In this document: positions 1 to 64,000 of the stretch, piece after piece | Numbering within the stretch: the first letter of the stretch is position 1 | Layout: each line of letters begins with the position of its first letter | NCBI GenBank assembly: GCA_963422645.2 | Contig: CAXXVO010000014.1 | Location: 288,001-352,000, forward strand | Direction: 5' to 3' | DNA from: Alphaproteobacteria bacterium | GTDB lineage: Bacteria > Pseudomonadota > Alphaproteobacteria > UBA828 | DNA: 64,000 nt | The notes under the pieces: generated by a model | The model's input: the letters and a program-made list of their open reading frames with translations, nothing else | The model's database searches: none | Told to the model about the DNA's origin: nothing | Translations under genes and position numbers: made by a program

Positions 1-217
1 CGGACTCGAACGAGTAGCTCGCCTTGTGGTCGTTCTCCTGGCCGAGGCCGAAATAGCCTTCCACCTGTGTCTTGCTGTGCGTGCCGTGGAGCCACTCGTT
101 GGTGACCCGCCACTTGAACTGGCCTGCTTCGGGCTGGTCGCCCAGGATGTTGCGGGCGCCGAGCAGATGCTCGACGTTGACGCCGTTAAGGCCGGGGGGT
201 GTGCTGGTGTCGGACAT
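1..217 (-). CDS. OsmC-like family protein (5' part, runs off window)
   Basis: Manual translation MSDTSTPPGLNGVNVEHLLGARNILGDQPEAGQFKWRVTNEWLHGTHSKTQVEGYFGLGQE resembles OsmC-like N-termini; AGGAG RBS upstream. Confidence 0.7.
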   Translation of the reverse strand, partial: MSDTSTPPGLNGVNVEHLLGARNILGDQPEAGQFKWRVTNEWLHGTHSKTQVEGYFGLGQENDHKASYSFES

Positions 218-344
218 GTGACTTCTCCTGTTGAGCATGGTTGTCGGGCGTTGGTACCGCTCCTCTCGGCGGCGGTGCCAGAGGCTTCGAGGACCGCGAG
301 GCCCCCATCGGTCTCACCCGGTGGGATCGGCTACGAGAGGTAGC

Positions 345-410
345 CTAGGTACAGAGGCAGCAGGACGCGGCCCCCGGAGGGGCGAATGGTTGGGCACACA
401 GAGTCATCAT
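345..410 (-). CDS. putative Cys-rich leader peptide MMTLCAQPFAPPGAASCCLCT
   Basis: 21-aa ORF with GAGAGGAG RBS 9 nt upstream, between the riboswitch and the OsmC-like gene. Confidence 0.35.
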   Translation of the reverse strand: MMTLCAQPFAPPGAASCCLCT

Positions 411-478
411 CCGGCGGTACTCCTCTCGTCTCCTACGCGCTCTACGAGCGCCGTGAGCGGAGCTCCGCCTCCGGCTAA

Positions 479-557
479 CTCATCGATCAGGCATTGGCAC
501 CGCTCTCGGCGGTTGCCGCGGCTTCGAAGGGCCTGTCCCTCCACCGCTCTGGATGAG
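479..557 (-). ncRNA. SAM-I clan (S-box-like) riboswitch aptamer
   Basis: Minus strand CTCATCCAGAGCGGTGGAGGGACAGGCCCTTCGAAGCCGCGGCAACC...GGTGCCAATGCCTGATCGATGAG: P1 CTCATC/GATGAG, GAGGGA kink-turn region, GGCAACC and GGTGCCAA SAM-I hallmarks. Confidence 0.8.
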
Positions 558-643
558 CGCGTCCTGTGCGCGGATGGAAACACAATCCGATCGGGGAGGT
601 CAACAAATTGTCGCCGCGGCGGCGCACCGCCGCGCGGGGCGTC

Positions 644-1849
644 TCAGGCCCCCGCCTTGGCCACGGCTGGCTGCGGCGCACCGGCTCCGCCGCTCGGCAG
701 CCAGAAGGCGATGATGCCCACCAGCGCCGCCGAGCCGCCCAGTCCCACGAAGAGCCAGAGGAAGCCGCCGGAGACACCGTGGAGGCCCGCGACCAGCGGT
801 GCCGCCACCGCGCTCGCGCCAAGGCCCAGCAGGAACTTGACGCCGAAGATCCGCGCCCGCCAGCTTTCCGCCGTGTAGCGCGTGACCAGCGCGTCCTGAA
901 TCGGAATCTCGCCCACCACCACCATCATCATGGCCAGGGCGACAATGATCAGTCCGTGTCCCGCGAGCACGCCGGCGGCGGCGATCAGCGGCGCCTGGGC
1001 GAAGAGCACCGCGATCCAGACCGGCTTCGCCGGGTAGCGGTCGATCAGCCAGCCGACCCCGATCTGGGCGAAGGCGGCGATGGCGATGACGACCGAGACC
1101 AGCCCGCCGATACCGAGGGCGCTGTCGGTGATGCCGGTGAGCCCGTCGTCGAAGAGCTTGGGGAGCGCGATGGTCGTGGTCTGGAAGGTGAGCCCGGTGA
1201 GCGTCGTCGCAATGCCGATCACCAGCACCAGCCGCAGCAGGGTGCCCGAGGGCTGGCCCCATCGCCCACCCACGGTGGGGCGGGAGGGCGCCGCGTCGAT
1301 GTTGCGCCATTGCCGGCAGACCGCGATGAACCAGAGCCCGACGACCAGCGAGACCGCGCCCGGCACCATGAAGGCCGCGCGCCAGCTGATCGCATCGCTC
1401 AGCGCCGCCGCGACGATCGCCGCCGCCGCAAGCCCGAAGTTCCCGGCGACCCCGTTGATGCCGAGCAGCTTGCCGACCTTCTCCCGCCCCTCGACCAGCA
1501 TGGCGATGCCGACGGGATGATAGATCGAGGCGAAGAGGCCGATCAGTGTGAGCCCGCCCGCCAGCTCGAAGGGCGTGCGCGCGAACCCGGTGAGGATGGA
1601 CGCGGCCCCGATGCCGACGAAGAAGATCGCGAGCATCGCGGGCCGGCTCCAGCGGTCCCCGAGCCAGCCCGCCGGCAGTGTGCCTGCGGCGAAGGCGATG
1701 AAGCCGGGCACCGCGAGTGAAAGAAGCTCGCCGTAGGAGCGGTCGAACACCCCTTCGAGAGTGAGCACCACCGTCGGGTAGAGCAGCAGGAAGAGGTGGT
1801 CGAGCCCGTGCCCAACGTTGATGAAGAGAATGCGGGAGCGGTCCGACAT
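644..1849 (-). CDS. MFS transporter
   Basis: 401 aa, ~12 hydrophobic segments, GWLGDRWSR and GWLIDRY MFS motifs. Confidence 0.9.
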   Translation of the reverse strand: MSDRSRILFINVGHGLDHLFLLLYPTVVLTLEGVFDRSYGELLSLAVPGFIAFAAGTLPAGWLGDRWSRPAMLAIFFVGIGAASILTGFARTPFELAGGLTLIGLFASIYHPVGIAMLVEGREKVGKLLGINGVAGNFGLAAAAIVAAALSDAISWRAAFMVPGAVSLVVGLWFIAVCRQWRNIDAAPSRPTVGGRWGQPSGTLLRLVLVIGIATTLTGLTFQTTTIALPKLFDDGLTGITDSALGIGGLVSVVIAIAAFAQIGVGWLIDRYPAKPVWIAVLFAQAPLIAAAGVLAGHGLIIVALAMMMVVVGEIPIQDALVTRYTAESWRARIFGVKFLLGLGASAVAAPLVAGLHGVSGGFLWLFVGLGGSAALVGIIAFWLPSGGAGAPQPAVAKAGA

Positions 1850-1960
1850 CGCGTCCTCAGCCGCAGGGCACCGGCGAGACTCCCCCGGCGGGACTCACCC
1901 CTGGCCGGTCGTCCGGTGCCGGGGGCCGGGCCGCACCCGCGACGCGGGACGGGCACGCTA

Positions 1961-2034
1961 TGGAGCGGGTGAAGGGAATCGAACCCTCGTCGTAAGCTTG
2001 GGAAGCTTCTGCTCTACCATTGAGCTACACCCGC
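1961..2034 (-). tRNA. tRNA-Gly (CCC)
   Basis: GCGGGTGTAGCTCAATGGTAGAGCAGAAGCTTCCCAAGCTTACGACGAGGGTTCGATTCCCTTCACCCGCTCCA; cloverleaf, CCC anticodon, CCA end. Confidence 0.97.
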
Positions 2035-2100
2035 CCACCTCGCGAGGATAGGGGCCCCACACGCCCCCGGCAAGCAAGTCGGCCGCCGAGCCCGGGTGCG

Positions 2101-2709
2101 TCATCGCCGCGCCCTCGGCGTCCTGTTCCTGTGGGCGATGCGTCCCTCCTTTTGGGATAGCGCCTCTTCGATCAGCTCCTCCCTCGAGTGCAGGAGATCG
2201 CCTGCGGGCAGCCCCACGGAGTCCAGCAAGCGGTCCATGGCGTCGTCGTGGGGCTCGAGTGCGCCGTCCGCGAGGATGTGGGTCACGGTGACGCCGCGCT
2301 CGGCGAGGCTGCGGCCGACCAGCAGCGTTCGGTGGCAGTCGAGCGGCTCCCTCTCCGCGCACATCAGGGCAAGGCGCTCGACCTCTGCCCTCTCCACCAC
2401 CTGATCGATCCCCTCGCGGTAGAGCGGCGTTCGTGCCAGGCGGTCGTAGCGCACGCGCCCCTTCTCGTAGCACGAGCGATCTTCGGGGCGCCCACCGAGC
2501 GCGTGCCCCATGAAGAGATACGCGATGTTGTGCGCTTGCAGCGCGGCGTCGAGGGACTTGCGGTTGAAGTGCGGATTGAAGCGGCTGTAGGGCGCCGAGC
2601 GGACGTCGGCGAGTGTCGTCACATCGTGTTGCCGAAGCAGCGAGACGAAGGTCTCCAGCGGGTGGTTGGAATGCCCGACGGTCAGAACGCGCGTCTCAAT
2701 CACGGTCAT
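2101..2709 (-). CDS. DUF488 family protein
   Basis: TVGHSNH, LADVRSAPYSR, LGGRP, LMCAEREPLDCHR motifs; start taken at MTVIET. Confidence 0.85.
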   Translation of the reverse strand: MTVIETRVLTVGHSNHPLETFVSLLRQHDVTTLADVRSAPYSRFNPHFNRKSLDAALQAHNIAYLFMGHALGGRPEDRSCYEKGRVRYDRLARTPLYREGIDQVVERAEVERLALMCAEREPLDCHRTLLVGRSLAERGVTVTHILADGALEPHDDAMDRLLDSVGLPAGDLLHSREELIEEALSQKEGRIAHRNRTPRARR

Positions 2710-2822
2710 GGGGCCATTCCACCGTCGGGCCGGTCGATGCCCTGTTTCGGGCGATGGCGTTTCGCGTGGGCATGTGGTGAGGTGCGCCCAGCACCGCAAC
2801 ACAGGGCTGAAGGAGGGGAACG

Positions 2823-3248
2823 ATGACACAGGACGCCACGGCGGAAGGCTTGGAGGCTGCCTTCCACGCATGGGCGCGCGGGCTCAACGAGGGCGACCTC
2901 GACGCCTTCTGGAGCGCCTTCGACGACGGCGCCGAGATTCTGGACGAGGACTACCCCTGGCGGATGACGCTGGAGGAGTTCAAGGACCATATCGATTTCC
3001 ACGCCGGCGGCGAGGGGATGTGGGAGCACTTCAAGTGGATCCCGCGGGAGCTGAACGTCAAGGTCTGGGGCACCACGGGCCATGTCAGCGGTTTCTCGAC
3101 CTTCCGCGGCAAGCCGCGCGACGCCGGCTTCCGGCAGCGCTTCATGGGTTTCACCCAGACCTGGTACCACAAGGACGGCAAGTGGCTTCAGGTCTGCTGG
3201 CATCAGAGCCCCTTGCTCGGTCGCATCCACGGCGCATCGCCTAGCTGA
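2823..3248 (+). CDS. SnoaL/NTF2-like (DUF4440) protein
   Basis: 141 aa, GDLDAF N-terminal helix and C-terminal DGKWLQVCWHQS; GGAGG RBS. Confidence 0.75.
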   Translation: MTQDATAEGLEAAFHAWARGLNEGDLDAFWSAFDDGAEILDEDYPWRMTLEEFKDHIDFHAGGEGMWEHFKWIPRELNVKVWGTTGHVSGFSTFRGKPRDAGFRQRFMGFTQTWYHKDGKWLQVCWHQSPLLGRIHGASPS

Positions 3249-3320
3249 CCGCCGCGACCAGCCTGCGTTAGCCAAGGCGGTCGCCGACCGCTGCCGCCCG
3301 GCCTTCGTGGCCTGACGCCG

Positions 3321-5219
3321 TCACGCATCGTCGCGGGCCCGCTCGCGCGCGGCCAAGGCCCACGGTGCGAACTCGGGCGGACGCGGCGCGGGGAGGCCTG
3401 TCTCCTCCTCGCAGCGGGCCACGATCTCCTCGATGTCGCCGCCCATGTCGAAGAGATCGGGGGTGCCCCGCTCCAGCTGCATGCTCTCACGCAGCGCCCG
3501 CGTGGCTTCTTCGTCGACGGCAAAGTCCTCGTCCACGACCACGCCGTAACGTCGAGCGCCTGCGATCGTGACGAGGCCGGCTGCCGCGTCGAATGCGACT
3601 TGCTCGACCGGACGCTCCAGCGGATCGCCCCAGCCACCGCCGCCCCACGTGCAGTAGTGCACGACATCCCCCGGCTCGACCCGCACGCGATCGCACTTCG
3701 AGGGAAGAACCTCGATCCTTCCATCCCTGCGCTCGACGTATTTCCGGCTTCGCGCGCCCGGCAGCCCGCCCCTCACGCCCCACGGGTACGAGAGCCAGCG
3801 ATCGTCATGGATTGAAACGTCGCCGGCATTGAGGGTGCGATAGGCGGTGTGCACGCCGTTGCCGCCGCGGTGCAGCCCGGGGCCTCCCGAATCGGGGATC
3901 ACCTCGTGGGCGTCCATGCGCAGCGGGCAAATCGCTTCGAGATACTCGCAGGGCACATTCGTGAAATCCGGCCACATGCCGTGGCCATCGGCGCCATCGC
4001 CCGAGGGCGCGGCGGCGATGCCGCCGAACGCGATGTGGAAGAGCTGGAACCACTCGCCGCGCGAATCGTATCCCGAATAGAGGAAATGCGGGCTCGCCGA
4101 GAATCCGGCCGCGCACATGTAGTCGGGGTTGCTCTGCCCGAAGAGCCCGGCGAGCACATCCATGCAGCGCGCCAGACCGTGCGTTCTGCAGGAGAGCGCC
4201 GCAGGCCTGATGGGCTTGTAGAGCGTGCCTTCGGGAATGCGCACATCCATCAGATCGTAAAAGCCGTCGTTGAAAAGAATCTGAGGGTCCGCGAGCATGA
4301 TGAGGAAAACGCCGCAATGCATCTTGGTCATTTCTTCGTTGCAATAGAAATTAATCGAGCTCTGCGACTGCGGATCGGTTCCCTCGAAATCGATGATCAA
4401 CTTGTCGTCTTCGCGCCACATGGTGCAGGCGATCTTGTAGGGGCCCATGCCGACGCCGTCGTCGTCCAAGTAATCCTCGAAGTACTGCTTTTCCTCTGAG
4501 ATGCCCGTCAGGATGATGTGGCGCATCGCCCGGCGCGTTCGCTCCAGCAGCTCCTCCAATGCGGAATAATAGATGTCGTCGCCGAAGCGGTCGGAGAGTT
4601 CGATGACGCGTATCGCCGCGAGACGACAGCCTGCGATTAACGCGTCAAGATCGCTCCGGTTCCAGTGCGGCATGCGGCAGTTGCGCAGGATGAGCTGCAG
4701 AATTTCTTCCTGACGCTCACCGCGCCGATAGATCTTGGTCGGCGGGATGATGATGCCCTCTTCGAAAATCTGCTGCGCATCCGTCGGCATGCTGCCGGGG
4801 ACGCGGCCTCCCGTATCGGTCATGTGGCCGAACATCGCGGCCCAGCCGATCACCCGGCCCTTCTTGAAGATTGGCAGCAATACCAGCCAATCGGGCGTGT
4901 GGCTGATGGCGCCGTCGCAGGAATAGGGATCGTTGGTGAGAAAGACGTCGCCCTCGTGAATCTCTCCTTCGTAGGAATTGAGGAACACGTTGATGAAGGC
5001 GCCGAACTGACCGACCACCATCTTGCCGTCGCGGTTTGCGATCAGGGGAAACTCGTCGTGCTGCTCACGGATACCGGGCGACATGGCGGTGCGGAAGAGA
5101 ACGGCATCCATCTCGTGACGCGCGTTGCGCAGCGCGTTCTCGATGATGTCGAGATCGACCGGATCGACGTCGACCCGGCGAAAGGGTGTGTGACTGCTCT
5201 CGATGACGGTTGCCGCCAT
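3321..5219 (-). CDS. hydantoinase B / oxoprolinase family protein
   Basis: SPGIREQHD, NDPY, HMTDTGGRVPGS, GGGGWGDPLER motifs. Confidence 0.92.
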   Translation of the reverse strand: MAATVIESSHTPFRRVDVDPVDLDIIENALRNARHEMDAVLFRTAMSPGIREQHDEFPLIANRDGKMVVGQFGAFINVFLNSYEGEIHEGDVFLTNDPYSCDGAISHTPDWLVLLPIFKKGRVIGWAAMFGHMTDTGGRVPGSMPTDAQQIFEEGIIIPPTKIYRRGERQEEILQLILRNCRMPHWNRSDLDALIAGCRLAAIRVIELSDRFGDDIYYSALEELLERTRRAMRHIILTGISEEKQYFEDYLDDDGVGMGPYKIACTMWREDDKLIIDFEGTDPQSQSSINFYCNEEMTKMHCGVFLIMLADPQILFNDGFYDLMDVRIPEGTLYKPIRPAALSCRTHGLARCMDVLAGLFGQSNPDYMCAAGFSASPHFLYSGYDSRGEWFQLFHIAFGGIAAAPSGDGADGHGMWPDFTNVPCEYLEAICPLRMDAHEVIPDSGGPGLHRGGNGVHTAYRTLNAGDVSIHDDRWLSYPWGVRGGLPGARSRKYVERRDGRIEVLPSKCDRVRVEPGDVVHYCTWGGGGWGDPLERPVEQVAFDAAAGLVTIAGARRYGVVVDEDFAVDEEATRALRESMQLERGTPDLFDMGGDIEEIVARCEEETGLPAPRPPEFAPWALAARERARDDA

Positions 5220-5232
5220 GGTCGTCCCTCGC

Positions 5233-7292
5233 TCACGCCGCCCGCGGGCGAATCAGAATGTTCCCGATTTCGTCGATTTCACCATCATGGCCCGGCAACA
5301 GGACCGTGGTGGAATCGAGCTGCATCACGATCGCCGGGCCCTCGAGGACATTGCCTGCCACGAGCTTGGCGCGGTCGTAGACCGGCACGTCGCGATGGGC
5401 ACTCTCTCGACGTAGACGGTCTGGCTTCCCACCCGAGCGGCGGAGGCGTCGCGCGTGCCGGGCGCCATGCGCGGTGCGCGAAGGGGCGTCTCCTTGCCTT
5501 GCACGATGGCGCGCAGGTTGATGATCTCCCGGTCCATGTCGAGCGCGAAGGTGTAGAGACGTTCGTGTAGCGCATCGAATTCCTTTTCGATGCAATCGAG
5601 ACCGCGTCGGCGGAGGTCCTCCATCTCCACAATCACCGTCAGATGAAGGACCTGACCTGCATAGCGGATGTCGATCTCGAAGTGTGCAGATTGATCGGAG
5701 CGGGGGATACCCTCGGCATCGAGGGACTTCGAGGCCTGTTCCGCGAGCTCCTCCAGAATCGCCAGGACGTCAGCATGACTGGTCTCCGAGAACCGCCGCA
5801 TGAGGCTGCGCGATGCTTCGTCCCTGGTTCGAGTCGTCGCGTCACCATAGGCGCAGAGCACGCCGGGACTCGGCGGCACGATCACCGGCCAGCACCCGAG
5901 TATTCGCGCCAACGCGTTGGCATGCATCGGGCCTGCGCCGCCGAACGCGACCAGCGCAAAATCACGCGGATCGAAGCCCTGCTGCACGGATACGAGGCGC
6001 AGCGCGCCGATCATGGTCTCGTTGACGATGTCGTAGATGCCCGCGGCGGCGCGCTCCGTCGAGAAACCCAATGCGCTCGCAATCTTGCCGACTGCGTCCG
6101 CCGACTTTTCCCGGTCGAGTGCGAGGTCGCCGCCGAGCAGCGACGCTTCGGGCAAATGGCCGAGGACGATATTCGCGTCGGTCACGGTCGGCTCCATGCC
6201 TCCCTTGCCGTAGCCCGCCGGGCCAGGATCTGCGCCGGCGCTCTCCGGCCCCACGCGAAGCGCCTTCGTCAGCGCGGGCACATGCGCAATCGAGCCGCCG
6301 CCCGCACCGACCGAGCGCACGTCGACCGACGAGGCGCGCACGGTGAGATCGCCGACCGTCGTCTCGCGCCGGATTTGCGCGACACCGTCCCTGACGAGGC
6401 ACACGTCCGTCGAGGTGCCCCCCATGTCGAAGGTGAGAAGGTTGTCGAAACCGGCTTGCCGCGCGATCCAGAGCGCGCCGGTGACGCCGCCGGCGGGTCC
6501 GCTCATCAGCAGATTGACAGGAACCGTCTCGGCGCCCACCGGCGAGGTCAGGCCTCCGTCGGAGCGCAAGATGTGCAGATTGACGTCACCGGATATCGTG
6601 CCCAGCTCCCGGTTAAGGTTGCGGACGTAACGTGACACGATCGGACGAACGTACGAGTTGCATACCGTCGTTATCGTGCGTTCGTACTCCTGCATTTCGG
6701 GAATCACTTGGGAGGAGAGCGAGATTGGAATCCCGGGTAGCTCGTCTGCTGCTATGCGGCCGGCAGCCTTCTCATGCGAGTCATTGGTGTAAGAATTGAT
6801 CAGCGAAATGGTCAGTGCGTCGATCCCATTTTTCTTTAGCGATCGCAGTGATTCGCGCAGAGAGTCTTCGTCGAGTGTCTCGATGACTTCGCCTCTGGCG
6901 TCGATTCGCTCATGCGCTTCCACCGTTAGCGCCAGGGGCGCAAGAGGCGGTGTCTTGTTGAAGATAACCCAGGCGCCGAGACCGCCGGGGACGAAGGAGC
7001 GAGCGATTTGCAGGACATGCCGATAGCCCTTCGTCGTGACCAGGCCCACGCGCGCGCCCCTGCCGGTCAGGATCGCGTTGGTCGCGACCGTCGTACCGTG
7101 CATGACGTTCTGAATCGCGCTGGGCCCGATGTTGGCCAACTCGCAAACGCGGGCGATCCCATGCAGCACGCCAATCGATGAGTCTGCTGGGGTGGACGGG
7201 ACCTTGGCGACGTGAAAGCTGCTGTCCGCTTCGTTGATCAGGAGCACGTCCGTGAAGGTGCCTCCCACGTCGACTCCCAGCCGATAGGCCAT
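5233..7292 (-). pseudogene. hydantoinase A / oxoprolinase family protein with a frameshift near 5400 (may be sequencing error)
   Basis: MAYRLGVDVGGTFTD, HGTTVATN, SGPAGG, DMGGTSTD; the C-terminal GPAIVMQLDSTT segment continues in another frame (ORF 5233..5595). Confidence 0.8.
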
Positions 7293-7517
7293 CGTCCCCT
7301 CACCTCGGTTGGTAACGGTCATTTCCCGTTCAGCCCGCCGGGCGCAAAGGCTACTTCCACCAGCGCCGCCGCACCAAGGGCTTTCCTGCCTCGCCGTTGC
7401 ATGAGCCGGGATCGGGATTGTTCTGCGAAAGGGGTCGCTCGCGCCGAGCCCCAATCCGGATTGGCTCGTCGCGAAAAGATGTTGCGCGATATTTCTAATT
7501 CATCGCGCGAGATAGAT

Positions 7518-7592
7518 TCAGACTTCCTGACCTCTGCTGATTTTAGGTGACACGAGCCGCGCGGATTCCGAGGCCCCGTCGATGTCGTAGAC
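7518..7592 (-). mobile_element. 75-bp right-end remnant of the unclassified IS (786-aa transposase)
   Basis: Identical to the reverse complement of the last 75 bp of 49956..52471, starting TCAGACTTCCTGACCTC. Confidence 0.9.
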
Positions 7593-8084
7593 CTCGGCGC
7601 CCAGCGCCGGGGCGAGAGCCTGTTCTGGGCCTGCCCCAGCGCCGAGGGATGGACCCGCGGCACGCTCGCCGGCGCGGCCCTCGACTTCTCCTGGGCCGAT
7701 CCCGCCACCGGCGCCGCCGACTACGCCTGGCGCGGCCTCGCCACCTGGGACGCCTGGACCGGATGGGCGCTCCCCGGCGCGGGCTGGACGGCGGAGCCCA
7801 CCGTCTACACCTCCATGCCGGCGGCCCTCGGCCAGGACGGCGTCGTCTCGCTACTGACCTGGGAGTCCGATTCCCCTGTCCAGCCGACGGTGCGCGTGCG
7901 CGCCGCCGACTACCGCGACGACCTCGACGACGCCGCCTGGACCGGCTACGCCGCCGGCGACGCGATTACCGGTCGCGTGGTCCAGGTCGAGTGGACCTGG
8001 ACCTGGGAACGGGGGCAGATTCCCACCGTCAAGTACCTCTGCTTCGGCCTCGCCCGCGCCCATATCGCCGCGCCGGCGAGCTGA
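7593..8084 (+). pseudogene. 3' fragment of a Trp-rich, probable phage tail protein
   Basis: Open frame from the IS junction to the stop at 8084; WDAWTGW-type content; directly upstream of a tail-fibre-like gene. Confidence 0.45.
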
Positions 8085-8105
8085 GTGGGCGCGAAAGGAA
8101 ACCCA

Positions 8106-8801
8106 ATGACCGCATGGCCCACCCGGAAGATCGACACCACCCACCTCGACCAGGACAGCGATTCGCCCGCCCACGCCCGGGCCGCCATCAAGGCCATGGC
8201 CGACACAATCAACGCCATGATCGACGCCTTCGGCGATCCGAACGGCGTCGCCACCCTCGACGGCTCCGGCCTGCACCCCTTCCGCCAGATGCGGGGCGAG
8301 GTATTCACCGCCGCCGAGCGCACGCGGCTGGCCAACCTCAGCGAGCGCACGGCGCCGCCGCGTCCCGGGCCCGAGCCGGCGCCCCGGCCCACGCCGCGCG
8401 GGCGCAAGACCTTCACCGCGCCCGGCTCCGGGCACTGGCGCGCGCCCACGGGCGTGACCCGCGTGCGCGTGCAGTTGCGGGGCGGCGACGGCGGCGGCGC
8501 CGGCTTCATCTACTTCGAGATCGCGGTCTCGCCGGGCACCTCCTACAGCTTGACCGTGGGAGACAACGGCGTGGACGGAGCGCGATTGAGGGACGGCGGC
8601 GACGGCAGCAACACCGCCGTCCTCGGCGGCACGGCGCGCGGCGGCAAGGGCGGCAAGAGAGCGTATGGCCGACGCAACGGCGCAGACGGCGCAGACGGAA
8701 CCGCCTCCGCCCCCGCCGGCGCAAGCGGCGTCAGCCGACACACCCAGCTCACCGTGCCCTCCCCGGTCTCCGCCGGCTATATCGTCATCGAGTGGGGCTG
8801 A
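8106..8801 (+). CDS. phage tail-fibre-like glycine-rich protein
   Basis: MTAWPTRKIDTTHLDQDSDSPAHAR...NGVATLDGSG N-terminus and TFTAPGSG...VTRVRVQLRGGDGGG...VSPGTSYSLTVG Gly-rich domain; AAAGGAA RBS. Confidence 0.7.
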   Translation: MTAWPTRKIDTTHLDQDSDSPAHARAAIKAMADTINAMIDAFGDPNGVATLDGSGLHPFRQMRGEVFTAAERTRLANLSERTAPPRPGPEPAPRPTPRGRKTFTAPGSGHWRAPTGVTRVRVQLRGGDGGGAGFIYFEIAVSPGTSYSLTVGDNGVDGARLRDGGDGSNTAVLGGTARGGKGGKRAYGRRNGADGADGTASAPAGASGVSRHTQLTVPSPVSAGYIVIEWG

Positions 8802-8806
8802 TCGCG

Positions 8807-9688
8807 ATGCGCCGCACCCTCGTCCCCGCAGGCGGCGGCATCGACAGCACCGCCCTCGCCCTCCTCGTCCTGCGCGAGACCGAAGACGAGGTCGTCCTCT
8901 CCTGCTACCGCGAGCCCGCCCGCGAGCTGCCGGAGCGCATCGCCCGCGGGCAGGCCGCAAGCGAGGCCGTCGCAGACTGGCTCTCCCGCAACGTCCGGCC
9001 CGTGCGCCACGTGTCGCGCGACGCCCTGCGCCTCGACCTCGACGCCGGCGCCGAATACCCGATCAGGGACGGGAGAGGGTGGGAGGGCGTCTGCGACCCC
9101 ACATTCGGCCCCTGGGGCCTCGACCGGTACGCAACCCACGCCGACGAGGCCGAGCGCCACCGCGCCGACCGGGTGATGCTCGGCATCACCTCGTGGGACA
9201 CCGCCGACGACATGCACCGCATGTACTGGCATCCGGCCTACCGCGCGCGCACCGCCGTCCCCATGGAACTCCCCTTCTTCCCCGGCTGGGAGGACGGCGC
9301 GCAGTGGCCGCCGTCGCGGGACGACCCCTTCGGACCCGTCGCCGGGCGCTTCATGCTCCAGGCCCTGCTCCCGCCCGGGCTGGAGGCGCTCACCTGGCGA
9401 TGCACCGTCGCGGTGAGCGCGCGCGGACGCTGCCCCCGATGCCGCCTCAACGCCTTCTTCGAGCGCTTCTGCCGGGGACGCCCGGCGGACCAGGTCGCCC
9501 GCATCGACGACGCCCTCGAGCGACACCGCGGCGCAGGCCGGTGGTACGCCGACGCCGACCCCGGAAGATGGACCGGTCACGACGGATACGACGCCGCAGA
9601 ACGCGCCGTCGAAGACCCCGAATGGTGGAAGGCCGAACTCGAACGCCCGTGCCGCCCCGGCGCCCGCCCCGGTCCCGACCGCGCCTGA
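8807..9688 (+). CDS. QueC-like PP-loop ATPase
   Basis: 293 aa; N-terminal PAGGGIDST PP-loop; C-terminal TWRC-x8-CPRC resembling the QueC Zn site. Confidence 0.65.
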   Translation: MRRTLVPAGGGIDSTALALLVLRETEDEVVLSCYREPARELPERIARGQAASEAVADWLSRNVRPVRHVSRDALRLDLDAGAEYPIRDGRGWEGVCDPTFGPWGLDRYATHADEAERHRADRVMLGITSWDTADDMHRMYWHPAYRARTAVPMELPFFPGWEDGAQWPPSRDDPFGPVAGRFMLQALLPPGLEALTWRCTVAVSARGRCPRCRLNAFFERFCRGRPADQVARIDDALERHRGAGRWYADADPGRWTGHDGYDAAERAVEDPEWWKAELERPCRPGARPGPDRA

Positions 9689-9810
9689 AACCCCCACGCA
9701 CCGCCCGTGCACGGGCCCCGAAACCCCCGCGCAGCGCTCCTTCATGGCCCATGCACAGGCCGGTTTTTCCAGCCCGGTTCAGCCCCGAAAACCAGCCGAT
9801 TTTCCAGGCC

Positions 9811-9860
9811 ATTCGCAAAGACTTCCGGCCGCGATTCGCAAAGACTTTCGTCCGGCTACA
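9811..9860. mobile_element. right end of a Mu-like transposable prophage
   Basis: Two direct repeats ATTCGCAAAGACTT (9811-9824, 9834-9847; 23-bp period) then terminal CTACA at 9860, abutting a 5'-truncated host gene. Confidence 0.7.
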
Positions 9861-10521
9861 GAGCGCCTTCGGCGGCGAGCTGGTGGTGCACGGCGCGGAT
9901 TTCGAGGCCGCGTACGAGCATGCCCGGGCGCTCGCGGCCGAGCGGAACCTGGTCTTGGTCCCCTCCTTCGACGAGCGCCTCGTGCGCGGCGTCGGCACCT
10001 ACGCGCTGGAGCTCTTCACCGCAGCACCCGATCTCGACGCGGTCTATGTGCCGGTCGGGCTGGGCTCCGGCATCTGCGGGCTGATGGGCGTGCGCGATGC
10101 GCTCGGGCTCAAGACCGAGATCATCGGCGTGGTCGCCGAAGGCGCCAACTGCTACGCGCTCAGCTACGAGGCGAGGCGGCCGGTCTCGATCAACCGGGCC
10201 ACAACCGTGGTGGGCGACGGCATCGCGACGCGCGTGCCCTCGCCCGAGGCCCTCGACCTCATCCTCGCCGGTTGCGCGCGCATCGTCAGCGTCTCCGACG
10301 ACGAGATGCTCGACGCCATTGCCGCCTACCACGCCGACACCCACAACCTCGCCGAGGGCGCGGGTGCCTCCCCGCTCGCGGCGCTGATGCAGGAGCGGGA
10401 CACGATGGCCGACAAGAAGGTCGGGCTGATCCTCTCGGGCGGCAACGTGGACCCCGGCGTCTATGCCCGCGCGCTCGCGCGGCTCGATGCCGGCCCCGCC
10501 GCGCAGGCGGCCGCCGAATAG
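9861..10521 (+). pseudogene. threonine dehydratase-like PLP enzyme, 5' part missing
   Basis: AFGGELVVHG, VPVGLGSGICG, NLAEGAGA, LILSGGNVD; begins exactly at the Mu-like end. Confidence 0.85.
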
Positions 10522-10527
10522 AGGAGC

Positions 10528-11583
10528 TTAGGCCCGGGCCTGGCCCTGGACCCAGTCCATCAGGCGCCCGTAGAGCGCGCGGGCCTGGGCGGTGACGCCC
10601 TCCGGCACCGCCAGCACGAAGATTACGAGGATGACGCCCAAGATCAGGTTGACGTCGACGGTCTGCTGGGTGCCGAGCTCGATGGTGGCGAAGCCCAAGG
10701 CCATCGCGCCCACCAGCGGCCCCACCAGGGTGCCGAGCCCGCCGACCACCACCCAGATGATGATCTGCGCGCTGAAGCCCAGGTCGAACACGGTGGGGCT
10801 CACGTAGGAGTTCCAGTTGGCGTAGAGCACGCCCGCCAAACCTGCCACGGCACCGCCGATCCCGAAGACCGCCATCTTGTAGAGCCGCGTGTCGTAGCCG
10901 AGCAGCTCGGCCCGGAGCTCGTTCTCCCGCATCGCGGCGACCGCGCGGCCGAAGCTGGAGTACATGAGCAGGCGTAGCGCCACGTAAACCAGAATCAGGC
11001 AGATCCCGGTGATGACGAACATGTCCTCGGGCCAGATGATGCTCATGGGATTGCCCGGCGTGTTGATCGGGGGCAGCGCGGGCATGCCGTTGAAGCCGCC
11101 GAGATGGGCGGTGCCGATGGTGTATTCGTAACCCGCCGTGTGGCCCAGGAACTTGTAGAAGATCAGCGACACGACGAGCGTGATAACGGCGACATAGACC
11201 GTGCTGATGCGGCCGTAGAACATGAAGTAGCCGAGCAGGAGGGCGGCGCCGGCGGGCACGGCGACGCCGGCGGCGAGCGCGGCTGTGCTGCCCCCCATGT
11301 TGATGGAGACCACGGCATAGGTGTAGCCGCCGAGGCCGTAGAACGCGGCCTGGCCGAAGCTGAAGATACCGCCGTAACCCCAGACCCAGCCGAGGCTCAT
11401 GGCGAGGATGCCGTAGGCCATGAAGAGCGTGAGCTGGAGCAGGATGAAGATGTCGGAGACGAGCAGCGGCAGGATGACGAGGACCAGCGCGATGACCGCG
11501 ACGAGCGCGATCGGCCCGGTGAGCGCCGGTTGGAGGCGCCCGACCGTCAGGCCGTCGGCGGTGAGGCCTAGCTTCAGAGCCAT
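10528..11583 (-). CDS. branched-chain/urea/amide ABC transporter permease (LivM/UrtC-like)
   Basis: WGYGGIFSFGQAAFYG, MRENELRAELLG, VVGGLGTLVGP. Confidence 0.88.
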   Translation of the reverse strand: MALKLGLTADGLTVGRLQPALTGPIALVAVIALVLVILPLLVSDIFILLQLTLFMAYGILAMSLGWVWGYGGIFSFGQAAFYGLGGYTYAVVSINMGGSTAALAAGVAVPAGAALLLGYFMFYGRISTVYVAVITLVVSLIFYKFLGHTAGYEYTIGTAHLGGFNGMPALPPINTPGNPMSIIWPEDMFVITGICLILVYVALRLLMYSSFGRAVAAMRENELRAELLGYDTRLYKMAVFGIGGAVAGLAGVLYANWNSYVSPTVFDLGFSAQIIIWVVVGGLGTLVGPLVGAMALGFATIELGTQQTVDVNLILGVILVIFVLAVPEGVTAQARALYGRLMDWVQGQARA

Positions 11584-12440
11584 CGGCGGAAGAAGCGCCC
11601 GGTGATGCCCTGGGGCAGCAGCCTGAGCAGGATCACGGCGGCAATCAGCAGCGCGACATCGCCCATGACCGGCGTCCAGAGAAAGGTGGTCACCTGGTTG
11701 ACGGTGCCGAAGATCGCCGACGCGGACGAGGTGCCGGTGACGATGGCCTCGCCGCCCCCGATCACGGTGATGAAGGCCTTGGCGATGAAGGCCGCGCCCA
11801 TGGTGGGCAGCAGGCCGGTCACCGGCGCGAGCGCTGCGCCTGCGAGCCCGGTCAATGCGGCGCCCACGCCAAAGGTGATGGTGTAGACCCGCTGCGGGCT
11901 GATCCCGAGAGCGGCTGCCATGTCGGCGTTCTGCATCGTGCCTCGAGCAATGAGCCCTGCGCGCGAGTAGCGCAGCACGACGAAGATCACCCCGATCACG
12001 AGCACGCCAAGGAAGATGATGAAGAGCCTGTACTGGCTCTCGACGAATTCGCCGATCTCGAAGCTGCCGAGCGGCGAAACCACGCTTTCGGTCGCATTGC
12101 CGAAGATGGTCGTAATGATGCCGATGAAGAGCAGGGAGAGCCCCCAGGTCGCAATCAGGGTGTCCATCATGCGGCCATAGAGGAAGCGGACGACGAAGCG
12201 CTCGACGATGACGCCGACGATGCCGACGAAGAGCGGCGCGATCACCAGCATCGACACCCAGAAGTTGATGCCGGCCTTGGTCGAGACGACGACCGCGTAG
12301 GCGCCGAGCATCAGGAACTCGCCGTGGGCCAGGTTGATGACCCGCATCATGCCGAAAATGACCGCCAGCCCCGCGCTGATCAGCGCGAGGCTGGCGATGG
12401 TGTAGCCGATCTGGACGGCGATGATGCCGGCGAGATCCAT
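11574..12440 (-). CDS. branched-chain/urea/amide ABC transporter permease (LivH/UrtB-like)
   Basis: GLAVIFGMMRVINLAHGEF, KAFITVIGGG. Confidence 0.88.
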   Translation of the reverse strand: MDLAGIIAVQIGYTIASLALISAGLAVIFGMMRVINLAHGEFLMLGAYAVVVSTKAGINFWVSMLVIAPLFVGIVGVIVERFVVRFLYGRMMDTLIATWGLSLLFIGIITTIFGNATESVVSPLGSFEIGEFVESQYRLFIIFLGVLVIGVIFVVLRYSRAGLIARGTMQNADMAAALGISPQRVYTITFGVGAALTGLAGAALAPVTGLLPTMGAAFIAKAFITVIGGGEAIVTGTSSASAIFGTVNQVTTFLWTPVMGDVALLIAAVILLRLLPQGITGRFFRRWL

Positions 12441-12463
12441 GATCGCTAACGATCAGGTTGGGG

Positions 12464-13705
12464 TCAGTCGACCTCGATCCTGTACTGGGTCGCCTGATCC
12501 GGGTTGCTGATCAGGTCACAGACCGTGGCGGTGTCGTCCGGGTGCCGGTTCTCGGCGACCTCGACGATGTCGAAATTGCCGCCCCGGACCTCGGCGATGG
12601 CGGCGCTCATGATGGTGTGGTGGGTCGGCGGATCCATCGTCACCATGCCGCCCGGCCCCTCGACCGAGATGCCGGTCTCCAGCGCCTCGATCACCGCCAT
12701 GCGGTCGATGGAGCCGGCCTGCTCGACGGCCTTCTTCCACATGTTGACTGAGTTGTAGGTGCAGATCGCGAGCGTGCCGATCTCCGCCGCGTCGGCCCCG
12801 TAGCGTCCGCGCCAGCTCTCCAGGAAGGCCGCGTTCGCCGGCGTGTCGATGCTTTGGAAGTAGTGGTAGGAGCACATGATACCCTCGGCCTCCTCGGCCG
12901 AGACGAAGGCATTCTCCCACGGGCCGAACACGGTCGAGGCGACCGGAATCTTGTCCTGCATCCCCGCCGCCGGCCACTGCCGGTAGAAGCCGATGTGGTT
13001 GCCGCCCACCAGCGCCGAGACCACCAGGTCGGGGGCGGCCTGCTGGATCTTGGTGATGGTCGACGCGAAGTCGCCGACATCGAGGGGGAAGAACTCTTCG
13101 GCGATGACCTCGCCCCCGAAGTCTTTGGCGTACTTCTTGATCCAGTCGGCGGTGATCTGCCCGTAGATGTAGTCGGCAGCGATGGTGTAGACGGTCTTGG
13201 CGCCGAACTTTTTCATCGCGTACTGCAGCAGCGGGCCGTTGATCTGGGCCGGCGTCTCCGCATTGCAGAAGACGGTCCTGTCGCACACGCCGCCCTCGTA
13301 GAAGGTGCTGTAAAAGTAGAGCTTGCGGAAACGGTCGAAGACCGGGCGGATGGATTCGCGCGATGCGCTGGTGATGCCGCCGAAGATCACGTCGACCTGG
13401 TCGCTGGTCGACAGCCGCTGCGCGTACTGCGAGTAGTTGGCCATGGTCGACTGGGCGTCGTACTCGACGAGCTCGAGCTGCTGGCCCATGACCCCGCCGG
13501 CTGCGTTGATCTCGTTCACGGCGAAGACCAGTGCGTCGGCCATCTCGTTGCCGTAGATGCCGATCGGGCCGGTGCGGTCATGCAGCCCGCCGACCCTGAT
13601 CGTGTCCGCGCGCGCGGGGCGCACGATGATGGTCGGCGCGGCGACCACCGCCGCGCCGCCGATTCCGGCCGCCTTCAGGAACGTGCGACGATTGACTTTG
13701 CTCAT
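12464..13705 (-). CDS. Tat-exported ABC substrate-binding protein (UrtA/AmiC-like)
   Basis: MSKVNRRTFLK twin-arginine signal; FGGITSASRESIRP and FYEGG motifs. Confidence 0.88.
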   Translation of the reverse strand: MSKVNRRTFLKAAGIGGAAVVAAPTIIVRPARADTIRVGGLHDRTGPIGIYGNEMADALVFAVNEINAAGGVMGQQLELVEYDAQSTMANYSQYAQRLSTSDQVDVIFGGITSASRESIRPVFDRFRKLYFYSTFYEGGVCDRTVFCNAETPAQINGPLLQYAMKKFGAKTVYTIAADYIYGQITADWIKKYAKDFGGEVIAEEFFPLDVGDFASTITKIQQAAPDLVVSALVGGNHIGFYRQWPAAGMQDKIPVASTVFGPWENAFVSAEEAEGIMCSYHYFQSIDTPANAAFLESWRGRYGADAAEIGTLAICTYNSVNMWKKAVEQAGSIDRMAVIEALETGISVEGPGGMVTMDPPTHHTIMSAAIAEVRGGNFDIVEVAENRHPDDTATVCDLISNPDQATQYRIEVD

Positions 13706-13901
13706 CGTTATCCTCCCAGTGTCGGTGCATCCTGCCGTCCGTGCCGGACGCGGCGCGGCCGGGCGCCGGCCTCCTTGCCCGGCGCATTGCCGATGATCGT
13801 AGCCACCTTCAACCTTGGCGACAATCGGCAGCCGATCAGAGCGCGCCAAACGGACAAATCGAACAAACGCTTGCCCAAACCCGCCGAGTCCGGAATGATC
13901 C

Positions 13902-14492
13902 ATGGCTGTGGCGGAAACCGACGGGAAGCGCAGGGACAACCGCCGGGGACGCATCCTCGACGCGGCCGCGGTGGAGTTCGCGCGCTCGGGCTACAGCGCC
14001 ACCTCGGTGCGCGATATCGCCGCCGCGGCAGGCATCCTGCCCGGCTCGATGTACTACCACTTCGCCTCCAAGGAGGACCTGCTGGCGGCGGTTCACGCGG
14101 CCGGCATCCAGCGGATCAAGGAGCGCGTGCTCGCGGCCATCGAGACGGTGAACGATCCCTGGGGCAGGCTGGAGGCCGCCTGCGCCGCCCACGTCGAGAC
14201 CTTGCACCAGAGCAAGGACTACGGCTCGGTCATCGCGACCGAGTTCCCGCGCCGGCATTCGCCGAAGCTCCGCGCGCGGATGATCGAGGAGCGCGACGAT
14301 TACGAGAACATCTTTCGCGCGCTGATCGACGACCTGCCGCTGCCCGAGGGCACGAGCCGCAAGTATTTTCGGCTCGCACTGATCGGCGCAATGGCCTGGT
14401 CGATCGCCTGGTACAAGCCGGGCGAGGATTCGGCGGAGGAGATCGCGCGCCAGATCGTCAACCTGTTCCGCCCGGTGAAGGAGAAGGGATGA
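13902..14492 (+). CDS. TetR family transcriptional regulator
   Basis: ILDAAAVEFARSGYSATSVRDIAAAAGILPGSMYYHFASKEDL HTH. Confidence 0.92.
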   Translation: MAVAETDGKRRDNRRGRILDAAAVEFARSGYSATSVRDIAAAAGILPGSMYYHFASKEDLLAAVHAAGIQRIKERVLAAIETVNDPWGRLEAACAAHVETLHQSKDYGSVIATEFPRRHSPKLRARMIEERDDYENIFRALIDDLPLPEGTSRKYFRLALIGAMAWSIAWYKPGEDSAEEIARQIVNLFRPVKEKG

Positions 14493-15268
14493 GGCTCGAA
14501 GGCAAGGTCGCGGTGGTGACCGGTGCGGCCCGCGGCATCGGCGCCGCCTGCGCCCGGCGCTTCGCTGCCGAAGGTGCTGCGGTCGTCATCGGCGACATCC
14601 TCGAAGAGCTGGGCGAAGCGACCGCGCAGTCGATCCGCGACGCCGGCGCTACCGCCGCCTTCGTCGCCTGCGACACCGGCGAGGGCCCGCAGGCGCGCGC
14701 GCTGATCGCAGAGACGGTCTCGCGCCACGGGCGCATCGACGTGCTGGTGAACAACGCCGGCATCTTCACCATCGCGGACTTCCTCGACGTGACCGAGGAG
14801 GACTTCGACCGGGTGCTGCGCGTCAACCTTCGGGGCTACTTCCTGGTGGGTCAGGCGGCGGCGCGGGTGATGGCGGATGCAGGCTCGGGCAGCATCATCA
14901 ACATGTCGTCCGTCAATGGGGTAATGGCGATCGATTCGATCGCTGCCTATGTGGTCAGTAAGGGCGGGGTGAACCAGCTCACCTCGGTCATGTCGCTTGC
15001 GCTGGCGCCTCGCGGCGTCCGCGTGAACGCGATCGGCCCGGGCACGATCCTCACCGAGCTGTCGGGCTCGCTGCTCACCGACGAGGCGGCGCGGCGTCGG
15101 GTGCTCTCCCGCACCCCCATGGGCCGTGTCGGCCAGCCGGAGGAGATCGCCGGTATCGCGGTCTTTCTCGCGAGCGACGATTCGTCTTACGTCACAGGGC
15201 AGGTAATATACGCAGACGGCGGTCGCATGAGGCTCAACTACACCATGCCGGTGGAGGGCGACGGATAG
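14489..15268 (+). CDS. SDR family oxidoreductase
   Basis: TGAARGIG, NNAG, YVVSK; ATGA overlap with the tetR stop. Confidence 0.92.
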   Translation: MRLEGKVAVVTGAARGIGAACARRFAAEGAAVVIGDILEELGEATAQSIRDAGATAAFVACDTGEGPQARALIAETVSRHGRIDVLVNNAGIFTIADFLDVTEEDFDRVLRVNLRGYFLVGQAAARVMADAGSGSIINMSSVNGVMAIDSIAAYVVSKGGVNQLTSVMSLALAPRGVRVNAIGPGTILTELSGSLLTDEAARRRVLSRTPMGRVGQPEEIAGIAVFLASDDSSYVTGQVIYADGGRMRLNYTMPVEGDG

Positions 15269-15279
15269 GGAGAGCGGCC

Positions 15280-16017
15280 ATGGCGGACGAGCGGAGAACG
15301 CTGATTCTCACCGGCGCGAGCCAGGGGATCGGTCACGCGACGGTCAAGCGCTTCAGCGCGGCCGGCTGGCGGGTCATCACAGCCTCGCGCCGGGCCTTCT
15401 CGGAGGATTGCCCGTGGGAGGCCGGACCCGAGGACCACATCCGGATCGACCTCTCTGACCCGGAGGACGTGCGTCACGGCATCGAGGAGATGCGCGCCCG
15501 CCTCAATGGCGCACCGCTGAGCGCGCTCGTCAACAACGCGGGCATCTCGCCCAAGGGCGGGGACGGCATACGGCTGGACAGCCAGAACACCGATCTCGAC
15601 GTCTGGCGCGAAGTCTTCCAGGTCAACTTTTTCGCGCCGCTGGCGCTGGCGCGCGGTCTCTTCGAGGAGCTGAAGCAAGGCCAGGGCAGCGTCGTCAACG
15701 TGACATCGATCGCGGGCGGCCGGGTCCACCGCTTCGCGGGCAGCGCTTATGCGACCTCGAAGGCGGCGCTGGCGTCGCTCACCCGCGAGATGGCGGCTGA
15801 TTTCGGCCCGCTCGGGATCCGCGTCAACGCCATCGCGCCGGGGGAGATCGACACGCCCATCCTCTCGCCCCAGGCCAACGACCTGCTGCCGGCCATTCCG
15901 ATGGCACGCCTCGGCAAGCCCTCCGAGGTGGCGTCGGCGATCTACTTCCTCTGCTCGGATACCGCCGCCTACATCACCGGCGGCGAGCTGCACGTTAACG
16001 GCGGCCAGCACGTGTAG
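15280..16017 (+). CDS. SDR family oxidoreductase
   Basis: TGASQGIG, NNAG, YATSK. Confidence 0.92.
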   Translation: MADERRTLILTGASQGIGHATVKRFSAAGWRVITASRRAFSEDCPWEAGPEDHIRIDLSDPEDVRHGIEEMRARLNGAPLSALVNNAGISPKGGDGIRLDSQNTDLDVWREVFQVNFFAPLALARGLFEELKQGQGSVVNVTSIAGGRVHRFAGSAYATSKAALASLTREMAADFGPLGIRVNAIAPGEIDTPILSPQANDLLPAIPMARLGKPSEVASAIYFLCSDTAAYITGGELHVNGGQHV

Positions 16018-16021
16018 CGGT

Positions 16022-16056
16022 CAAAAAGAACTGCGGCGCCTCGAAAGGCGCCGCAG
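16022..16056 (-). terminator. rho-independent terminator between convergent genes
   Basis: Perfect 11-bp stem CTGCGGCGCCT-CGAA-AGGCGCCGCAG followed by TTCTTTTT on the minus strand. Confidence 0.8.
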
Positions 16057-16719
16057 CAATCGTGACAGCTTTGTCTACGCGGTCTGGAACTCGTTCCAGC
16101 GTTTCACGACGAGGATGTTCTCGTCCATGATCGAGTTCCACACGGCGACCCGGCCCATGCGGTTCGCGAACGAGCCGCCGTCGCGGACGTGGCCGGGCTG
16201 CTCCATGACGTTGCCGAAGGGATCCTTGACCTCGCCTTCCGCCGGCTTGCCCTCGTACCAGTAATCCCACTCCCAGGGCTCCATGAACCCGCGCGAGTTC
16301 TCGGGCGTGCACATGTAGTAGCCCTGCTTGGAGAAGTAGGCGCCCGCCGGGCCCGAGTGGTACCAGTTGAAGTAGTCGTAGAGGGCGCCGAGCTTCTTGC
16401 CCTCGACGTGGCGCGGGATCATCGCGCCGAGCGCCCAGGCCCGGTAGCCTTCCTTGAGGTCGAGGTAGATGCAGGGCACGCCGCGTGCGCGCACCGCCGC
16501 CACCGCCGGCGACCACATGGACTGCAGCACCACCTCGCCAGAGGTCATCAGATTGACGGAATCGTTGAAGGTGCTCCAGAAGGCGCGGAAGTGCCCGTCC
16601 TTCTTGTAACTGCCCAGGTCGTCTGATTTGTCATTTTGGGCCAGTGGATTGAGGCGTTTCTCGTTCGGAGTTGGTGGAAAGGGCTTGACGGGAATTTCGG
16701 GAAATGACTCAACAACGAC

Positions 16720-18227
16720 ATGAGCAATCCCGAGTCGCCGCGCGGCCCTTCGACGGGAGCAGCGCCCGAAACGCCCGCGCAGAAGATCGCCCGCCTGGAG
16801 GAGGAGAACGCCCGGCTTCGGGAGGAAAATGCCTGGCTTCGGCAGCAGAACGCGCGGCTGGAAGAGCAAGTCGCGCGTCTCGTCGAGCGCATCGAGGAGT
16901 TGGAGCGCCGTCTCGGCCTCAACAGCGGCAACAGCGGCAAGCCGCCTTCGAGCGATGGGCTGAGGAAGCCGAATTCGAAGCGGCGAACCCGAAGCCTGCG
17001 CGGCAAATCGGGCCGCAAGCCCGGTGGCCAGCCCGGCCACAAGGGCAAGACGCTGCGCCGCGCCGATCACCCGGATCGGGTGAAGGATCACGTCCCGGCT
17101 TCCTGCAAGGGATGCGGTTCGCCGCTTTCGGACGCGGCCAGGGCGGGAACGCCCGTCGCCCGCCAGGTGTTCGATCTGCCCGAGCCGAGCCCCCTGGAGG
17201 TGACCGAGCACCGGGCGCATGCCAAGTGCTGCGGGCATTGCGGGACGGTGACCCGGGCGGCGTTCCCCGACGGGGTGTCGGCGCCGGTGCAGTACGGCCC
17301 GCGCATTGCCGGGGTGGCGGTCTACCTTCAGCACGCTCACTTCCTGCCGGAGGATCGGCTGTCGCAGGTGATGGCCGAGCTCTTCGGCGCGCCGGTGACG
17401 GCTGCGACGTTGGCGACGATGAGCGAGAGGGCGGCCGAGCGGCTGTGCGGGACGCGGCCTTGCACATACAGGACCTGGCGGCGGGCACGGCGCGGGTGAA
17501 ACACATGGACGAGACCGGCTTGCGGATCGGCGGTCAGACGCAGTGGCTTCATGTGATCTGCACGCCGCTGCTGGCGGCGTACCGGGTCAGCGGCAAGCGC
17601 GGCGCCCTGCTCTCGGGTGTCTCCGGCATCGTCGTGCACGATCACTGGAAGCCGTACTTCGCGATGGAAGGGGTGGAGCACGGCCTGTGCAACGCCCATC
17701 ACCTGCGGGAGTTGCAGGCGCTGGTGGACATCGAAGGGGAGGCTTGGGCCCGGCGGATGCAGCAGCTCCTGCGCCGAGCCAATCGCGCCGCCCGCATCGC
17801 GCTGGACAAGGATATCGCCGTTCCGGCGAGGCTTGTGGCGCTGATCGAGCGCCGATACGACGAGATCATCGCCGATGCGCTGGCCTTTCACGAGAGCCAA
17901 CCACCGTTCTCGCCTGGCAAGAGGAAGAAGCGCCGGAAGCGAAGGATCGGTCACAATCCGGCCTTGAGGCTGCGCGACCACAAATGCGCGGTGCTCCGGT
18001 TCCTGATCGACCTCGAGGTCGGGTTCACGAACAACGAGGCCGAGCGCGACCTTCGGATGATGAAGCTGCGCCAGAAGATCTCCGGGGGCTTCCGGTCCGC
18101 GCAGGGGGCCGAGAACTTCGCCATCCTGCGCAGCGTCATCACCACCGCCAGAAAGCAGGGCTGGAATATCATCGAAGCCCTGACCAGCCCATCGGATCGG
18201 CTCATCGCCACCGTCAAGTGCGCGTAA
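16720..18227 (+). pseudogene. IS66 transposase with a +2 frameshift near 17445
   Basis: Leucine zipper, NSGKPPSSDG, zinc finger, HMDETG, CNAHHLREL, TNNEAERDLR; the copy at 52472-53200 shows the intact reading. Confidence 0.88.
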
Positions 18228-18269
18228 GCTCACCTGGCACGGGTTCTCCAACAGCGGAGCCATTCTCAT

Positions 18270-18479
18270 AAACGATCATGGTCGACGCCGTGCTGGACCA
18301 CCCCATAGAATGAAAATCGGTGCCCGTCGCGCGGGCGGACTTCGGGCCACATCGGGGTAGCTTACCGGTCGCAGTCCGCAAGAGGGGCATCGTGAGCTGT
18401 GAAACCCGGCGACCCCAGAGGAGCACACGGGCGTCGCGTGGGTAGCGTTGTGCCGAATCCCAGAGAATTTTCACAGCAA
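18270..18479 (+). mobile_element. non-autonomous mini-IS110 (ends only)
   Basis: 18270-18315 matches the IS110 left end 29052-29097 at 35/46 ungapped; 18340-18367 matches 30694-30721 at 23/28; ends TTTCACAGCAA vs TTTCACGGCAA. Confidence 0.75.
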
Positions 18480-19516
18480 GAACCTGGGCAGTTACTCCTT
18501 CTTGAGCTGGATCAGCCGGTCGAAGGTGTAGTTGATCTCGTCGACCGTCATGTTGCCCTTGTCGCTGTACTCGAGCTCGCCGTTGGCCTCGAGCGCCATG
18601 GCGATATCCATGATGCCGATGCCCGGGAAGTTCTGCAGCGCCGTCCTGCCGCTGAACTCGGGGTTGACGAACTCGGCCCAGGTCTCGATCGGGCGGCCGA
18701 TCTTTTCCGGCTGCGCGCCGAGGGTATCGGCGTTGAAGGTACCGGGCACGATGGTCATCCATTGGCTGGACTCCGGCTCGACGAAGTCCCTGCCTTCGAT
18801 GGCTGAGGTCCAGCAGTAGCGAGACGGGTTCATGCCGTCCCCGTACCAGGCGTCGGCATGGATCTTGCCGCTCTTCTTGAAGATCCCGAGCAGCTGGTCG
18901 AAATGCTCCAGCCTCGTGACGTCGATCGCCTGCATGTTCCCGCTCGGGAAGATCTGCGGGAACTGCTCGAGATCCGGCTCGAAGAGGTCGGCCGATCTCG
19001 GCTGAGTGATGGCGCGCTGGCCGATGGTGTTGAGGTCTACCGCCGACATGTTGAACTGGAAGCCGAGCGCCTCTTCGGCCATCGCCTCGTAGGCGCTGGA
19101 GATCGTCACCGCCGTGCCGATCATGTTGATCTCGATGTCCTGGATGTCCTGCGACCAGACGGTCGGGAATCCGCCGATGCTCGCGCCGGCCGCCACGCCG
19201 GCAACCGCTGCCGAGCCCTTGAGCACGGACCGCCTGGAAATTCCTGTCTTCTTGAGATCCGCCATGAGCTTGCTCCTCCCCATTGTTGCGTTCTTGTCGC
19301 ACCGCAAGCGACGCGATCGGGAAGGAGCCGACGAGCAGGGCGCCCGTCGGCGCCGCCCGTCGCGTCGGAGCAGCACCTCTCCACGCCTAAGTGACTCGCC
19401 CGGAAGTATGCGGCGCTGCGCCAGGTGGCGCAAGCGCGGCACGGGGCCACCCGGCGGCTGTCGATCCCCGAGCCGGAGCGTCAACCGCGCCCGACCCTCA
19501 AGCCGGGATCACTCGC

Positions 19517-19819
19517 TCAGCCAGCGTGCGAGTCGAGCGTGGGGATCCCGGAGACATCGACCGTGCGCTCCGCGAGCGCGAGATCGCGGGCTCTCTGCAG
19601 ATTGAGCCAGAAAGCCGCGCCATTGCCGAACAGCTTGCCAAAGCGAACCGCCATCTCGGCCGTGACAGGCTGCTTCTCGCTGATGATGTCGTAGAGCGTC
19701 TGCCGGGAAATCCCGAGAGCGCCGGCAACGGCCGTCTTGGTCATGCCGAGCGCCGGCAGGACATCCTCCCGGAGAATTTCCCCCGGATGTGCGGGGATCA
19801 GGGACGGGTGTCTCTTCAT
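19517..19819 (-). CDS. higA: HigA family antitoxin
   Basis: HPGEILRED...VTAEMAVRFGKLFGNGAAFWLNLQ. Confidence 0.92.
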   Translation of the reverse strand: MKRHPSLIPAHPGEILREDVLPALGMTKTAVAGALGISRQTLYDIISEKQPVTAEMAVRFGKLFGNGAAFWLNLQRARDLALAERTVDVSGIPTLDSHAG

Positions 19820-20097
19820 CAGTGATAGTCCTCAATGTCTACGGTGATGGCACCATCGTCGTCCCACCCGAACGTTACGCGGACATTAGCCGTCAGGCGG
19901 ACGGAATAGCGGCCGGCACGATTACCGCTCAGTGAATGGAAATGCGATCCGGGATAGTTCATGTCCTCTGGTCTGTCGGAGGCATCGAGCGCTGAAAGGA
20001 TTCGGTGCAACTTCCCGATCCACTGGGCGTTCAGGCCCTTCGTCTGCCCCTTGGTCCAGTACTGTCGCAGCGCCTTGTGTCGAATGCTGCCGATCAC
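19819..20097 (-). CDS. higB: HigB/RelE-like toxin
   Basis: VIGSIRHKALRQYW...HSLSGNRAGRYSVRLTANVRVTF...DYH; TGATG overlap with higA. Confidence 0.9.
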   Translation of the reverse strand: MIGSIRHKALRQYWTKGQTKGLNAQWIGKLHRILSALDASDRPEDMNYPGSHFHSLSGNRAGRYSVRLTANVRVTFGWDDDGAITVDIEDYH

Positions 20098-20266
20098 CAC
20101 TGCAGCGTGATTGAGCCGGGCGTTATTGTCAAGTGTCGCCTTACAGATCTCGTCGCTCTGGATGCGACACTGCCGCAATCCGCTCGGCTGCAACGGTCAC
20201 TTGAGAGGCAGACCCGGCAGAATGCCCACAAGCTGCGACCGTGCGCTCGAACGCTCAGCGGAAGCG

Positions 20267-20306
20267 TGGCACGCCCGGCAGGACTCGAAGCTGCAACCCC
20301 AGGCTT
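20267..20306 (-). other. degenerate tRNA 3' fragment (Arg-like), probable att scar
   Basis: AAGCCTGGGGTTGCAGCTTCGAGTCCTGCCGGGCGTGCCA: T-arm, acceptor strand and CCA with no 5' half. Confidence 0.6.
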
Positions 20307-20365
20307 GGCCGAAAATCCGTCCGTGCACTAAGATTCGAACCGGACCGGTCCCCGGGCTCGCGCCA

Positions 20366-21445
20366 ATGACTTCACCGGACAGCGTCGTACTGATCGAACG
20401 GACTCCCCTCCTCGACCGCATTCAGGAAAATCTTGGGCGGCGTCTGACACTGATCGACGCACCGGCCGGGTATGGCAAGACGACCCTTCTGAATCAGCTG
20501 CGCGCCAGGTTGAGCCGCTGCGGCATTACCCGGGCCTGGGTTCAGATTGGACGCCGCGATCGCGATCCGACCTCGTTGGTCGCGCTCCTGGAGCAGGCAG
20601 CGCGGGCCGACCTGGGAATTCACGCGACCGTATCGGGCGATCTGGACCCGCTTGTGCGCCTCTCGATGCTGACATCGATCATGGCTGAAAGCGGTGAGGA
20701 GGCATGCCTGATCATCGACGATGCGCATTTCGCTCATAACGACGCATGCCTTGAGCTCTTCGAATACCTCATCCACAACAGCCCGCGCACCATTCATATT
20801 GTCATTGCGACCAGAGAGCGGTCGGGAATTCCGGTCTCAGGCCTGAGATTGCAGGGTGAAGTTCACGAGATCACCGTCAACGACCTCAGATTCGACGAGG
20901 GGGACATCGGAGCACTGTTCGATCAGCCGCTGGACGAGCAGGTTTCGAGGCAGCTGATCGAGCGGACCGAGGGGTGGCCGGTCGCGGTTCAACTAACGCA
21001 GCTGACCCACGATTGCAGCGTGCCGCTGGCGCGCGATGTCAACGGCTTGTCCGGATCGCGGGCCGAGCTGGCCGATTATCTGAATGAACGCGTGTTCAAA
21101 CAGCTTCCGGAAGACCTGCAGAAATTTTTGCTCGAAACGGCGCACCTGGAGCGTTTGAACGGCGATCTTGCGGATGCCGTTCGCGCGCGAAGCGACGGAT
21201 GGGCGAGACTGCTCGAGATTTGGACGGCCGGAGTCCTGCTGTCCAGGAGCGACGCTCCCGAGGACGGGTGGTTCAAGCATCATCAGCTGTTCCTGGAATT
21301 CCTGCGGCAACAGCAAGTTTATCTCGGCAGAGAGCTCGTCGATACATTGCATCGACGCGCCGCCGATTGGTTCTTCGATACCAATGACCTTCAGTCCGCA
21401 ATACACCACGCCAAGGCGGGAAACGATTACGCGCGGGCGATAGGG
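20366..21445 (+). pseudogene. MalT/LuxR-type ATP-dependent regulator truncated by IS
   Basis: APAGYGKTT Walker A, LIIDDAH, RTEGWP; cut at 21446; start uncertain. Confidence 0.85.
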
Positions 21446-22684
21446 TCAGACTTCCTGACCTCTGCTGATTTTAGGTGACACGAGCCGCGCGGATTCCGAG
21501 GCCCCGTCGATGTCGTAGACTATGCGCAGACGGGTGCCGGGGAAGACCGTTTCGGTGGCGTTCAGGTCGCTCAGAACCGCATCGATCCAACGGTCGCAGG
21601 CGTCGTTTGCGAGGCCAAGAATGTGGACCCGCAGGAGGCCATTGCCAGGATCCGGCAGGATGTCGGCATCGGCGGTGAGCAGCGCTTGAAGCAGTTTCCG
21701 GGGATGGGGCTTGTGGCCCTGCGCCTGCATGACGGGAAGCATCATGCGGGTTTCGGCGCGGTAGGCGATCATCCGGATGACGTCGAGGAGGAGGCGCTCG
21801 CGCGCGGGCAAGGCATCGAGCTGCTCGGCTTCGTCGAGGTCGCCGGCCCGGCAGTGCTTGGGCGTCTCCCTGCGGCTGGCCCTGACGATGTCGCGGACAT
21901 CCTGGAGGTCCCTGACTTCCCTCCTGAGTTCCGCCGTCGGCTGCTTCTTCCGGGCCGTGTCGGCGATGCGGTTGCGCAGGCGGCCAAGCTGGCGGTCGAG
22001 GCGATGGATTGCCTTGTCATAGGCCCGCCGCAGCGGGTTGACGACCATGGCGGCGGGATCGAGAGGCTCGAGCTCGTGGGTCGGCAGGGCGTCGAGATTG
22101 AACTCGTCACGCATGTACTTGAAGAAGTTCTCCTGCGACCAGCGCGAGAACATGGCGCCCGCAACCTCAGCCATCGGCTTGTGCGGATCGGTGGTGATCA
22201 GCGGCACCTGACGGCCGTTGTCGAGCAGGCGGCGGATCTGGCGCACCCTGAAGCCGTTCGGCAACGTCACCGGCTTCTCAGCCAGCCGCATGGTGGCGCT
22301 GCCGTCCGCCGCCGGTCCGTGAATGGGAACGGTCATCGCGCCGAAGTCCTCGGCCGGCCAGTCCTCGCCCCTGAAGTTCTTGTGCCAGGTCAGGCAGGCG
22401 ACGCCGCGCCTCGCCAGCCGGCGGAACAGATCCGGGCTCCAGCCCTCGCGGTCGAAGACCAGGGTGAGCGCCGGCTGGCCGGGATGCTCGGCGGTCAGGT
22501 CCGGCGCCCCGGCGCCAACGATCCCAAGCTCCTGCAGCGCCGGCACCACGTCGGCTTCGATGGCCGCGACCATCTTCGGGTCCAGCGGCTTGTGCAGACA
22601 GAGCAGCGGCTTGCCGCCCAGAGCGTTGATCCAGTAGCTGGCGCTCGCCGGCAGGCACAGCTTCTCGCGCGAGACGAAGTGCTT
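21446..22684 (-). mobile_element. 3' half of the unclassified IS (786-aa transposase), truncated by IS66-A
   Basis: Matches the 3' half of 49956..52471 including the IR. Confidence 0.92.
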
Positions 22685-23975
22685 GTAACTGCCCAGGTCG
22701 TCTGATTTGTCATTTTGGGCCAGTGGATTGAGGCGTTTCTCGTTCGGAGTTGGTGGAAAGGGCTTGACGGGAATTTCGGGAAATGACTCAACAACGACAT
22801 GAGCAATCCCGAGTCGCCGCGCGGCCCTTCGACGGGAGCAGCGCCCGAAACGCCCGCGCAGAAGATCGCCCGCCTGGAGGAGGAGAACGCCCGGCTTCGG
22901 GAGGAAAATGCCTGGCTTCGGCAGCAGAACGCGCGGCTGGAAGAGCAAGTCGCGCGTCTCGTCGAGCGCATCGAGGAGTTGGAGCGCCGTCTCGGCCTCA
23001 ACAGCGGCAACAGCGGCAAGCCGCCTTCGAGCGATGGGCTGAGGAAGCCGAATTCGAAGCGGCGAACCCGAAGCCTGCGCGGCAAATCGGGCCGCAAGCC
23101 CGGTGGCCAGCCCGGCCACAAGGGCAAGACGCTGCGCCGCGCCGATCACCCGGATCGGGTGAAGGATCACGTCCCGGCTTCCTGCAAGGGATGCGGTTCG
23201 CCGCTTTCGGACGCGGCCAGGGCGGGAACGCCCGTCGCCCGCCAGGTGTTCGATCTGCCCGAGCCGAGCCCCCTGGAGGTGACCGAGCACCGGGCGCATG
23301 CCAAGTGCTGCGGGCATTGCGGGACGGTGACCCGGGCGGCGTTCCCCGACGGGGTGTCGGCGCCGGTGCAGTACGGCCCGCGCATTGCCGGGGTGGCGGT
23401 CTACCTTCAGCACGCTCACTTCCTGCCGGAGGATCGGCTGTCGCAGGTGATGGCCGAGCTCTTCGGCGCGCCGGTGACGGCTGCGACGTTGGCGACGATG
23501 AGCGAGAGGGCGGCCGAGCGGCTTGCGGGACGCGGCCTTGCACATACAGGACCTGGCGGCGGGCACGGCGCGGGTGAAACACATGGACGAGACCGGCTTG
23601 CGGATCGGCGGTCAGACGCAGTGGCTTCATGTGATCTGCACGCCGCTGCTGGCGGCGTACCGGGTCAGCGGCAAGCGCGGCGCCCTGCTCTCGGGTGTCT
23701 CCGGCATCGTCGTGCACGATCACTGGAAGCCGTACTTCGCGATGGAAGGGGTGGAGCACGGCCTGTGCAACGCCCATCACCTGCGGGAGTTGCAGGCGCT
23801 GGTGGACATCGAAGGGGAGGCTTGGGCCCGGCGGATGCAGCAGCTCCTGCGCCGAGCCAATCGCGCCGCCCGCATCGCGCTGGACAAGGATATCGCCGTT
23901 CCGGCGAGGCTTGTGGCGCTGATCGAGCGCCGATACGACGAGATCATCGCCGATGCGCTGGCCTTTCACGAGAGC
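22685..23975 (+). mobile_element. IS66-A copy 2, truncated by IS21
   Basis: Left IR at 22685; matches copy 1 apart from an indel near 23522. Confidence 0.92.
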
Positions 23976-24177
23976 TGTCAATCGGCTTTCAATACTGACC
24001 CCCGATCGGCGTGCAAAATTGACCCCCCTGAGTGGCACGGCGGAGGTTGTCCCGGTAGCCAATAGGGGGGACCCGCGCGGCTTCGTGTGGCGCCCTGCGC
24101 TACGCGGAGCGAAGCCGCGTGGGGGGTCCCTGTTGGCCCACCGGGGCAACCGGGCCGCAAGGGAGGCCGGCGGCGGG

Positions 24178-24906
24178 TCAGGAGCGGTTCTTGAAGCGCC
24201 AGCTCTCGTTGCCGGTCTCGATGATCTCGCAATGATGGGTGAGGCGATCGAGCAGCGCTGTGGTCATCTTGGGGTCGCCGAAGACGGATGGCCATTCGCC
24301 GAAGGCGAGGTTTGTGGTGATGACGATCGAGGTGCGCTCGTAGAGCCGGCTCATCAGATGGAAGAGCAGCTGCCCACCGGCCTGGGCGAAGGGCAGGTAG
24401 CCGAGCTCGTCGAGGATGACGAAGTCGCGGCGGACGAGCTGGTCTGCAGTGCGGCCCTGGCGTCCGGCGCGAAGCTCGGCCTCGAGGAGGTTGACCAGGT
24501 CGACGACGTTGTAGCACCGGCCGCGCGCGCCCTTGCGGATGCAGGACCGCGCGATGGCGACGGCGAGATGGGTCTTGCCGGTACCGGTGCCGCCGACCAG
24601 CACGATGTTGCGTTTGCCCTCGAGGAAGCCGCCGCCGGCGAGCTCCTGGATCAGGGGCTCGTTGACCGGCGAGGCGGCGAAGTCGAAGTCGGCCAGCTCC
24701 TTGACCGTCGGCAGCTTGGCGGAGGCCATCTGGTACTTGATCGAGCGGGCCCTCTTGTCGGCGATCTCGACCTGCAGCAGCGTACCGATGATCTGTTGCA
24801 CCGGATGGCGGCGCTTGAGCCCGTCGGCAAGGATGTCGTCGTAAGCGGCGCGCATACCTGCGAGCTTCAGCTGGGTCATCATCTCCAGCACATCATGACG
24901 CTCCAT
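24178..24906 (-). CDS. istB: IS21 helper ATPase IstB
   Basis: GGTGTGKTH Walker [19 protein letters not shown]. Confidence 0.95.
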
Positions 24907-26407
24907 GACCGGCCTCCCTCAGGCTGTCGTAGCGCTGACAGTCGGCTACCGGCTTGTGGCGAAGCTGCAGGCCCTCGGGCGTCGGGATGATTGCCGGCGG
25001 TGCCGGCTGGCGCTGCCGGGCGAGGATGTTGAGCACCACGTCGGCGCTGCAGGCACCGCAGTCGAGCGTCTCGGCACAGGCCGCCTCAACCGCCTCCAGT
25101 CCGTCCTCCAGCACCGCCGCGAGCACCTTGACGAACTGCCGGTCGCCGTCGTCGTGGCCCGCGAGCCGGGTTCGCAGGCGGCCGAGCGCGTTGGGCAACT
25201 GCCAGTCCTTGAAGGGCGCGCCATTGCGTAGCGCGCCGGGCTTCCGCGTCAGGATCGGCACGTAATGCCACGGATCGTAGACGAACCGGCCGCGCCCGAA
25301 GCTGCGGGGGTGCTCGGCAACGGTCTCGCCGTCCTGGCGGATGACGATCCGATCGGCATAGGCCCGCACGTCCACCGGCCGGCCGACGGCGCGGGCCGCG
25401 ACGCTGTACTGGTTGTTGTCGAAGCGCACCAGACAGGTCTTCGAGACCGACACCTCGCTGGCATGGAAGCCGTCGAAGGGGCCGCGATACGCCATCAGGA
25501 AGGGCTGCTCCTCCTCGAACACCTGCCACACCGTCTTGCCCGGGATTGTCGGATGCGGATGCTTCTTGGCGTCCTCGATGCACCGATCCATCAGCCACTC
25601 GTTGATCTCGGCGTAGGAGCGGCCCCGCGGGATGGGCACGAACAGGCGGCCGCGAAGGTCACCCACCTGCTTCTCGACCTGCCCCTTCTCCCAGCCAGCC
25701 CCTGGCGTGCACGCCACAGGCTCCACCAGATGGTGCGAGCACAGCTCCTGGAAGCGGCGGTTGTAGTCCCGCTTCTTGCCCACGAAGATCGTGCTCACCG
25801 CCGTCTTCATGTTGTCGTAGATGCCCCGCCGGCAGACCCCGCCGAAGAAGCGGAAGGCACGCTCGTGCGCCTCGAAGACCATCTCCTGGCTCTCGCGGGG
25901 AAAGATCTGGACCAGATACATCCGGCTGTGGCACAGCCGCATGTGCGCCGCCTTCACCCTGGTCGTCGCGCCCGACAGACGCGCGTACTCGTGGCTCCAG
26001 TCGAACTGGTAGGCCTCGCCGGGATCGAAGATCAGCGGCACATAGGCCTGCGCCGGCGACAACAGCCGCCACCGGCGCCGCCAGGCCCTGGCATAGCGGC
26101 GAACCGCGTCATAGCCGCCCTTGTAGCCCAGCGACACAAGGTCTTCATGAATCCGCAGAAGAGACAGCCGATCCTTGCGTGCCTTCTTCTCGTTGGCCTT
26201 CAGCTGGCGCTCAAGCTCCTCCACCCACAGCCCAAGCTTCGGCATCGGCTGGATCTTGCGCTCGTAGCTGTGCGAGGTCGCATCGCCCCGCACCACCTTG
26301 CGTATCGTGTTCTTGGAAACCCTCAAATCCCGGGCGAGCTTCTTGATCGGAACGCCCTTCACCAGATGATCCCGACGGATCTTCGCGATCGTTTCCACAA
26401 CCAGCAT
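24893..26407 (-). CDS. istA: IS21 transposase IstA
   Basis: N-terminal [22 protein letters not shown]. Confidence 0.95.
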
Positions 26408-26526
26408 CTCCCCCACCACCCCGTCCGTCCAAACGACGAGGTGTGTTCATGGACACAAATCCAAGGGGGTCAATTTTGGACGCCGATCACCCCCAATAGG
26501 GGGTCACTTTTCCACGCTTAACAACA

Positions 26527-26731
26527 ATCAGGCCACCATCGAAGGCGGCACTCACCTTCTTGCGTTGGACGCTTGGCAGATCGAAGGGGAGAAGGCTATC
26601 GTCGGTCATGGCGGGCGTGGCGTTTTCGTTGTTCGGAGAGGAAGACGCTCGGACAACGAATTCCTACCCGATGGCAACGGCTTACGCTACGTCCGCCACC
26701 CCAAAATCAGACACGCCGTGAATAATTGGGG
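26527..26731 (-). mobile_element. left end and 5' transposase fragment of an IS1380 family element, truncated by IS21
   Basis: End CCCCAATTATTCAC; ATG at 26609 gives MTDDSLLPFDLPSVQRKKVSAAFDGGLI, typical of IS1380 N-termini. Confidence 0.75.
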
Positions 26732-26861
26732 CTAGCGCTTTGCACCCTGAGGGCAGGACCCTGATGCCGAAGCCCTTGAGGTCCCGGTCGCGGATGTCGT
26801 AGGCGGACTTGCGGGGCTTGAGGGCGTCGACGCGGCGGTCGTTGAGGCGAAGCGTCGCCAT
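26732..26861 (-). pseudogene. tyrosine integrase N-terminal arm-binding fragment
   Basis: MATLRLNDRRVDALKPRKSAYDIRDRDLKGFGIRVLPSG; AGGAGG RBS; interrupted by IS1380. Confidence 0.8.
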
Positions 26862-26997
26862 TGGTATTCCTCCTGGGCTGCGAGTTGCTGCCGGGGCGAA
26901 AACGGGGAGCGGTTTCGCCGTCCCCGGCCGAATCAGGAGGAAATAAACAAAGCTATTTCAGTGTCTTAGCACCGAAGGTGCGCTTCGGGGTGTACTC

Positions 26998-27041
26998 TTT
27001 CCTCTCCACGGGGGAGGAGAGAGCCGGGGTGAGGAGGGGGC
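26998..27041. repeat. REP-like extragenic palindrome
   Basis: CCTCTCCACGGGGGAGGAGAGAGCCGGGGTGAGGAGGGGG resembles the CCCTCTCCC..GGGAGAGG..GGGGTGAGGG intergenic repeats common in Proteobacteria. Confidence 0.4.
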
Positions 27042-27045
27042 AGCC

Positions 27046-27834
27046 CTACCAGCTGTTTCGGAGCTCGCGGAGCTTGAGGAAGACCTCGCGCGGGCCGGGG
27101 GTGTCCGAGAGATCGGGGAAGGCCTCGCGCAGGCGCGCGATCACCGTGGGGTTGTGGAGACGGAAGAAGGTGTTGATCTCCTTCTCCAGCGCGAGCGTCG
27201 AGACCATGGCGTCGTCGGGGTCCTGCGGCCCGACATCCTCAAGTAGGGACGCCGCCCGCTCGTTGTCGGGCTCCCGGTCCAGGGTGAAGCCCAGGTTGTG
27301 CGCAATATAGTCGTGGCCCGGATAGATCAGGGTCTTGTCCGGCAGCTTCGCGAGCTGGCCGGCGAAGGTCTCGAAGAGCTCCGCCGGATGACCGCCGGAA
27401 TGGCAGTTGCCCGCGCCGGCATTGAAGAGGGTATCGCCGCAGAAGAGGGCGGGTGTGTCGGTGCGCGAGAGCAGGCAGACGTGGCTCATGGTGTGCCCGG
27501 GGGTGTCCAAAGCCTCGAGCTCCATGGCGCCCACCTTGATCACGTCGCCCGCACCGAGCCCGCGGTCGATGCCGGGGATCTTGCCCTTGGCGTTGGCGTG
27601 GGCGAGCAGGCTGGCGCCGGTGGCCTTGATCATCGCCTGGTTGCCGCCCGTGTGATCGCCGTGCTCGTGGGTGTTTAGTATCTGGGTGATCTGCCAGCCC
27701 TTGCCCTTGGCCGCCTTGAGGCAGCGGCGGTGATCGAGCGGGTCGACCGCGAGCGCCTCGCCGGTCTCCGGACAGGCGATCAGGTAGTTGAAGTTGCGAT
27801 AGTCGTTGGCGGTCCAGATCTGCTCGACGAGCAT
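27046..27834 (-). CDS. gloB: hydroxyacylglutathione hydrolase (glyoxalase II)
   Basis: THEHGDH, TPGHT, GDTLF, YPGHDY metallo-beta-lactamase motifs. Confidence 0.88.
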   Translation of the reverse strand: MLVEQIWTANDYRNFNYLIACPETGEALAVDPLDHRRCLKAAKGKGWQITQILNTHEHGDHTGGNQAMIKATGASLLAHANAKGKIPGIDRGLGAGDVIKVGAMELEALDTPGHTMSHVCLLSRTDTPALFCGDTLFNAGAGNCHSGGHPAELFETFAGQLAKLPDKTLIYPGHDYIAHNLGFTLDREPDNERAASLLEDVGPQDPDDAMVSTLALEKEINTFFRLHNPTVIARLREAFPDLSDTPGPREVFLKLRELRNSW

Positions 27835-27858
27835 GCGCGCTCTCCCGGTTCGGCGGCG

Positions 27859-28422
27859 TCAGTCGGGGTCCAGTTCGGAATCCCAGTAGAGGTAGTCGCC
27901 CCAGCTTTCGTGCAGGTAGCGGGGCGGGAAGCGCCGTCCCGCCTCGTGCAGGTCGTAGGCGCTGGGCGGCTTGGGCTTGCGCGCCGGTCGCATGCCGCAC
28001 TCCCGCGGCAGCCGGTTGCTCTTCGCGAGGTTACAGGCGCTGCAGGCGGCGACGACGTTGTCCCAGGTGGTGCGCCCACCGCGCGAGCGCGGCACCAGGT
28101 GGTCGAAGGTGAGGTCCTCCACCGGAAAGGGCGTCACGCAATACTGGCAGGAGAACGAATCGCGCAGGAAGACGTTGAACCGCGTGAAGGCGGGCCGGCG
28201 CGCGAGCGGGCGGTAGCGCTTGAGCGCGACCACGCTCGGCAGCCGGATCGCCGTGCTGGGCGAGCGGATCGCCCGGTCGTATTCCGAGAGGATGGTCACC
28301 CGGTCGAGGAACGCCGCCTTGATCGCATCCTGCCAGCCCCAGACCGAGAGCGGGAAGTAGCTGAGCGGCCGGTAGTCGGCGTTGAGCACGAGGGCTGGGC
28401 AGCTCTCCAAGGATGCTTGCAC
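27859..28422 (-). CDS. HNH endonuclease
   Basis: LVLNADYRPL, CQYC, TFDHLVPRSRGG, CSACN. Confidence 0.9.
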   Translation of the reverse strand: MQASLESCPALVLNADYRPLSYFPLSVWGWQDAIKAAFLDRVTILSEYDRAIRSPSTAIRLPSVVALKRYRPLARRPAFTRFNVFLRDSFSCQYCVTPFPVEDLTFDHLVPRSRGGRTTWDNVVAACSACNLAKSNRLPRECGMRPARKPKPPSAYDLHEAGRRFPPRYLHESWGDYLYWDSELDPD

Positions 28423-29161
28423 GGTTCCAGGCCCCCTCAACGCGGCTCCGGTGCGCCCACCAGCGGCCTAATCTCCGACGGCGCGCCAGATTTGCGGGCG
28501 CATCATGCCAAAGTGCGGGCGCAGCGCAAACCCGCAGCGGAGCAAAGGGGCAGGGCGTGATGCGACCCGTGGCGCCTGTCGGTGCCTATTCGACCACGAA
28601 TGTCGGCGAGAAGTCGGCGGGCGCGAGCGAAAGGCGCGTGTTGAACGAGTCGAGATTGGCTTGCTCCACGACGTGGATCAAAGGCCCGGCGTGCGGGTGC
28701 TCGAGCTTGCCTTCGAGAAACCGAACCGCCATCTCGATACCCATCCGGCCTTGCAGGGCGGGGAAATCGGTGGGCGCCGCGAGGATCTTGTCGCGCTTGA
28801 TGCCGCGATACACCGCATGCGTGAAGTAGTCCGCCAACACCCGGATCTGCCCGGTGAGGCCGCGCGCCCTGAGCAGGCTCACCGCGGCGCCCGCGGTGAC
28901 CGCGCTGCCCACGATGTAGTCGACATCGGGGCGTTCCTCCAGCGCCTCCTCGACTAGGATCAGCTGGATTTCGCGGCCGGTGTCGCCCCACTTCTTCACG
29001 ACGATGTCGACGGCGCTGCCCGCGAGCGCCTCGGTGAATCCCTCCTCGACAAAACAGTCATGGTCCCCGCGGTTCTGAGCCACCCCGTGGCATGAAACAG
29101 GAGCGGTTCGGCTGACGTTTTCCTTGCGCTTGCACCCATTTGCCGTGTCAGGATGGGTATT

Positions 29162-29344
29162 GGCGGAGGTGGGGACGTGTGAGCGTCGTTATATCGGTGA
29201 CGTAGTTCCCGATGACAAAACTGCTTCCGGCGGCCGGCTCCGCACCCCGTATTGTACCCGGCCCGTGGCCGTGGACGCGCGGCAAATTGCACCGCACCCG
29301 CTCGTCGGATGCGTGTTCTTCCGACCGCTGTCCCCGCCTCCACC
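29162..29344 (+). ncRNA. candidate IS110 bridge RNA
   Basis: Closed by stem 29162-29176/29330-29344; contains GATGACAAA/TATT (target-like) and GCGCGGCAA/TGTT (donor-like) segments, each pair separated by a hairpin. Confidence 0.7.
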
Positions 29345-29406
29345 GTGGCGATGCCACGGCGTGATCGTACGCCGCCGTGGCGAGAGCGCAAATGAGGAGG
29401 AAGGCG

Positions 29407-30657
29407 ATGAAGACGGAAGGCTTGCACGTCGTCCGGCCGCGCGCGGCGGGTCTGGACGTGCACAAGATGGAGATCACCGCGACGGTTCGCCTCTGTGAGG
29501 GCGAGGGTGAGCCGGTGGTGGAGACGCGCTGCTTCGGCACGCTGCCGAGCGGTCTGGAGGAGATGGTCGCGTGGCTGACCGGTCACGGCGTCGAGGCTGC
29601 GGTGATGGAAGGGACCGGGGTCTACTGGCAGGCGCCCTTCGCGGCCCTGGAGGCGGCCGGGCTCGAGGCGATCCTGGTGCATGCGCGTCAGGTGAAGCAG
29701 TTGAAGGGGCGCAAGACCGACGTGGCGGACAGCGTGTGGCTGGCCTGCGTGTGCCAGTTCGGGCTCTGCACGCCTTCCCACGTTCCGCCTGAGCCGTTCC
29801 GGGAGCTGCGCGCACTGAGCCGCCAGCGCCGCGTCCTGGTCAGGCAGCGCTCCGCCGTGCGCAACCGCGTGCAGAAGATCATCGACCGCGCCGGTGCGCG
29901 CATCGGCGGCATCCTCTCCGACGTCTTCGGCGTCAACGGCCGGAAGATCCTCGACGGCCTGGCGCAGGGGACGGCGCGCGAGGTCATCCTCGCCTCGCTC
30001 ACCAGCCACGTTGCGAACAAGCTGGAGGGGCTCGGCGAGGCGCTCACCCTGAGCCTGGGCGACAACGACCGCTTCATGCTCAACGACCTGCTGGAGGAGC
30101 ATGACGCGCTTGAGGCGCGCATCGCGTCCTACACCAGGAAGATCGACGGGCAGATGACACCGTGGGAGGAGCAGCTCCGTCTGCTGACCACCATCCCCGG
30201 CATCGACCGCACCGCCGCCTCGACCATCCTCATCGAGATCGGCCCCGACATCGGCGTGTTCGCCTCCAAGGAGCACTTCGCCGCCTGGGCCGGGCTCTGC
30301 CCCGGCAACAACGAGAGCGGGGGCAAGCGCCGCAACGCACGCACCCGCATGGGCTCCAAGACCCTGCGCGCCTGCCTCGTCGAGTGTGCCCACGGCGCGG
30401 CCCGAACCAAGGGGTGCCAGTTCGAGGCTCATCACCGCGCCCTCGCCGCCCGGCGCGGCTACAAGCGCGCCATCGTCGCCGGCGCTCACAAGATGCTGCG
30501 CATCATCTATGTGGTGCTCAAGACCGGCAGGCCCTACTACGACCGCACGGCCGACTACGACGCTCTGATGGTCAAGCGCAACGCTCCTCGGTGGATCCGC
30601 ATGCTCCGCCGCTACGGCTACATCGAGCCCGTAGGCGCGGAACTCAAGGCCGCCTGA
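29407..30657 (+). CDS. IS110 DEDD recombinase/transposase
   Basis: GLDVHK, MEGTG, KTDVAD (DEDD) and GLCPGNNESGGK serine motif; GAGGAGG RBS. Confidence 0.95.
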   Translation: MKTEGLHVVRPRAAGLDVHKMEITATVRLCEGEGEPVVETRCFGTLPSGLEEMVAWLTGHGVEAAVMEGTGVYWQAPFAALEAAGLEAILVHARQVKQLKGRKTDVADSVWLACVCQFGLCTPSHVPPEPFRELRALSRQRRVLVRQRSAVRNRVQKIIDRAGARIGGILSDVFGVNGRKILDGLAQGTAREVILASLTSHVANKLEGLGEALTLSLGDNDRFMLNDLLEEHDALEARIASYTRKIDGQMTPWEEQLRLLTTIPGIDRTAASTILIEIGPDIGVFASKEHFAAWAGLCPGNNESGGKRRNARTRMGSKTLRACLVECAHGAARTKGCQFEAHHRALAARRGYKRAIVAGAHKMLRIIYVVLKTGRPYYDRTADYDALMVKRNAPRWIRMLRRYGYIEPVGAELKAA

Positions 30658-31510
30658 GCGGCCCGCATCTCGTCAGCCGGCTACGCGGGACCGCTTCGGA
30701 CCACATCGGGGAAGTCCACCGCTCGTCTCCGCCGCGCCGACCCTGGCGGTCTCAGCCAACGCCGTGACCTCGGGGTTGGAGCGTCACCGCGCGTCCCTCG
30801 CCAGAATCTGTTTCACGGCAAGTAGGCCCACTGCGACTCCCGCGGGCCGGGGAACCACGCCACCTTGACCGGCGGCGTGCCGGCCGGATGGAGGTTGGCA
30901 AGGTAGGCTCCGGTCACTTCTCCCATCGTGACCCAGGAGACGGCGGCCTTGGCGCTGATGCCGGGGTCGGCGATGTCGTTGACCACGGCGAGCACCGGAA
31001 TCTTCTCGCTGATCGCGAGCACCGCCTCGGTCAGCCCGTCGAAGCTCACCGCGCCCAGCGCCAGGATGTCCGCGTCCTGGGCGCATTCGGTGATCTGGGC
31101 AATTTGGCGTTCGAGGTTGGGGTAGCCGCCCGCCTCGACCACGCGGAGCGCGACGCCGAGCCGCTTCGCCTCCTCGACCATGCCGTAGTTGACGCTCAGC
31201 CAGTACGAATCCTTGAGGTGAGGATAGGAGGCGCAGATGCGCCATTTCTGCGACGCCCGCTCGAGGGGGCGATAGGTGATGGTCGTCGTCGGGCTGCGGA
31301 AATCGAAGGGCGGCGACCAGACTTCGAGCGCCCACTCCGAGGGGGACGCAGTAGTCTCAACCGCTTGCTGGTCAGACCCGAGCGTCGGGCCTGCGGCCAG
31401 CACCAGGCTCGCGAGGAGACCAGGAATCAGTCTTGATAGGCGCCAAAGTCTCATGGCCGGCATGATGCGGCCGATTGCCTTTTGAATCCAACCGGTGTTC
31501 TAATTTCACG

Positions 31511-34492
31511 ATGTTCGGCCGCTTCGGCATCGCAAGTCGCCTCTTCGCCTCGTTTGCGGGGGTGGCGGCTCTCTCGATCGCAGCCGGGATCATCGGCTGG
31601 GTCGTTCTGCGCAACGTCGATACCGCGCAGACCACCATCGTGGACGAGGCCATGCCGGCGATCGCCGAGGGGCGGATCATCGCCGAGACCTCGACACAGA
31701 TCGCGGCGCACGGCGCCCGGCTCGCCACTGCCGAGAGCCAGGCGGAGCGGCGGTCTCAGGCCTACTTCCTGCGGTCCACGACCGATCTGCTCTCTGCCCG
31801 CCTCGATGCGTTGGAGGGGTACGGCTTCCCCGAACAGGAAGTCGCCGAGATTCGGGGCGTGGTGTCGGCGCTCGCCGCGAACCTGGACCGGCAGGACGAG
31901 ATCGTCGCCGCGCGGATCGGGATGAATGACGTGCTGGCCGCTTCGGTCGCGCGCACGCTGGACGTGGCCGGCGAACTCTCCGCGCTCTCCGAGACTCTCA
32001 CCTCCAACGCGGCGTCGGGGGCGACGGTCGTCATCTCCAATCTCTACGAGCTCGCCGAAGATACGGCGCGCCTGGCGGCCATGCTCGATGCCTTCGACCG
32101 GCTGGTCGAGGCGGATCTCTTCTTGCTGGAGCGGATGTTCGAGCTCCGGATGCGTGCCTCCGAGCAGGGGCTGCTGCTGAACCAGCTCGGCCGCGCGCGG
32201 GACGCCGGCGAGATCGCGTGGATCGAGGAGCGCTACAGCGGCAACCTCCGCATCCTCGTGCGCCGGGTGGCCCTGATCGACGACCCGATCCGCCGGGAGC
32301 AGGGGGAGGGGCTGGTCGCCGCGCTGTCGTCCGACGGGCCGCCCGGCACCTTGGGCCTCTTCGACCAGCGCCGCCGGACGCTGGACCTCGATGCGGCGCT
32401 CGCCGCCTTGGCAGACGACAACCGCGCGTTGACCGACCGGATGAACGAGGGAGTCGCCGCGGTCGTCTCCCGCTCTCAGCAGATCGCCGCCGACGCGGCC
32501 GAGGCGGCGGACAGCGCGGTTGAGTTCGGCGGTCTCACCGTCCTGCTCCAGATCGTGCTTTTTATTGCCATCGCGGGCGCCATCGCCTGGCTCTACGTGC
32601 ATCGCAACCTCGTCCACCGACTCAAGGCGCTGCATCGGGTCATGCAGAGCCTTGCGGCGGGGCGACTGGACGTGGCGGTGCCGACCGGGGGGCGGGACGA
32701 GCTCTCCGACATGGCCGATACCCTGCGCGTCTTCCGCGACCAGGGGAACGTCAAGCAGGAGCTCGAGGAGGAGCGCGAACGGACCAATGCCGAGCTGCGG
32801 CAGCAAAGGGAGGAGTTGGAGCGCCATAAGGAGGAGCTGGAAAGGCTGGTCGCGGAACGAACCGCGCAGTTGACCGAAGCCAATGCGCGGCTGGTCGAGG
32901 AGGTGCAGAACCACGACCGCGCCCGTGCCCACGCCGAGCAGGCGAGCCGCGCCAAGTCGGAGTTCCTCGCCACCATGAGCCACGAGATCCGCACACCGAT
33001 GAACGGGGTTCTCGGCATGCTGCGGCTCATGGCCGACGGCCCTTTGAACGAGCGGCAGCGCCAGCGGGTCATGCGCTCGTCGAGCGAAATCCTGCTCGGC
33101 ATTCTCAACGACATCCTCGACTACTCGCGGGTCGAATCCGGCGAGATCGAGGTCGAGAGCGCGGTCTTCGACCTGCACGAGCTGGTCGAGGACATCGTGG
33201 TGCTGATGCAGGGGCGCGCCAGGGAGAAGAACCTCGCCCTGTACCTGGCGATTGCGAAGGGTGTGCCGGCGGCGGTGACCGGCGATCGCCAGAAGCTGAG
33301 CCAGGTGCTGCTAAACCTGCTCGGCAACGGCATCAAGTTCACGGACCGGGGCGCGGTCACGCTCGAGGTCGCGAAGGGAGCGGAGCCCGATGCGATCCGC
33401 TTGGCCGTCCGGGACACCGGCCCCGGCATCGCCGAGGCCGACCTCGCTCACCTCTTCGAGCCCTTCTATCAGGCGGCCGCATCGCGCCGGCACGGGCAGC
33501 AGACCGGCACCGGGCTCGGCTTGGCCATTTCCAAGCGTCTGAGCACGGCGATGGGGGGGCACATCGCGGTGGAGACGGAGCCGGGGGACGGCAGCTGCTT
33601 CTCCGTGACGCTGCCGCTGCCGCAGGGCGAAGCCGTCGCCCTGCCGCCGGTCGAGGCGATGCCGCACAGGGTGTCGGGGCCGGAGCGGGCGCTGGATGTC
33701 CTCATCGTCGAGGACAACGTGGTGAACGCCATGGTGGTCGAGGCCTTCATCGGCCGGATGGGTCACACGCCGCTCGTCGCGCCCACCGCGGAAGAGGGGC
33801 TCGAGCTCCTGGAGGAGCAGGCCTTCGATCTCGTTCTCATGGACATCAGCCTTCCGGGCATCGACGGCATCGAGGCGACGCAGCGCATCCGGGCCCACGC
33901 CGATGCGGCGATCCGCTCGCTGCCGGTCATCGCCATGTCGGCCCACGTGTTCGACAACGAGGTCGCCCAGCACCTGCAGTCCGGGATGGATGCCTTCATC
34001 GGCAAGCCCATCGCACCCGACGGCCTGGCGCAAACCATCACCAGCGTGCTCGGGCGCACGCCCGGCGAGCGTGCGGCCATTGACGGCGGCCGTGCGGCGA
34101 GCGGAGGGGAGTCGATTATCGACCCCGCCGTTCTCGCGCAGGATCGTGCGGTGCTGGGGGCGGAGCGCGGCACCCTGATGGTCGATACCTTTATCGAGAC
34201 GGCGCCGGCGCAGATCGACGGCATCAGAGAGGCGCTGGCCGACGGGCGGTGCCAGAGGGCGGCGGACCTCGCCCACGCGCTGAGAGGAGCCGCCGGCAGC
34301 CTCGGTCTGCGCCGCCTCGCGGACCGCTGCGGCGTGCTCGAAGCGCGCGCCCGCACCCCGGAGGCGGTGGCAGTTGCCGAGGAGCTGGACCGTTTATTCG
34401 ACGAATCGCGCGAGGCGCTGCTGACGCTCTGGGCGGGCCTCGAAACAGCCGAGCGTGAGGGTCAGGTGGTGACCGCCGGGGTGAACAGGTAA
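31511..34492 (+). CDS. torS: TorS-like hybrid sensor histidine kinase
   Basis: Periplasmic domain, HAMP, MSHEIRTP, NGIKFT, receiver LMDISLP, HPt AHALRGAA; flanked by torT and torR. Confidence 0.85.
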   Translation: MFGRFGIASRLFASFAGVAALSIAAGIIGWVVLRNVDTAQTTIVDEAMPAIAEGRIIAETSTQIAAHGARLATAESQAERRSQAYFLRSTTDLLSARLDALEGYGFPEQEVAEIRGVVSALAANLDRQDEIVAARIGMNDVLAASVARTLDVAGELSALSETLTSNAASGATVVISNLYELAEDTARLAAMLDAFDRLVEADLFLLERMFELRMRASEQGLLLNQLGRARDAGEIAWIEERYSGNLRILVRRVALIDDPIRREQGEGLVAALSSDGPPGTLGLFDQRRRTLDLDAALAALADDNRALTDRMNEGVAAVVSRSQQIAADAAEAADSAVEFGGLTVLLQIVLFIAIAGAIAWLYVHRNLVHRLKALHRVMQSLAAGRLDVAVPTGGRDELSDMADTLRVFRDQGNVKQELEEERERTNAELRQQREELERHKEELERLVAERTAQLTEANARLVEEVQNHDRARAHAEQASRAKSEFLATMSHEIRTPMNGVLGMLRLMADGPLNERQRQRVMRSSSEILLGILNDILDYSRVESGEIEVESAVFDLHELVEDIVVLMQGRAREKNLALYLAIAKGVPAAVTGDRQKLSQVLLNLLGNGIKFTDRGAVTLEVAKGAEPDAIRLAVRDTGPGIAEADLAHLFEPFYQAAASRRHGQQTGTGLGLAISKRLSTAMGGHIAVETEPGDGSCFSVTLPLPQGEAVALPPVEAMPHRVSGPERALDVLIVEDNVVNAMVVEAFIGRMGHTPLVAPTAEEGLELLEEQAFDLVLMDISLPGIDGIEATQRIRAHADAAIRSLPVIAMSAHVFDNEVAQHLQSGMDAFIGKPIAPDGLAQTITSVLGRTPGERAAIDGGRAASGGESIIDPAVLAQDRAVLGAERGTLMVDTFIETAPAQIDGIREALADGRCQRAADLAHALRGAAGSLGLRRLADRCGVLEARARTPEAVAVAEELDRLFDESREALLTLWAGLETAEREGQVVTAGVNR

Positions 34493-35166
34493 CCCTCACC
34501 GTGCGCGGTCACGATGATCTCGGGGTTTTTCGGATTCTGCTCGATCTTCCGCCGGAGCCGTCGGATCAGGACGTCGATGGTCCGATCGCCCGGCTCCCAT
34601 GACCGGTGAGTGATCAACCCGAGCAGGCGTTCCCGCGATAGCACCTGGCCCGGATGATCCACCAGGGCCGCGAGCAACTCGTGCTCGGCCCGGGTCAGCT
34701 GCACGGTCTCGCCTTGTGGCGAGACCAGCTTGCGGGCCGCCGTCGAGAACTCCCAGCCGGCGAAGCGCCGCCCCGGGGAGGGCTCCCGCGTGCCTTCCTT
34801 GGCGCGGCGCAGGACGCTCTTGACGCGCGCGAGCAGCTCCCGCGGGTTGAAGGGCTTGGTGATGTAGTCGTCGGCACCGATCTCCAGGCCGAGGATCCGG
34901 TCCACTTCGTCGTCGCGCACCGTGACCAGGATAATCCCGACGTTGCTCTGTGCTCTCAGCTTGCGGGTCAGATCGAGGCCGTCTTCGCGCGGCAGGTTGA
35001 TGTCGAGCAGGATGAGATCGGCGGCATCCTTCTCGAGGATGCGCCACATGCCCTGGCCGTCCTCCGCCTCGCTCACCCGATGGCCTGCCGCTTGGGCATA
35101 GCCGGCGAGCTTGGTGCGGGTCACGGCGTCGTCCTCGACCACGACGATATGAAAGGGGTCGGTCAT
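34462..35166 (-). CDS. torR: TorR/ArcA-like OmpR family response regulator
   Basis: VVEDD, LLDINLP, DYITKPF, RTIDVLIRRLRRKIE, HGEGY. Confidence 0.8.
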   Translation of the reverse strand: MTDPFHIVVVEDDAVTRTKLAGYAQAAGHRVSEAEDGQGMWRILEKDAADLILLDINLPREDGLDLTRKLRAQSNVGIILVTVRDDEVDRILGLEIGADDYITKPFNPRELLARVKSVLRRAKEGTREPSPGRRFAGWEFSTAARKLVSPQGETVQLTRAEHELLAALVDHPGQVLSRERLLGLITHRSWEPGDRTIDVLIRRLRRKIEQNPKNPEIIVTAHGEGYLFTPAVTT

Positions 35167-35195
35167 CTCCGGGCCCCGCGCCTCGATCTCCTCTG

Positions 35196-35260
35196 CATTT
35201 TCACATCTTTCATGAACTTTTACAGGCTGTTTATCGCAAGGGTGTGTCTTGTTCACAACG
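35196..35260 (+). promoter_or_regulatory. tor-box-like direct repeats upstream of torR
   Basis: TTCACA/TTCATG/TTTACA/TTTATC/TTCACA at about 10-11 and 22 bp spacing, resembling E. coli CTGTTCATAT boxes. Confidence 0.45.
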
Positions 35261-35309
35261 CCCCTCTAGGCTTGCAAGCTCGGAGCGGGATCCCCCGCAC
35301 GATAGCATG

Positions 35310-37232
35310 CCTGACTTCGACGGTTGATTCGCGTAAGTATTTGAAATTGGCCGGTTCTCATTTCCGGCCAGGCACTACATCCGGCGGCGCTGCGAGACCG
35401 GGCCGGGTTTCGTCGGCGGTCAGTCGAGCTGGTACGGGGTGATCGTCAGGGGCAGCCCCATGGTCGCATAGATCTGTTCCGCCGCCGGTGTCGGCTTGGA
35501 GGGGATGACGTAGCGGTTGCCTGATTGGCGGCAGCGCAGGACCGAGCATTGGCGGTGGACGAGGGCGGAGCGGATGACTTCCGGGGACATCCGCCGCTTC
35601 TGGATGGCGACGCGGTAGGCGAGGTGGCGGACGCAGGCGAAGGCCATGAAGGCGATGGCGATGTGGGCGCGGATCCGGTCCGGGTTCCAGTGCCAGATGG
35701 GGCGCACCCGCAGGTCGTGCTTGGTGATCCGGAAGCTCTCCTCGACCTGCCAGAGCCCGTGGTAGTGAGACATCACTTCGGTGACGCTGGCGTCGCGCAG
35801 ATTGGTGATGACGCCGGCGAGCCCGTCCCATCGCTCGGCCTCGGCGATCTTCTCCGGGTTCACCGTGAGCCGGGCTTCGCCCTCGACGGCGATGAAGCGC
35901 TTCGCCCCGTGATTGGAGAGCAGCTCCTTCGGATTGTCGCTGCGGGCCAGCCTGTCGAGCAGGCGCTCCACCTGCTTGCGGCGCTCGTGTGCGTCCGTGC
36001 GCGCGCGCACGGGGCAGAAGACGACGATCAGGCGCCGGCCCTTGTGCTCCCATTCGCCGACCCGGCGCTTCTCCGGGCCCTCCAGCGGGGCATAGGTGCC
36101 CGGGTCGAGAATCTGCTTCCGCAGCGCGAGCGGCAGCTTGCGCAGCCGCGCGCCGACGACGTACTCGCCGCCGATCGTGTCCATGGCGTCGAGGTTGTCG
36201 GCGCTCAGCATGCCCCGGTCGGCCACGCACACCGTGCGCTCCACCTGGTGGCGGCGCTGCATGTCCTGCAAGACCGGGACCAGGCTGTGCCCCTCGTAGG
36301 TGGCGCCGGGAAAGACCTCGTAGCCGATCGGCAGCCCTTCGCGCGTCACCATCAATGCCAGCAGGACCTGCGAGTCCTTGTGCTTGCCGTCCTTGCTGAA
36401 GCCGTGCTGGCGAAGCTCGTCCTCAACCGCGGTCTCGAAGTAGAGCGTGGTGCAATCGAAGAAGAGGAGCGCGACCGGCTCCGGCAGCAGCGATCGGCTC
36501 GCCTCGCCCACCTGCGTGCGCAGACGCTCGATCACGGTCGCGCCGAGTTGGTCCATCATGCGGTAGACCTTCTCAAGGGGAAGGCTCACGCCGAAGTCCT
36601 CCTCGAGCCGGCGCACGCTGCCCCGCTTGCTGTCGGGGTTGGCGATGCGTGCCATCACCACGTGGAACAGCGCGTCGTGCGAGGCCCGGTAGCGCGATCG
36701 CGGCAGCAGCGCATCGAGGCCCAGCAGGCGGTACATCTCGCCGTAGACCTCGTGGACGCCAGTGATCAGGCGCTGCTCCTCTTCGAGTTGCTTGAGATCG
36801 ACCGGGAGTTCCTGCTTGCCGTCGCCCTGGCGTCCGACGCGGATCACCTGGTCTGCGATCTTCTCGGGCGCAAACAGCAAAGGCTGGCGCTGGTCCTCCA
36901 GCTTCGCCTTGACGTACTCGCCGAGCTGCCTCAGGCGCTCGAGCTCGTCCTCGTCCATGGCCACGCCGATGTGGCGAACGATGCGCTGTCGGACCTTGCC
37001 GCCGTCGCGCACGGCCTCGACGAGCTGGACCGAGCGTCGCGGGCTGTTGGGCGTGGTCTTGATGCGAACGAACACGGGGAAAGTGTAGCGCGCGGCGGGG
37101 GTATCGACAACCACATATACCTACTAGGCACTACAAAGCGGCTTGACCGCACCGCAACTTCTAAGTCATTGTCTTTGCAGAAAACTCCAGACGGGAGATC
37201 AGCCAAAATCCGGCCCAACCGTCGAAGTCAGG
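35310..37232 (-). mobile_element. IS1634 family element
   Basis: 16-bp IRs CCTGACTTCGACGGTT/AACCGTCGAAGTCAGG; no TSD. Confidence 0.9.
35420..37075 (-). CDS. IS1634 transposase
   Basis: FFDCTTLYFE, GFSKDGK, VADRGM, YHGLWQVEESFRITK, RPIWHW. Confidence 0.92.
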   Translation of the reverse strand: MFVRIKTTPNSPRRSVQLVEAVRDGGKVRQRIVRHIGVAMDEDELERLRQLGEYVKAKLEDQRQPLLFAPEKIADQVIRVGRQGDGKQELPVDLKQLEEEQRLITGVHEVYGEMYRLLGLDALLPRSRYRASHDALFHVVMARIANPDSKRGSVRRLEEDFGVSLPLEKVYRMMDQLGATVIERLRTQVGEASRSLLPEPVALLFFDCTTLYFETAVEDELRQHGFSKDGKHKDSQVLLALMVTREGLPIGYEVFPGATYEGHSLVPVLQDMQRRHQVERTVCVADRGMLSADNLDAMDTIGGEYVVGARLRKLPLALRKQILDPGTYAPLEGPEKRRVGEWEHKGRRLIVVFCPVRARTDAHERRKQVERLLDRLARSDNPKELLSNHGAKRFIAVEGEARLTVNPEKIAEAERWDGLAGVITNLRDASVTEVMSHYHGLWQVEESFRITKHDLRVRPIWHWNPDRIRAHIAIAFMAFACVRHLAYRVAIQKRRMSPEVIRSALVHRQCSVLRCRQSGNRYVIPSKPTPAAEQIYATMGLPLTITPYQLD

Positions 37233-37315
37233 GAACTTCCGGCCATTCTGGCCAAGAGCGCGAGATCAACAGAGCGTCGGTTGTCAAGTGCCACATCTAG
37301 ATGCCATCGAATATG

Positions 37316-38036
37316 GTAACTGCCCAGGTCGTCTGATTTGTCATTTTGGGCCAGTGGATTGAGGCGTTTCTCGTTCGGAGTTGGTGGAAAGGGCTTGACG
37401 GGAATTTCGGGAAATGACTCAACAACGACATGAGCAATCCCGAGTCGCCGCGCGGCCCTTCGACGGGAGCAGCGCCCGAAACGCCCGCGCAGAAGATCGC
37501 CCGCCTGGAGGAGGAGAACGCCCGGCTTCGGGAGGAAAATGCCTGGCTTCGGCAGCAGAACGCGCGGCTGGAAGAGCAAGTCGCGCGTCTCGTCGAGCGC
37601 ATCGAGGAGTTGGAGCGCCGTCTCGGCCTCAACAGCGGCAACAGCGGCAAGCCGCCTTCGAGCGATGGGCTGAGGAAGCCGAATTCGAAGCGGCGAACCC
37701 GAAGCCTGCGCGGCAAATCGGGCCGCAAGCCCGGTGGCCAGCCCGGCCACAAGGGCAAGACGCTGCGCCGCGCCGATCACCCGGATCGGGTGAAGGATCA
37801 CGTCCCGGCTTCCTGCAAGGGATGCGGTTCGCCGCTTTCGGACGCGGCCAGGGCGGGAACGCCCGTCGCCCGCCAGGTGTTCGATCTGCCCGAGCCGAGC
37901 CCCCTGGAGGTGACCGAGCACCGGGCGCATGCCAAGTGCTGCGGGCATTGCGGGACGGTGACCCGGGCGGCGTTCCCCGACGGGGTGTCGGCGCCGGTGC
38001 AGTACGGCCCGCGCATTGCCGGGGTGGCGGTCTACC
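37316..38036 (+). mobile_element. IS66-A copy 3 (5' part), truncated by IS21
   Basis: Left IR at 37316, matches copy 1. Confidence 0.92.
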
Positions 38037-38127
38037 TGTCAATCGGCTTTCAATACTGACCCCCGATCGGCGTGCAAAATTGACCCCCCTGAGTGGCAAC
38101 CGGGCCGCAAGGGAGGCCGGCGGCGGG

Positions 38128-38856
38128 TCAGGAGCGGTTCTTGAAGCGCCAGCTCTCGTTGCCGGTCTCGATGATCTCGCAATGATGGGTGAGGCGATCG
38201 AGCAGCGCTGTGGTCATCTTGGGGTCGCCGAAGACGGATGGCCATTCGCCGAAGGCGAGGTTTGTGGTGATGACGATCGAGGTGCGCTCGTAGAGCCGGC
38301 TCATCAGATGGAAGAGCAGCTGCCCACCGGCCTGGGCGAAGGGCAGGTAGCCGAGCTCGTCGAGGATGACGAAGTCGCGGCGGACGAGCTGGTCTGCAGT
38401 GCGGCCCTGGCGTCCGGCGCGAAGCTCGGCCTCGAGGAGGTTGACCAGGTCGACGACGTTGTAGCACCGGCCGCGCGCGCCCTTGCGGATGCAGGACCGC
38501 GCGATGGCGACGGCGAGATGGGTCTTGCCGGTACCGGTGCCGCCGACCAGCACGATGTTGCGTTTGCCCTCGAGGAAGCCGCCGCCGGCGAGCTCCTGGA
38601 TCAGGGGCTCGTTGACCGGCGAGGCGGCGAAGTCGAAGTCGGCCAGCTCCTTGACCGTCGGCAGCTTGGCGGAGGCCATCTGGTACTTGATCGAGCGGGC
38701 CCTCTTGTCGGCGATCTCGACCTGCAGCAGCGTACCGATGATCTGTTGCACCGGATGGCGGCGCTTGAGCCCGTCGGCAAGGATGTCGTCGTAAGCGGCG
38801 CGCATACCTGCGAGCTTCAGCTGGGTCATCATCTCCAGCACATCATGACGCTCCAT
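38128..38856 (-). CDS. istB: IS21 helper ATPase IstB
   Basis: Identical protein to 24178..24906. Confidence 0.95.
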
Positions 38857-40357
38857 GACCGGCCTCCCTCAGGCTGTCGTAGCGCTGACAGTCGGCTACC
38901 GGCTTGTGGCGAAGCTGCAGGCCCTCGGGCGTCGGGATGATTGCCGGCGGTGCCGGCTGGCGCTGCCGGGCGAGGATGTTGAGCACCACGTCGGCGCTGC
39001 AGGCACCGCAGTCGAGCGTCTCGGCACAGGCCGCCTCAACCGCCTCCAGTCCGTCCTCCAGCACCGCCGCGAGCACCTTGACGAACTGCCGGTCGCCGTC
39101 GTCGTGGCCCGCGAGCCGGGTTCGCAGGCGGCCGAGCGCGTTGGGCAACTGCCAGTCCTTGAAGGGCGCGCCATTGCGTAGCGCGCCGGGCTTCCGCGTC
39201 AGGATCGGCACGTAATGCCACGGATCGTAGACGAACCGGCCGCGCCCGAAGCTGCGGGGGTGCTCGGCAACGGTCTCGCCGTCCTGGCGGATGACGATCC
39301 GATCGGCATAGGCCCGCACGTCCACCGGCCGGCCGACGGCGCGGGCCGCGACGCTGTACTGGTTGTTGTCGAAGCGCACCAGACAGGTCTTCGAGACCGA
39401 CACCTCGCTGGCATGGAAGCCGTCGAAGGGGCCGCGATACGCCATCAGGAAGGGCTGCTCCTCCTCGAACACCTGCCACACCGTCTTGCCCGGGATTGTC
39501 GGATGCGGATGCTTCTTGGCGTCCTCGATGCACCGATCCATCAGCCACTCGTTGATCTCGGCGTAGGAGCGGCCCCGCGGGATGGGCACGAACAGGCGGC
39601 CGCGAAGGTCACCCACCTGCTTCTCGACCTGCCCCTTCTCCCAGCCAGCCCCTGGCGTGCACGCCACAGGCTCCACCAGATGGTGCGAGCACAGCTCCTG
39701 GAAGCGGCGGTTGTAGTCCCGCTTCTTGCCCACGAAGATCGTGCTCACCGCCGTCTTCATGTTGTCGTAGATGCCCCGCCGGCAGACCCCGCCGAAGAAG
39801 CGGAAGGCACGCTCGTGCGCCTCGAAGACCATCTCCTGGCTCTCGCGGGGAAAGATCTGGACCAGATACATCCGGCTGTGGCACAGCCGCATGTGCGCCG
39901 CCTTCACCCTGGTCGTCGCGCCCGACAGACGCGCGTACTCGTGGCTCCAGTCGAACTGGTAGGCCTCGCCGGGATCGAAGATCAGCGGCACATAGGCCTG
40001 CGCCGGCGACAACAGCCGCCACCGGCGCCGCCAGGCCCTGGCATAGCGGCGAACCGCGTCATAGCCGCCCTTGTAGCCCAGCGACACAAGGTCTTCATGA
40101 ATCCGCAGAAGAGACAGCCGATCCTTGCGTGCCTTCTTCTCGTTGGCCTTCAGCTGGCGCTCAAGCTCCTCCACCCACAGCCCAAGCTTCGGCATCGGCT
40201 GGATCTTGCGCTCGTAGCTGTGCGAGGTCGCATCGCCCCGCACCACCTTGCGTATCGTGTTCTTGGAAACCCTCAAATCCCGGGCGAGCTTCTTGATCGG
40301 AACGCCCTTCACCAGATGATCCCGACGGATCTTCGCGATCGTTTCCACAACCAGCAT
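38843..40357 (-). CDS. istA: IS21 transposase IstA
   Basis: Identical protein to 24893..26407. Confidence 0.95.
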
Positions 40358-40685
40358 CTCCCCCACCACCCCGTCCGTCCAAACGACGAGGTGTGTTCAT
40401 GGACACAAATCCAAGGGGGTCAATTTTGGACGCCGATCACCCCCAATAGGGGGTCACTTTTCCACGCTTAACAACAGGTTTCGGGCTCGCAGGCGGCGCC
40501 GGTCGTCTCCAAGGTGCTGGAGACCGCGGCGCTCGCGCAGGAAGACGACGTGATCGCGGGCTTGCGCGCGGTGACCGAGGCCGCGCCCTTACCCGACGCG
40601 GCGGAGTAGCGCGTCATTCGCCATTGGCGGGACACCTCTATCGGCGGCCGTGGAGGCCGGGTTTCCCGGCATGATCCCTTGTATG

Positions 40686-40704
40686 GTTATCATATAGTGA
40701 TAAC
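40686..40704. promoter_or_regulatory. palindromic operator of the TA operon
   Basis: GTTATCA-TATAG-TGATAAC just before the ATG at 40713. Confidence 0.6.
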
Positions 40705-40712
40705 TTGTCGCG

Positions 40713-41084
40713 ATGCCATTTGCTGACCGTGATCGGGGTCTTGACACGCTGCTCGATCTTCACGGTCAGACGCTCTTTGTGGACAAGGCTGGACACTGGG
40801 TGAAGTTCGTCGTGGTGCGAACCGAGGTCACTCGAGAACGTCCGCACGGACTGAGTTATTCACTGACGCTGCATGCGCCGGACGGCGCCAGGCTGGTCGG
40901 ATTCGATAACGCGCATGCGGTGAGGCAGCGTCGGGGGCCGGGAACGCAGACACGCGGAGAACGCGATCACCGCCACCGACTGCGCACGATCCAGCCCTAC
41001 GAATACCGAGACGCCGCCACCCTGCTGGAGGATTTCTGGAATGAGGTGGATGGCGTTCTGAAGGAAAGGGGAGTGACCCCGTGA
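40713..41084 (+). CDS. DUF6516/TumE-like putative toxin
   Basis: PHGLSYSLTLH...RLVGFDNAH...DHRH...LLEDFWNEV. Confidence 0.75.
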   Translation: MPFADRDRGLDTLLDLHGQTLFVDKAGHWVKFVVVRTEVTRERPHGLSYSLTLHAPDGARLVGFDNAHAVRQRRGPGTQTRGERDHRHRLRTIQPYEYRDAATLLEDFWNEVDGVLKERGVTP

Positions 41085-41461
41085 AGACGTTGAGGATCGG
41101 CATCGCCAACTATGGCCGGATGAAGGCACGTACCATGGCGATCGCGCGAGGCGAGCGGAAGCCCGCGAGAGGCGAGCCGACGGTCTGGTTCACCTCTGTT
41201 GAGAGCTTTGCGAAGGTGCTCTCGCAACGCAATCGCGAGCTGCTGGCAACGATTGCGCAAGAGAAGCCGGGCTCGTTGACGGAGTTGGCAGCGCTCGCCG
41301 GGCGAAACAAGTCGAACCTGTCGCGCACGCTGAAAACCATGTCGCAATACGGGCTTGTGGAATTGAAGCAGGGGCAGCGCGGTACCCTGATCCCGCGGGT
41401 CCCCTACGATCAGGTGAGCCTGGACGTGTCGTTGACTTCGGCCCCGCGGCACGCTGCGTGA
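41081..41461 (+). CDS. HTH putative antitoxin (HVO_A0114/MarR-like)
   Basis: PGSLTELAALAGRNKSNLSRTLKTM HTH; GTGA overlap with the upstream gene. Confidence 0.75.
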   Translation: MKTLRIGIANYGRMKARTMAIARGERKPARGEPTVWFTSVESFAKVLSQRNRELLATIAQEKPGSLTELAALAGRNKSNLSRTLKTMSQYGLVELKQGQRGTLIPRVPYDQVSLDVSLTSAPRHAA

Positions 41462-41535
41462 ACCGGCAGGAACGCAGAGGCCGGCAATCCCTGCATTGTC
41501 CCTGCTGCCCCGCTGCGGGCGACGGCGGCCTGGCC

Positions 41536-42093
41536 TCAGCCGTTGAAGGGGACATGGGCGACGCTGTCCTCGACTTCGATGCCGAGCACGGCGCAGAAGC
41601 TGCCGAGCAGCTGGTAGTAGCCAATCATCACCACGAGATCGACGAGCCCGGCGTCGCCGAGCGCCGCGCGTAGTTCCGCAACGAGCGCATCATCCACGTC
41701 CTGCCCGCTTGCCAGCAGGCGGCAGAGGCGGAGCGAAGGCCCGACGGGTGCGGGCTCCGCCTCGATCGCGCGCGTGCCCACGGCCTTGCGAAAGCGCTCG
41801 GGCACCTTGTGGATGTGATGGTCCCATTCGTAGATGTTGCCCACTGCCTGGGCGACGGTACAGATGACCATCTCGCGCAGGTCGTTATCGAGCGCCGAGT
41901 GCCAGCGCACATGCTCGCCCACCGACGCGACAGCCCTGAGCGCCTCCGGGCTTTGTCCCATGACCGCGAACATGTTGGGCATGAAGGCGAGCTTGCGGGT
42001 CTCGACCACGTGGTCCCAGATCGACACCTGCTCGGCTGAGAGGTCGGTTCGCTCCGCCCGCGGCAGGCGCGGGGCTGCGGCATAGCTGGTCAT
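41536..42093 (-). CDS. carboxymuconolactone decarboxylase family protein
   Basis: LREMVICTVA...YEWDHH...LVDLVVMIGYY. Confidence 0.8.
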   Translation of the reverse strand: MTSYAAAPRLPRAERTDLSAEQVSIWDHVVETRKLAFMPNMFAVMGQSPEALRAVASVGEHVRWHSALDNDLREMVICTVAQAVGNIYEWDHHIHKVPERFRKAVGTRAIEAEPAPVGPSLRLCRLLASGQDVDDALVAELRAALGDAGLVDLVVMIGYYQLLGSFCAVLGIEVEDSVAHVPFNG

Positions 42094-42214
42094 CGGATTC
42101 TCTCTTTCGTGTTTCCTCAGGCGCATCGCGCGCTCATGCGCGCGTTACCGCGCAGTCGCGCGCTACGGACCTGCGGTCCGGTTGTTCATATTTTCCCCGC
42201 CGAGATGACCCCGT

Positions 42215-43252
42215 TCAATCGGCGAACGCCTCGATCATCGCCTCGTGGTTGGCGAGCGATTCCTCGCGGTCGATGAAGGGCATCGGGCAGTAGAGCAGCA
42301 CGGTCTCGAACAACCCCTCGAAGCGGTCGAGCTGGCTGCGCACCTCGTCCGGCGTGCCGGCCAGCACCAGCGCGTCCACCATGTCGTCGGTCACGAGATC
42401 GGTCATGGCGGCAAGATCGGCGTGGGCCCAGGCGTCGCGGATCGCCATCTTCTCGCGCGTGAAGCCGGCGGGGTCGAGCACCTGGTCGAAATAGGGCAGG
42501 CAGGAATAGAACGCGATCGGCCCCCGCGCGCGCCGTCGGGCGCGCTCCCGGTCCCGGTCCACGGAGCAGACCTTCAGCGAGCAGAGCTCGATATCGGCGC
42601 GCGTCCGCCCCGCCTTGGCGAGGCCCTTGTCGATGTTCGGATGCACGATGCCGGTGAAGTAGCGCGGTGTGTTGAGCAGGTTCGCGAGCAGTCCGTCGGC
42701 GATTTCGCCCGTGAGCTGCAGCATCGCCGGCTGCACCGCGGCGAGGTAGACCGGCGGCGGTGCGCAGGGCGGCGCGAGCACCCGGCGGTAATCGCGGATC
42801 GTGATGATCTCGCCCTCGTACTCGATGGGCGCTTCGGGGCTCGCGGTCCACATCAGGCGGATCGCCTCGACGTACTCCCGCATGCGCCGAACCGGCCGGC
42901 GGTAGGGGAGGCCGTGCCAGTTCTCGTTCCACGCCGGCGGCGCGGTGCCGAGACCCAGCACGAAGCGGCCTTCGCTAAGCTCCGCCATGGACATGGCGCT
43001 GATCTCGGTAAGCGCCGGTGGCCGGGCGAAGACGGCGACGCTGGTGCCGAGGCGGGCGCGCTTGCACGTGGCTGCCATGCCGGCGAGCGGCACGAAGGCG
43101 TCGCGGCCGAGCTCGGTGGTCCAGAGGCTTTCTGCGCCCGCATCCTCGGCCTTGGCCGCGAAGTCGATGGTCTCGGCCAGAGTCAGGTTGTCGCCGCTGA
43201 AGAGCACGCCCCATTTCCACTTGCGGGCCATCGGCTTTCTCTCTCCGGTCAA
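42215..43252 (-). CDS. LLM-class flavin-dependent oxidoreductase
   Basis: GRFVLGLG, GEIADG, LAGTPDEV luciferase-like motifs. Confidence 0.88.
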   Translation of the reverse strand: MTGERKPMARKWKWGVLFSGDNLTLAETIDFAAKAEDAGAESLWTTELGRDAFVPLAGMAATCKRARLGTSVAVFARPPALTEISAMSMAELSEGRFVLGLGTAPPAWNENWHGLPYRRPVRRMREYVEAIRLMWTASPEAPIEYEGEIITIRDYRRVLAPPCAPPPVYLAAVQPAMLQLTGEIADGLLANLLNTPRYFTGIVHPNIDKGLAKAGRTRADIELCSLKVCSVDRDRERARRRARGPIAFYSCLPYFDQVLDPAGFTREKMAIRDAWAHADLAAMTDLVTDDMVDALVLAGTPDEVRSQLDRFEGLFETVLLYCPMPFIDREESLANHEAMIEAFAD

Positions 43253-44991
43253 CGCAGCTGGGCGCGGAGCGCCGCGGTGGCGGCCTCGTCGACGCCACCG
43301 TTGGCGGCGATCACCACGCCGTAGTCGCTGCAGGCCCGCTCTGCCGAGATGTAGCCGTCGGCGACATCGGCGGCCACCGAGTCTGCCGGGCGGGTGAGGG
43401 GGTTGCCGAAGCCGCCGCCGCCGCCGGTCACCACGGCGACGCGGTCGCCCTCAGCCAGCGCCTGAAAGGGGATGCGCGCGACCCGTTTGATGCTGCCCTT
43501 GCTCTCGATCCGCATGTAGTTGTTGGAGCCTTTGCCGCCCCCCTCAAGGCCCCAGGGGCGCTCGATGGAGCGGCCGATGCTGCAATAGGTGTGCGCTTCG
43601 TCGCCGGCCACCTCGAACTCGCGGACCACGCCGAAGCCGCCCCGGTGGCGGCCTGCGCCGGTGCCGTCCTCGACATTGAGGGCGTAGCGGCGGATGGCGA
43701 GGGGGAACTTAGCCTCGAAGAGCTCCACCGAGTAGTTGTAGGTGTCGCCGTCGGTGGTCGCGATCAGCGCGCTGGTGCCGTCGCCGGACGCGGTTGCGCC
43801 CCAGCCGCCAATGGCGGGCTCGATGTGGACGTAAACCTCGCCGCTCTCCGGGTCGCGGCCATAGAAATAGGTGCCAGCGAGGCTCATGTAGGAGCCCGCA
43901 CTGAAGCGCTCGGGCGCGACTTCCGCCAGCGCCTTCCAGGCAAGCTCGGAGGCGTGGGCCGAGCCTTCGTAGTACCAGCCGGTGGGCGCCGGCTTCTCGG
44001 CGGTGAACACCGTGCCCGGCGGGCAGATCAGGCTCACCGGGCGAAACCAGCCCTCGTTGGAGGGCGCCTGCGGGTCCACCAGAGACTTGAACACGGTCTT
44101 GACCGCCGAATCGAGGGCACCGAAGGCGCAGTTGATCGGCCCCTTGACCATCGGGCTGGTGCCGGTGAAGTCGAAGGCGATGGTCTCGCCCCGGATGCGC
44201 ACGGTGACCGCGACGTGGAAGCGCTCCTCGGTGATGCCGTCGCCGTCGATCCAGTCCTCGGCCCTGTAGTCGCCGTCCGGCAGTGCTGCGACCGCGGCCC
44301 GGCTCAGGCGCTCGCTGGTCTCCAGGATGTGGCCGAAGGTGGCCTCGATGGCGTGCTCGCCGTAGCGGGCGAGGACCTCGCGCAGCCGCGTCTCGGCGAT
44401 GCGCACGGCGGCGAGGCCGGCGTTGAAGTCACCCAGGGACTGCACCGGCAGGCGCACGTTCTCGCGGATCAGCGCGATCACGTCGTCGATGGTCTCGTCG
44501 TCGCGGCAGACGCGGATGCCGGGGAAGCGCACGCCCTCCTGGTAAATCTCGGTGGCGGTGGGCGAGATGCTGCCCGGCACGGCCCCGCCGACCTCGCTCC
44601 AGTGCGCCACGGAGATGGCGAAGGCAAAGAGGCGGTCGTCGATGAAAATCGGCTTGATCAGCGCGATGTCGCAGCTGTGTGTGCCGCCCTCGAAGGGGTC
44701 GTTGGTCATGAAGACGTCGCCCGGCCGCATGGTCTCGCCGTGGCGGCGCACGATCGAGCGAACCTGGGGCGCGAAGGTGCCGGTGAAGAGGGTGATGCCG
44801 TTGGTCTGCACGACGAGCTCGCCCTCCGCGTCACAGAGGCCGCAAGCGAAGTCGAGCACCTCGTAGATCACGGGGCTCATGGAGGTCTTGGCGATGACGA
44901 TGCCCATCTCGTCGGCAAGCGCGAGCAGCTTGCCGCGGATGATCTCGCGCGTGACCGGATCGGCGCCGGTCTCGTTATCGGGTGCAGTCAT
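43249..44991 (-). CDS. hydantoinase B / oxoprolinase family protein
   Basis: NDPFEGGTH, HWSEVGGAVPGS, GGGGFGNP. Confidence 0.9.
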   Translation of the reverse strand: MTAPDNETGADPVTREIIRGKLLALADEMGIVIAKTSMSPVIYEVLDFACGLCDAEGELVVQTNGITLFTGTFAPQVRSIVRRHGETMRPGDVFMTNDPFEGGTHSCDIALIKPIFIDDRLFAFAISVAHWSEVGGAVPGSISPTATEIYQEGVRFPGIRVCRDDETIDDVIALIRENVRLPVQSLGDFNAGLAAVRIAETRLREVLARYGEHAIEATFGHILETSERLSRAAVAALPDGDYRAEDWIDGDGITEERFHVAVTVRIRGETIAFDFTGTSPMVKGPINCAFGALDSAVKTVFKSLVDPQAPSNEGWFRPVSLICPPGTVFTAEKPAPTGWYYEGSAHASELAWKALAEVAPERFSAGSYMSLAGTYFYGRDPESGEVYVHIEPAIGGWGATASGDGTSALIATTDGDTYNYSVELFEAKFPLAIRRYALNVEDGTGAGRHRGGFGVVREFEVAGDEAHTYCSIGRSIERPWGLEGGGKGSNNYMRIESKGSIKRVARIPFQALAEGDRVAVVTGGGGGFGNPLTRPADSVAADVADGYISAERACSDYGVVIAANGGVDEAATAALRAQLR

Positions 44992-45123
44992 GCGTCCTCC
45001 CGCGGCGCGGGATTGTTCCTGAGCCGCTCGCGCCGCGCAAGCGATCCATGGCGCAGCGCGTCGCAGCGACGCTGCTCAAACGCCGGGGGACGAGACGCGA
45101 ATCGCAGACTGGGGTCAGCGCGG

Positions 45124-46023
45124 TCAGGCGGCGAGCAGATCGTCGATCCTGGTGCCGCACCAGCCTGCTTCGCGCTTGCGCCAATAGCTGTTCATCAGGC
45201 GCGAGGTGAGGATGCCGGGGGCGCCGTTGCCGAGCGGTTTGTCGTCGATTGCCGTCACCGGCAGGATGCCGCCCGCAGACGAGGTCACGAACGCCTCGTC
45301 GGCATTGCGCAGCTCGTCCGGGTGAACCGCACGGGTCTCGCAGGGCATCCCTTCCATCTCGCAGAGTTCGATCGCCGACCTGCGCGACATGCCGAGGAGG
45401 CAGTTTTCGTCGGGCGTGGCGCACACCCCGTCATTCACCACCCAGATGTTGTAGCCCGGCCCCTCGGCAAGATTGCCGTCCGGCCCGCACAGGACCGAAT
45501 CGTCCCGGCCCGCTTCGTAGGCTTCGTACTGCGAGTGAATCAGATCGGCCCAATGGAAATTCTTGTAGCGGGCATCGACGGCCTTGCTGGAAATCCTCTC
45601 GGTGTTTGCCAAATGCAGATTGACGCCGGCCTTCGACTTCTCCTCGCCCCACAGCCAGACGTAGGGGACGGCGTAACAGACGAATTGATTGTCGCAGAGC
45701 CGGGGATCGCGTGAATCTTCCGGATAGAGGCCGCGGGTGACGTGCAGGTGGATGTAGCTGGCATCATCCAGCCCCGCACGGCGCACGCATTCCGCCAGCA
45801 GTCGGGCGGTCTCGTCCTTGGAATATGGATTGGTCAGATAGAAGCCGGCGCAGGACGCTGCGAAGCGATCGAGATGCTCGTCCAGCTTGAAGATGTAGCC
45901 CTTCCATGACGTCGTGACGTCGTAGACGACATCGCTATGCAGGAAGCCGGTGTCGAAAATCGACATCTTGGCGTCGTCGAGCTCGACGAATTCGCCGTCT
46001 ATGTGGACACATCCGCCTGCCAT
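45124..46023 (-). CDS. class IV aminotransferase, (R)-amine transaminase-like
   Basis: GFLHSDVVYDV, YKNFHWADL (PLP Lys), EGPGYN; start uncertain (46023 or 46101). Confidence 0.85.
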   Translation of the reverse strand: MAGGCVHIDGEFVELDDAKMSIFDTGFLHSDVVYDVTTSWKGYIFKLDEHLDRFAASCAGFYLTNPYSKDETARLLAECVRRAGLDDASYIHLHVTRGLYPEDSRDPRLCDNQFVCYAVPYVWLWGEEKSKAGVNLHLANTERISSKAVDARYKNFHWADLIHSQYEAYEAGRDDSVLCGPDGNLAEGPGYNIWVVNDGVCATPDENCLLGMSRRSAIELCEMEGMPCETRAVHPDELRNADEAFVTSSAGGILPVTAIDDKPLGNGAPGILTSRLMNSYWRKREAGWCGTRIDDLLAA

Positions 46024-46113
46024 ATCAGCCTCCACTCTCATCGCACGACGTGGTCCCGTCGCGTTCGGCTCGACGGTAGCGAGCGGCGATGGAAGGGACA
46101 AGCGCAGCCGCCG

Positions 46114-46833
46114 TCAGACAGCCGGCGGGACCAGGCGTTCCACTACCTCGTCGGCCGTCATCACGTCGCCGTATGACGCGAGGCAGACGGCGTAGGTCCA
46201 GGCATCCTCTTCCGCCGAGCGGCCGCCGTTCGCGTCCGAGATCAAGATGGTCTTGAAGTCGTAGGCGGCGGCCTCGCGCGCCGTGGTCTCGCAGCAGACG
46301 TTCGTGACCGTGCCGACGATCAGGACCGTGTCGACGCCTAGATCGTGCAGCACGCGCTCCAGGCGCCCCTGGCTGCCGATGAAGCCGCCGAAGCGGTTCT
46401 TGTGAACGACCGGATCGGCGTCGCCCACGTCGAGCGCCGGCCAGATGGCGTGGCCGGCTGCACCCTCGCTGAGGCCGGCGCGAAAGACCGCGGCTGCCTC
46501 TTCACCCAGGATCGTGTCGAGGTTGGCCCAGTTCCTGTCTTCCTCCGGCCCGTAGGTGGAGACCACCCAGACCACGTGGCCGCCGCTCGCCCGGAGCGCG
46601 CCGGCCAGCCGATTGACCGTGGGCACGATCGCCCTGGCGTGCGGGATCTCGGACGGGCTGCCCTCGCGCATGAAGTGGACCTGCAGGTCCACCACCAGGA
46701 GCGCCGTGCGCGCCGCGTCCAGGCTCTCGTAGGCGTGAAGCCGGCCGCGCCGGCGCAGCACGCGATCGATGACGCGCTGGGGGATGTGGGCCGGCTCCAT
46801 GGCGTGCTCCCGTATCCGACTCGCCGCTGACAT
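46114..46833 (-). CDS. isochorismatase/cysteine hydrolase family protein
   Basis: ALLVVDLQ, KNRFGGF, GTVTNVCCETTAR. Confidence 0.88.
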   Translation of the reverse strand: MSAASRIREHAMEPAHIPQRVIDRVLRRRGRLHAYESLDAARTALLVVDLQVHFMREGSPSEIPHARAIVPTVNRLAGALRASGGHVVWVVSTYGPEEDRNWANLDTILGEEAAAVFRAGLSEGAAGHAIWPALDVGDADPVVHKNRFGGFIGSQGRLERVLHDLGVDTVLIVGTVTNVCCETTAREAAAYDFKTILISDANGGRSAEEDAWTYAVCLASYGDVMTADEVVERLVPPAV

Positions 46834-46899
46834 TCTGACCCGGTCGGCTCGTCTGCGAAACGAGTGGAGCTTCGGTCGAGGTCGGCGAGTATCCGGCCC

Positions 46900-47727
46900 T
46901 TATTCGCAGACCACCCCGTCACCGTCCCCGTCGCGCATGAAGGGATAGGCCGGATGGTCGCGCGGCACGGGCGCGATGCCGTGGCTTCGCGCCTCCGCGC
47001 ACGTGATGCGGCCGTTGCGATTGTCGTCGTAGAGAGCGAGTACTTCGGACGACGGGGCAGAGCGGGCGGGCTCGGGCGCCGACGGCGTGGTGGGCTCGGG
47101 CGCCTCAAGGTCGGTAAAGACGGTGGGGCCGTCCGTCTCAAGGTTGGTATAGACGATGTCGGTGGTGGTGCAGTCCGAGAGGACGCGCTGCAGTGCGAAG
47201 GCCTCATCACGGTCAACGGTCAGGGAATACTTGAACTTGACGGTGATGACGCGCGAAGCGAACCAGCACTGGTTCACGGCTGGCAGCCAGTCCGCAGCGT
47301 CGTGGGCGCACTTGCCGGCGCCGCTGCAGCGGTTCACCTCGGGCGCGGCCAGGGTCAGGTTGAGCAGGTCGGAGGCGAAGCGGCGCCGAACTGTTTGGTC
47401 GGCGGCGCAAAGCCCGCTGTCATGACCCTCGGAGACGGCAACGATGTGCTCGATGTCGGTTCGGCCCGTGCTCAAGAAGTAGCGCCCCGTGTAGGGCCCG
47501 TAAATTCTGCCTCCCATGGCGGCGACGATCTCGGCCTCGACCGACGACGAATAGGGGTAGTCGTCCCGGTCGTAAGGTGCGCAGCGATGCTCCGGCGCGG
47601 TGACGAGGCCGCCCCAGGTCTCGGCGCCGAGGGCCTGACCGCGATCGGCGATGCCGGCGATTACGATCGCAAGCACGGCAAGCAACATTGCCGCCGAGCG
47701 GCAGGGGACCCCGTATTCTCGTGACAT
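46900..47727 (-). CDS. secreted HNH-like nuclease with C-terminal excalibur Ca-binding domain
   Basis: Signal-like hydrophobic N-terminus, DIEHIV...NLTLAAPEVN, C-terminal DGDGDGVVCE. Confidence 0.75.
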   Translation of the reverse strand: MSREYGVPCRSAAMLLAVLAIVIAGIADRGQALGAETWGGLVTAPEHRCAPYDRDDYPYSSSVEAEIVAAMGGRIYGPYTGRYFLSTGRTDIEHIVAVSEGHDSGLCAADQTVRRRFASDLLNLTLAAPEVNRCSGAGKCAHDAADWLPAVNQCWFASRVITVKFKYSLTVDRDEAFALQRVLSDCTTTDIVYTNLETDGPTVFTDLEAPEPTTPSAPEPARSAPSSEVLALYDDNRNGRITCAEARSHGIAPVPRDHPAYPFMRDGDGDGVVCE

Positions 47728-48077
47728 GGCGATACCCCGCATGAATTTTAGTAACTGCCCAGGTACCCCCTCTCTCTTATGGAACAAGCCAGTTCCTTTT
47801 GCGTCAACGCCCCCACGCCGCGGGGGTGCCTACTCTCTTGAGCGCGAGAGGATGATGAACGCCGCGTCGCGAACAAGATGAGAGGACAGCGATACTCAGG
47901 ATGAGCCGGAGAAGTTCAGGAGCGCAGTATAGGGATCAGCTGCATCGGTTCCGGGTGCGCCAGGATTTGCAGGATGTTCCAGCCTTGCTTTCGAGCGGTG
48001 ACGATGACGCTGCGCATTCCGGCGAAGTTGCAGGCGCCTTGCAGGGAGCGGAAGCCGCCTGAGATCTTCTCATGCAC

Positions 48078-49847
48078 TTGCCGTGAAACAGATTCTGGCG
48101 AGGGACGCGCGGTGACGCTCCAACCCCGAGGTCACGGCGTTGGCTGAGACCGCCAGGGTCGGCGCGGCGGAGACGAGCGGTGGACTTCCCCGATGTGGTC
48201 CGAAGCGGTCCCGCGTAGCCGGCTGACGAGATGCGGGCCGCTCAGGCGGCCTTGAGTTCCGCGCCTACGGGCTCGATGTAGCCGTAGCGGCGGAGCATGC
48301 GGATCCACCGAGGAGCGTTGCGCTTGACCATCAGAGCGTCGTAGTCGGCCGTGCGGTCGTAGTAGGGCCTGCCGGTCTTGAGCACCACATAGATGATGCG
48401 CAGCATCTTGTGAGCGCCGGCGACGATGGCGCGCTTGTAGCCGCGCCGGGCGGCGAGGGCGCGGTGATGAGCCTCGAACTGGCACCCCTTGGTTCGGGCC
48501 GCGCCGTGGGCACACTCGACGAGGCAGGCGCGCAGGGTCTTGGAGCCCATGCGGGTGCGTGCGTTGCGGCGCTTGCCCCCGCTCTCGTTGTTGCCGGGGC
48601 AGAGCCCGGCCCAGGCGGCGAAGTGCTCCTTGGAGGCGAACACGCCGATGTCGGGGCCGATCTCGATGAGGATGGTCGAGGCGGCGGTGCGGTCGATGCC
48701 GGGGATGGTGGTCAGCAGACGGAGCTGCTCCTCCCACGGTGTCATCTGCCCGTCGATCTTCCTGGTGTAGGACGCGATGCGCGCCTCAAGCGCGTCATGC
48801 TCCTCCAGCAGGTCGTTGAGCATGAAGCGGTCGTTGTCGCCCAGGCTCAGGGTGAGCGCCTCGCCGAGCCCCTCCAGCTTGTTCGCAACGTGGCTGGTGA
48901 GCGAGGCGAGGATGACCTCGCGCGCCGTCCCCTGCGCCAGGCCGTCGAGGATCTTCCGGCCGTTGACGCCGAAGACGTCGGAGAGGATGCCGCCGATGCG
49001 CGCACCGGCGCGGTCGATGATCTTCTGCACGCGGTTGCGCACGGCGGAGCGCTGCCTGACCAGGACGCGGCGCTGGCGGCTCAGTGCGCGCAGCTCCCGG
49101 AACGGCTCAGGCGGAACGTGGGAAGGCGTGCAGAGCCCGAACTGGCACACGCAGGCCAGCCACACGCTGTCCGCCACGTCGGTCTTGCGCCCCTTCAACT
49201 GCTTCACCTGACGCGCATGCACCAGGATCGCCTCGAGCCCGGCCGCCTCCAGGGCCGCGAAGGGCGCCTGCCAGTAGACCCCGGTCCCTTCCATCACCGC
49301 AGCCTCGACGCCGTGACCGGTCAGCCACGCGACCATCTCCTCCAGACCGCTCGGCAGCGTGCCGAAGCAGCGCGTCTCCACCACCGGCTCACCCTCGCCC
49401 TCACAGAGGCGAACCGTCGCGGTGATCTCCATCTTGTGCACGTCCAGACCCGCCGCGCGCGGCCGGACGACGTGCAAGCCTTCCGTCTTCATCGCCTTCC
49501 TCCTCATTTGCGCTCTCGCCACGGCGGCGTACGATCACGCCGTGGCATCGCCACGGTGGAGGCGGGGACAGCGGTCGGAAGAACACGCATCCGACGAGCG
49601 GGTGCGGTGCAATTTGCCGCGCGTCCACGGCCACGGGCCGGGTACAATACGGGGTGCGGAGCCGGCCGCCGGAAGCAGTTTTGTCATCGGGAACTACGTC
49701 ACCGATATAACGACGCTCACACGTCCCCACCTCCGCCAATACCCATCCTGACACGGCAAATGGGTGCAAGCGCAAGGAAAACGTCAGCCGAACCGCTCCT
49801 GTTTCATGCCACGGGGTGGCTCAGAACCGCGGGGACCATGACTGTTT
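48078..49847 (-). mobile_element. IS110 family element, copy 2
   Basis: Reverse complement of copy 1; the empty target CATGCACTTTGTTCATACGG is visible at 53521-53540. Confidence 0.95.
48242..49492 (-). CDS. IS110 DEDD recombinase/transposase
   Basis: Identical protein to 29407..30657. Confidence 0.95.
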   Translation of the reverse strand: MKTEGLHVVRPRAAGLDVHKMEITATVRLCEGEGEPVVETRCFGTLPSGLEEMVAWLTGHGVEAAVMEGTGVYWQAPFAALEAAGLEAILVHARQVKQLKGRKTDVADSVWLACVCQFGLCTPSHVPPEPFRELRALSRQRRVLVRQRSAVRNRVQKIIDRAGARIGGILSDVFGVNGRKILDGLAQGTAREVILASLTSHVANKLEGLGEALTLSLGDNDRFMLNDLLEEHDALEARIASYTRKIDGQMTPWEEQLRLLTTIPGIDRTAASTILIEIGPDIGVFASKEHFAAWAGLCPGNNESGGKRRNARTRMGSKTLRACLVECAHGAARTKGCQFEAHHRALAARRGYKRAIVAGAHKMLRIIYVVLKTGRPYYDRTADYDALMVKRNAPRWIRMLRRYGYIEPVGAELKAA

Positions 49848-49955
49848 TGTTCATACGGATGTCACGCTCCGCCTCGTTATTCGTGAACGGCGTGCGCAGG
49901 TCGGTGAGGAAGCGCAGGCAGCCCTCCTTATGCTTTTGAAGGCGGCGCGCGAGGT

Positions 49956-52471
49956 TCAGACTTCCTGACCTCGTGATGCTGGCTGTTCTGGGCAGCGTGC
50001 CGGGAACTCCTTGAATTCTGATACATTTCGGTTGTTTCAGGCGGTTTTTCGCTGGGTGTCGCGCCCGAGGTCTGATATTATAATTTGATACCAATTGCAC
50101 GGTCTCAACCATGCCCAGTACCCTCCCAATGTGCCCTCCAGAGGCGGTCTCGATCGGCAACAGCTGCTTCGCCGTCCTGATCTCGGACGACACCTTCACC
50201 TACTTTTCCAACCTCATTCCCTTTGACAGCCACGCCGCCGATGACCGCACGGCCATGCTCTTGCGGATCGGCCGCCTCGCGGCGATCAGCGCGGTCTCGC
50301 CGCAGGAACTGGCTGACGCTTTCGCTGTCTCGCGCGCGACGGTGCAGCGCGCACGACGGCGCTACCTGGCCGAGGGCGAAGCGGGGTTCATGAAGCCCCG
50401 GCGCGGTCGCGGGCCGTCGGTGTTCACTCCGGAGTTGGCGGAGAAGGCGACGGCGTTGCTGGCATCGGGCCTGAGCGGCTCTGCGGCGGCCCGGGTTCTC
50501 GGCGTGTCAGCGCCATCGGTCAACAAGTGGCGCCGTCAGGGACTGATCGGCAACACGGAGGCGGATGGGGAGCCCGGACGCTCAGCGCTGGCTGCGCCGC
50601 CTGACGCGGGTGCGGCTCCTGAAGGCCGTGTCGATGAAGAGAGTACCGGTGCCCCGGGGCCGGAGACGGCGCCGGGGCTGGAAGCGCAGCCGCAAACGGA
50701 TCGCAGCGCGCGCGATCGGCGGGACCGGCAGGCGCCGATGGGGCGTGCGACTTGCGATGTTCCGGCTCGGGTTCTGGCCAGTTGTGGACAGGCGGGGCCG
50801 GTCGAACCGCAGTTCGCCGCCGCCGCCCGCGGTGTCCGCTTCGGCGGCGTGCTCGCCGCCCTGCCGGCCCTGCTGAAGGAAGGTCTTCTCTCCGAGACCG
50901 GTCTCCTGCCATTGCTGCCGAAGGGCTATTACGGCTTGCCTACGATCCTGCTCTTCCTGGCCTTCATGACCTTGGCGCGGGTGCGCAACCCCGAGAGCCT
51001 GCGCTACCAGGCGCCGGGCGAATGGGGCGCCATTCTCGGCCTCGATCGCTGCCCCGAGGTCAAGACGCTGCGCCGCAAGATCGCTCTCATCGCCGACGAC
51101 GAGGCCGGCGTGCGGGCGTGGCAGCTCGCCCTTGCCAGGCGCTGGCAAGGCGCCGACGAGCCGGAGCTCTGGGCGACGCTGGCCATCGACGGGCACGTCA
51201 AGGTCTACTCCGGCCGCAAGGGGCGCTTGCCCAAGCACTTCGTCTCGCGCGAGAAGCTGTGCCTGCCGGCGAGCGCCAGCTACTGGATCAACGCTCTGGG
51301 CGGCAAGCCGCTGCTCTGTCTGCACAAGCCGCTGGACCCGAAGATGGTCGCGGCCATCGAAGCCGACGTGGTGCCGGCGCTGCAGGAGCTTGGGATCGTT
51401 GGCGCCGGGGCGCCGGACCTGACCGCCGAGCATCCCGGCCAGCCGGCGCTCACCCTGGTCTTCGACCGCGAGGGCTGGAGCCCGGATCTGTTCCGCCGGC
51501 TGGCGAGGCGCGGCGTCGCCTGCCTGACCTGGCACAAGAACTTCAGGGGCGAGGACTGGCCGGCCGAGGACTTCGGCGCGATGACCGTTCCCATTCACGG
51601 ACCGGCGGCGGACGGCAGCGCCACCATGCGGCTGGCTGAGAAGCCGGTGACGTTGCCGAACGGCTTCAGGGTGCGCCAGATCCGCCGCCTGCTCGACAAC
51701 GGCCGTCAGGTGCCGCTGATCACCACCGATCCGCACAAGCCGATGGCTGAGGTTGCGGGCGCCATGTTCTCGCGCTGGTCGCAGGAGAACTTCTTCAAGT
51801 ACATGCGTGACGAGTTCAATCTCGACGCCCTGCCGACCCACGAGCTCGAGCCTCTCGATCCCGCCGCCATGGTCGTCAACCCGCTGCGGCGGGCCTATGA
51901 CAAGGCAATCCATCGCCTCGACCGCCAGCTTGGCCGCCTGCGCAACCGCATCGCCGACACGGCCCGGAAGAAGCAGCCGACGGCGGAACTCAGGAGGGAA
52001 GTCAGGGACCTCCAGGATGTCCGCGACATCGTCAGGGCCAGCCGCAGGGAGACGCCCAAGCACTGCCGGGCCGGCGACCTCGACGAAGCCGAGCAGCTCG
52101 ATGCCTTGCCCGCGCGCGAGCGCCTCCTCCTCGACGTCATCCGGATGATCGCCTACCGCGCCGAAACCCGCATGATGCTTCCCGTCATGCAGGCGCAGGG
52201 CCACAAGCCCCATCCCCGGAAACTGCTTCAAGCGCTGCTCACCGCCGATGCCGACATCCTGCCGGATCCTGGCAATGGCCTCCTGCGGGTCCACATTCTT
52301 GGCCTCGCAAACGACGCCTGCGACCGTTGGATCGATGCGGTTCTGAGCGACCTGAACGCCACCGAAACGGTCTTCCCCGGCACCCGTCTGCGCATAGTCT
52401 ACGACATCGACGGGGCCTCGGAATCCGCGCGGCTCGTGTCACCTAAAATCAGCAGAGGTCAGGAAGTCTGA
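49956..52471 (+). mobile_element. unclassified IS (2516 bp) with 17-bp terminal IRs
   Basis: TCAGACTTCCTGACCTC...GAGGTCAGGAAGTCTGA; further partial copies at 7518, 21446 and 62989. Confidence 0.9.
50111..52471 (+). CDS. 786-aa putative DDE transposase (IS4-superfamily-like)
   Basis: Two N-terminal HTHs, IDGH, FDREG, RWSQENFFK; the stop codon is the last 3 bp of the IR. Confidence 0.85.
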   Translation: MPSTLPMCPPEAVSIGNSCFAVLISDDTFTYFSNLIPFDSHAADDRTAMLLRIGRLAAISAVSPQELADAFAVSRATVQRARRRYLAEGEAGFMKPRRGRGPSVFTPELAEKATALLASGLSGSAAARVLGVSAPSVNKWRRQGLIGNTEADGEPGRSALAAPPDAGAAPEGRVDEESTGAPGPETAPGLEAQPQTDRSARDRRDRQAPMGRATCDVPARVLASCGQAGPVEPQFAAAARGVRFGGVLAALPALLKEGLLSETGLLPLLPKGYYGLPTILLFLAFMTLARVRNPESLRYQAPGEWGAILGLDRCPEVKTLRRKIALIADDEAGVRAWQLALARRWQGADEPELWATLAIDGHVKVYSGRKGRLPKHFVSREKLCLPASASYWINALGGKPLLCLHKPLDPKMVAAIEADVVPALQELGIVGAGAPDLTAEHPGQPALTLVFDREGWSPDLFRRLARRGVACLTWHKNFRGEDWPAEDFGAMTVPIHGPAADGSATMRLAEKPVTLPNGFRVRQIRRLLDNGRQVPLITTDPHKPMAEVAGAMFSRWSQENFFKYMRDEFNLDALPTHELEPLDPAAMVVNPLRRAYDKAIHRLDRQLGRLRNRIADTARKKQPTAELRREVRDLQDVRDIVRASRRETPKHCRAGDLDEAEQLDALPARERLLLDVIRMIAYRAETRMMLPVMQAQGHKPHPRKLLQALLTADADILPDPGNGLLRVHILGLANDACDRWIDAVLSDLNATETVFPGTRLRIVYDIDGASESARLVSPKISRGQEV

Positions 52472-53200
52472 TCCTTGTCCAGCGCGATGCGGGCGGCGCG
52501 ATTGGCTCGGCGCAGGAGCTGCTGCATCCGCCGGGCCCAAGCCTCCCCTTCGATGTCCACCAGCGCCTGCAACTCCCGCAGGTGATGGGCGTTGCACAGG
52601 CCGTGCTCCACCCCTTCCATCGCGAAGTACGGCTTCCAGTGATCGTGCACGACGATGCCGGAGACACCCGAGAGCAGGGCGCCGCGCTTGCCGCTGACCC
52701 GGTACGCCGCCAGCAGCGGCGTGCAGATCACATGAAGCCACTGCGTCTGACCGCCGATCCGCAAGCCGGTCTCGTCCATGTGTTTCACCCGCGCCGTGCC
52801 CGCCGCCAGGTCCTGTATGTGCAAGGCCGCGTCCCGCAGCCGCTCGGCCGCCCTCTCGCTCATCGTCGCCAACGTCGCAGCCGTCACCGGCGCGCCGAAG
52901 AGCTCGGCCATCACCTGCGACAGCCGATCCTCCGGCAGGAAGTGAGCGTGCTGAAGGTAGACCGCCACCCCGGCAATGCGCGGGCCGTACTGCACCGGCG
53001 CCGACACCCCGTCGGGGAACGCCGCCCGGGTCACCGTCCCGCAATGCCCGCAGCACTTGGCATGCGCCCGGTGCTCGGTCACCTCCAGGGGGCTCGGCTC
53101 GGGCAGATCGAACACCTGGCGGGCGACGGGCGTTCCCGCCCTGGCCGCGTCCGAAAGCGGCGAACCGCATCCCTTGCAGGAAGCCGGGACGTGATCCTTC
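52472..53200 (-). mobile_element. internal fragment of IS66-A (copy 4)
   Basis: Matches IS66-A with an intact frame across the site frameshifted in the other copies. Confidence 0.9.
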
Positions 53201-53365
53201 GTAACTGCCCAGGTACCCCCTCTCTCTTATGGAACAAGCCAGTTCCTTTTGCGTCAACGCCCCCACGCCGCGGGGGTGCCTACTCTCTTGAGCGCGAGAG
53301 GATGATGAACGCCGCGTCGCGAACAAGATGAGAGGACAGCGATACTCAGGATGAGCCGGAGAAGT

Positions 53366-54904
53366 TCAGGAGCGCAGTATAGGGATCAGCTGCATCGGTT
53401 CCGGGTGCGCCAGGATTTGCAGGATGTTCCAGCCTTGCTTTCGAGCGGTGACGATGACGCTGCGCATTCCGGCGAAGTTGCAGGCGCCTTGCAGGGAGCG
53501 GAAGCCGCCTGAGATCTTCTCATGCACTTTGTTCATACGGATGTCACGCTCCGCCTCGTTATTCGTGAACGGCGTGCGCAGGTCGGTGAGGAAGCGCAGG
53601 CAGCCCTCCTTATGCTTTTGAAGGCGGCGCGCGAGGTTGTGGCCGATGCGGCGTTTCTTTCGCCCTCGCTTTGCGATCTGGAGCGGCGGTTGGGCCTCAT
53701 GGAAGGCGATGGCTTCTTCGAGGATACGGTCCCATGCCCTTGAGATGCGGGCCACCAGGGAGGCGGGGACTTGACGGTCTTTCTCACGGGCGAAGCGGGC
53801 GGCCCTGCGCGCGCGCTGAAGCAGGCGGTGCATGCTCGCCGCCCATTCCTCCTTCTCGATGTCGATCAGGGCCTGGAGTTCGCGCAGGTGATGTGCGTTG
53901 CAGGCGCCGTGGCGGACGCCCTTGATGGTGAAGTAGGGGGCGAAGTCGTCGTGGACGAGGATGCCTTTCAGGTTCTTTTCGACATCGCCGCGTCCCTCGC
54001 CGATGCGCAGGACGGTGAGCAACGGGGTGCACAGCACATGGAGCCAGCGGGTACGGGCGGCGATACGCAGGCCGGTCTCGTCGAGGTGCTTGACCGGCGC
54101 CTGCGTGCGGATCAGATCGGCGACATGGTCGAGGAAGCCCTCGAAGCGCTGCGCTGTGCGCCGGCCCATGGCGGCGATCGTGGCAGTGGAGATGGACACC
54201 GCGAAGATGTCGCTCATGAGTTCGGCCAGACGCTTCTCGGGCACGAACTGGGCGTACAGCAGGTAACTCACCCAAGCGGTGATGCGAGGGCCGTACTGGA
54301 CCGGGGCGGTGACGCCCGGCGGGAAGGCGGCTCGTGTCAGCGTGCCGCATGCGCCGCAGAGGCAGCGATGGGCGCGGTGTTCGGTGACCTCGAGAGGCTG
54401 CGGCTCGGGTACGTCGAAGACCTGCCGACAGGCGGGCGCGCCTTGCCGGTCGGCGTCCGAGAGCTCGACGCCACAGCCGGAACAGGTGGAGGGGTGGTGA
54501 TCGACGACACGGTCCGGGCTGTCGCTCCGCGCGAGGGTGGTTCCCTTGTGGCCGGGCTGGCCGCCACTGGGCCCGCCGGACTTTCCGCGCTGGCTTTGGG
54601 TGCGCCTCTGGGCTCCGCTTTTCTTCTTGAGCCCGTCGCTGGCGGGGGGCTTGCTGCTTGTGGTGCTGTTGAGGGCCGCGCTGCGCTCGAGTTCGGCGAT
54701 GCGCTCGCGCAGGGCCGCGTTCTCCTGCTCGAGTGCGGCATTTTCCCGGGCGAGCGCGGTGGCTGATCGCAGCAGCCCCTGCCCCCATTCCCGGACGGCA
54801 ACGACGACAGTGGTTGCGAGGGATGATGGCTCGAGAAGCTCCTTCAGGCAGCAGAAGGCCTCGTTACGGGCGGCGAGGTCTTCGTGCCAGTGCGACACCG
54901 TCAC
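53366..54904 (-). CDS. IS66 transposase
   Basis: SSKPPASDG, zinc finger, HLDETG, CNAHHLREL, TNNEAERDIR; GTG start overlapping the MTase stop (GTGA). Confidence 0.9.
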   Translation of the reverse strand: MTVSHWHEDLAARNEAFCCLKELLEPSSLATTVVVAVREWGQGLLRSATALARENAALEQENAALRERIAELERSAALNSTTSSKPPASDGLKKKSGAQRRTQSQRGKSGGPSGGQPGHKGTTLARSDSPDRVVDHHPSTCSGCGVELSDADRQGAPACRQVFDVPEPQPLEVTEHRAHRCLCGACGTLTRAAFPPGVTAPVQYGPRITAWVSYLLYAQFVPEKRLAELMSDIFAVSISTATIAAMGRRTAQRFEGFLDHVADLIRTQAPVKHLDETGLRIAARTRWLHVLCTPLLTVLRIGEGRGDVEKNLKGILVHDDFAPYFTIKGVRHGACNAHHLRELQALIDIEKEEWAASMHRLLQRARRAARFAREKDRQVPASLVARISRAWDRILEEAIAFHEAQPPLQIAKRGRKKRRIGHNLARRLQKHKEGCLRFLTDLRTPFTNNEAERDIRMNKVHEKISGGFRSLQGACNFAGMRSVIVTARKQGWNILQILAHPEPMQLIPILRS

Positions 54905-55566
54905 GTGTCTTCGGCCTCGACGGCCATCATGGCGGCGAGCACGGCGAGGCGTTCGCCCGGCGGCAAGGCCTGGTAGCGCCGGCCCCAGTTGGCTGCCTTG
55001 CGCTTGATGCGCTGGCGGTCGGTGAAGTTCCGGCCTGCGTGGCTGGCCCAATGCATCCGGTCGGGGGCGTAGTTGAACCAGACGACCTCGGTTCGCACCA
55101 GACCCTGGGTCGTGACCTGCAGCGCCAGCCGGCGCCATCCCGCCAGCACCTCGTCATAGAGCGCCGACGGATGGCCCGAGATCATGACCTGGCAGGGCAG
55201 AGCCTTGAGCAGCGCGAGAAGCGCGACGTGGCCGGCCTCCTCGTACTCGAAGCGGTAGCGCTGCGCCGAGCGGCGGGTCGCGTGCAGATAGGGCGGATCG
55301 CTGTAAACCAGCTCCGGGCCCAGGAACGGGAACGAGGCCAGGAAGTCATGGGCACAGCCGTGAACCAGATCGACCGGGTAGTCGCAGACGAAGGCCTCGA
55401 GCGCCTGCGCATCGCGGTCGATGCCGATCGAACGCACGGCCGGCGGCTTGCGCTTCATCAGCGCCCCGCCCCCAAGGTGGCTTTCGATGTAGACGGAGTG
55501 CGGCGGCATCAGCGCAATCAGCGCTTGGCACAGACCTGCTGTCGCCTTCGAGCCGAAATACCCCAT
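54901..55566 (-). CDS. Dam-like (alpha class) N6-adenine DNA methyltransferase
   Basis: YFGSK (motif X), YIESHLGGGA (motif I), YSDPPY (motif IV), MISG. Confidence 0.85.
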   Translation of the reverse strand: MGYFGSKATAGLCQALIALMPPHSVYIESHLGGGALMKRKPPAVRSIGIDRDAQALEAFVCDYPVDLVHGCAHDFLASFPFLGPELVYSDPPYLHATRRSAQRYRFEYEEAGHVALLALLKALPCQVMISGHPSALYDEVLAGWRRLALQVTTQGLVRTEVVWFNYAPDRMHWASHAGRNFTDRQRIKRKAANWGRRYQALPPGERLAVLAAMMAVEAEDT

Positions 55567-55623
55567 GGACCGCTCCCGTCACGCGAGAGAGCAGTCCATA
55601 GTCCCGCAACTCTATGAGGTCAA
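55567..55623 (-). promoter_or_regulatory. sigma70-like promoter and RBS-sequestering hairpin of IS66-B
   Basis: TTGACC-17bp-TATGGA; stem 55567-55577/55587-55597 covers GGGAG before the ATG. Confidence 0.55.
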
Positions 55624-55736
55624 GAACCAATCGCGGTGGCAGAACCAGGCCGCGGCCGCCGCCATAATCACCGTCCTCAACTCAGGATTGGGGTACCTGG
55701 GTAGTTACGGTGGGACAAGAAATTCAAAATTTTTCG

Positions 55737-55806
55737 TGGGATTCGCGGGATAAGTGGGATGTAAGTGGGATAAGTGGGATAGCTGGGATAAGTGGGACAA
55801 GTGAGA
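55737..55806. repeat. tandem ~9-bp repeats (GGGATAAGT-like, ~7 units)
   Basis: gggattcgc gggataagt gggatgtaagt gggataagt gggatagct gggataagt gggacaagt. Confidence 0.85.
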
Positions 55807-55924
55807 TTCCTCGGCGCAGGCGGCGGCCGTGCCGCTCAAGGGTATCGACGACGAGGCGGGCCATGTTGCCTCCGCCCGCTGCGGCCCGCTCGCTCCGGCG
55901 CCGTCGGTTCTCGCCCTTCGTCGC

Positions 55925-55996
55925 GCCGATAGGCGCGCGAGAGCATGAGCCGATAGGCGCGCGCGAGCATGAGCCGATGGCCGCGCGGGAGCATGA
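55925..55996. repeat. three tandem 24-bp repeats
   Basis: GCCGATAGGCGCGCGAGAGCATGA x3 with minor variation. Confidence 0.85.
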
Positions 55997-56070
55997 TCGG
56001 CGCATCGCGCGATGCTGACGCCCCCGCCGCGCCCCGTGCACCGGACGATGGTTTGGGGCGGTCTCCAAGT

Positions 56071-56643
56071 TCAGCCAAACTCCACGTATCCATGATTTGC
56101 AACGACTTCCATGTCGATGGGACCGTCTTGTTCGCAGAATACGATCAGGTTTCTGGCGGATTTTTCGCGAGCGCTTGGGACCAGCAAACCATCGGCTCCG
56201 AGGAACGCACAGGCCTCGGCGATTTCCTGGGAACGCGGATACTCGCGCTCGCGCTCCACATAGCTCAACTGGCCGAACGAACCGACGTCGAACCCGATGG
56301 AGGCCAGCGAATCCAGATCGGAGAACTGCACGACCGCACGCAGGGATATTCTCAATTCGAACAGCTCGTATCGAACCTTTGAAGGCGGCAAGGGTTGGCC
56401 TTGATAGAGATGGAAGCGTCTCTCGCTGACGGCCGCGGTTCTCGTCTCCGACGTGTAAAGCACATCGAGCGTTCCGTCGTCCCAACGCCCCCCGGCCCGC
56501 CAACAGGTCAGCGGATCCCGCCCTTCGCGTACCGAACGCCACACCCTGCCCTTGTAGGGAGCCCCTTCGATCAACTCCAGCGCATCGAGCAGTCGCTGGT
56601 CGCGGATGCGGCGAACGCCCTGGCCCATGACCCTTCGGGGCAT
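56071..56643 (-). CDS. RES domain toxin
   Basis: VWR, GGRW, LYTS...E, GLLVPSAR. Confidence 0.85.
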   Translation of the reverse strand: MPRRVMGQGVRRIRDQRLLDALELIEGAPYKGRVWRSVREGRDPLTCWRAGGRWDDGTLDVLYTSETRTAAVSERRFHLYQGQPLPPSKVRYELFELRISLRAVVQFSDLDSLASIGFDVGSFGQLSYVEREREYPRSQEIAEACAFLGADGLLVPSAREKSARNLIVFCEQDGPIDMEVVANHGYVEFG

Positions 56644-56645
56644 GC

Positions 56646-57074
56646 TCAGATGTAGGCGTCCGCTTCCAGGCGATCGAGAATTGCGATGACCTCTTCGGTC
56701 CGCTCGTCATGGATCAGGTCGATTGCCCTGCGGCCCTCCAGCTGCGGATGCCGCGCATAGAGCCACGCGCGTACTTCTTCGTGGCCGTAATATTCGCTCA
56801 GTCGCATGACCACGTAGGCGAGATCCGACATGATCAGCTGGGTCTTCGGATGCGGCGATTTTTGGCCGCTTCCCCAGCGCGAGACGGTGGCCTTGGAGAC
56901 GCCAGTGAAATTCGCGATGTCGGTTCCCTTCAAACCGCCATCTTGCTGCAGCCGCGCGATGAATTGCACGACGGGTCTTGCTGCGGCCTGAGTCATGCCG
57001 AACTCCGCTGGGTCAGTGCCACGGGGACATGTCGCGTCTTCAAGGGCAGCGGAGACGGCGACCGTCCTCTGCAT
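56646..57074 (-). CDS. Xre/MbcA/ParS-like antitoxin
   Basis: HTH IANFTGVSKATVSRW and C-terminal WLYARHPQLEGRRAIDLI; TTGACA-16bp-TAGATT promoter at 57087-57114; start may be 56996. Confidence 0.85.
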   Translation of the reverse strand: MQRTVAVSAALEDATCPRGTDPAEFGMTQAAARPVVQFIARLQQDGGLKGTDIANFTGVSKATVSRWGSGQKSPHPKTQLIMSDLAYVVMRLSEYYGHEEVRAWLYARHPQLEGRRAIDLIHDERTEEVIAILDRLEADAYI

Positions 57075-57194
57075 TTATGTTTCAGAAATCTAAGGTATGA
57101 AACCATAATGTCAACTTTCGTCCGACGTAGCCGATCGGGCGCACCCCCAGCCCGACGTGCACCGCACCATGATCCGAGACGCCTGAACGGACGG

Positions 57195-57638
57195 CTACCC
57201 CACGGCCTCAACCACGAACGGGTTTCGGACCGTTACCGTGCCGTAGAGCCGGCCGTGCTGAAAATCCTCGGAAAGCAGCTCCTCGATCCCCTTAACTTCC
57301 GCATAAGCCCAAAGGTGCGCGTCGAACCACGAGAGGCCGTAAGCCGCCGTACCGCGAAGCGCCGTTCGCAGCACAGCCTCGTCGGGATAAAGGATTGGGA
57401 ACTGGGCCATGAGCTCCTCTGCCTCGCGCAGCGCGTCGGCGGGCTCTAGCAGGCGGACTTCGGGATTGCCTCGGGTCGTTGCCGCGACGAACTCGACGAT
57501 TGCTTGATGGGGGATGCGCATGCTCCCGCTGACGATGCCCTCGCGGAGAACATCGGCCGCAATCGACTGCTTGTCTGGAAAGCGCTCGTCGTAGCGATAA
57601 ATCAGAATGTTGGTGTCAATCAGCGCGCGTGCGGCCAC
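57195..57638 (-). CDS. vapC: PIN domain toxin
   Basis: IDTNILIY, LSWFDA, LSEDFQHG. Confidence 0.88.
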   Translation of the reverse strand: MAARALIDTNILIYRYDERFPDKQSIAADVLREGIVSGSMRIPHQAIVEFVAATTRGNPEVRLLEPADALREAEELMAQFPILYPDEAVLRTALRGTAAYGLSWFDAHLWAYAEVKGIEELLSEDFQHGRLYGTVTVRNPFVVEAVG

Positions 57639-57912
57639 GCTCGTAAAGCTCCTCTCTGGTCCAGCCGCGCGAGCTTGCCGCGCGTAACGTGCGACCCGTC
57701 TCGCGCGTCCGCTGCCGGGCGGTCGCCGCGTCGAAGAGCCGGAGGCGCGCGTCCGTGTCGAGCCCTTTGGTAGGTCCGCCGGCCGCGGCGGGGACCACGC
57801 GGATGACTTCGCCCGCCTCCTCGAAGCGGATATCGTCGCCAGGGCGAATTCCGTAACGCTGTGCAAGCGCCTTGGGCACCGTGACCTGGAGCTTGCTGGT
57901 GACCTTGCTCAT
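57616..57912 (-). CDS. vapB: AbrB/MazE-type antitoxin
   Basis: MSKVTSKLQVTVPKALAQRYGIRPGD; C-terminal WTREELYER. Confidence 0.88.
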   Translation of the reverse strand: MSKVTSKLQVTVPKALAQRYGIRPGDDIRFEEAGEVIRVVPAAAGGPTKGLDTDARLRLFDAATARQRTRETGRTLRAASSRGWTREELYERGRTRAD

Positions 57913-57913
57913 A

Positions 57914-57946
57914 TCCTTACTCTAGTAAGGACAAAATCCTTGTCAA
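57914..57946 (-). promoter_or_regulatory. vapBC promoter/operator, probably leaderless transcript
   Basis: TTGACA-16bp-TAGAGT ending 6 bp before the ATG; palindrome TCCTTAC-TCTA-GTAAGGA over the -10. Confidence 0.6.
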
Positions 57947-57982
57947 GGTCGCTTGACAGGAGCTAAACGCCACCCAGCCCCT

Positions 57983-59536
57983 CTAAATCTTCCGCTCGTG
58001 CCCCACCCAGTAGCGCTCGCGGACCTTGCGCTTCAGCACCTTGCCGACGCCGCTGCGGGGCAGCTCGTCCCAGAACTCTACCGTCTTCGGTGCCTTGTAG
58101 GCCGAGAGCTCCCCTTTGCAGAGCGCGATCAGGTCGTCCCCACTCACCCGCTCGCCCTGCTTGAGCTCCACCACGGCCTTCACCGCCTCGCCCCACTTCT
58201 CGTCGGGCACGCCGATCACGGCGCAGTCCTGCACCGCCGGGTGGCTCCAGATCACGCGCTCGATCTCGATCGGGAAGACGTTGAGCCCGCCCGAGATGAT
58301 CATGTCCTTCTTGCGGTCGACGATATAGACGAAGCCGTCCTCGTCCTTGTAGCCAATGTCGCCGGTGTGGTGCCAACCGTGGGCCCGGATTTCCGCCGTG
58401 CCTTGCGCGTCGGCGAAATAGCCGAGGGAGACGAAGGTGCCGCGCACCACGATCTCGCCCCACTCGCCGGTGGGCATCAGGTTGCCCGCGTCGTCCATCA
58501 TCTCGACCTCGACGAAGACGGGCGGGCGGCCGCAGCTGAGCAGCCGGTGGCGCTTGGCGGGGTCGGCAAGGGCCTCCAGGTGGTCCGCCGGCGTCAGGAT
58601 GCCGATGGTGCAGGGGCACTCGGCCTGGCCGTAGATCTGGGTCATGCAGGGGCCGAAGAGGTCGATGGCCTCGGCCACCTTGTCGGCGGACATCGGCGCG
58701 CCGCCGTAGACGAAGTAGTCGAGCGTGGAGAAGTCGAACTCGCGCGCCCTGGCGTGGGCGATCATCATGTAGATCACCGTCGGCGGCATGAAGGTGTGGG
58801 TCACGCCGTGCCGGTCGATCGCCTCCAGCACCGTGAGCGGATCGGGTTTCTGGATGCACACCGTGGTGCCGCCGAAGGCCATGGCGGGCCAGGCGAAGAC
58901 GCCGGCGCCGTGGGCCATCGAGGTCGCCACCAGGTGCACGGGCGGCTTCTTGATCGGCAGGTGCGCGTAAACGTTGGCGCACCAGGCCTCCCAGATCAGG
59001 TTGGACCACATCGCGCCCTTGGGCCGGCCGGTGGTGCCGCCCGAGGTGAAGTGGCTGATAACGGCGTCGCGCTCGTCCGGAAGCTCCGGCGCCTCTTCCG
59101 GCTGGCCCGCGATGAAGTCCTCGAAGGAGGGCGTGTCCGCGCCGGCGCGATCGAGGCAGACCAGGTGGCGGAGCTTCGGGCACTGGGCGCGGATCTGCGC
59201 GATCGCGGGCTCGAAGCTCGAATGGTAGAAGAGCCAGGCGGCCTCGCGCTGGTCGATGACGTAGGCGTTCTCGTCGGCCGACGCGAGCGCGGCGAGGCCG
59301 ACCCAGACGCCCCCGGCGCGGGCGGCGCCGATCCAGGCCTCGAAGGCGCGGCTGCTGTTGGGGCTGAGGATCGCGACCCGGTCGCCCCGCTCGAGCCCGC
59401 CCGCGAGGAGCGCGTTCGCGGTGCGATGGCTGCGCCGGGCGACCTCGCGATAGCTGAGCTCGCCGGTCCCGTCGATGAGGCAGGCGCGGTCCGGATAATA
59501 CCGGTGCCCACGCTCGAAGTAGTCGATCAGCCTCAT
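57983..59536 (-). CDS. AMP-dependent acyl-CoA synthetase
   Basis: FTSGGTTGRPKG, YGQAE, TGDIG, DRKKDMIISGG, GKV. Confidence 0.92.
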   Translation of the reverse strand: MRLIDYFERGHRYYPDRACLIDGTGELSYREVARRSHRTANALLAGGLERGDRVAILSPNSSRAFEAWIGAARAGGVWVGLAALASADENAYVIDQREAAWLFYHSSFEPAIAQIRAQCPKLRHLVCLDRAGADTPSFEDFIAGQPEEAPELPDERDAVISHFTSGGTTGRPKGAMWSNLIWEAWCANVYAHLPIKKPPVHLVATSMAHGAGVFAWPAMAFGGTTVCIQKPDPLTVLEAIDRHGVTHTFMPPTVIYMMIAHARAREFDFSTLDYFVYGGAPMSADKVAEAIDLFGPCMTQIYGQAECPCTIGILTPADHLEALADPAKRHRLLSCGRPPVFVEVEMMDDAGNLMPTGEWGEIVVRGTFVSLGYFADAQGTAEIRAHGWHHTGDIGYKDEDGFVYIVDRKKDMIISGGLNVFPIEIERVIWSHPAVQDCAVIGVPDEKWGEAVKAVVELKQGERVSGDDLIALCKGELSAYKAPKTVEFWDELPRSGVGKVLKRKVRERYWVGHERKI

Positions 59537-59619
59537 GCGGCTCCTCCCGGATCGCTTTTCTCGTGCCCGTTTTCCCGCAGCGCGCGACGCCACGCTCTAC
59601 GCGGAATTGACTCGGATTT

Positions 59620-59633
59620 CAAACAAGTGTTTG
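59620..59633. promoter_or_regulatory. palindromic operator (PsrA-like CAAAC-N4-GTTTG) between divergent genes
   Basis: CAAACAAGTGTTTG. Confidence 0.45.
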
Positions 59634-59679
59634 CTTGGCAGCGCGCCGCCCGGGCGCCGCAATCGAAGAGAGTGACGCC

Positions 59680-60897
59680 ATGCTTTCGCTGCCCAAGCAG
59701 GAGCTCAAGGGGCACTTCACCATGCTGCCGATGGACGAGGTCCATTTCGGCTCCGGCAGCCTCGACAATCTCTCGGCCGAGCTCGAGAAGCAGGGCGTGA
59801 ACCGGGCCGTCATCATCACCGGCAACACCTTGGCCCAGAAGACGAATCTGGTGGACAAGGTGGCCGCCGCCGCCGGCAACAAGTGCGCCGGCGTCTTCCA
59901 CGAGACCTCGCAGCACGTGCCGCGCCGCACCGTGATCGCCGCCGCCGACTACGCGCGCGAGCGGGGGGCGGACGCGCTCATCAGCTTCGGCGGCGGCACG
60001 CCCAACGATACCACCAAGGCGGCCCTGATCTGCCTCGCCGAGGGGATCACCGAGCCCGCCGGCCTCGATCGGTACATGATCAAGTTCACCTACCCGGACA
60101 AGGTCGAGATCCCGTCGCTCACGAACGATCCGATCCCGATGTTCGCGATCCCGACCACGCTGTCGGCGGGCGAGTTCACCTACTTCGTGGGCGTCACCGA
60201 CGAGGAGCGCAAGGTCAAGGACCTCTACGTCGACCGGCGGATCACGGCGAAGGCGGTCATCCTCGACCCCGAGCTCACCATGGAGACGCCGGAGCGGCTC
60301 TGGCTCGGCACCGGCATGCGCGCGGTCGACCACTGCATCGAGGCGATGTGCTCCACCACCGCGCAGCCCTTCATCGACGCGCTCGCCTACCGCGCGCTCA
60401 ACATGCTGGTGCGCCACCTGCGCGAGACCAGGGCGGATCCCGGCGATGCGGCCGCGCGCGGGCAGTGCATGGTGGCGGCCTGGATGTCGGTCTGCGGCCT
60501 CGCCAACGTGACGCTGGGCTTGAGCCACGGCATCGGCCACCAGTTGGGCGCGCGCTGCAACGTGCCTCACGGCGAGACCTCGGCGGTGATGATGCCGCAC
60601 GTCATGGCCTTCAACCGGGCAGTCACCACGACCCGCCAGGCCTGGGCGGCCGAGGCCATGGGCGTGGACATCGCCGGCATGAGCGAGGAGCAAGCCGCCG
60701 CCGCGGCGGCCGACGAGGTGGCCAAGCTGGTGCGCGAGGACATGGGCCTGCCCTGGCGGCTCCGCGATGTCGGCGTCACCCACGAGGACTTCCCCGGCAT
60801 CGCGGCGGACGCGCTGGAGGACATCATCGTCGCCGGCAACCCGCGCCAGGTGACGTCCGAGGACGAGGTCATCGACCTCTTGCACACGGCCTGGTAG
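59680..60897 (+). CDS. iron-containing alcohol dehydrogenase family protein
   Basis: FGGGTPND, IPTTLSAGE, HGIGHQLG, PHG. Confidence 0.88.
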   Translation: MLSLPKQELKGHFTMLPMDEVHFGSGSLDNLSAELEKQGVNRAVIITGNTLAQKTNLVDKVAAAAGNKCAGVFHETSQHVPRRTVIAAADYARERGADALISFGGGTPNDTTKAALICLAEGITEPAGLDRYMIKFTYPDKVEIPSLTNDPIPMFAIPTTLSAGEFTYFVGVTDEERKVKDLYVDRRITAKAVILDPELTMETPERLWLGTGMRAVDHCIEAMCSTTAQPFIDALAYRALNMLVRHLRETRADPGDAAARGQCMVAAWMSVCGLANVTLGLSHGIGHQLGARCNVPHGETSAVMMPHVMAFNRAVTTTRQAWAAEAMGVDIAGMSEEQAAAAAADEVAKLVREDMGLPWRLRDVGVTHEDFPGIAADALEDIIVAGNPRQVTSEDEVIDLLHTAW

Positions 60898-60930
60898 CGC
60901 AGGCTTGCTTCCGGGCTAGGGGAGACACCC

Positions 60931-62988
60931 ATGGGCTATCGCATTGCCGTCGATACCGGCGGCACGTTCACCGATGTCGTGGTCGCCGACGACGCGGGCC
61001 AGCTCACCGTCGGCAAGGCGCTGACCACGGCCGAGCGCACCTTCGAGGGCTTCAGCGGCGCGCTCGCCAACGCCGGCGACATCGCGGGCGTCCCCTACGA
61101 GCGCCTGCTGGCCGAGACCGAGATGCTGATTTACGGCACCACGCGGTCGACCAACTCGATCATCGAGGGCAAGGTCGCGAAGACCGCGTTGCTCACCACC
61201 GAGGGCTTTCCGGACACGCTGCTCTACCGCCACGGCGGCAAGCGCGAGCCGCTCAACCTCGCGATGGAGTTCCCGCCGCCCTACATCCCGCGCCGGCTCA
61301 CCTTCGAGATCCCGGAGCGGATCAACGCCGAGGGCGGCATCGAGCGCGAACTCGACGAGCCCGCGGCGCGCGCGATCATCGAGGCGCTGCCGCGCAAGCG
61401 GATCGAGGCGGTCGCGGTCGCCCTGCTCTGGTCCATCGTGAATCCCGACCACGAGCTCCGCATCGGCGCGCTGATCGCCGAGATCATGCCCGGCGTGCCC
61501 TACACCCTCTCGCACCAGCTCAACCCGATCATCCGCGAGTTCCCGCGCACCTCGTCCACCGCCATCGACGCCTCGCTGAAGCCCTTGATGCAGAGCCATC
61601 TCGCTTCCTTCGAGAGCGACCTGCGCGCCGCCGGCTGCGAGGGCGAGGTGCTGATCTCGACGTCGTCGGGCGGCGTCATGCACGTGGACGACGTGGTGGC
61701 GAAGCCGATCTACACCGTGAAGTCGGGCCCTGCGATGGGCCCGCTCGCCGGCATCGCCTACGCCGGCGCCGAGGACCAGGGCGACGACGTCATCATCGTC
61801 GATACCGGGGGCACCACCTTCGACGTGAGCCTGGTCCGCAGCGGTCAGGTCAAGTACACGCGCGATACGTGGCTGCTCGGCGAGTGGATCGGCCACAACC
61901 TCGGCCTCTCCTCGGTGGACGTGCGCAGCGTCGGCGCGGGCGGCGGCTCCACCGCCTGGATCGACGCCGGCGGGCTGCTCCGCGTCGGCCCGCAGAGCGC
62001 GGGCGCCCGCCCCGGGCCCGCCTGCTACGGCCAGGGTGGCGAGGCGCCCACCGTCACCGACGCCGCCGTGGTCCTCGGCTACATCGACCCCGACTATTTC
62101 CTCGGCGGGCGCATGAGCCTCGACGTGACCGCCGCGGCCAGCGTGATCGAGAAGGTCGCGGCGCCCCTCAAGCTCTCGGCCGATGAGGCCGCCTCGGCGG
62201 TGCTCACCCTTGCCGGCGAGCAGATGATCAAGGCGATCCAGGAGATCACGGTCCAAGACGGCGTGAACCCCGGCGAGAGCATCATCGTCGCCGGCGGCGG
62301 CGCCGCCGGGCTCAACATCATCCCCATCGCCCAGGCGCTGGGCTGCCGCCGGGTGCTGCTGCCGCGCACGGCGGGCGCGCTCAGCGCCTGCGGCGGGCAG
62401 TTCTCCAACATCGTCTCCGAGTTCAGCGGGAGCCGGTACGCGCATTCCAACACCTTCGACTTCGAGGGCGTGAGCGCGACCCTCTCCGGCATCGCGGCGC
62501 GGATGGACGAGTTCGAGGAGAAGCTGCGCGGCCGCAGCATCGAGCGCTTCGGGCGCGAGTACTTCGTCGAGGCCCGCTATATCAACCAGCAGTGGGAGAT
62601 GGAGATTCCCATGCCCATGGACCGCTTCGAGGGCCAAGCGGACGTGGAGCGGCTGGTGGAAGCCTTCCACGACGTCCATTTCCGCCGCTATGCGGTCAAG
62701 GAAGAAGGCGGCGCCATCGAGTGCATCAACTGGAAGGGCCGGATCACGGCCTTCCTCGACAAGCCGTCGTTCCCGGCCGAGCCGATGAGCGACGCCGCCC
62801 TGCCCAAGCCGCGCCGCACCACACGCGCCTACTTCGGCGAGGCCGGGGCCTTGTTGGACACGCCCTTCCATCTCGGCGATGATCTGCTGCCCGGCATGGT
62901 GCTGAAGGGGCCGGCCATCGTCGAGGAGCCCACCACGACGATCGTCGTCTACCCGGGCTCGTCGGCGACCGTGACCGCCGGACGAAAC
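60931..62988 (+). pseudogene. hydantoinase A / oxoprolinase family protein, extreme C-terminus replaced by IS
   Basis: DTGGTFTD, SGPA, DTGGTTFD, GPAIVEEPTTT; the IS starts at 62989, so the protein is nearly full length. Confidence 0.85.
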
Positions 62989-63868
62989 TCAGACTTCCTG
63001 ACCTCTGCTGATTTTAGGTGACACGAGCCGCGCGGATTCCGAGGCCCCGTCGATGTCGTAGACTATGCGCAGACGGGTGCCGGGGAAGACCGTTTCGGTG
63101 GCGTTCAGGTCGCTCAGAACCGCATCGATCCAACGGTCGCAGGCGTCGTTTGCGAGGCCAAGAATGTGGACCCGCAGGAGGCCATTGCCAGGATCCGGCA
63201 GGATGTCGGCATCGGCGGTGAGCAGCGCTTGAAGCAGTTTCCGGGGATGGGGCTTGTGGCCCTGCGCCTGCATGACGGGAAGCATCATGCGGGTTTCGGC
63301 GCGGTAGGCGATCATCCGGATGACGTCGAGGAGGAGGCGCTCGCGCGCGGGCAAGGCATCGAGCTGCTCGGCTTCGTCGAGGTCGCCGGCCCGGCAGTGC
63401 TTGGGCGTCTCCCTGCGGCTGGCCCTGACGATGTCGCGGACATCCTGGAGGTCCCTGACTTCCCTCCTGAGTTCCGCCGTCGGCTGCTTCTTCCGGGCCG
63501 TGTCGGCGATGCGGTTGCGCAGGCGGCCAAGCTGGCGGTCGAGGCGATGGATTGCCTTGTCATAGGCCCGCCGCAGCGGGTTGACGACCATGGCGGCGGG
63601 ATCGAGAGGCTCGAGCTCGTGGGTCGGCAGGGCGTCGAGATTGAACTCGTCACGCATGTACTTGAAGAAGTTCTCCTGCGACCAGCGCGAGAACATGGCG
63701 CCCGCAACCTCAGCCATCGGCTTGTGCGGATCGGTGGTGATCAGCGGCACCTGACGGCCGTTGTCGAGCAGGCGGCGGATCTGGCGCACCCTGAAGCCGT
63801 TCGGCAACGTCACCGGCTTCTCAGCCAGCCGCATGGTGGCGCTGCCGTCCGCCGCCGGTCCGTGAATG
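62989..63868 (-). mobile_element. 3' part of the unclassified IS, interrupted by IS1634
   Basis: Matches the 3' end of 49956..52471. Confidence 0.92.
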
Positions 63869-64000
63869 CCTGACTTCGACGGTTGATTCGCGTAAGTATT
63901 TGAAATTGGCCGGTTCTCATTTCCGGCCAGGCACTACATCCGGCGGCGCTGCGAGACCGGGCCGGGTTTCGTCGGCGGTCAGTCGAGCTGGTACGGGGTG
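63869..64000 (-). mobile_element. IS1634 copy 2 (end, runs off window)
   Basis: Matches 35310 onward. Confidence 0.92.

Follow-up and report, generated by a model that had tools for sequence, protein, structure and literature searches.

The nearest described counterpart of the element reported here is MITEPpu9, the ssr9 module of ISPpu9, a member of the IS110 family in Pseudomonas putida KT2440 (PMC12288879). As set out in the available portion of that paper, MITEPpu9 lacks a recombinase and lies between copies of the end sequences of ISPpu9, an A box of 43 bp with an inverted repeat inside it and a B box of 16 bp; it is present beside ISPpu9 as well as alone and inserts into REP sequences, recombining at a duplicated dinucleotide and giving minicircles that depend on the transposase. 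Tandem IS110 modules and in-situ deletion derivatives have also been described (10.64898/2026.08.14.744561), and no mobile recombinase-less miniature was found described in the accessible portion of that source. MITEPpu9 was the one direct precedent that a full-text literature search returned from the accessible texts, and supplementary tables may list similar elements. The family of miniatures described here, 202-213 bp in length and termed mini-IS110s or minis, is a second and structurally simpler MITE-like case for IS110 elements, from another lineage, and the nesting of one such mini in an IS66 element is a new circumstance.

The DNA under study is a stretch of 64,000 nucleotides, hereafter the window, from the alphaproteobacterial genome G000. 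In Table 1, we summarized the features of the mini, of the IS66-family element (IS66-A) whose non-coding tail it occupies, and of a resident autonomous IS110-family element, the termini of which were fixed from its 47 full copies in G000. When 18228-18500 was compared with the IS110 region 29030-30850 by BLASTN and sequence reading, three collinear matches were found. The first begins exactly at the IS110's left terminus (18270-18315 against 29052-29097, 35/46 identical, E 4e-6), which reproduces the figure given in an initial annotation of this DNA. The second lies just past the recombinase stop codon (18330-18371 against 30684-30725, 32/42, E 3e-5) and encloses a shorter block of 23/28 noticed earlier, so that the resemblance to IS110 ends is significant on both sides. 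The third is formed by the last 11 bases of the mini, which equal the exact right terminus of the IS110 save for one G>A. Both termini of the mini are homologous to those of the autonomous element in the same order and orientation, the right end of about 150 bp is homologous to the greater part of the 162 bp that form the non-coding right end of the IS110, and a duplicated core dinucleotide flanks the whole.

What the mini lacks had also been stated correctly at the outset, namely the recombinase and the candidate bridge RNA: no recombinase ORF lies within 18270-18479, and the structured region of about 183 nt in the IS110 left end (29162-29344) has no counterpart in the mini. An Rfam scan of 16000-31500 at E<=1 gave no match in either the mini or the IS110 left end. 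Owing to the A-run at its boundary, the mini starts at 18272 or 18273, a one-base ambiguity, and ends at 18477; AA or an A-run flanks both sides of all family copies, and the exact crossover is ambiguous within it. The mini can be classed neither as an autonomous IS110-family insertion sequence, there being no ORF where the resident IS110 has both recombinase domains, nor as a classical MITE, as terminal inverted repeats are absent, the only repeat being a subterminal one of 7-10 bp, and the flanking duplication is a 2-bp core and not that of a staggered cut.

Table 1. Features of the mini-IS110, its IS66-A vehicle and the resident IS110 element (window positions)
Feature	Position	Strand	Basis or remark
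IS66-A, single-ORF IS66-family element	16606..18495	+	Sequence reading; 65 full copies in G000; Pfam
IS66-A transposase gene	16720..18227	+	Frameshift near 17440-17500 in the window copy
Left AA core (crossover dinucleotide, present in duplicate)	18270..18271 (or 18271-18272)	+	A-runs
Mini-IS110 of about 206 bp, lacking an ORF and a bridge-RNA region	18272..18477	+	End-to-end alignment with G011 and G041 minis
Left-end-derived part, about 48 bp, deletion breakpoint directly after it	18272..18319	+	35/46 match to 29052-29097
Left-end hairpin, arms TGGTC / GACCA	18279..18300	+	Alifold, 5 pairs
Subterminal inverted repeat, left arm TGAAAAT, pairs with 18467-18473	18311..18317	+	Alifold
Conserved block shared with the IS110 right end, including CTTCGG motif	18330..18371	+	32/42 match to 30684-30725
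Right terminus, holds the right arm of the subterminal repeat	18467..18477	+	One G>A against every other family member
Right AA core	18478..18479	+	Sequence
IS66-A right terminal repeat	18480..18495	+	Intact, outside the mini; IS66 ends of relatives colinear
Resident autonomous IS110-family element	29054..30819	+	AA cores 29052-29053 and 30820-30821; 47 full copies in G000
Left-end candidate bridge RNA of the IS110	29162..29344	+	Four-sequence alifold
GACAAAAC, putative left target guide	29214..29221	+	Changes together with the flank left of the insertion in three elements
CGGCAAA, putative left donor guide	29280..29286	+	Identical in three autonomous elements
IS110 recombinase gene, 416 aa	29407..30657	+	Pfam DEDD_Tnp_IS110 and Transposase_20

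The vehicle, IS66-A, belongs to the IS66 family by its DDE_Tnp_IS66 domain, its terminal inverted repeats (14 bp common to both in the window copy) and its 8-bp target duplication, which for the window copy is TCCTTCTT at 16598-16605 and 18496-18503, where the element interrupts a minus-strand gene. Pfam places DUF6444, zf-IS66 and DDE_Tnp_IS66 in its transposase; in the window copy these are split over two frames, an exception in that 62 of the 65 full copies in G000 have a longest ORF of 513-521 aa. Those 65 copies have 61 distinct right flanks. The transposase stop codon is separated by 252 bp from the 16-bp terminal repeat, and the mini sits in this region, 16 bp inside the right terminus, leaving the terminal repeat intact.

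Homologues of IS66-A were sought among 40 relatives and were found at 85-94% identity in four congeneric genomes (G011, G014, G005 and G004). All ten related IS66 loci inspected, that is six homologues and four more distant ends, lack the mini; in these ends the region after the stop codon runs straight into the terminal repeat, and about 207 bp are missing exactly there. A still closer empty site is given by a 421-nt contig of the public run X2, which differs from the window in 2 of 69 bases (97% identical), leaves the reference at 18272 and goes on with the A-run and then the IS66 terminal repeat; the depth of this empty form in X2 is 6.4, against 18 for the mini-bearing form. The check for empty sites that had been proposed for this locus thus came out in its favour, with the unoccupied form found outside G000, where 65 of 65 full IS66-A copies carry the mini and none is empty. 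The companion claim, that removing the mini would restore an IS66 end beside its terminal repeat, is upheld in substance and needs correction in detail: against the X2 allele, the occupied site equals the element 18273-18477 plus the AA core plus one substitution at 18480, so the closest empty-site allele is not matched exactly, and the departure from the congeneric homologues is larger. On these alignments, the mini is best read as an insertion into an ancestor of IS66-A, for which the related IS66 ends represent the empty sites. That it is instead a native IS66 tail resembling IS110 ends by chance or convergence could draw on its constant presence in the IS66-A copies of G000, and is given a vanishingly small probability in view of its absence from ten of ten related IS66 ends, its presence outside IS66 in other genomes, and matches of the above E values that fall at the exact IS110 termini.

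Within G000, the 210-bp query (18270-18479) gave 114 BLAST matches, 110 of them inside IS66-A and 88 full-length; the other four are partial (positions 42-210) and are attached to another IS66 type. Among the 65 full IS66-A copies, the mini is identical to that of the window in 38, differs by one substitution in 24 and is of another variant in three. None of the 114 matches is free of IS66 context in this 23-contig assembly, which resolves tandem IS110 arrays, just as the initial annotation had said that the mini is now carried by IS66. Because no free copy occurs among the 114, the mini is present in each of the 65 full IS66-A copies and perfect 8-bp duplications bound 48 of them, the multiplication of the mini in G000, to about 90 copies, is due to IS66 transposition and not to bridge recombination.

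The insertion-sequence load of G000 is extreme, with 65 copies of IS66-A, about 60 of another IS66 type (63 matches), about 25 of IS66-C, 47 of IS110 and a further element that gives 258 BLAST matches, and nesting of insertion sequences is frequent. IS66-C is a second IS66 type, about 67% identical to IS66-A, and four of its copies have directly after them mini positions 42-210 and then another IS66 terminal repeat (C9:509566-511432, C19:44737-46602, C15:4194-6060 and C11:31912-33778); at least two of the four have the same outer flank and they are therefore in part segmental duplicates. In four or five IS66-A copies (C5:328972/331485, C16:128771/136320, C8:517864/518888, C16:45276 and C18:76639), the mini is broken at its positions 90-94 by a different insertion sequence, whose terminal repeat is CAGACTTCCTGACCTC and which is flanked by a duplication of 5 bp, AGCTT. 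This is probably a single event spread by IS66-A, and the same joint is also present in contigs of the public run X3. In X3 contigs, IS66 terminal repeats also abut both sides of 18465-18472, inside the mini right end, which indicates an IS66 insertion with an 8-bp duplication at that point in the organism of the run.

Whether the minis of G000 can still move by themselves is a separate matter, on which their ends are informative. The right end reads CACGGC in the IS110 and in eight of nine aligned minis, and CACAGC in the G000 mini alone, while the left end of the G000 mini differs from that of the resident IS110 at positions 3-4. Given these end differences, and since no copy is found outside IS66 despite 48 intact recombinase genes, we think that the mini is at present rather probably an inert passenger in G000. 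The opposite reading, in which the 47 resident IS110 copies continue to mobilise the G000 minis as active donors, and free copies are rare or unassembled, can point to the abundance of intact recombinase genes (48 matches at 100% identity), and to the right-end G>A, which under the IS621 guide convention would form a G:T wobble with the putative donor segment. We hold it to be improbable, as against it stand the left-end differences, the lack of any match outside IS66 context in an assembly that resolves tandem IS110 arrays, and the lack of skip or go-back joints in the contigs of public runs. The initial annotation had taken the differences at both ends as wobbles; this may hold for the right end, provided that this convention applies, and fails for the left end, where the fourth base would give an A:C mismatch. 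Contigs of three public runs showed no circle junction, skip or go-back joint, excision or new insertion, and contigs cannot show rare events.

Copies elsewhere, for which the initial annotation had asked, were found in two other genomes. In G011, four minis of the same architecture, a left end of 48 bp joined to a right end, lie outside IS66, each with different flanks. One of them is 87% identical to the window copy by BLAST (85% over the alignment described below) and is inserted, without an IS66 body, in unrelated sequence, a full IS110 being 900 bp away; the other three form a second subfamily at three sites and are 60-65% identical over that alignment, or 72-80% by BLAST over the matched stretches. 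G041 is far richer, with 24 mini matches, and in 17 of them 193 or more of the 202 bases are covered, at 91-100% identity; the G041 mini is 81% identical to the window copy by either measure. Fifteen of the G041 minis were inspected, and their flanks differ and none has an IS66-A body. Several intact-end copies at unrelated sites are therefore a property of the family (four in G011, 17 in G041) and not of G000. The term MITE-like parasite, used in the initial annotation, is justified for the family by G041, while the G000 copy itself looks immobile.

A scan of one genome per species, in which left-end and right-end blocks were required within 15-45 bp of each other, returned 15 stretches, apparently two G011 loci and 13 in G041. 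The same two-block pattern was found in no metagenome contig, and the 18-nt core of the 42-bp block was found in G000 only among 401 genomes of the class; both were exact-pattern searches, which would miss diverged members. The family as found is narrow, being known from three genomes.

We aligned nine minis from these three genomes (alignment A1: G000, G011 and G041). They are 58-99% identical to one another and have the same breakpoint, with the left end running to about position 48 and the right end following. Because the nine share architecture and breakpoint, the internal deletion is, on this alignment, best placed as one event that preceded the insertions in G000, G011 and G041. This bears directly on the possibility that the G000 mini is a fossil formed in situ, in which a full-length IS110 relative had inserted into the end of IS66-A and then lost its interior in place, never having been mobile as a miniature. 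The absence of G000 copies outside IS66, the absence of circles among contigs, in which rare events would not appear, and the private G>A at the G000 right end all agree with such a fossil. Nine minis in three genomes at unrelated sites with one breakpoint do not, as independent identical deletions are very unlikely, and we consider the fossil reading very unlikely accordingly.

The insertion sites in G041 add to the case for a mobile unit. Six of the 15 inspected minis and the single related IS110 of this genome occupy the same point of a REP-like palindromic repeat with arms CCTCACCCC and CCCCTCTCC, which is a preferred site of both (examples at C1, 14655-14717 and 3670734-3671206). The repeat has 97 pattern matches in G041, sometimes clustered, and 41 unoccupied ones supply further empty sites, 27 with AAA and 14 with AA where the minis insert. 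The only related recombinase gene of G041 is cut short: it matches residues 1-356 of the 416, has an internal TGA and continues into unrelated sequence, which by eye resembles IS66 accessory genes. Non-autonomous copies that outnumber autonomous ones are the usual MITE pattern. Seventeen minis beside one broken master, at sites that fit its guide-like segment, are what mobilisation in trans would predict, and we infer that such mobilisation took place.

The guide-like segments come from an alignment of four left ends, those of the G000 IS110, of a G011 element whose recombinase is 97% identical, of a G011 sibling (68% at the amino acid level) and of the G041 element. The non-coding left end of the IS110 is 353 bp long, and its candidate bridge RNA of about 183 nt is predicted to have a closing stem and internal helices; compensated changes are seen in 12 of its 76 predicted pairs. 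A segment of 8-10 nt within it tracks the left flank of insertion: GACAAAAC in G000 goes with ACA-AA, ATCAAAAAC in the G011 sibling with TCAA-AA, and TACCCAAAC in the G041 element with CCCC-AA. The segment CGGCAAA equals the shared right-end terminus plus the A-run. The GACAAAAC-type segment and CGGCAAA are thus the putative left target and left donor guides of a bridge RNA, an assignment drawn from three element types with strand conventions taken from IS621 work. By-eye candidates for the right target and right donor guides did not track the flanks and were rejected. On the target side, ACA precedes the A-run in 31 of 36 IS110 copies that have no IS110 as left neighbour, although several of these flanks are segmental duplicates and the 36 are not independent events; past the right core, the first base is A or G in most copies, with variable positions beyond it. 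In G041, CCC stands beside the A-run in eight of the 15 inspected minis, as the G041 segment predicts, and a ninth reads CCCCA.

The site of the mini in IS66-A, CTCAT followed by the A-run, fits the guide segment of no autonomous element, the closest being that of the G011 sibling with 7/9 by eye. It had been said earlier that this target differs from a motif RACAAAGTR; the site is indeed unlike the ACA-AA preference of the resident element, while the GTR half of that motif proved weak. Since the site is unlike ACA-AA and the G011 sibling has a different guide segment, it is plausible that a sibling IS110 that has another guide inserted the mini. Among full-length IS110 elements, none was found whose ends come close to those of the mini, the best left-end identity being 76% in every genome. 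The G011 sibling and the G041 element were considered as its parent and set aside, as they share the first 11-12 bases and the layout, and only about 76% over 46 bp. Specific targeting of the IS66 terminal repeat, as by IS4321/IS5075 at Tn21 ends, was considered as well. In G011 the right flank of the 87% mini resembles an IS66 end at 9 of 11 bases, but none of the ten related IS66 ends is occupied and their offsets are not the same, so we treat such targeting as unproven.

Besides single copies, the IS110 of G000 forms head-to-tail arrays of two to five complete copies, in which three or four A's join the right end of one copy to the left end of the next (C11:48121-56945, C16:27185-32471, C10:44770-50057, C8:169710-173228, C8:727936-731455 and C5:476538-480057); the three-A joint is the junction expected of a circle. 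A second full IS110 lies in the window at about 48089-49839 on the minus strand (C15:336089-337839) and, judging by its flanks, inside an IS66-type transposase gene.

Beside the bases at the core, four features are kept by all the minis; they are candidate cis requirements of the donor, which may act as DNA or as RNA. The left-end hairpin is supported in alifold by one pair that switches from T:A to C:G in three of the nine sequences, those of the second subfamily. The subterminal repeat is paired by alifold in the nine sequences between columns 34-43 and 205-215, and its arms co-vary, being of the TGAAAAT type (AAAT/ATTT) in minis, TGAAACAG/CTGTTTCA (ACAG/CTGT) in the IS110 and TGAAAGT/ACTTTCA (AAGT/ACTT) in the G011 sibling. 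The 42-bp block is nearly invariant in all minis, and the fourth feature is a hairpin at alignment columns 148-176 with compensated changes. Since the 42-bp block is also conserved in the IS110 right end, the interior of about 150 bp could be a small-RNA gene or other module held between IS110-type end boxes, as ssr9 is in MITEPpu9, in which case the full IS110 right end would hold the same module. The hairpin at columns 148-176, where four of nine sequences are changed on both sides, the CTTCGG motif, and the precedent of an sRNA gene between A' and B' boxes in the available account of ISPpu9 (PMC12288879) speak for such a module. It is countered by the lack of any Rfam match at E<=1, by the small number of compensated pairs (5/46 on the plus strand and 9/53 on the minus strand, with covariation terms of -0.7 and -1.7 kcal/mol from few and related sequences), and by the fact that DNA-level roles would produce equal conservation. 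The module is compatible with the best explanation given below and would change what is under selection; we regard it as unlikely, with some small weight left to it.

As far as the available portion of its description allows the comparison, the mini resembles MITEPpu9 in being short, recombinase-less and bracketed by the ends of an autonomous element, in its left part of about 48 bp with a hairpin, which recalls the A box, in its conserved right terminus of about 14 bp, which recalls the B box, and in inserting into REP-like repeats in G041. The two differ in core (AG there, AA here) and in IS110 lineage. The interior of the mini is homologous to the autonomous right end, which makes it a plain deletion derivative, whereas MITEPpu9 holds an sRNA gene; the copy number here is higher (17 in G041), and one mini lies within an IS66 that has amplified it. 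Minicircles were found for MITEPpu9, whereas the mini family is described here from sequence.

With the IS621/IS110 bridge-recombinase elements (Durrant 2024; Hiraizumi 2024; Hiraizumi 2026, PMC13626964), the resident IS110 shares the DEDD_Tnp_IS110 and Transposase_20 domains, a structured left-end RNA, a core of two nucleotides and a guide-like segment by which the flank of the target is tracked. The mini differs from them in having neither protein nor RNA, being a donor substrate only. Like classical DDE-derived MITEs, it is small, non-coding and master-dependent, and minis outnumber their master; unlike these, it is without terminal inverted repeats and without a fixed-length duplication from a staggered cut, and its targeting would be RNA-guided. 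IS4321/IS5075, of the IS1111 group, are autonomous, carry inverted repeats that are subterminal and take the terminal repeats of Tn21-family transposons as target. The mini also has a subterminal repeat and was inserted at the end of another transposon, but in its case one insertion event suffices, and ten of ten related IS66 ends are unoccupied.

The explanation that we regard as very likely is that the mini is a non-autonomous internal-deletion derivative of an IS110 element, mobile before it entered IS66 and later amplified by IS66-A. The observation made in the initial annotation is confirmed by this analysis and its interpretation largely supported. An IS110 relative would have lost the recombinase gene and the left-end RNA of about 183 nt, keeping about 48 bp of left end and a right end of about 150 bp, and this miniature would already have been a mobile unit before it reached IS66. 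Resident IS110 elements may supply recombinase and guide RNA in trans to the whole 202-213-bp family, as its members have a common donor junction (CACGGC, A-run, CNNTCATGG) that is matched by the conserved donor segment of the IS110 RNAs. One mini would then have inserted at the A-run 16 bp inside the right terminus of the IS66-A ancestor, sparing the terminal repeat, after which DDE transposition of IS66-A itself would have raised this element to 65 full copies and, with it, the mini to about 88 full-length ones.

Bridge recombinases are under development as programmable genome-writing tools. To our knowledge, the cis needs of natural bridge-recombinase donors are known mainly from a few model elements. 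The mini family is a natural deletion series that gives concrete candidates for donor requirements, namely the parts that selection for mobility would have preserved in a unit that codes for nothing (about 48 bp of left end, the right end, the hairpin and the subterminal repeat), and its insertion sites in G041 track the guide-like segment of the resident element. More tentatively, the minis may form a separate, long-lived lineage that lives as a parasite on several different bridge recombinases across genomes, in which the features kept are the cis requirements and nesting in IS66 is a second-order escape; we find this possible, although doubtful. If so, such a lineage would work through the conserved donor-recognising part of the RNA while the target guide changes, the hairpin, the co-varying subterminal repeat and the 42-bp block would be natural needs of excision or insertion outside the current guide-pairing model, and nesting in IS66 would let a donor without a master be propagated by an unrelated transposase. 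For G000, an unrelated IS66 can multiply a bridge-recombinase donor about 90-fold, and this amplification scatters potential recombination substrates through a genome with 47 intact recombinase genes.

Follow-up and report, generated by a model that had tools for sequence, protein, structure and literature searches.

The window (the whole 64,000-nt stretch of DNA analysed, to which all coordinates refer) contains at 29054-30819, on the plus strand, a copy of an IS110-family insertion sequence lying between AA cores at 29052-29053 and 30820-30821, as defined by its repeat arms and by the ends shared among 48 copies. Within this 1,768-bp mobile unit, a left non-coding end of 353 nt (29054-29406) precedes a plus-strand recombinase gene (29407-30657), which is followed by a right end of 162 nt (30658-30819). 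The gene encodes 416 aa from an ATG at 29407 and carries the Pfam domains DEDD_Tnp_IS110 (PF01548, 1.9e-23) and Transposase_20 (PF02371, 4.6e-21). Its product is a distant but significant match to the solved recombinases of IS621 (E = 6.3e-16) and ISCro4 (2.6e-15), with KTDxxD and ESG motifs that align. A protein search of plasmids returned only the label "IS110 family transposase" (best identity 45%), which was of no help for subgrouping. The segment of interest, 29162-29344, lies inside the left non-coding end and is, with high probability, the coding region of a guide ("bridge") RNA used by this multicopy element.

Copies, boundaries and target sites of the element

The copy at 29054-30819 interrupts a minus-strand periplasmic-binding-protein gene (Pfam Peripla_BP_1/4 on the N-terminal fragment, 30813-31463), and a second, inverted copy at 48080-49845 on the minus strand sits in a copy of an IS66-family transposase gene. 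The arms 29049-30823 and 48076-49850 form an inverted repeat with 100% identity across 1,775 nt. The original prediction had described two identical copies, with a mirror of the RNA segment at 49555-49737; the identity and the mirror position are correct, but the genome holds 48 copies rather than two (47 exact and one variant), and the 47 exact copies bear out the recent activity that had been proposed. These copies occupy 37 genomic sites, with tandem arrays that reach five units.

We confirmed the proposed AA core, without target duplication, by three lines of evidence. An intact paralogue of the IS66-type gene hit by the second copy retains an empty target site AAA at 53528-53530 on the minus strand (identified in part through repeat families D7 and D11), reading ...ATGAAC-AAA-GTGCATG..., and comparison of the empty AAC-AAA-GTG with the occupied AAC-AAAA-CAG...GGC-AA-GTG shows that this insertion added exactly 1,768 bp with zero duplication. 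The 11 tandem junctions read GGC-AAA-CAG (6 of 11) or GGC-AAAA-CAG (5 of 11), two forms that are both obtained only if the split is T_L ...ACA, core AA and D_R ACAG.... Finally, by our reading of the sequence, the frame of the periplasmic-binding-protein gene is restored only if the target of the first copy held AAA. These tests cover this element, and the cores of its orthologues were read from alignment.

To describe target preference, we merged the 48 copies into 37 sites and dropped four sites with identical flanks, leaving 33 distinct flanks. Position -4 favours G (17 flanks) over A (8) and C (6), and is followed by A (29), C (33) and A (32) and then by the core, A (33) and A (32). Beyond the core, position 10 favours A (24 flanks) over G (8), T occurs at position 11 in 14 flanks (P = 3.6e-4), and 23 flanks have a purine at position 12. 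Only about 6-7 target bases are specified; the genome contains 987 ACAAAR sites.

Both ends also carry a short subterminal inverted repeat, with a left copy TGAAACAG at 29093-29100, 40 nt inside the left end, and a right copy CTGTTTCA at 30808-30815, ending 4 nt from the right end (both given on the plus strand). A repeat of this type is the longest inverted repeat between left and right ends in 18 of 22 elements and its two copies change in step; across elements, whose ends in orthologues were set by motif and not by empty sites, it measures 6-9 bp, with the right copy ending 4 nt from the end and the left copy 35-41 nt inside.

A conserved two-module RNA fold in the left end

We found that a folded unit of about 183 nt, 29162-29344 on the plus strand, is kept at this position in relatives whose transposases are 37-97% identical. 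The consensus derives from alignment A2, which holds 26 distinct RNAs after exclusion of identical copies and of L028, L036, L037 and L068 (truncated, altered in the left end, or carrying an insertion in the guide region). Across these 26 orthologues, 96.0% of cells at the 40 consensus pairs are paired, compared to 38-51% with slid partners, and 14 pairs show double changes in 78 cells, a level of support reached in none of 500 shuffles. Folding of single sequences did not set them apart from their shuffled versions (z = -0.65 and 0.03). Covariance model R1, built on this fold, gives 172.3 bits for 29163-29344 and again for 49555-49736, the latter within the same candidate RNA gene in the second copy (49555-49737, minus strand). 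Among 151 genomes sampled from the class, R1 matched only the window's own genome, a result that covers the genomes searched and does not amount to absence elsewhere. A protein search of 401 genomes of the phylum gave matches at E <= 1e-80 in six, including this one; the other five proteins are 40-44% identical, and the loci L105, L106 and L111 from those genomes are weak R1 matches, which we used, while L107 and L108 gave none.

The end-to-end closing stem named in the original prediction is present, pairing GGCGGAGGTGGGGAC at 29162-29176 with GTCCCCGCCTCCACC at 29330-29344 through 13 Watson-Crick and 2 G-U pairs; its covariation-backed part joins 29165-29172 to 29334-29341 (7 pairs, 4 of them changed on both sides, 94.4% of cells paired). 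Inside it, helix Pa (29181-29185 with 29222-29226, 96.9% paired, with 15 double changes at pair 22:72 and 9 at pair 21:74) closes the target module, which contains hairpin P1 (29195-29211, 99.0% paired, with one-sided variation only) between the target guides. The long-range helix Pb (29228-29237 with 29321-29330) closes the donor module; one of its two consensus segments is 89.6% paired with three double-change pairs (11 double changes at 77:192) and the other is invariant. Within the donor module, hairpin P3 (29253-29277, 98.7% paired, one double-change pair) stands directly 5' of the left donor guide, and hairpin P4 (29293-29313, 94.4% paired, four double-change pairs) stands between that guide and the candidate right donor guide. 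In five sequences of A2, a local hairpin could form as an alternative to Pb. An additional stem between 29238-29244 and 29288-29290, considered as an analogue of Pa, showed no covariation by eye in A2 and was discarded.

The consensus agrees with the predicted layout of a target module 5' of a donor module within a closing stem, but replaces the local hairpin that had been drawn in the first module, placing that segment mainly in Pa and Pb. Together with the Pfam domains of the downstream gene, the 26-orthologue fold supports a structured RNA in the left non-coding end of an IS110-family insertion sequence, and its two-module conserved secondary structure with compensatory changes is of the kind by which bridge RNAs of this family are recognized.

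A putative promoter element, the -10-like hexamer CAGGAT at 29149-29154 on the plus strand, is conserved in position across orthologues, where its counterparts are GAGAAT, CACAAT or CAGAAT, 4-8 nt ahead of the closing stem. A scan of 29000-29450 for a strict sigma-70 promoter or a terminator returned neither. Rfam 15 gave no match in the left end, and its only match at E <= 1 in 28000-32000 was P10 (22.1 bits against a cut-off of 37), inside the transposase gene. Of 24 sequencing runs listed, five are recorded as RNA, and the four RNA runs that we compared consist entirely of contigs, mostly 90-95% alike, from relatives of 90-99% similarity. Such libraries can hold DNA. Runs X15, X18 and X19 cover parts of 29054-29368 and X16 has zero depth over 29054-29407; these observations speak neither for nor against transcription. 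In one contig of X15, 30821 is linked to 29218 by 164 letters of other sequence, which is a circle or tandem junction of a relative.

Guide segments and their DNA partners

By the published definitions, a left guide reads like the left arm followed by the core, and a right guide is complementary to core and right arm (PMC11208160, PMC11208158). The original prediction had placed four guide strings here, and all are found at their coordinates: GATGACAAA at 29211-29219, TATT at 29250-29253, GCGCGGCAA at 29277-29285 and TGTT at 29314-29317. The complementarities claimed for them in this element are also correct, with GACAAA equal to the left flank plus AA, CGGCAA equal to the right end plus AA, and TGTT the reverse complement of AACA in the junction of right and left ends. 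We then scanned for guides across orthologues with unbiased 12-nt sliding windows against permuted orthologue labels, dropping loci without a recognizable junction (8-22 RNA types per window); label permutations overstate independence among related orthologues, and the z values and permutation counts below are to be read accordingly. Three guide segments covary with their DNA partners.

The strongest signal belongs to the left target guide (29211-29221, plus strand), where similarity in the same sense to the left flank reaches z = 10.35 at 29211-29222 (0 of 400 permutations), in agreement with the covariation called for by the original prediction. In all 24 RNA types with a recognizable left junction, this guide and that junction share an exact string of 5-10 nt, which always extends into bases specific to the insertion sequence; in this element, the 2-nt extension AC at 29220-29221 matches the first bases of the element. 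Although GATGACAAA spans 9 nt, only about four of its seven non-core bases appear to be read, since flank positions -5, -6 and -7 match the guide at 4, 2 and 2 of 33 sites, leaving an effective GACA plus AA at 29214-29219.

Complementarity to the right flank appeared upstream, with z = 4.43 at 29181-29192 and 3.71 at 29187-29198 (0 of 400 permutations each). In a follow-up, this signal was reached in 0 of 5,000 permutations with Watson-Crick pairs only and was weaker with G-U pairs (62 of 5,000); a second peak lies at 29157-29168 (z = 2.87, 1 of 400). L039 (CCGCAU with ATGCGG), L072 (GAAGGU with ACCTTC) and L071 (GCGGU with ACCGC) are examples. A segment complementary to the top strand of core and right target, as a right target guide should be, is found at 29181-29198, with a register against the core that is ambiguous where the target has AAA. 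The signal is modest, and for the RNA type to which this element belongs the best runs of Watson-Crick pairs with the right flank measure just 2-4 nt in seven flanks, yet the U-A-U at 29190-29192 fits the R-T-R preference of target positions 10-12. On this covariation, we propose the single-stranded UCGUUAU at 29186-29192, 5' of hairpin P1 on the plus strand, as the right target guide, and consider that this guide probably lies at about 29186-29192 rather than at 29250-29253.

The left donor guide (29277-29287, plus strand, where GCGCGGCAA shares its sense with the right end of the element, CACGGC plus AA) showed same-sense similarity to the right end with z = 2.97 and 3.40 at 29271-29288 (1 of 400 permutations each), in a test of low power because the donor arm varies little. 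Among 27 types told apart by their guide strings, the right ends CGGC, CAGC, CAAC, CGGT and TGTT mostly occur with matching guides, and L052 and L047 have a one-base mismatch. The two bases that follow GCGCGGCAA, AU, equal the commonest target bases at positions 10-11.

For the right donor guide, the candidate UGUU at 29314-29317 (plus strand) is complementary to A9-A10-C11-A12 of the junction of right and left ends. Its covariation with the donor right arm gave z = -0.38 and 1.15, and in 26 sequences the position reads GUU (12), GUC (9) or GA[C/U] (5). Column-wise and sliding scans for covariation with the donor right arm found no RNA segment, the best value (z = 2.08) lying outside the RNA. 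Three other candidates, tried by eye, fit some orthologues only and were rejected: the bases just 5' of P3 (A2 columns 101-106), considered as reverse-complementary to donor positions 10-15, the 4-mer beside CCGA in the 3' strand of Pb, and a bulged GUU-C-UU. We regard 29314-29317 as a possible right donor guide, with somewhat more doubt than confidence.

Interpretation, relation to known systems and significance

Bridge RNAs are a known and widespread feature of IS110-family elements, so finding one here is expected. We consider it highly probable, from the sequence comparisons, that the segment is a bridge RNA with both left guides where the original prediction placed them, and, as an explanation of the locus as a whole, a bispecific guide RNA of an IS110-family element with its recombinase gene following at 29407-30657 is likely. 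By homology with IS621, the RNA would be produced from the left end and bound by the recombinase, and would direct the reaction as follows. In the target module, the GACA-AA that follows hairpin P1, in the sense of left arm plus core, would pair with the bottom strand. In the donor module, CGCGGC-AA (29278-29285), after P3, would present the sense of the right end plus core, and UGUU, after P4, may pair with the start of the element. The complex would then join the junction of the 1,768-bp circle (...CACGGC-AA-ACAG...) to [G>A,C]ACA-AA-[A/G][T][R] targets at the common AA, without duplication. That the left target guide has the same sequence as the integrated left junction can also account for the tandem arrays.

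The original prediction had specified IS621-like modules, each with a guide, a local hairpin and a second guide, and right guides UAUU (29250-29253) and UGUU (29314-29317). UAUU, a segment that varies among orthologues, can indeed pair with A9-R10-T11-R12 in this element, fitting the logo, UGUU pairs at four of four positions with AACA, the donor-module order of left guide, P4 and 29314-29317 is that described for IS621 (PMC11208158), and L070 carries AGAT opposite ATCT in a donor right arm starting TCT. However, the windows across 29241-29258 lack right-flank covariation (z = -0.72 and -0.21, with 4,403 and 1,998 of 5,000 permutations reaching the observed value), U29253 falls in helix P3, and the supposed hairpin at 29222-29249 pairs elsewhere with compensatory changes. 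A U-A-U is moreover available at 29190-29192, where orthologues carry the right-flank complement, and at the right donor guide four of the five sequences with A at the third position, the GA[C/U] group, have no matching donor change. This exact arrangement is therefore improbable.

A more radical alternative holds that the region serves the transposase gene only as a folded 5' leader or as a group of sites acting at the DNA level, its matches to flanks and ends being junction fossils recognized by protein alone. The left target guide with its extension is a literal copy of the left junction, neither the promoter scan nor the RNA-library contigs demonstrate transcription, and the inverted repeat conserved at both ends demonstrates that DNA sites of a protein-binding type exist. 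Against this, the guide-like strings vary in step with their own flanks while the surrounding helices keep pairing through double changes, and one segment is complementary rather than identical to its DNA partner, a feature that a fossil copy leaves unexplained. Both experimentally studied branches of the family, as described in PMC11208160 and PMC11187229, also require such an RNA, and we consider the protein-only alternative very unlikely.

Compared to IS621 as described in PMC11208160 and PMC11208158, the candidate bridge RNA is alike in lying in the left end upstream of a recombinase with DEDD and Tnp domains, in placing the target module before the donor module, in conservative insertion, and in left guides that read like the left arm followed by a 2-nt core common to target and donor. 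It differs in its core (AA rather than CT), in a left target guide that reads about four non-core bases rather than seven, and in an end-to-end closing stem; its donor module is a multi-helix junction (P3, P4) rather than a simple internal loop. The IS621 target-loop order (left guide, stem-loop, right guide plus handshake bases) was not found here: the segment proposed as right target guide is placed on the 5' rather than the 3' side of the left one and is followed by AU (AA in relatives), which lacks complementarity to the donor left arm, and it is the left target guide that continues into donor right-arm sequence. The recombinase has 416 aa, compared to 328 residues in the solved IS621 chain, and the -10-like box is set back from the left end by about 100 nt; unlike in IS621, a promoter placed there would not have to be reassembled when the circle forms.

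A right-flank signal 5' of the left target guide resembles the seekRNAs of IS1111-type elements (ISEc11, ISPa11 and ISKpn4; Siddiquee et al. 2024, PMC11187229), and donor-binding bases are placed in a multi-loop in many IS1111 members (Durrant et al. 2024, PMC11208160). However, as described in PMC11187229, IS1111 types have their non-coding region downstream of the transposase gene (here 353 nt upstream versus 162 nt downstream), subterminal repeats of 11-13 bp at 7 and 3 bp from the ends (here 6-9 bp, with the left copy 35-41 nt inside) and transposases of 330-350 aa (here 416 aa). The same source describes for ISEc21, an IS110 type, an upstream non-coding region, a seekRNA matching both target strands and naturally reprogrammed relatives, as we observe here, but the bottom-strand match comes first in ISEc21 and its transposase cluster spans 345-385 aa. 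Transposases of 395-455 aa are placed in a subgroup of IS110 itself, from which the available part of that paper names no studied RNA. In a published catalogue, 86 covariance models of bridge RNAs span 32,190 loci, and many of the folds depart from that of IS621 but still covary with target and donor; the programmable bases number 12-40 in all, and the present RNA, at a rough count of about 20, would be near the low end (bioRxiv 10.64898/2026.10.21.760802).

These differences lead us to raise, tentatively and with considerable doubt, the possibility of a distinct left-end bridge-RNA layout in the IS110 branch with transposases of about 400 aa. Its target module would mirror that of IS621 (right guide, hairpin, left guide), with handshake-like bases belonging to the guide for the bottom strand, which in all 24 RNA types is extended at its 3' end by a copy of the donor right arm, and with re-insertion of the element beside itself building tandem arrays. 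Such a layout, if true, predicts that the bottom strands and not the top strands are exchanged first, and under it about 6-7 specified bases and a guide exactly matching the element's own left junction would lead the element to re-insert beside itself. The guide order and the continuation of the left guide into donor sequence, if real, would matter for which strands are exchanged first and for how bridge editors are designed.

The locus also provides a natural reprogramming series, in which at least 24 distinct RNA types have matched flanks and each base changed in the left target guide is changed likewise at the insertion sites. The series comes from the family branch for which the available part of PMC11187229 names no studied RNA. 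For annotation, fold model R1 marks every copy of the element. A short AA-core target, 47 identical copies and tandem arrays could together show how guide length trades specificity against spread.

The element, its copies and their surroundings

The candidate bridge RNA (29162-29344) sits in the left non-coding end of a 1,768-bp insertion sequence (copy 1, 29054-30819, + strand) whose recombinase ORF (29407-30657, + strand) encodes 416 aa from its ATG and matches Pfam DEDD_Tnp_IS110 (E = 1.9e-23) and Transposase_20 (E = 4.6e-21). The solved IS621 and ISCro4 recombinases match the ORF product (E = 6.3e-16 and 2.6e-15, respectively), with their KTDxxD and ESG motifs aligned. An identical second copy lies inverted in the window (copy 2, 48080-49845, - strand; repeat arms 29049-30823 and 48076-49850), and of the 48 copies in the window's genome, 47 agree in every letter over 1,766 nt. 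We found relatives at 57 loci (42-97% identity) in one scan of species genomes and at 17 loci in one metagenome scan, and their left ends can be aligned with the window's over the whole stretch between IS tip and start codon. All strings and coordinates of the original prediction were correct on re-reading the window sequence.

Nested mobile elements are densely packed in this window, with 12 direct and 11 inverted repeat families, a Transposase_29 gene at 50111-52471 and IS66-family copies at 16606-18230, 22685-24040, 37316-38400, 47748-48077 with 49846-49956, and 52471-55138 (Pfam DDE_Tnp_IS66 on 16704-18227 and 53366-55138), one of which was hit by an IS110 copy. The gene split by copy 1 (within 30813-34492) matches Peripla_BP_1/4 and stands head to head with a 1,005-aa ORF (31475-34492) that, from its translation, reads like a hybrid sensor kinase. 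The two look like a TorT/TorS-type sensor system, which the insertion would have inactivated.

Ends, AA core and target

In all copies the left boundary is ...ACAAAA-CAGTCA and the right one CACGGC-AA. Copy 2 interrupts an IS66-family transposase gene, identified by Pfam from its intact paralogue, and because the empty paralogous site (ATGAAC-AAA-GTGCATG) could be compared with the occupied one (ATGAAC-AAAA-CAG...GGC-AA-GTGCATG), the insertion can be given as 1,768 bp with nothing duplicated. Copy 1 interrupts a periplasmic-binding-protein gene whose frame, read by eye, closes only with three A in the target. If target and donor each carried three A, a left end with four A and a right end with two can arise from a single split, ...ACA-AA-N with ...GGC-AA-ACAG. 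The same split explains both forms seen at 11 internal tandem junctions: GGC-AAA-CAG (6/11) would come from insertion into a resident left junction, and GGC-AAAA-CAG (5/11) from insertion into a right junction reading GGCA-AA. The AA core that had been proposed is thus borne out by the empty and occupied sites, by both tandem junction forms and by the single possible split.

Merging tandem copies gave 37 sites, and the target logo from 33 distinct flanks reads [G 17, A 8, C 6]-A-C-A-A-A-[A 24, G 8]-[T 14]-[R 23] (binomial P = 3.6e-4 for T and 0.018 for R). Only about 6-7 target bases are specified, and the genome contains 987 ACAAAR sites.

Guides and fold of the probable bridge RNA

For each element we took the left and right target flanks and the left and right donor (IS right end and left end) from its locus. 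The aligned left ends were then scanned in 12-nt windows, and in every window the longest match between an RNA type and its own DNA was set against 400 permuted assignments of DNA to RNA types. The same-sense scan of the left flank peaked at 29211-29222 (z = 10.35, 0/400), the second-best window overlapping this peak (z = 2.65), and that of the left donor at 29271-29288 (z = 2.97 and 3.40, 1/400 each), so both left guides lie where they had been predicted. The left target guide is in effect 4-5 bases plus AA, with flank positions -5, -6 and -7 matching it in just 4/33, 2/33 and 2/33 sites.

The right target guide had been placed at 29250-29253, where windows at 29241-29258 gave no covariation in the complement scan of the right flank (z = -0.72 and -0.21, 304/400 and 233/400); the scan peaked instead at 29181-29198 (z = 4.43 and 3.71, 0/400 each), with a minor peak at 29157-29168 (z = 2.87, 1/400), and we moved the guide to about 29186-92. 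In a focused test of 29183-29194 against the right flank, 0/5,000 permutations reached the observed match with Watson-Crick pairs only and 62/5,000 with G-U pairs, compared to 1,998/5,000 and 4,403/5,000 at the earlier site. Among relatives, RNA CCGCAU stands opposite flank ATGCGG (L039), GAAGGU opposite (A)CCTTC (L072), GCGGU opposite ACCGC (L071) and UCCUUU opposite AAAGGA (L021); in the two cases with a right flank that is not A-initial, the second core A pairs with the last RNA base. The window's own RNA type has short right-flank runs (2-4 nt in 7 flanks), U-A-U at 29190-29192 suits the R-T-R logo as well as the originally predicted UAU does, and the guide is assigned to the 29190-29192 region in this element because of homology.

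For the right donor guide, the predicted UGUU (29314-29317) makes 4/4 pairs in the window element. The complement scan of the IS left end gave z = -0.38 and 1.15 at 29307-29324 (255/400 and 57/400), its best window being 29379-29390, outside the RNA (z = 2.08, 11/400). Across 26 RNAs the UGUU position reads GUU in 12, GUC in 9 and GA[C/U] in 5, with 4/5 of the last lacking a matching donor change; locus L070 has AGAT there, and its IS begins TCT, not ACA.

The RNAalifold consensus of 26 distinct sequences over the predicted interval contains an end-to-end closing stem, helix Pa (29181-85 with 29222-26), which encloses hairpin P1 (29195-29211), and long-range helix Pb (29228-37 with 29321-30), which encloses P3 (29253-77) and P4 (29293-29313). 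The closing stem, part of the original prediction, is real, with consensus and pair counts showing covariation at 29165-72 with 29334-41. Standard pairs occupy 96.0% of 1,025 cells (38-51% with partners slid 1-3 columns), both sides change at 14/40 pairs (78 cells), and shuffles reached the observed value in 0/500 on four measures and 2/500 on a fifth, figures that favour the fold somewhat because the structure was taken from the same alignment; double changes at one Pa pair (15) and one Pb pair (11) are independent of that bias. A local hairpin predicted between the target half-sites is absent from the consensus, which has long-range helices instead, and one replacing part of Pb is possible in five relatives (alignment read by eye). 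A covariance model of the fold (R1) scores both window copies at 172.3 bits and also detects weaker relatives, down to ~42% protein identity. Of the earlier interpretation, the predicted bridge RNA with its module order and closing stem, the AA core and both left guides hold; its right target guide position and module-1 hairpin are not supported, and its right donor guide is a candidate.

A -10-like hexamer 5' of the closing stem, a possible promoter, is present in all relatives viewed; a strict scan called no promoter. In this element and those most similar to it, the interval from closing stem to start codon (29345-29406) includes ~45 nt that 60-63% identical relatives lack; this segment, with two small hairpins (GUGGCGAUGCCAC and GGCGUGAUCGUACGCC), might be a processing or translation signal. 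Contigs of relatives cover parts of the element in four RNA-library runs, a kind of library that can contain DNA. A marine metatranscriptome contig (run X15, contig record 1) runs from the right end (30821) through 164 diverged letters to 29218; it is the RE-LE junction of a relative, from a circle or tandem copy.

Known systems and possible self-targeting

Such an RNA was to be expected here from two surveys, one predicting bridge RNAs of diverse fold in 85.7% of IS110-group and 93.0% of IS1111-group elements (Durrant et al., PMC11208160) and a 2026 preprint with 86 models and 32,190 loci, many unlike IS621 (10.64898/2026.10.21.760802); the fold may already be among published bridge-RNA tables. 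Siddiquee et al. (PMC11187229) report that IS1111 seekRNAs begin with the top-strand complement, which takes second place in IS110-type ISEc21, and that transposases of 395-455 aa fall in the subgroup that includes IS110 itself. Our element shares the IS1111 guide order despite its upstream non-coding region and 416-aa enzyme, and we found no description of an IS1111-like order in an IS110-type bridge RNA in the open full-text literature. A 6-9-bp inverted repeat (LE positions 36-47, 29093-29100, and 30808-30815, the right copy ending 4 nt from RE) is the longest LE/RE repeat in 18/22 elements, with both ends changing in step; its geometry differs from that of the IS1111 subterminal repeats described by Siddiquee et al. 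(11-13 bp, 7 and 3 bp from the ends).

Head-to-tail arrays of 2-5 IS copies, with a period of 1,768 or 1,769 bp, occur at G000:C11:48115-56954, C10:420315-425617 (minus-strand scale), C16:27179-32480, C8:169704-173237, C8:727930-731464 and C5 minus 186476-190010. At three loci (on contigs C19, C8 and C10) the same surrounding sequence is found with 1, 2 or 3 IS copies, so either copy number differs between paralogous sites or some copies collapsed in assembly. Elements L039-L050 and L054 (Pseudomonadales MAG) and L020-L034 (Alphaproteobacteria MAGs) have repeated REP-like flanks (for example, ...GGTGAG-AA(A)-TGCGGGCTAG) and right junctions with two or three A, and the same RNA thus seems to tolerate a one-base shift in the A-run. 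In an Arenicellales MAG (L069:2400-3141), a short derivative of a related IS lies inside another, truncated copy. Possibly a non-autonomous element retaining its guide RNA, it has an RNA-bearing left end (R1, 78.5 bits), recombinase gene remnants only and TTTCACGGC-AA as its right end.

Two elements with 42-43% identical recombinases (L106 and L111, G332 contigs) lie directly behind another copy, with RE-LE junction CATGTT-AA-CG. In L106 the left target guide, CCUGUU-AA, is almost the same as the element's left donor guide, AAUGUU-AA, a likeness that would amount to built-in self-targeting.

In each of the 24 RNA types whose left junction could be recognised, RNA and junction have an exact string of 5-10 nt in common (at least 8 nt in 18), which extends across the A-run to the opening bases of the IS (AC in 21 types, TC in 1, CG in 2); the left target guide therefore equals the integrated left junction. 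In IS621, two bases after a guide that match the other DNA partner are handshake guides beside the right guides (PMC11208158), whereas here the handshake-like bases adjoin the left target guide. With such a guide, any left junction already in place would be matched perfectly as a target, which could explain the tandem arrays; the match may also serve in excision.
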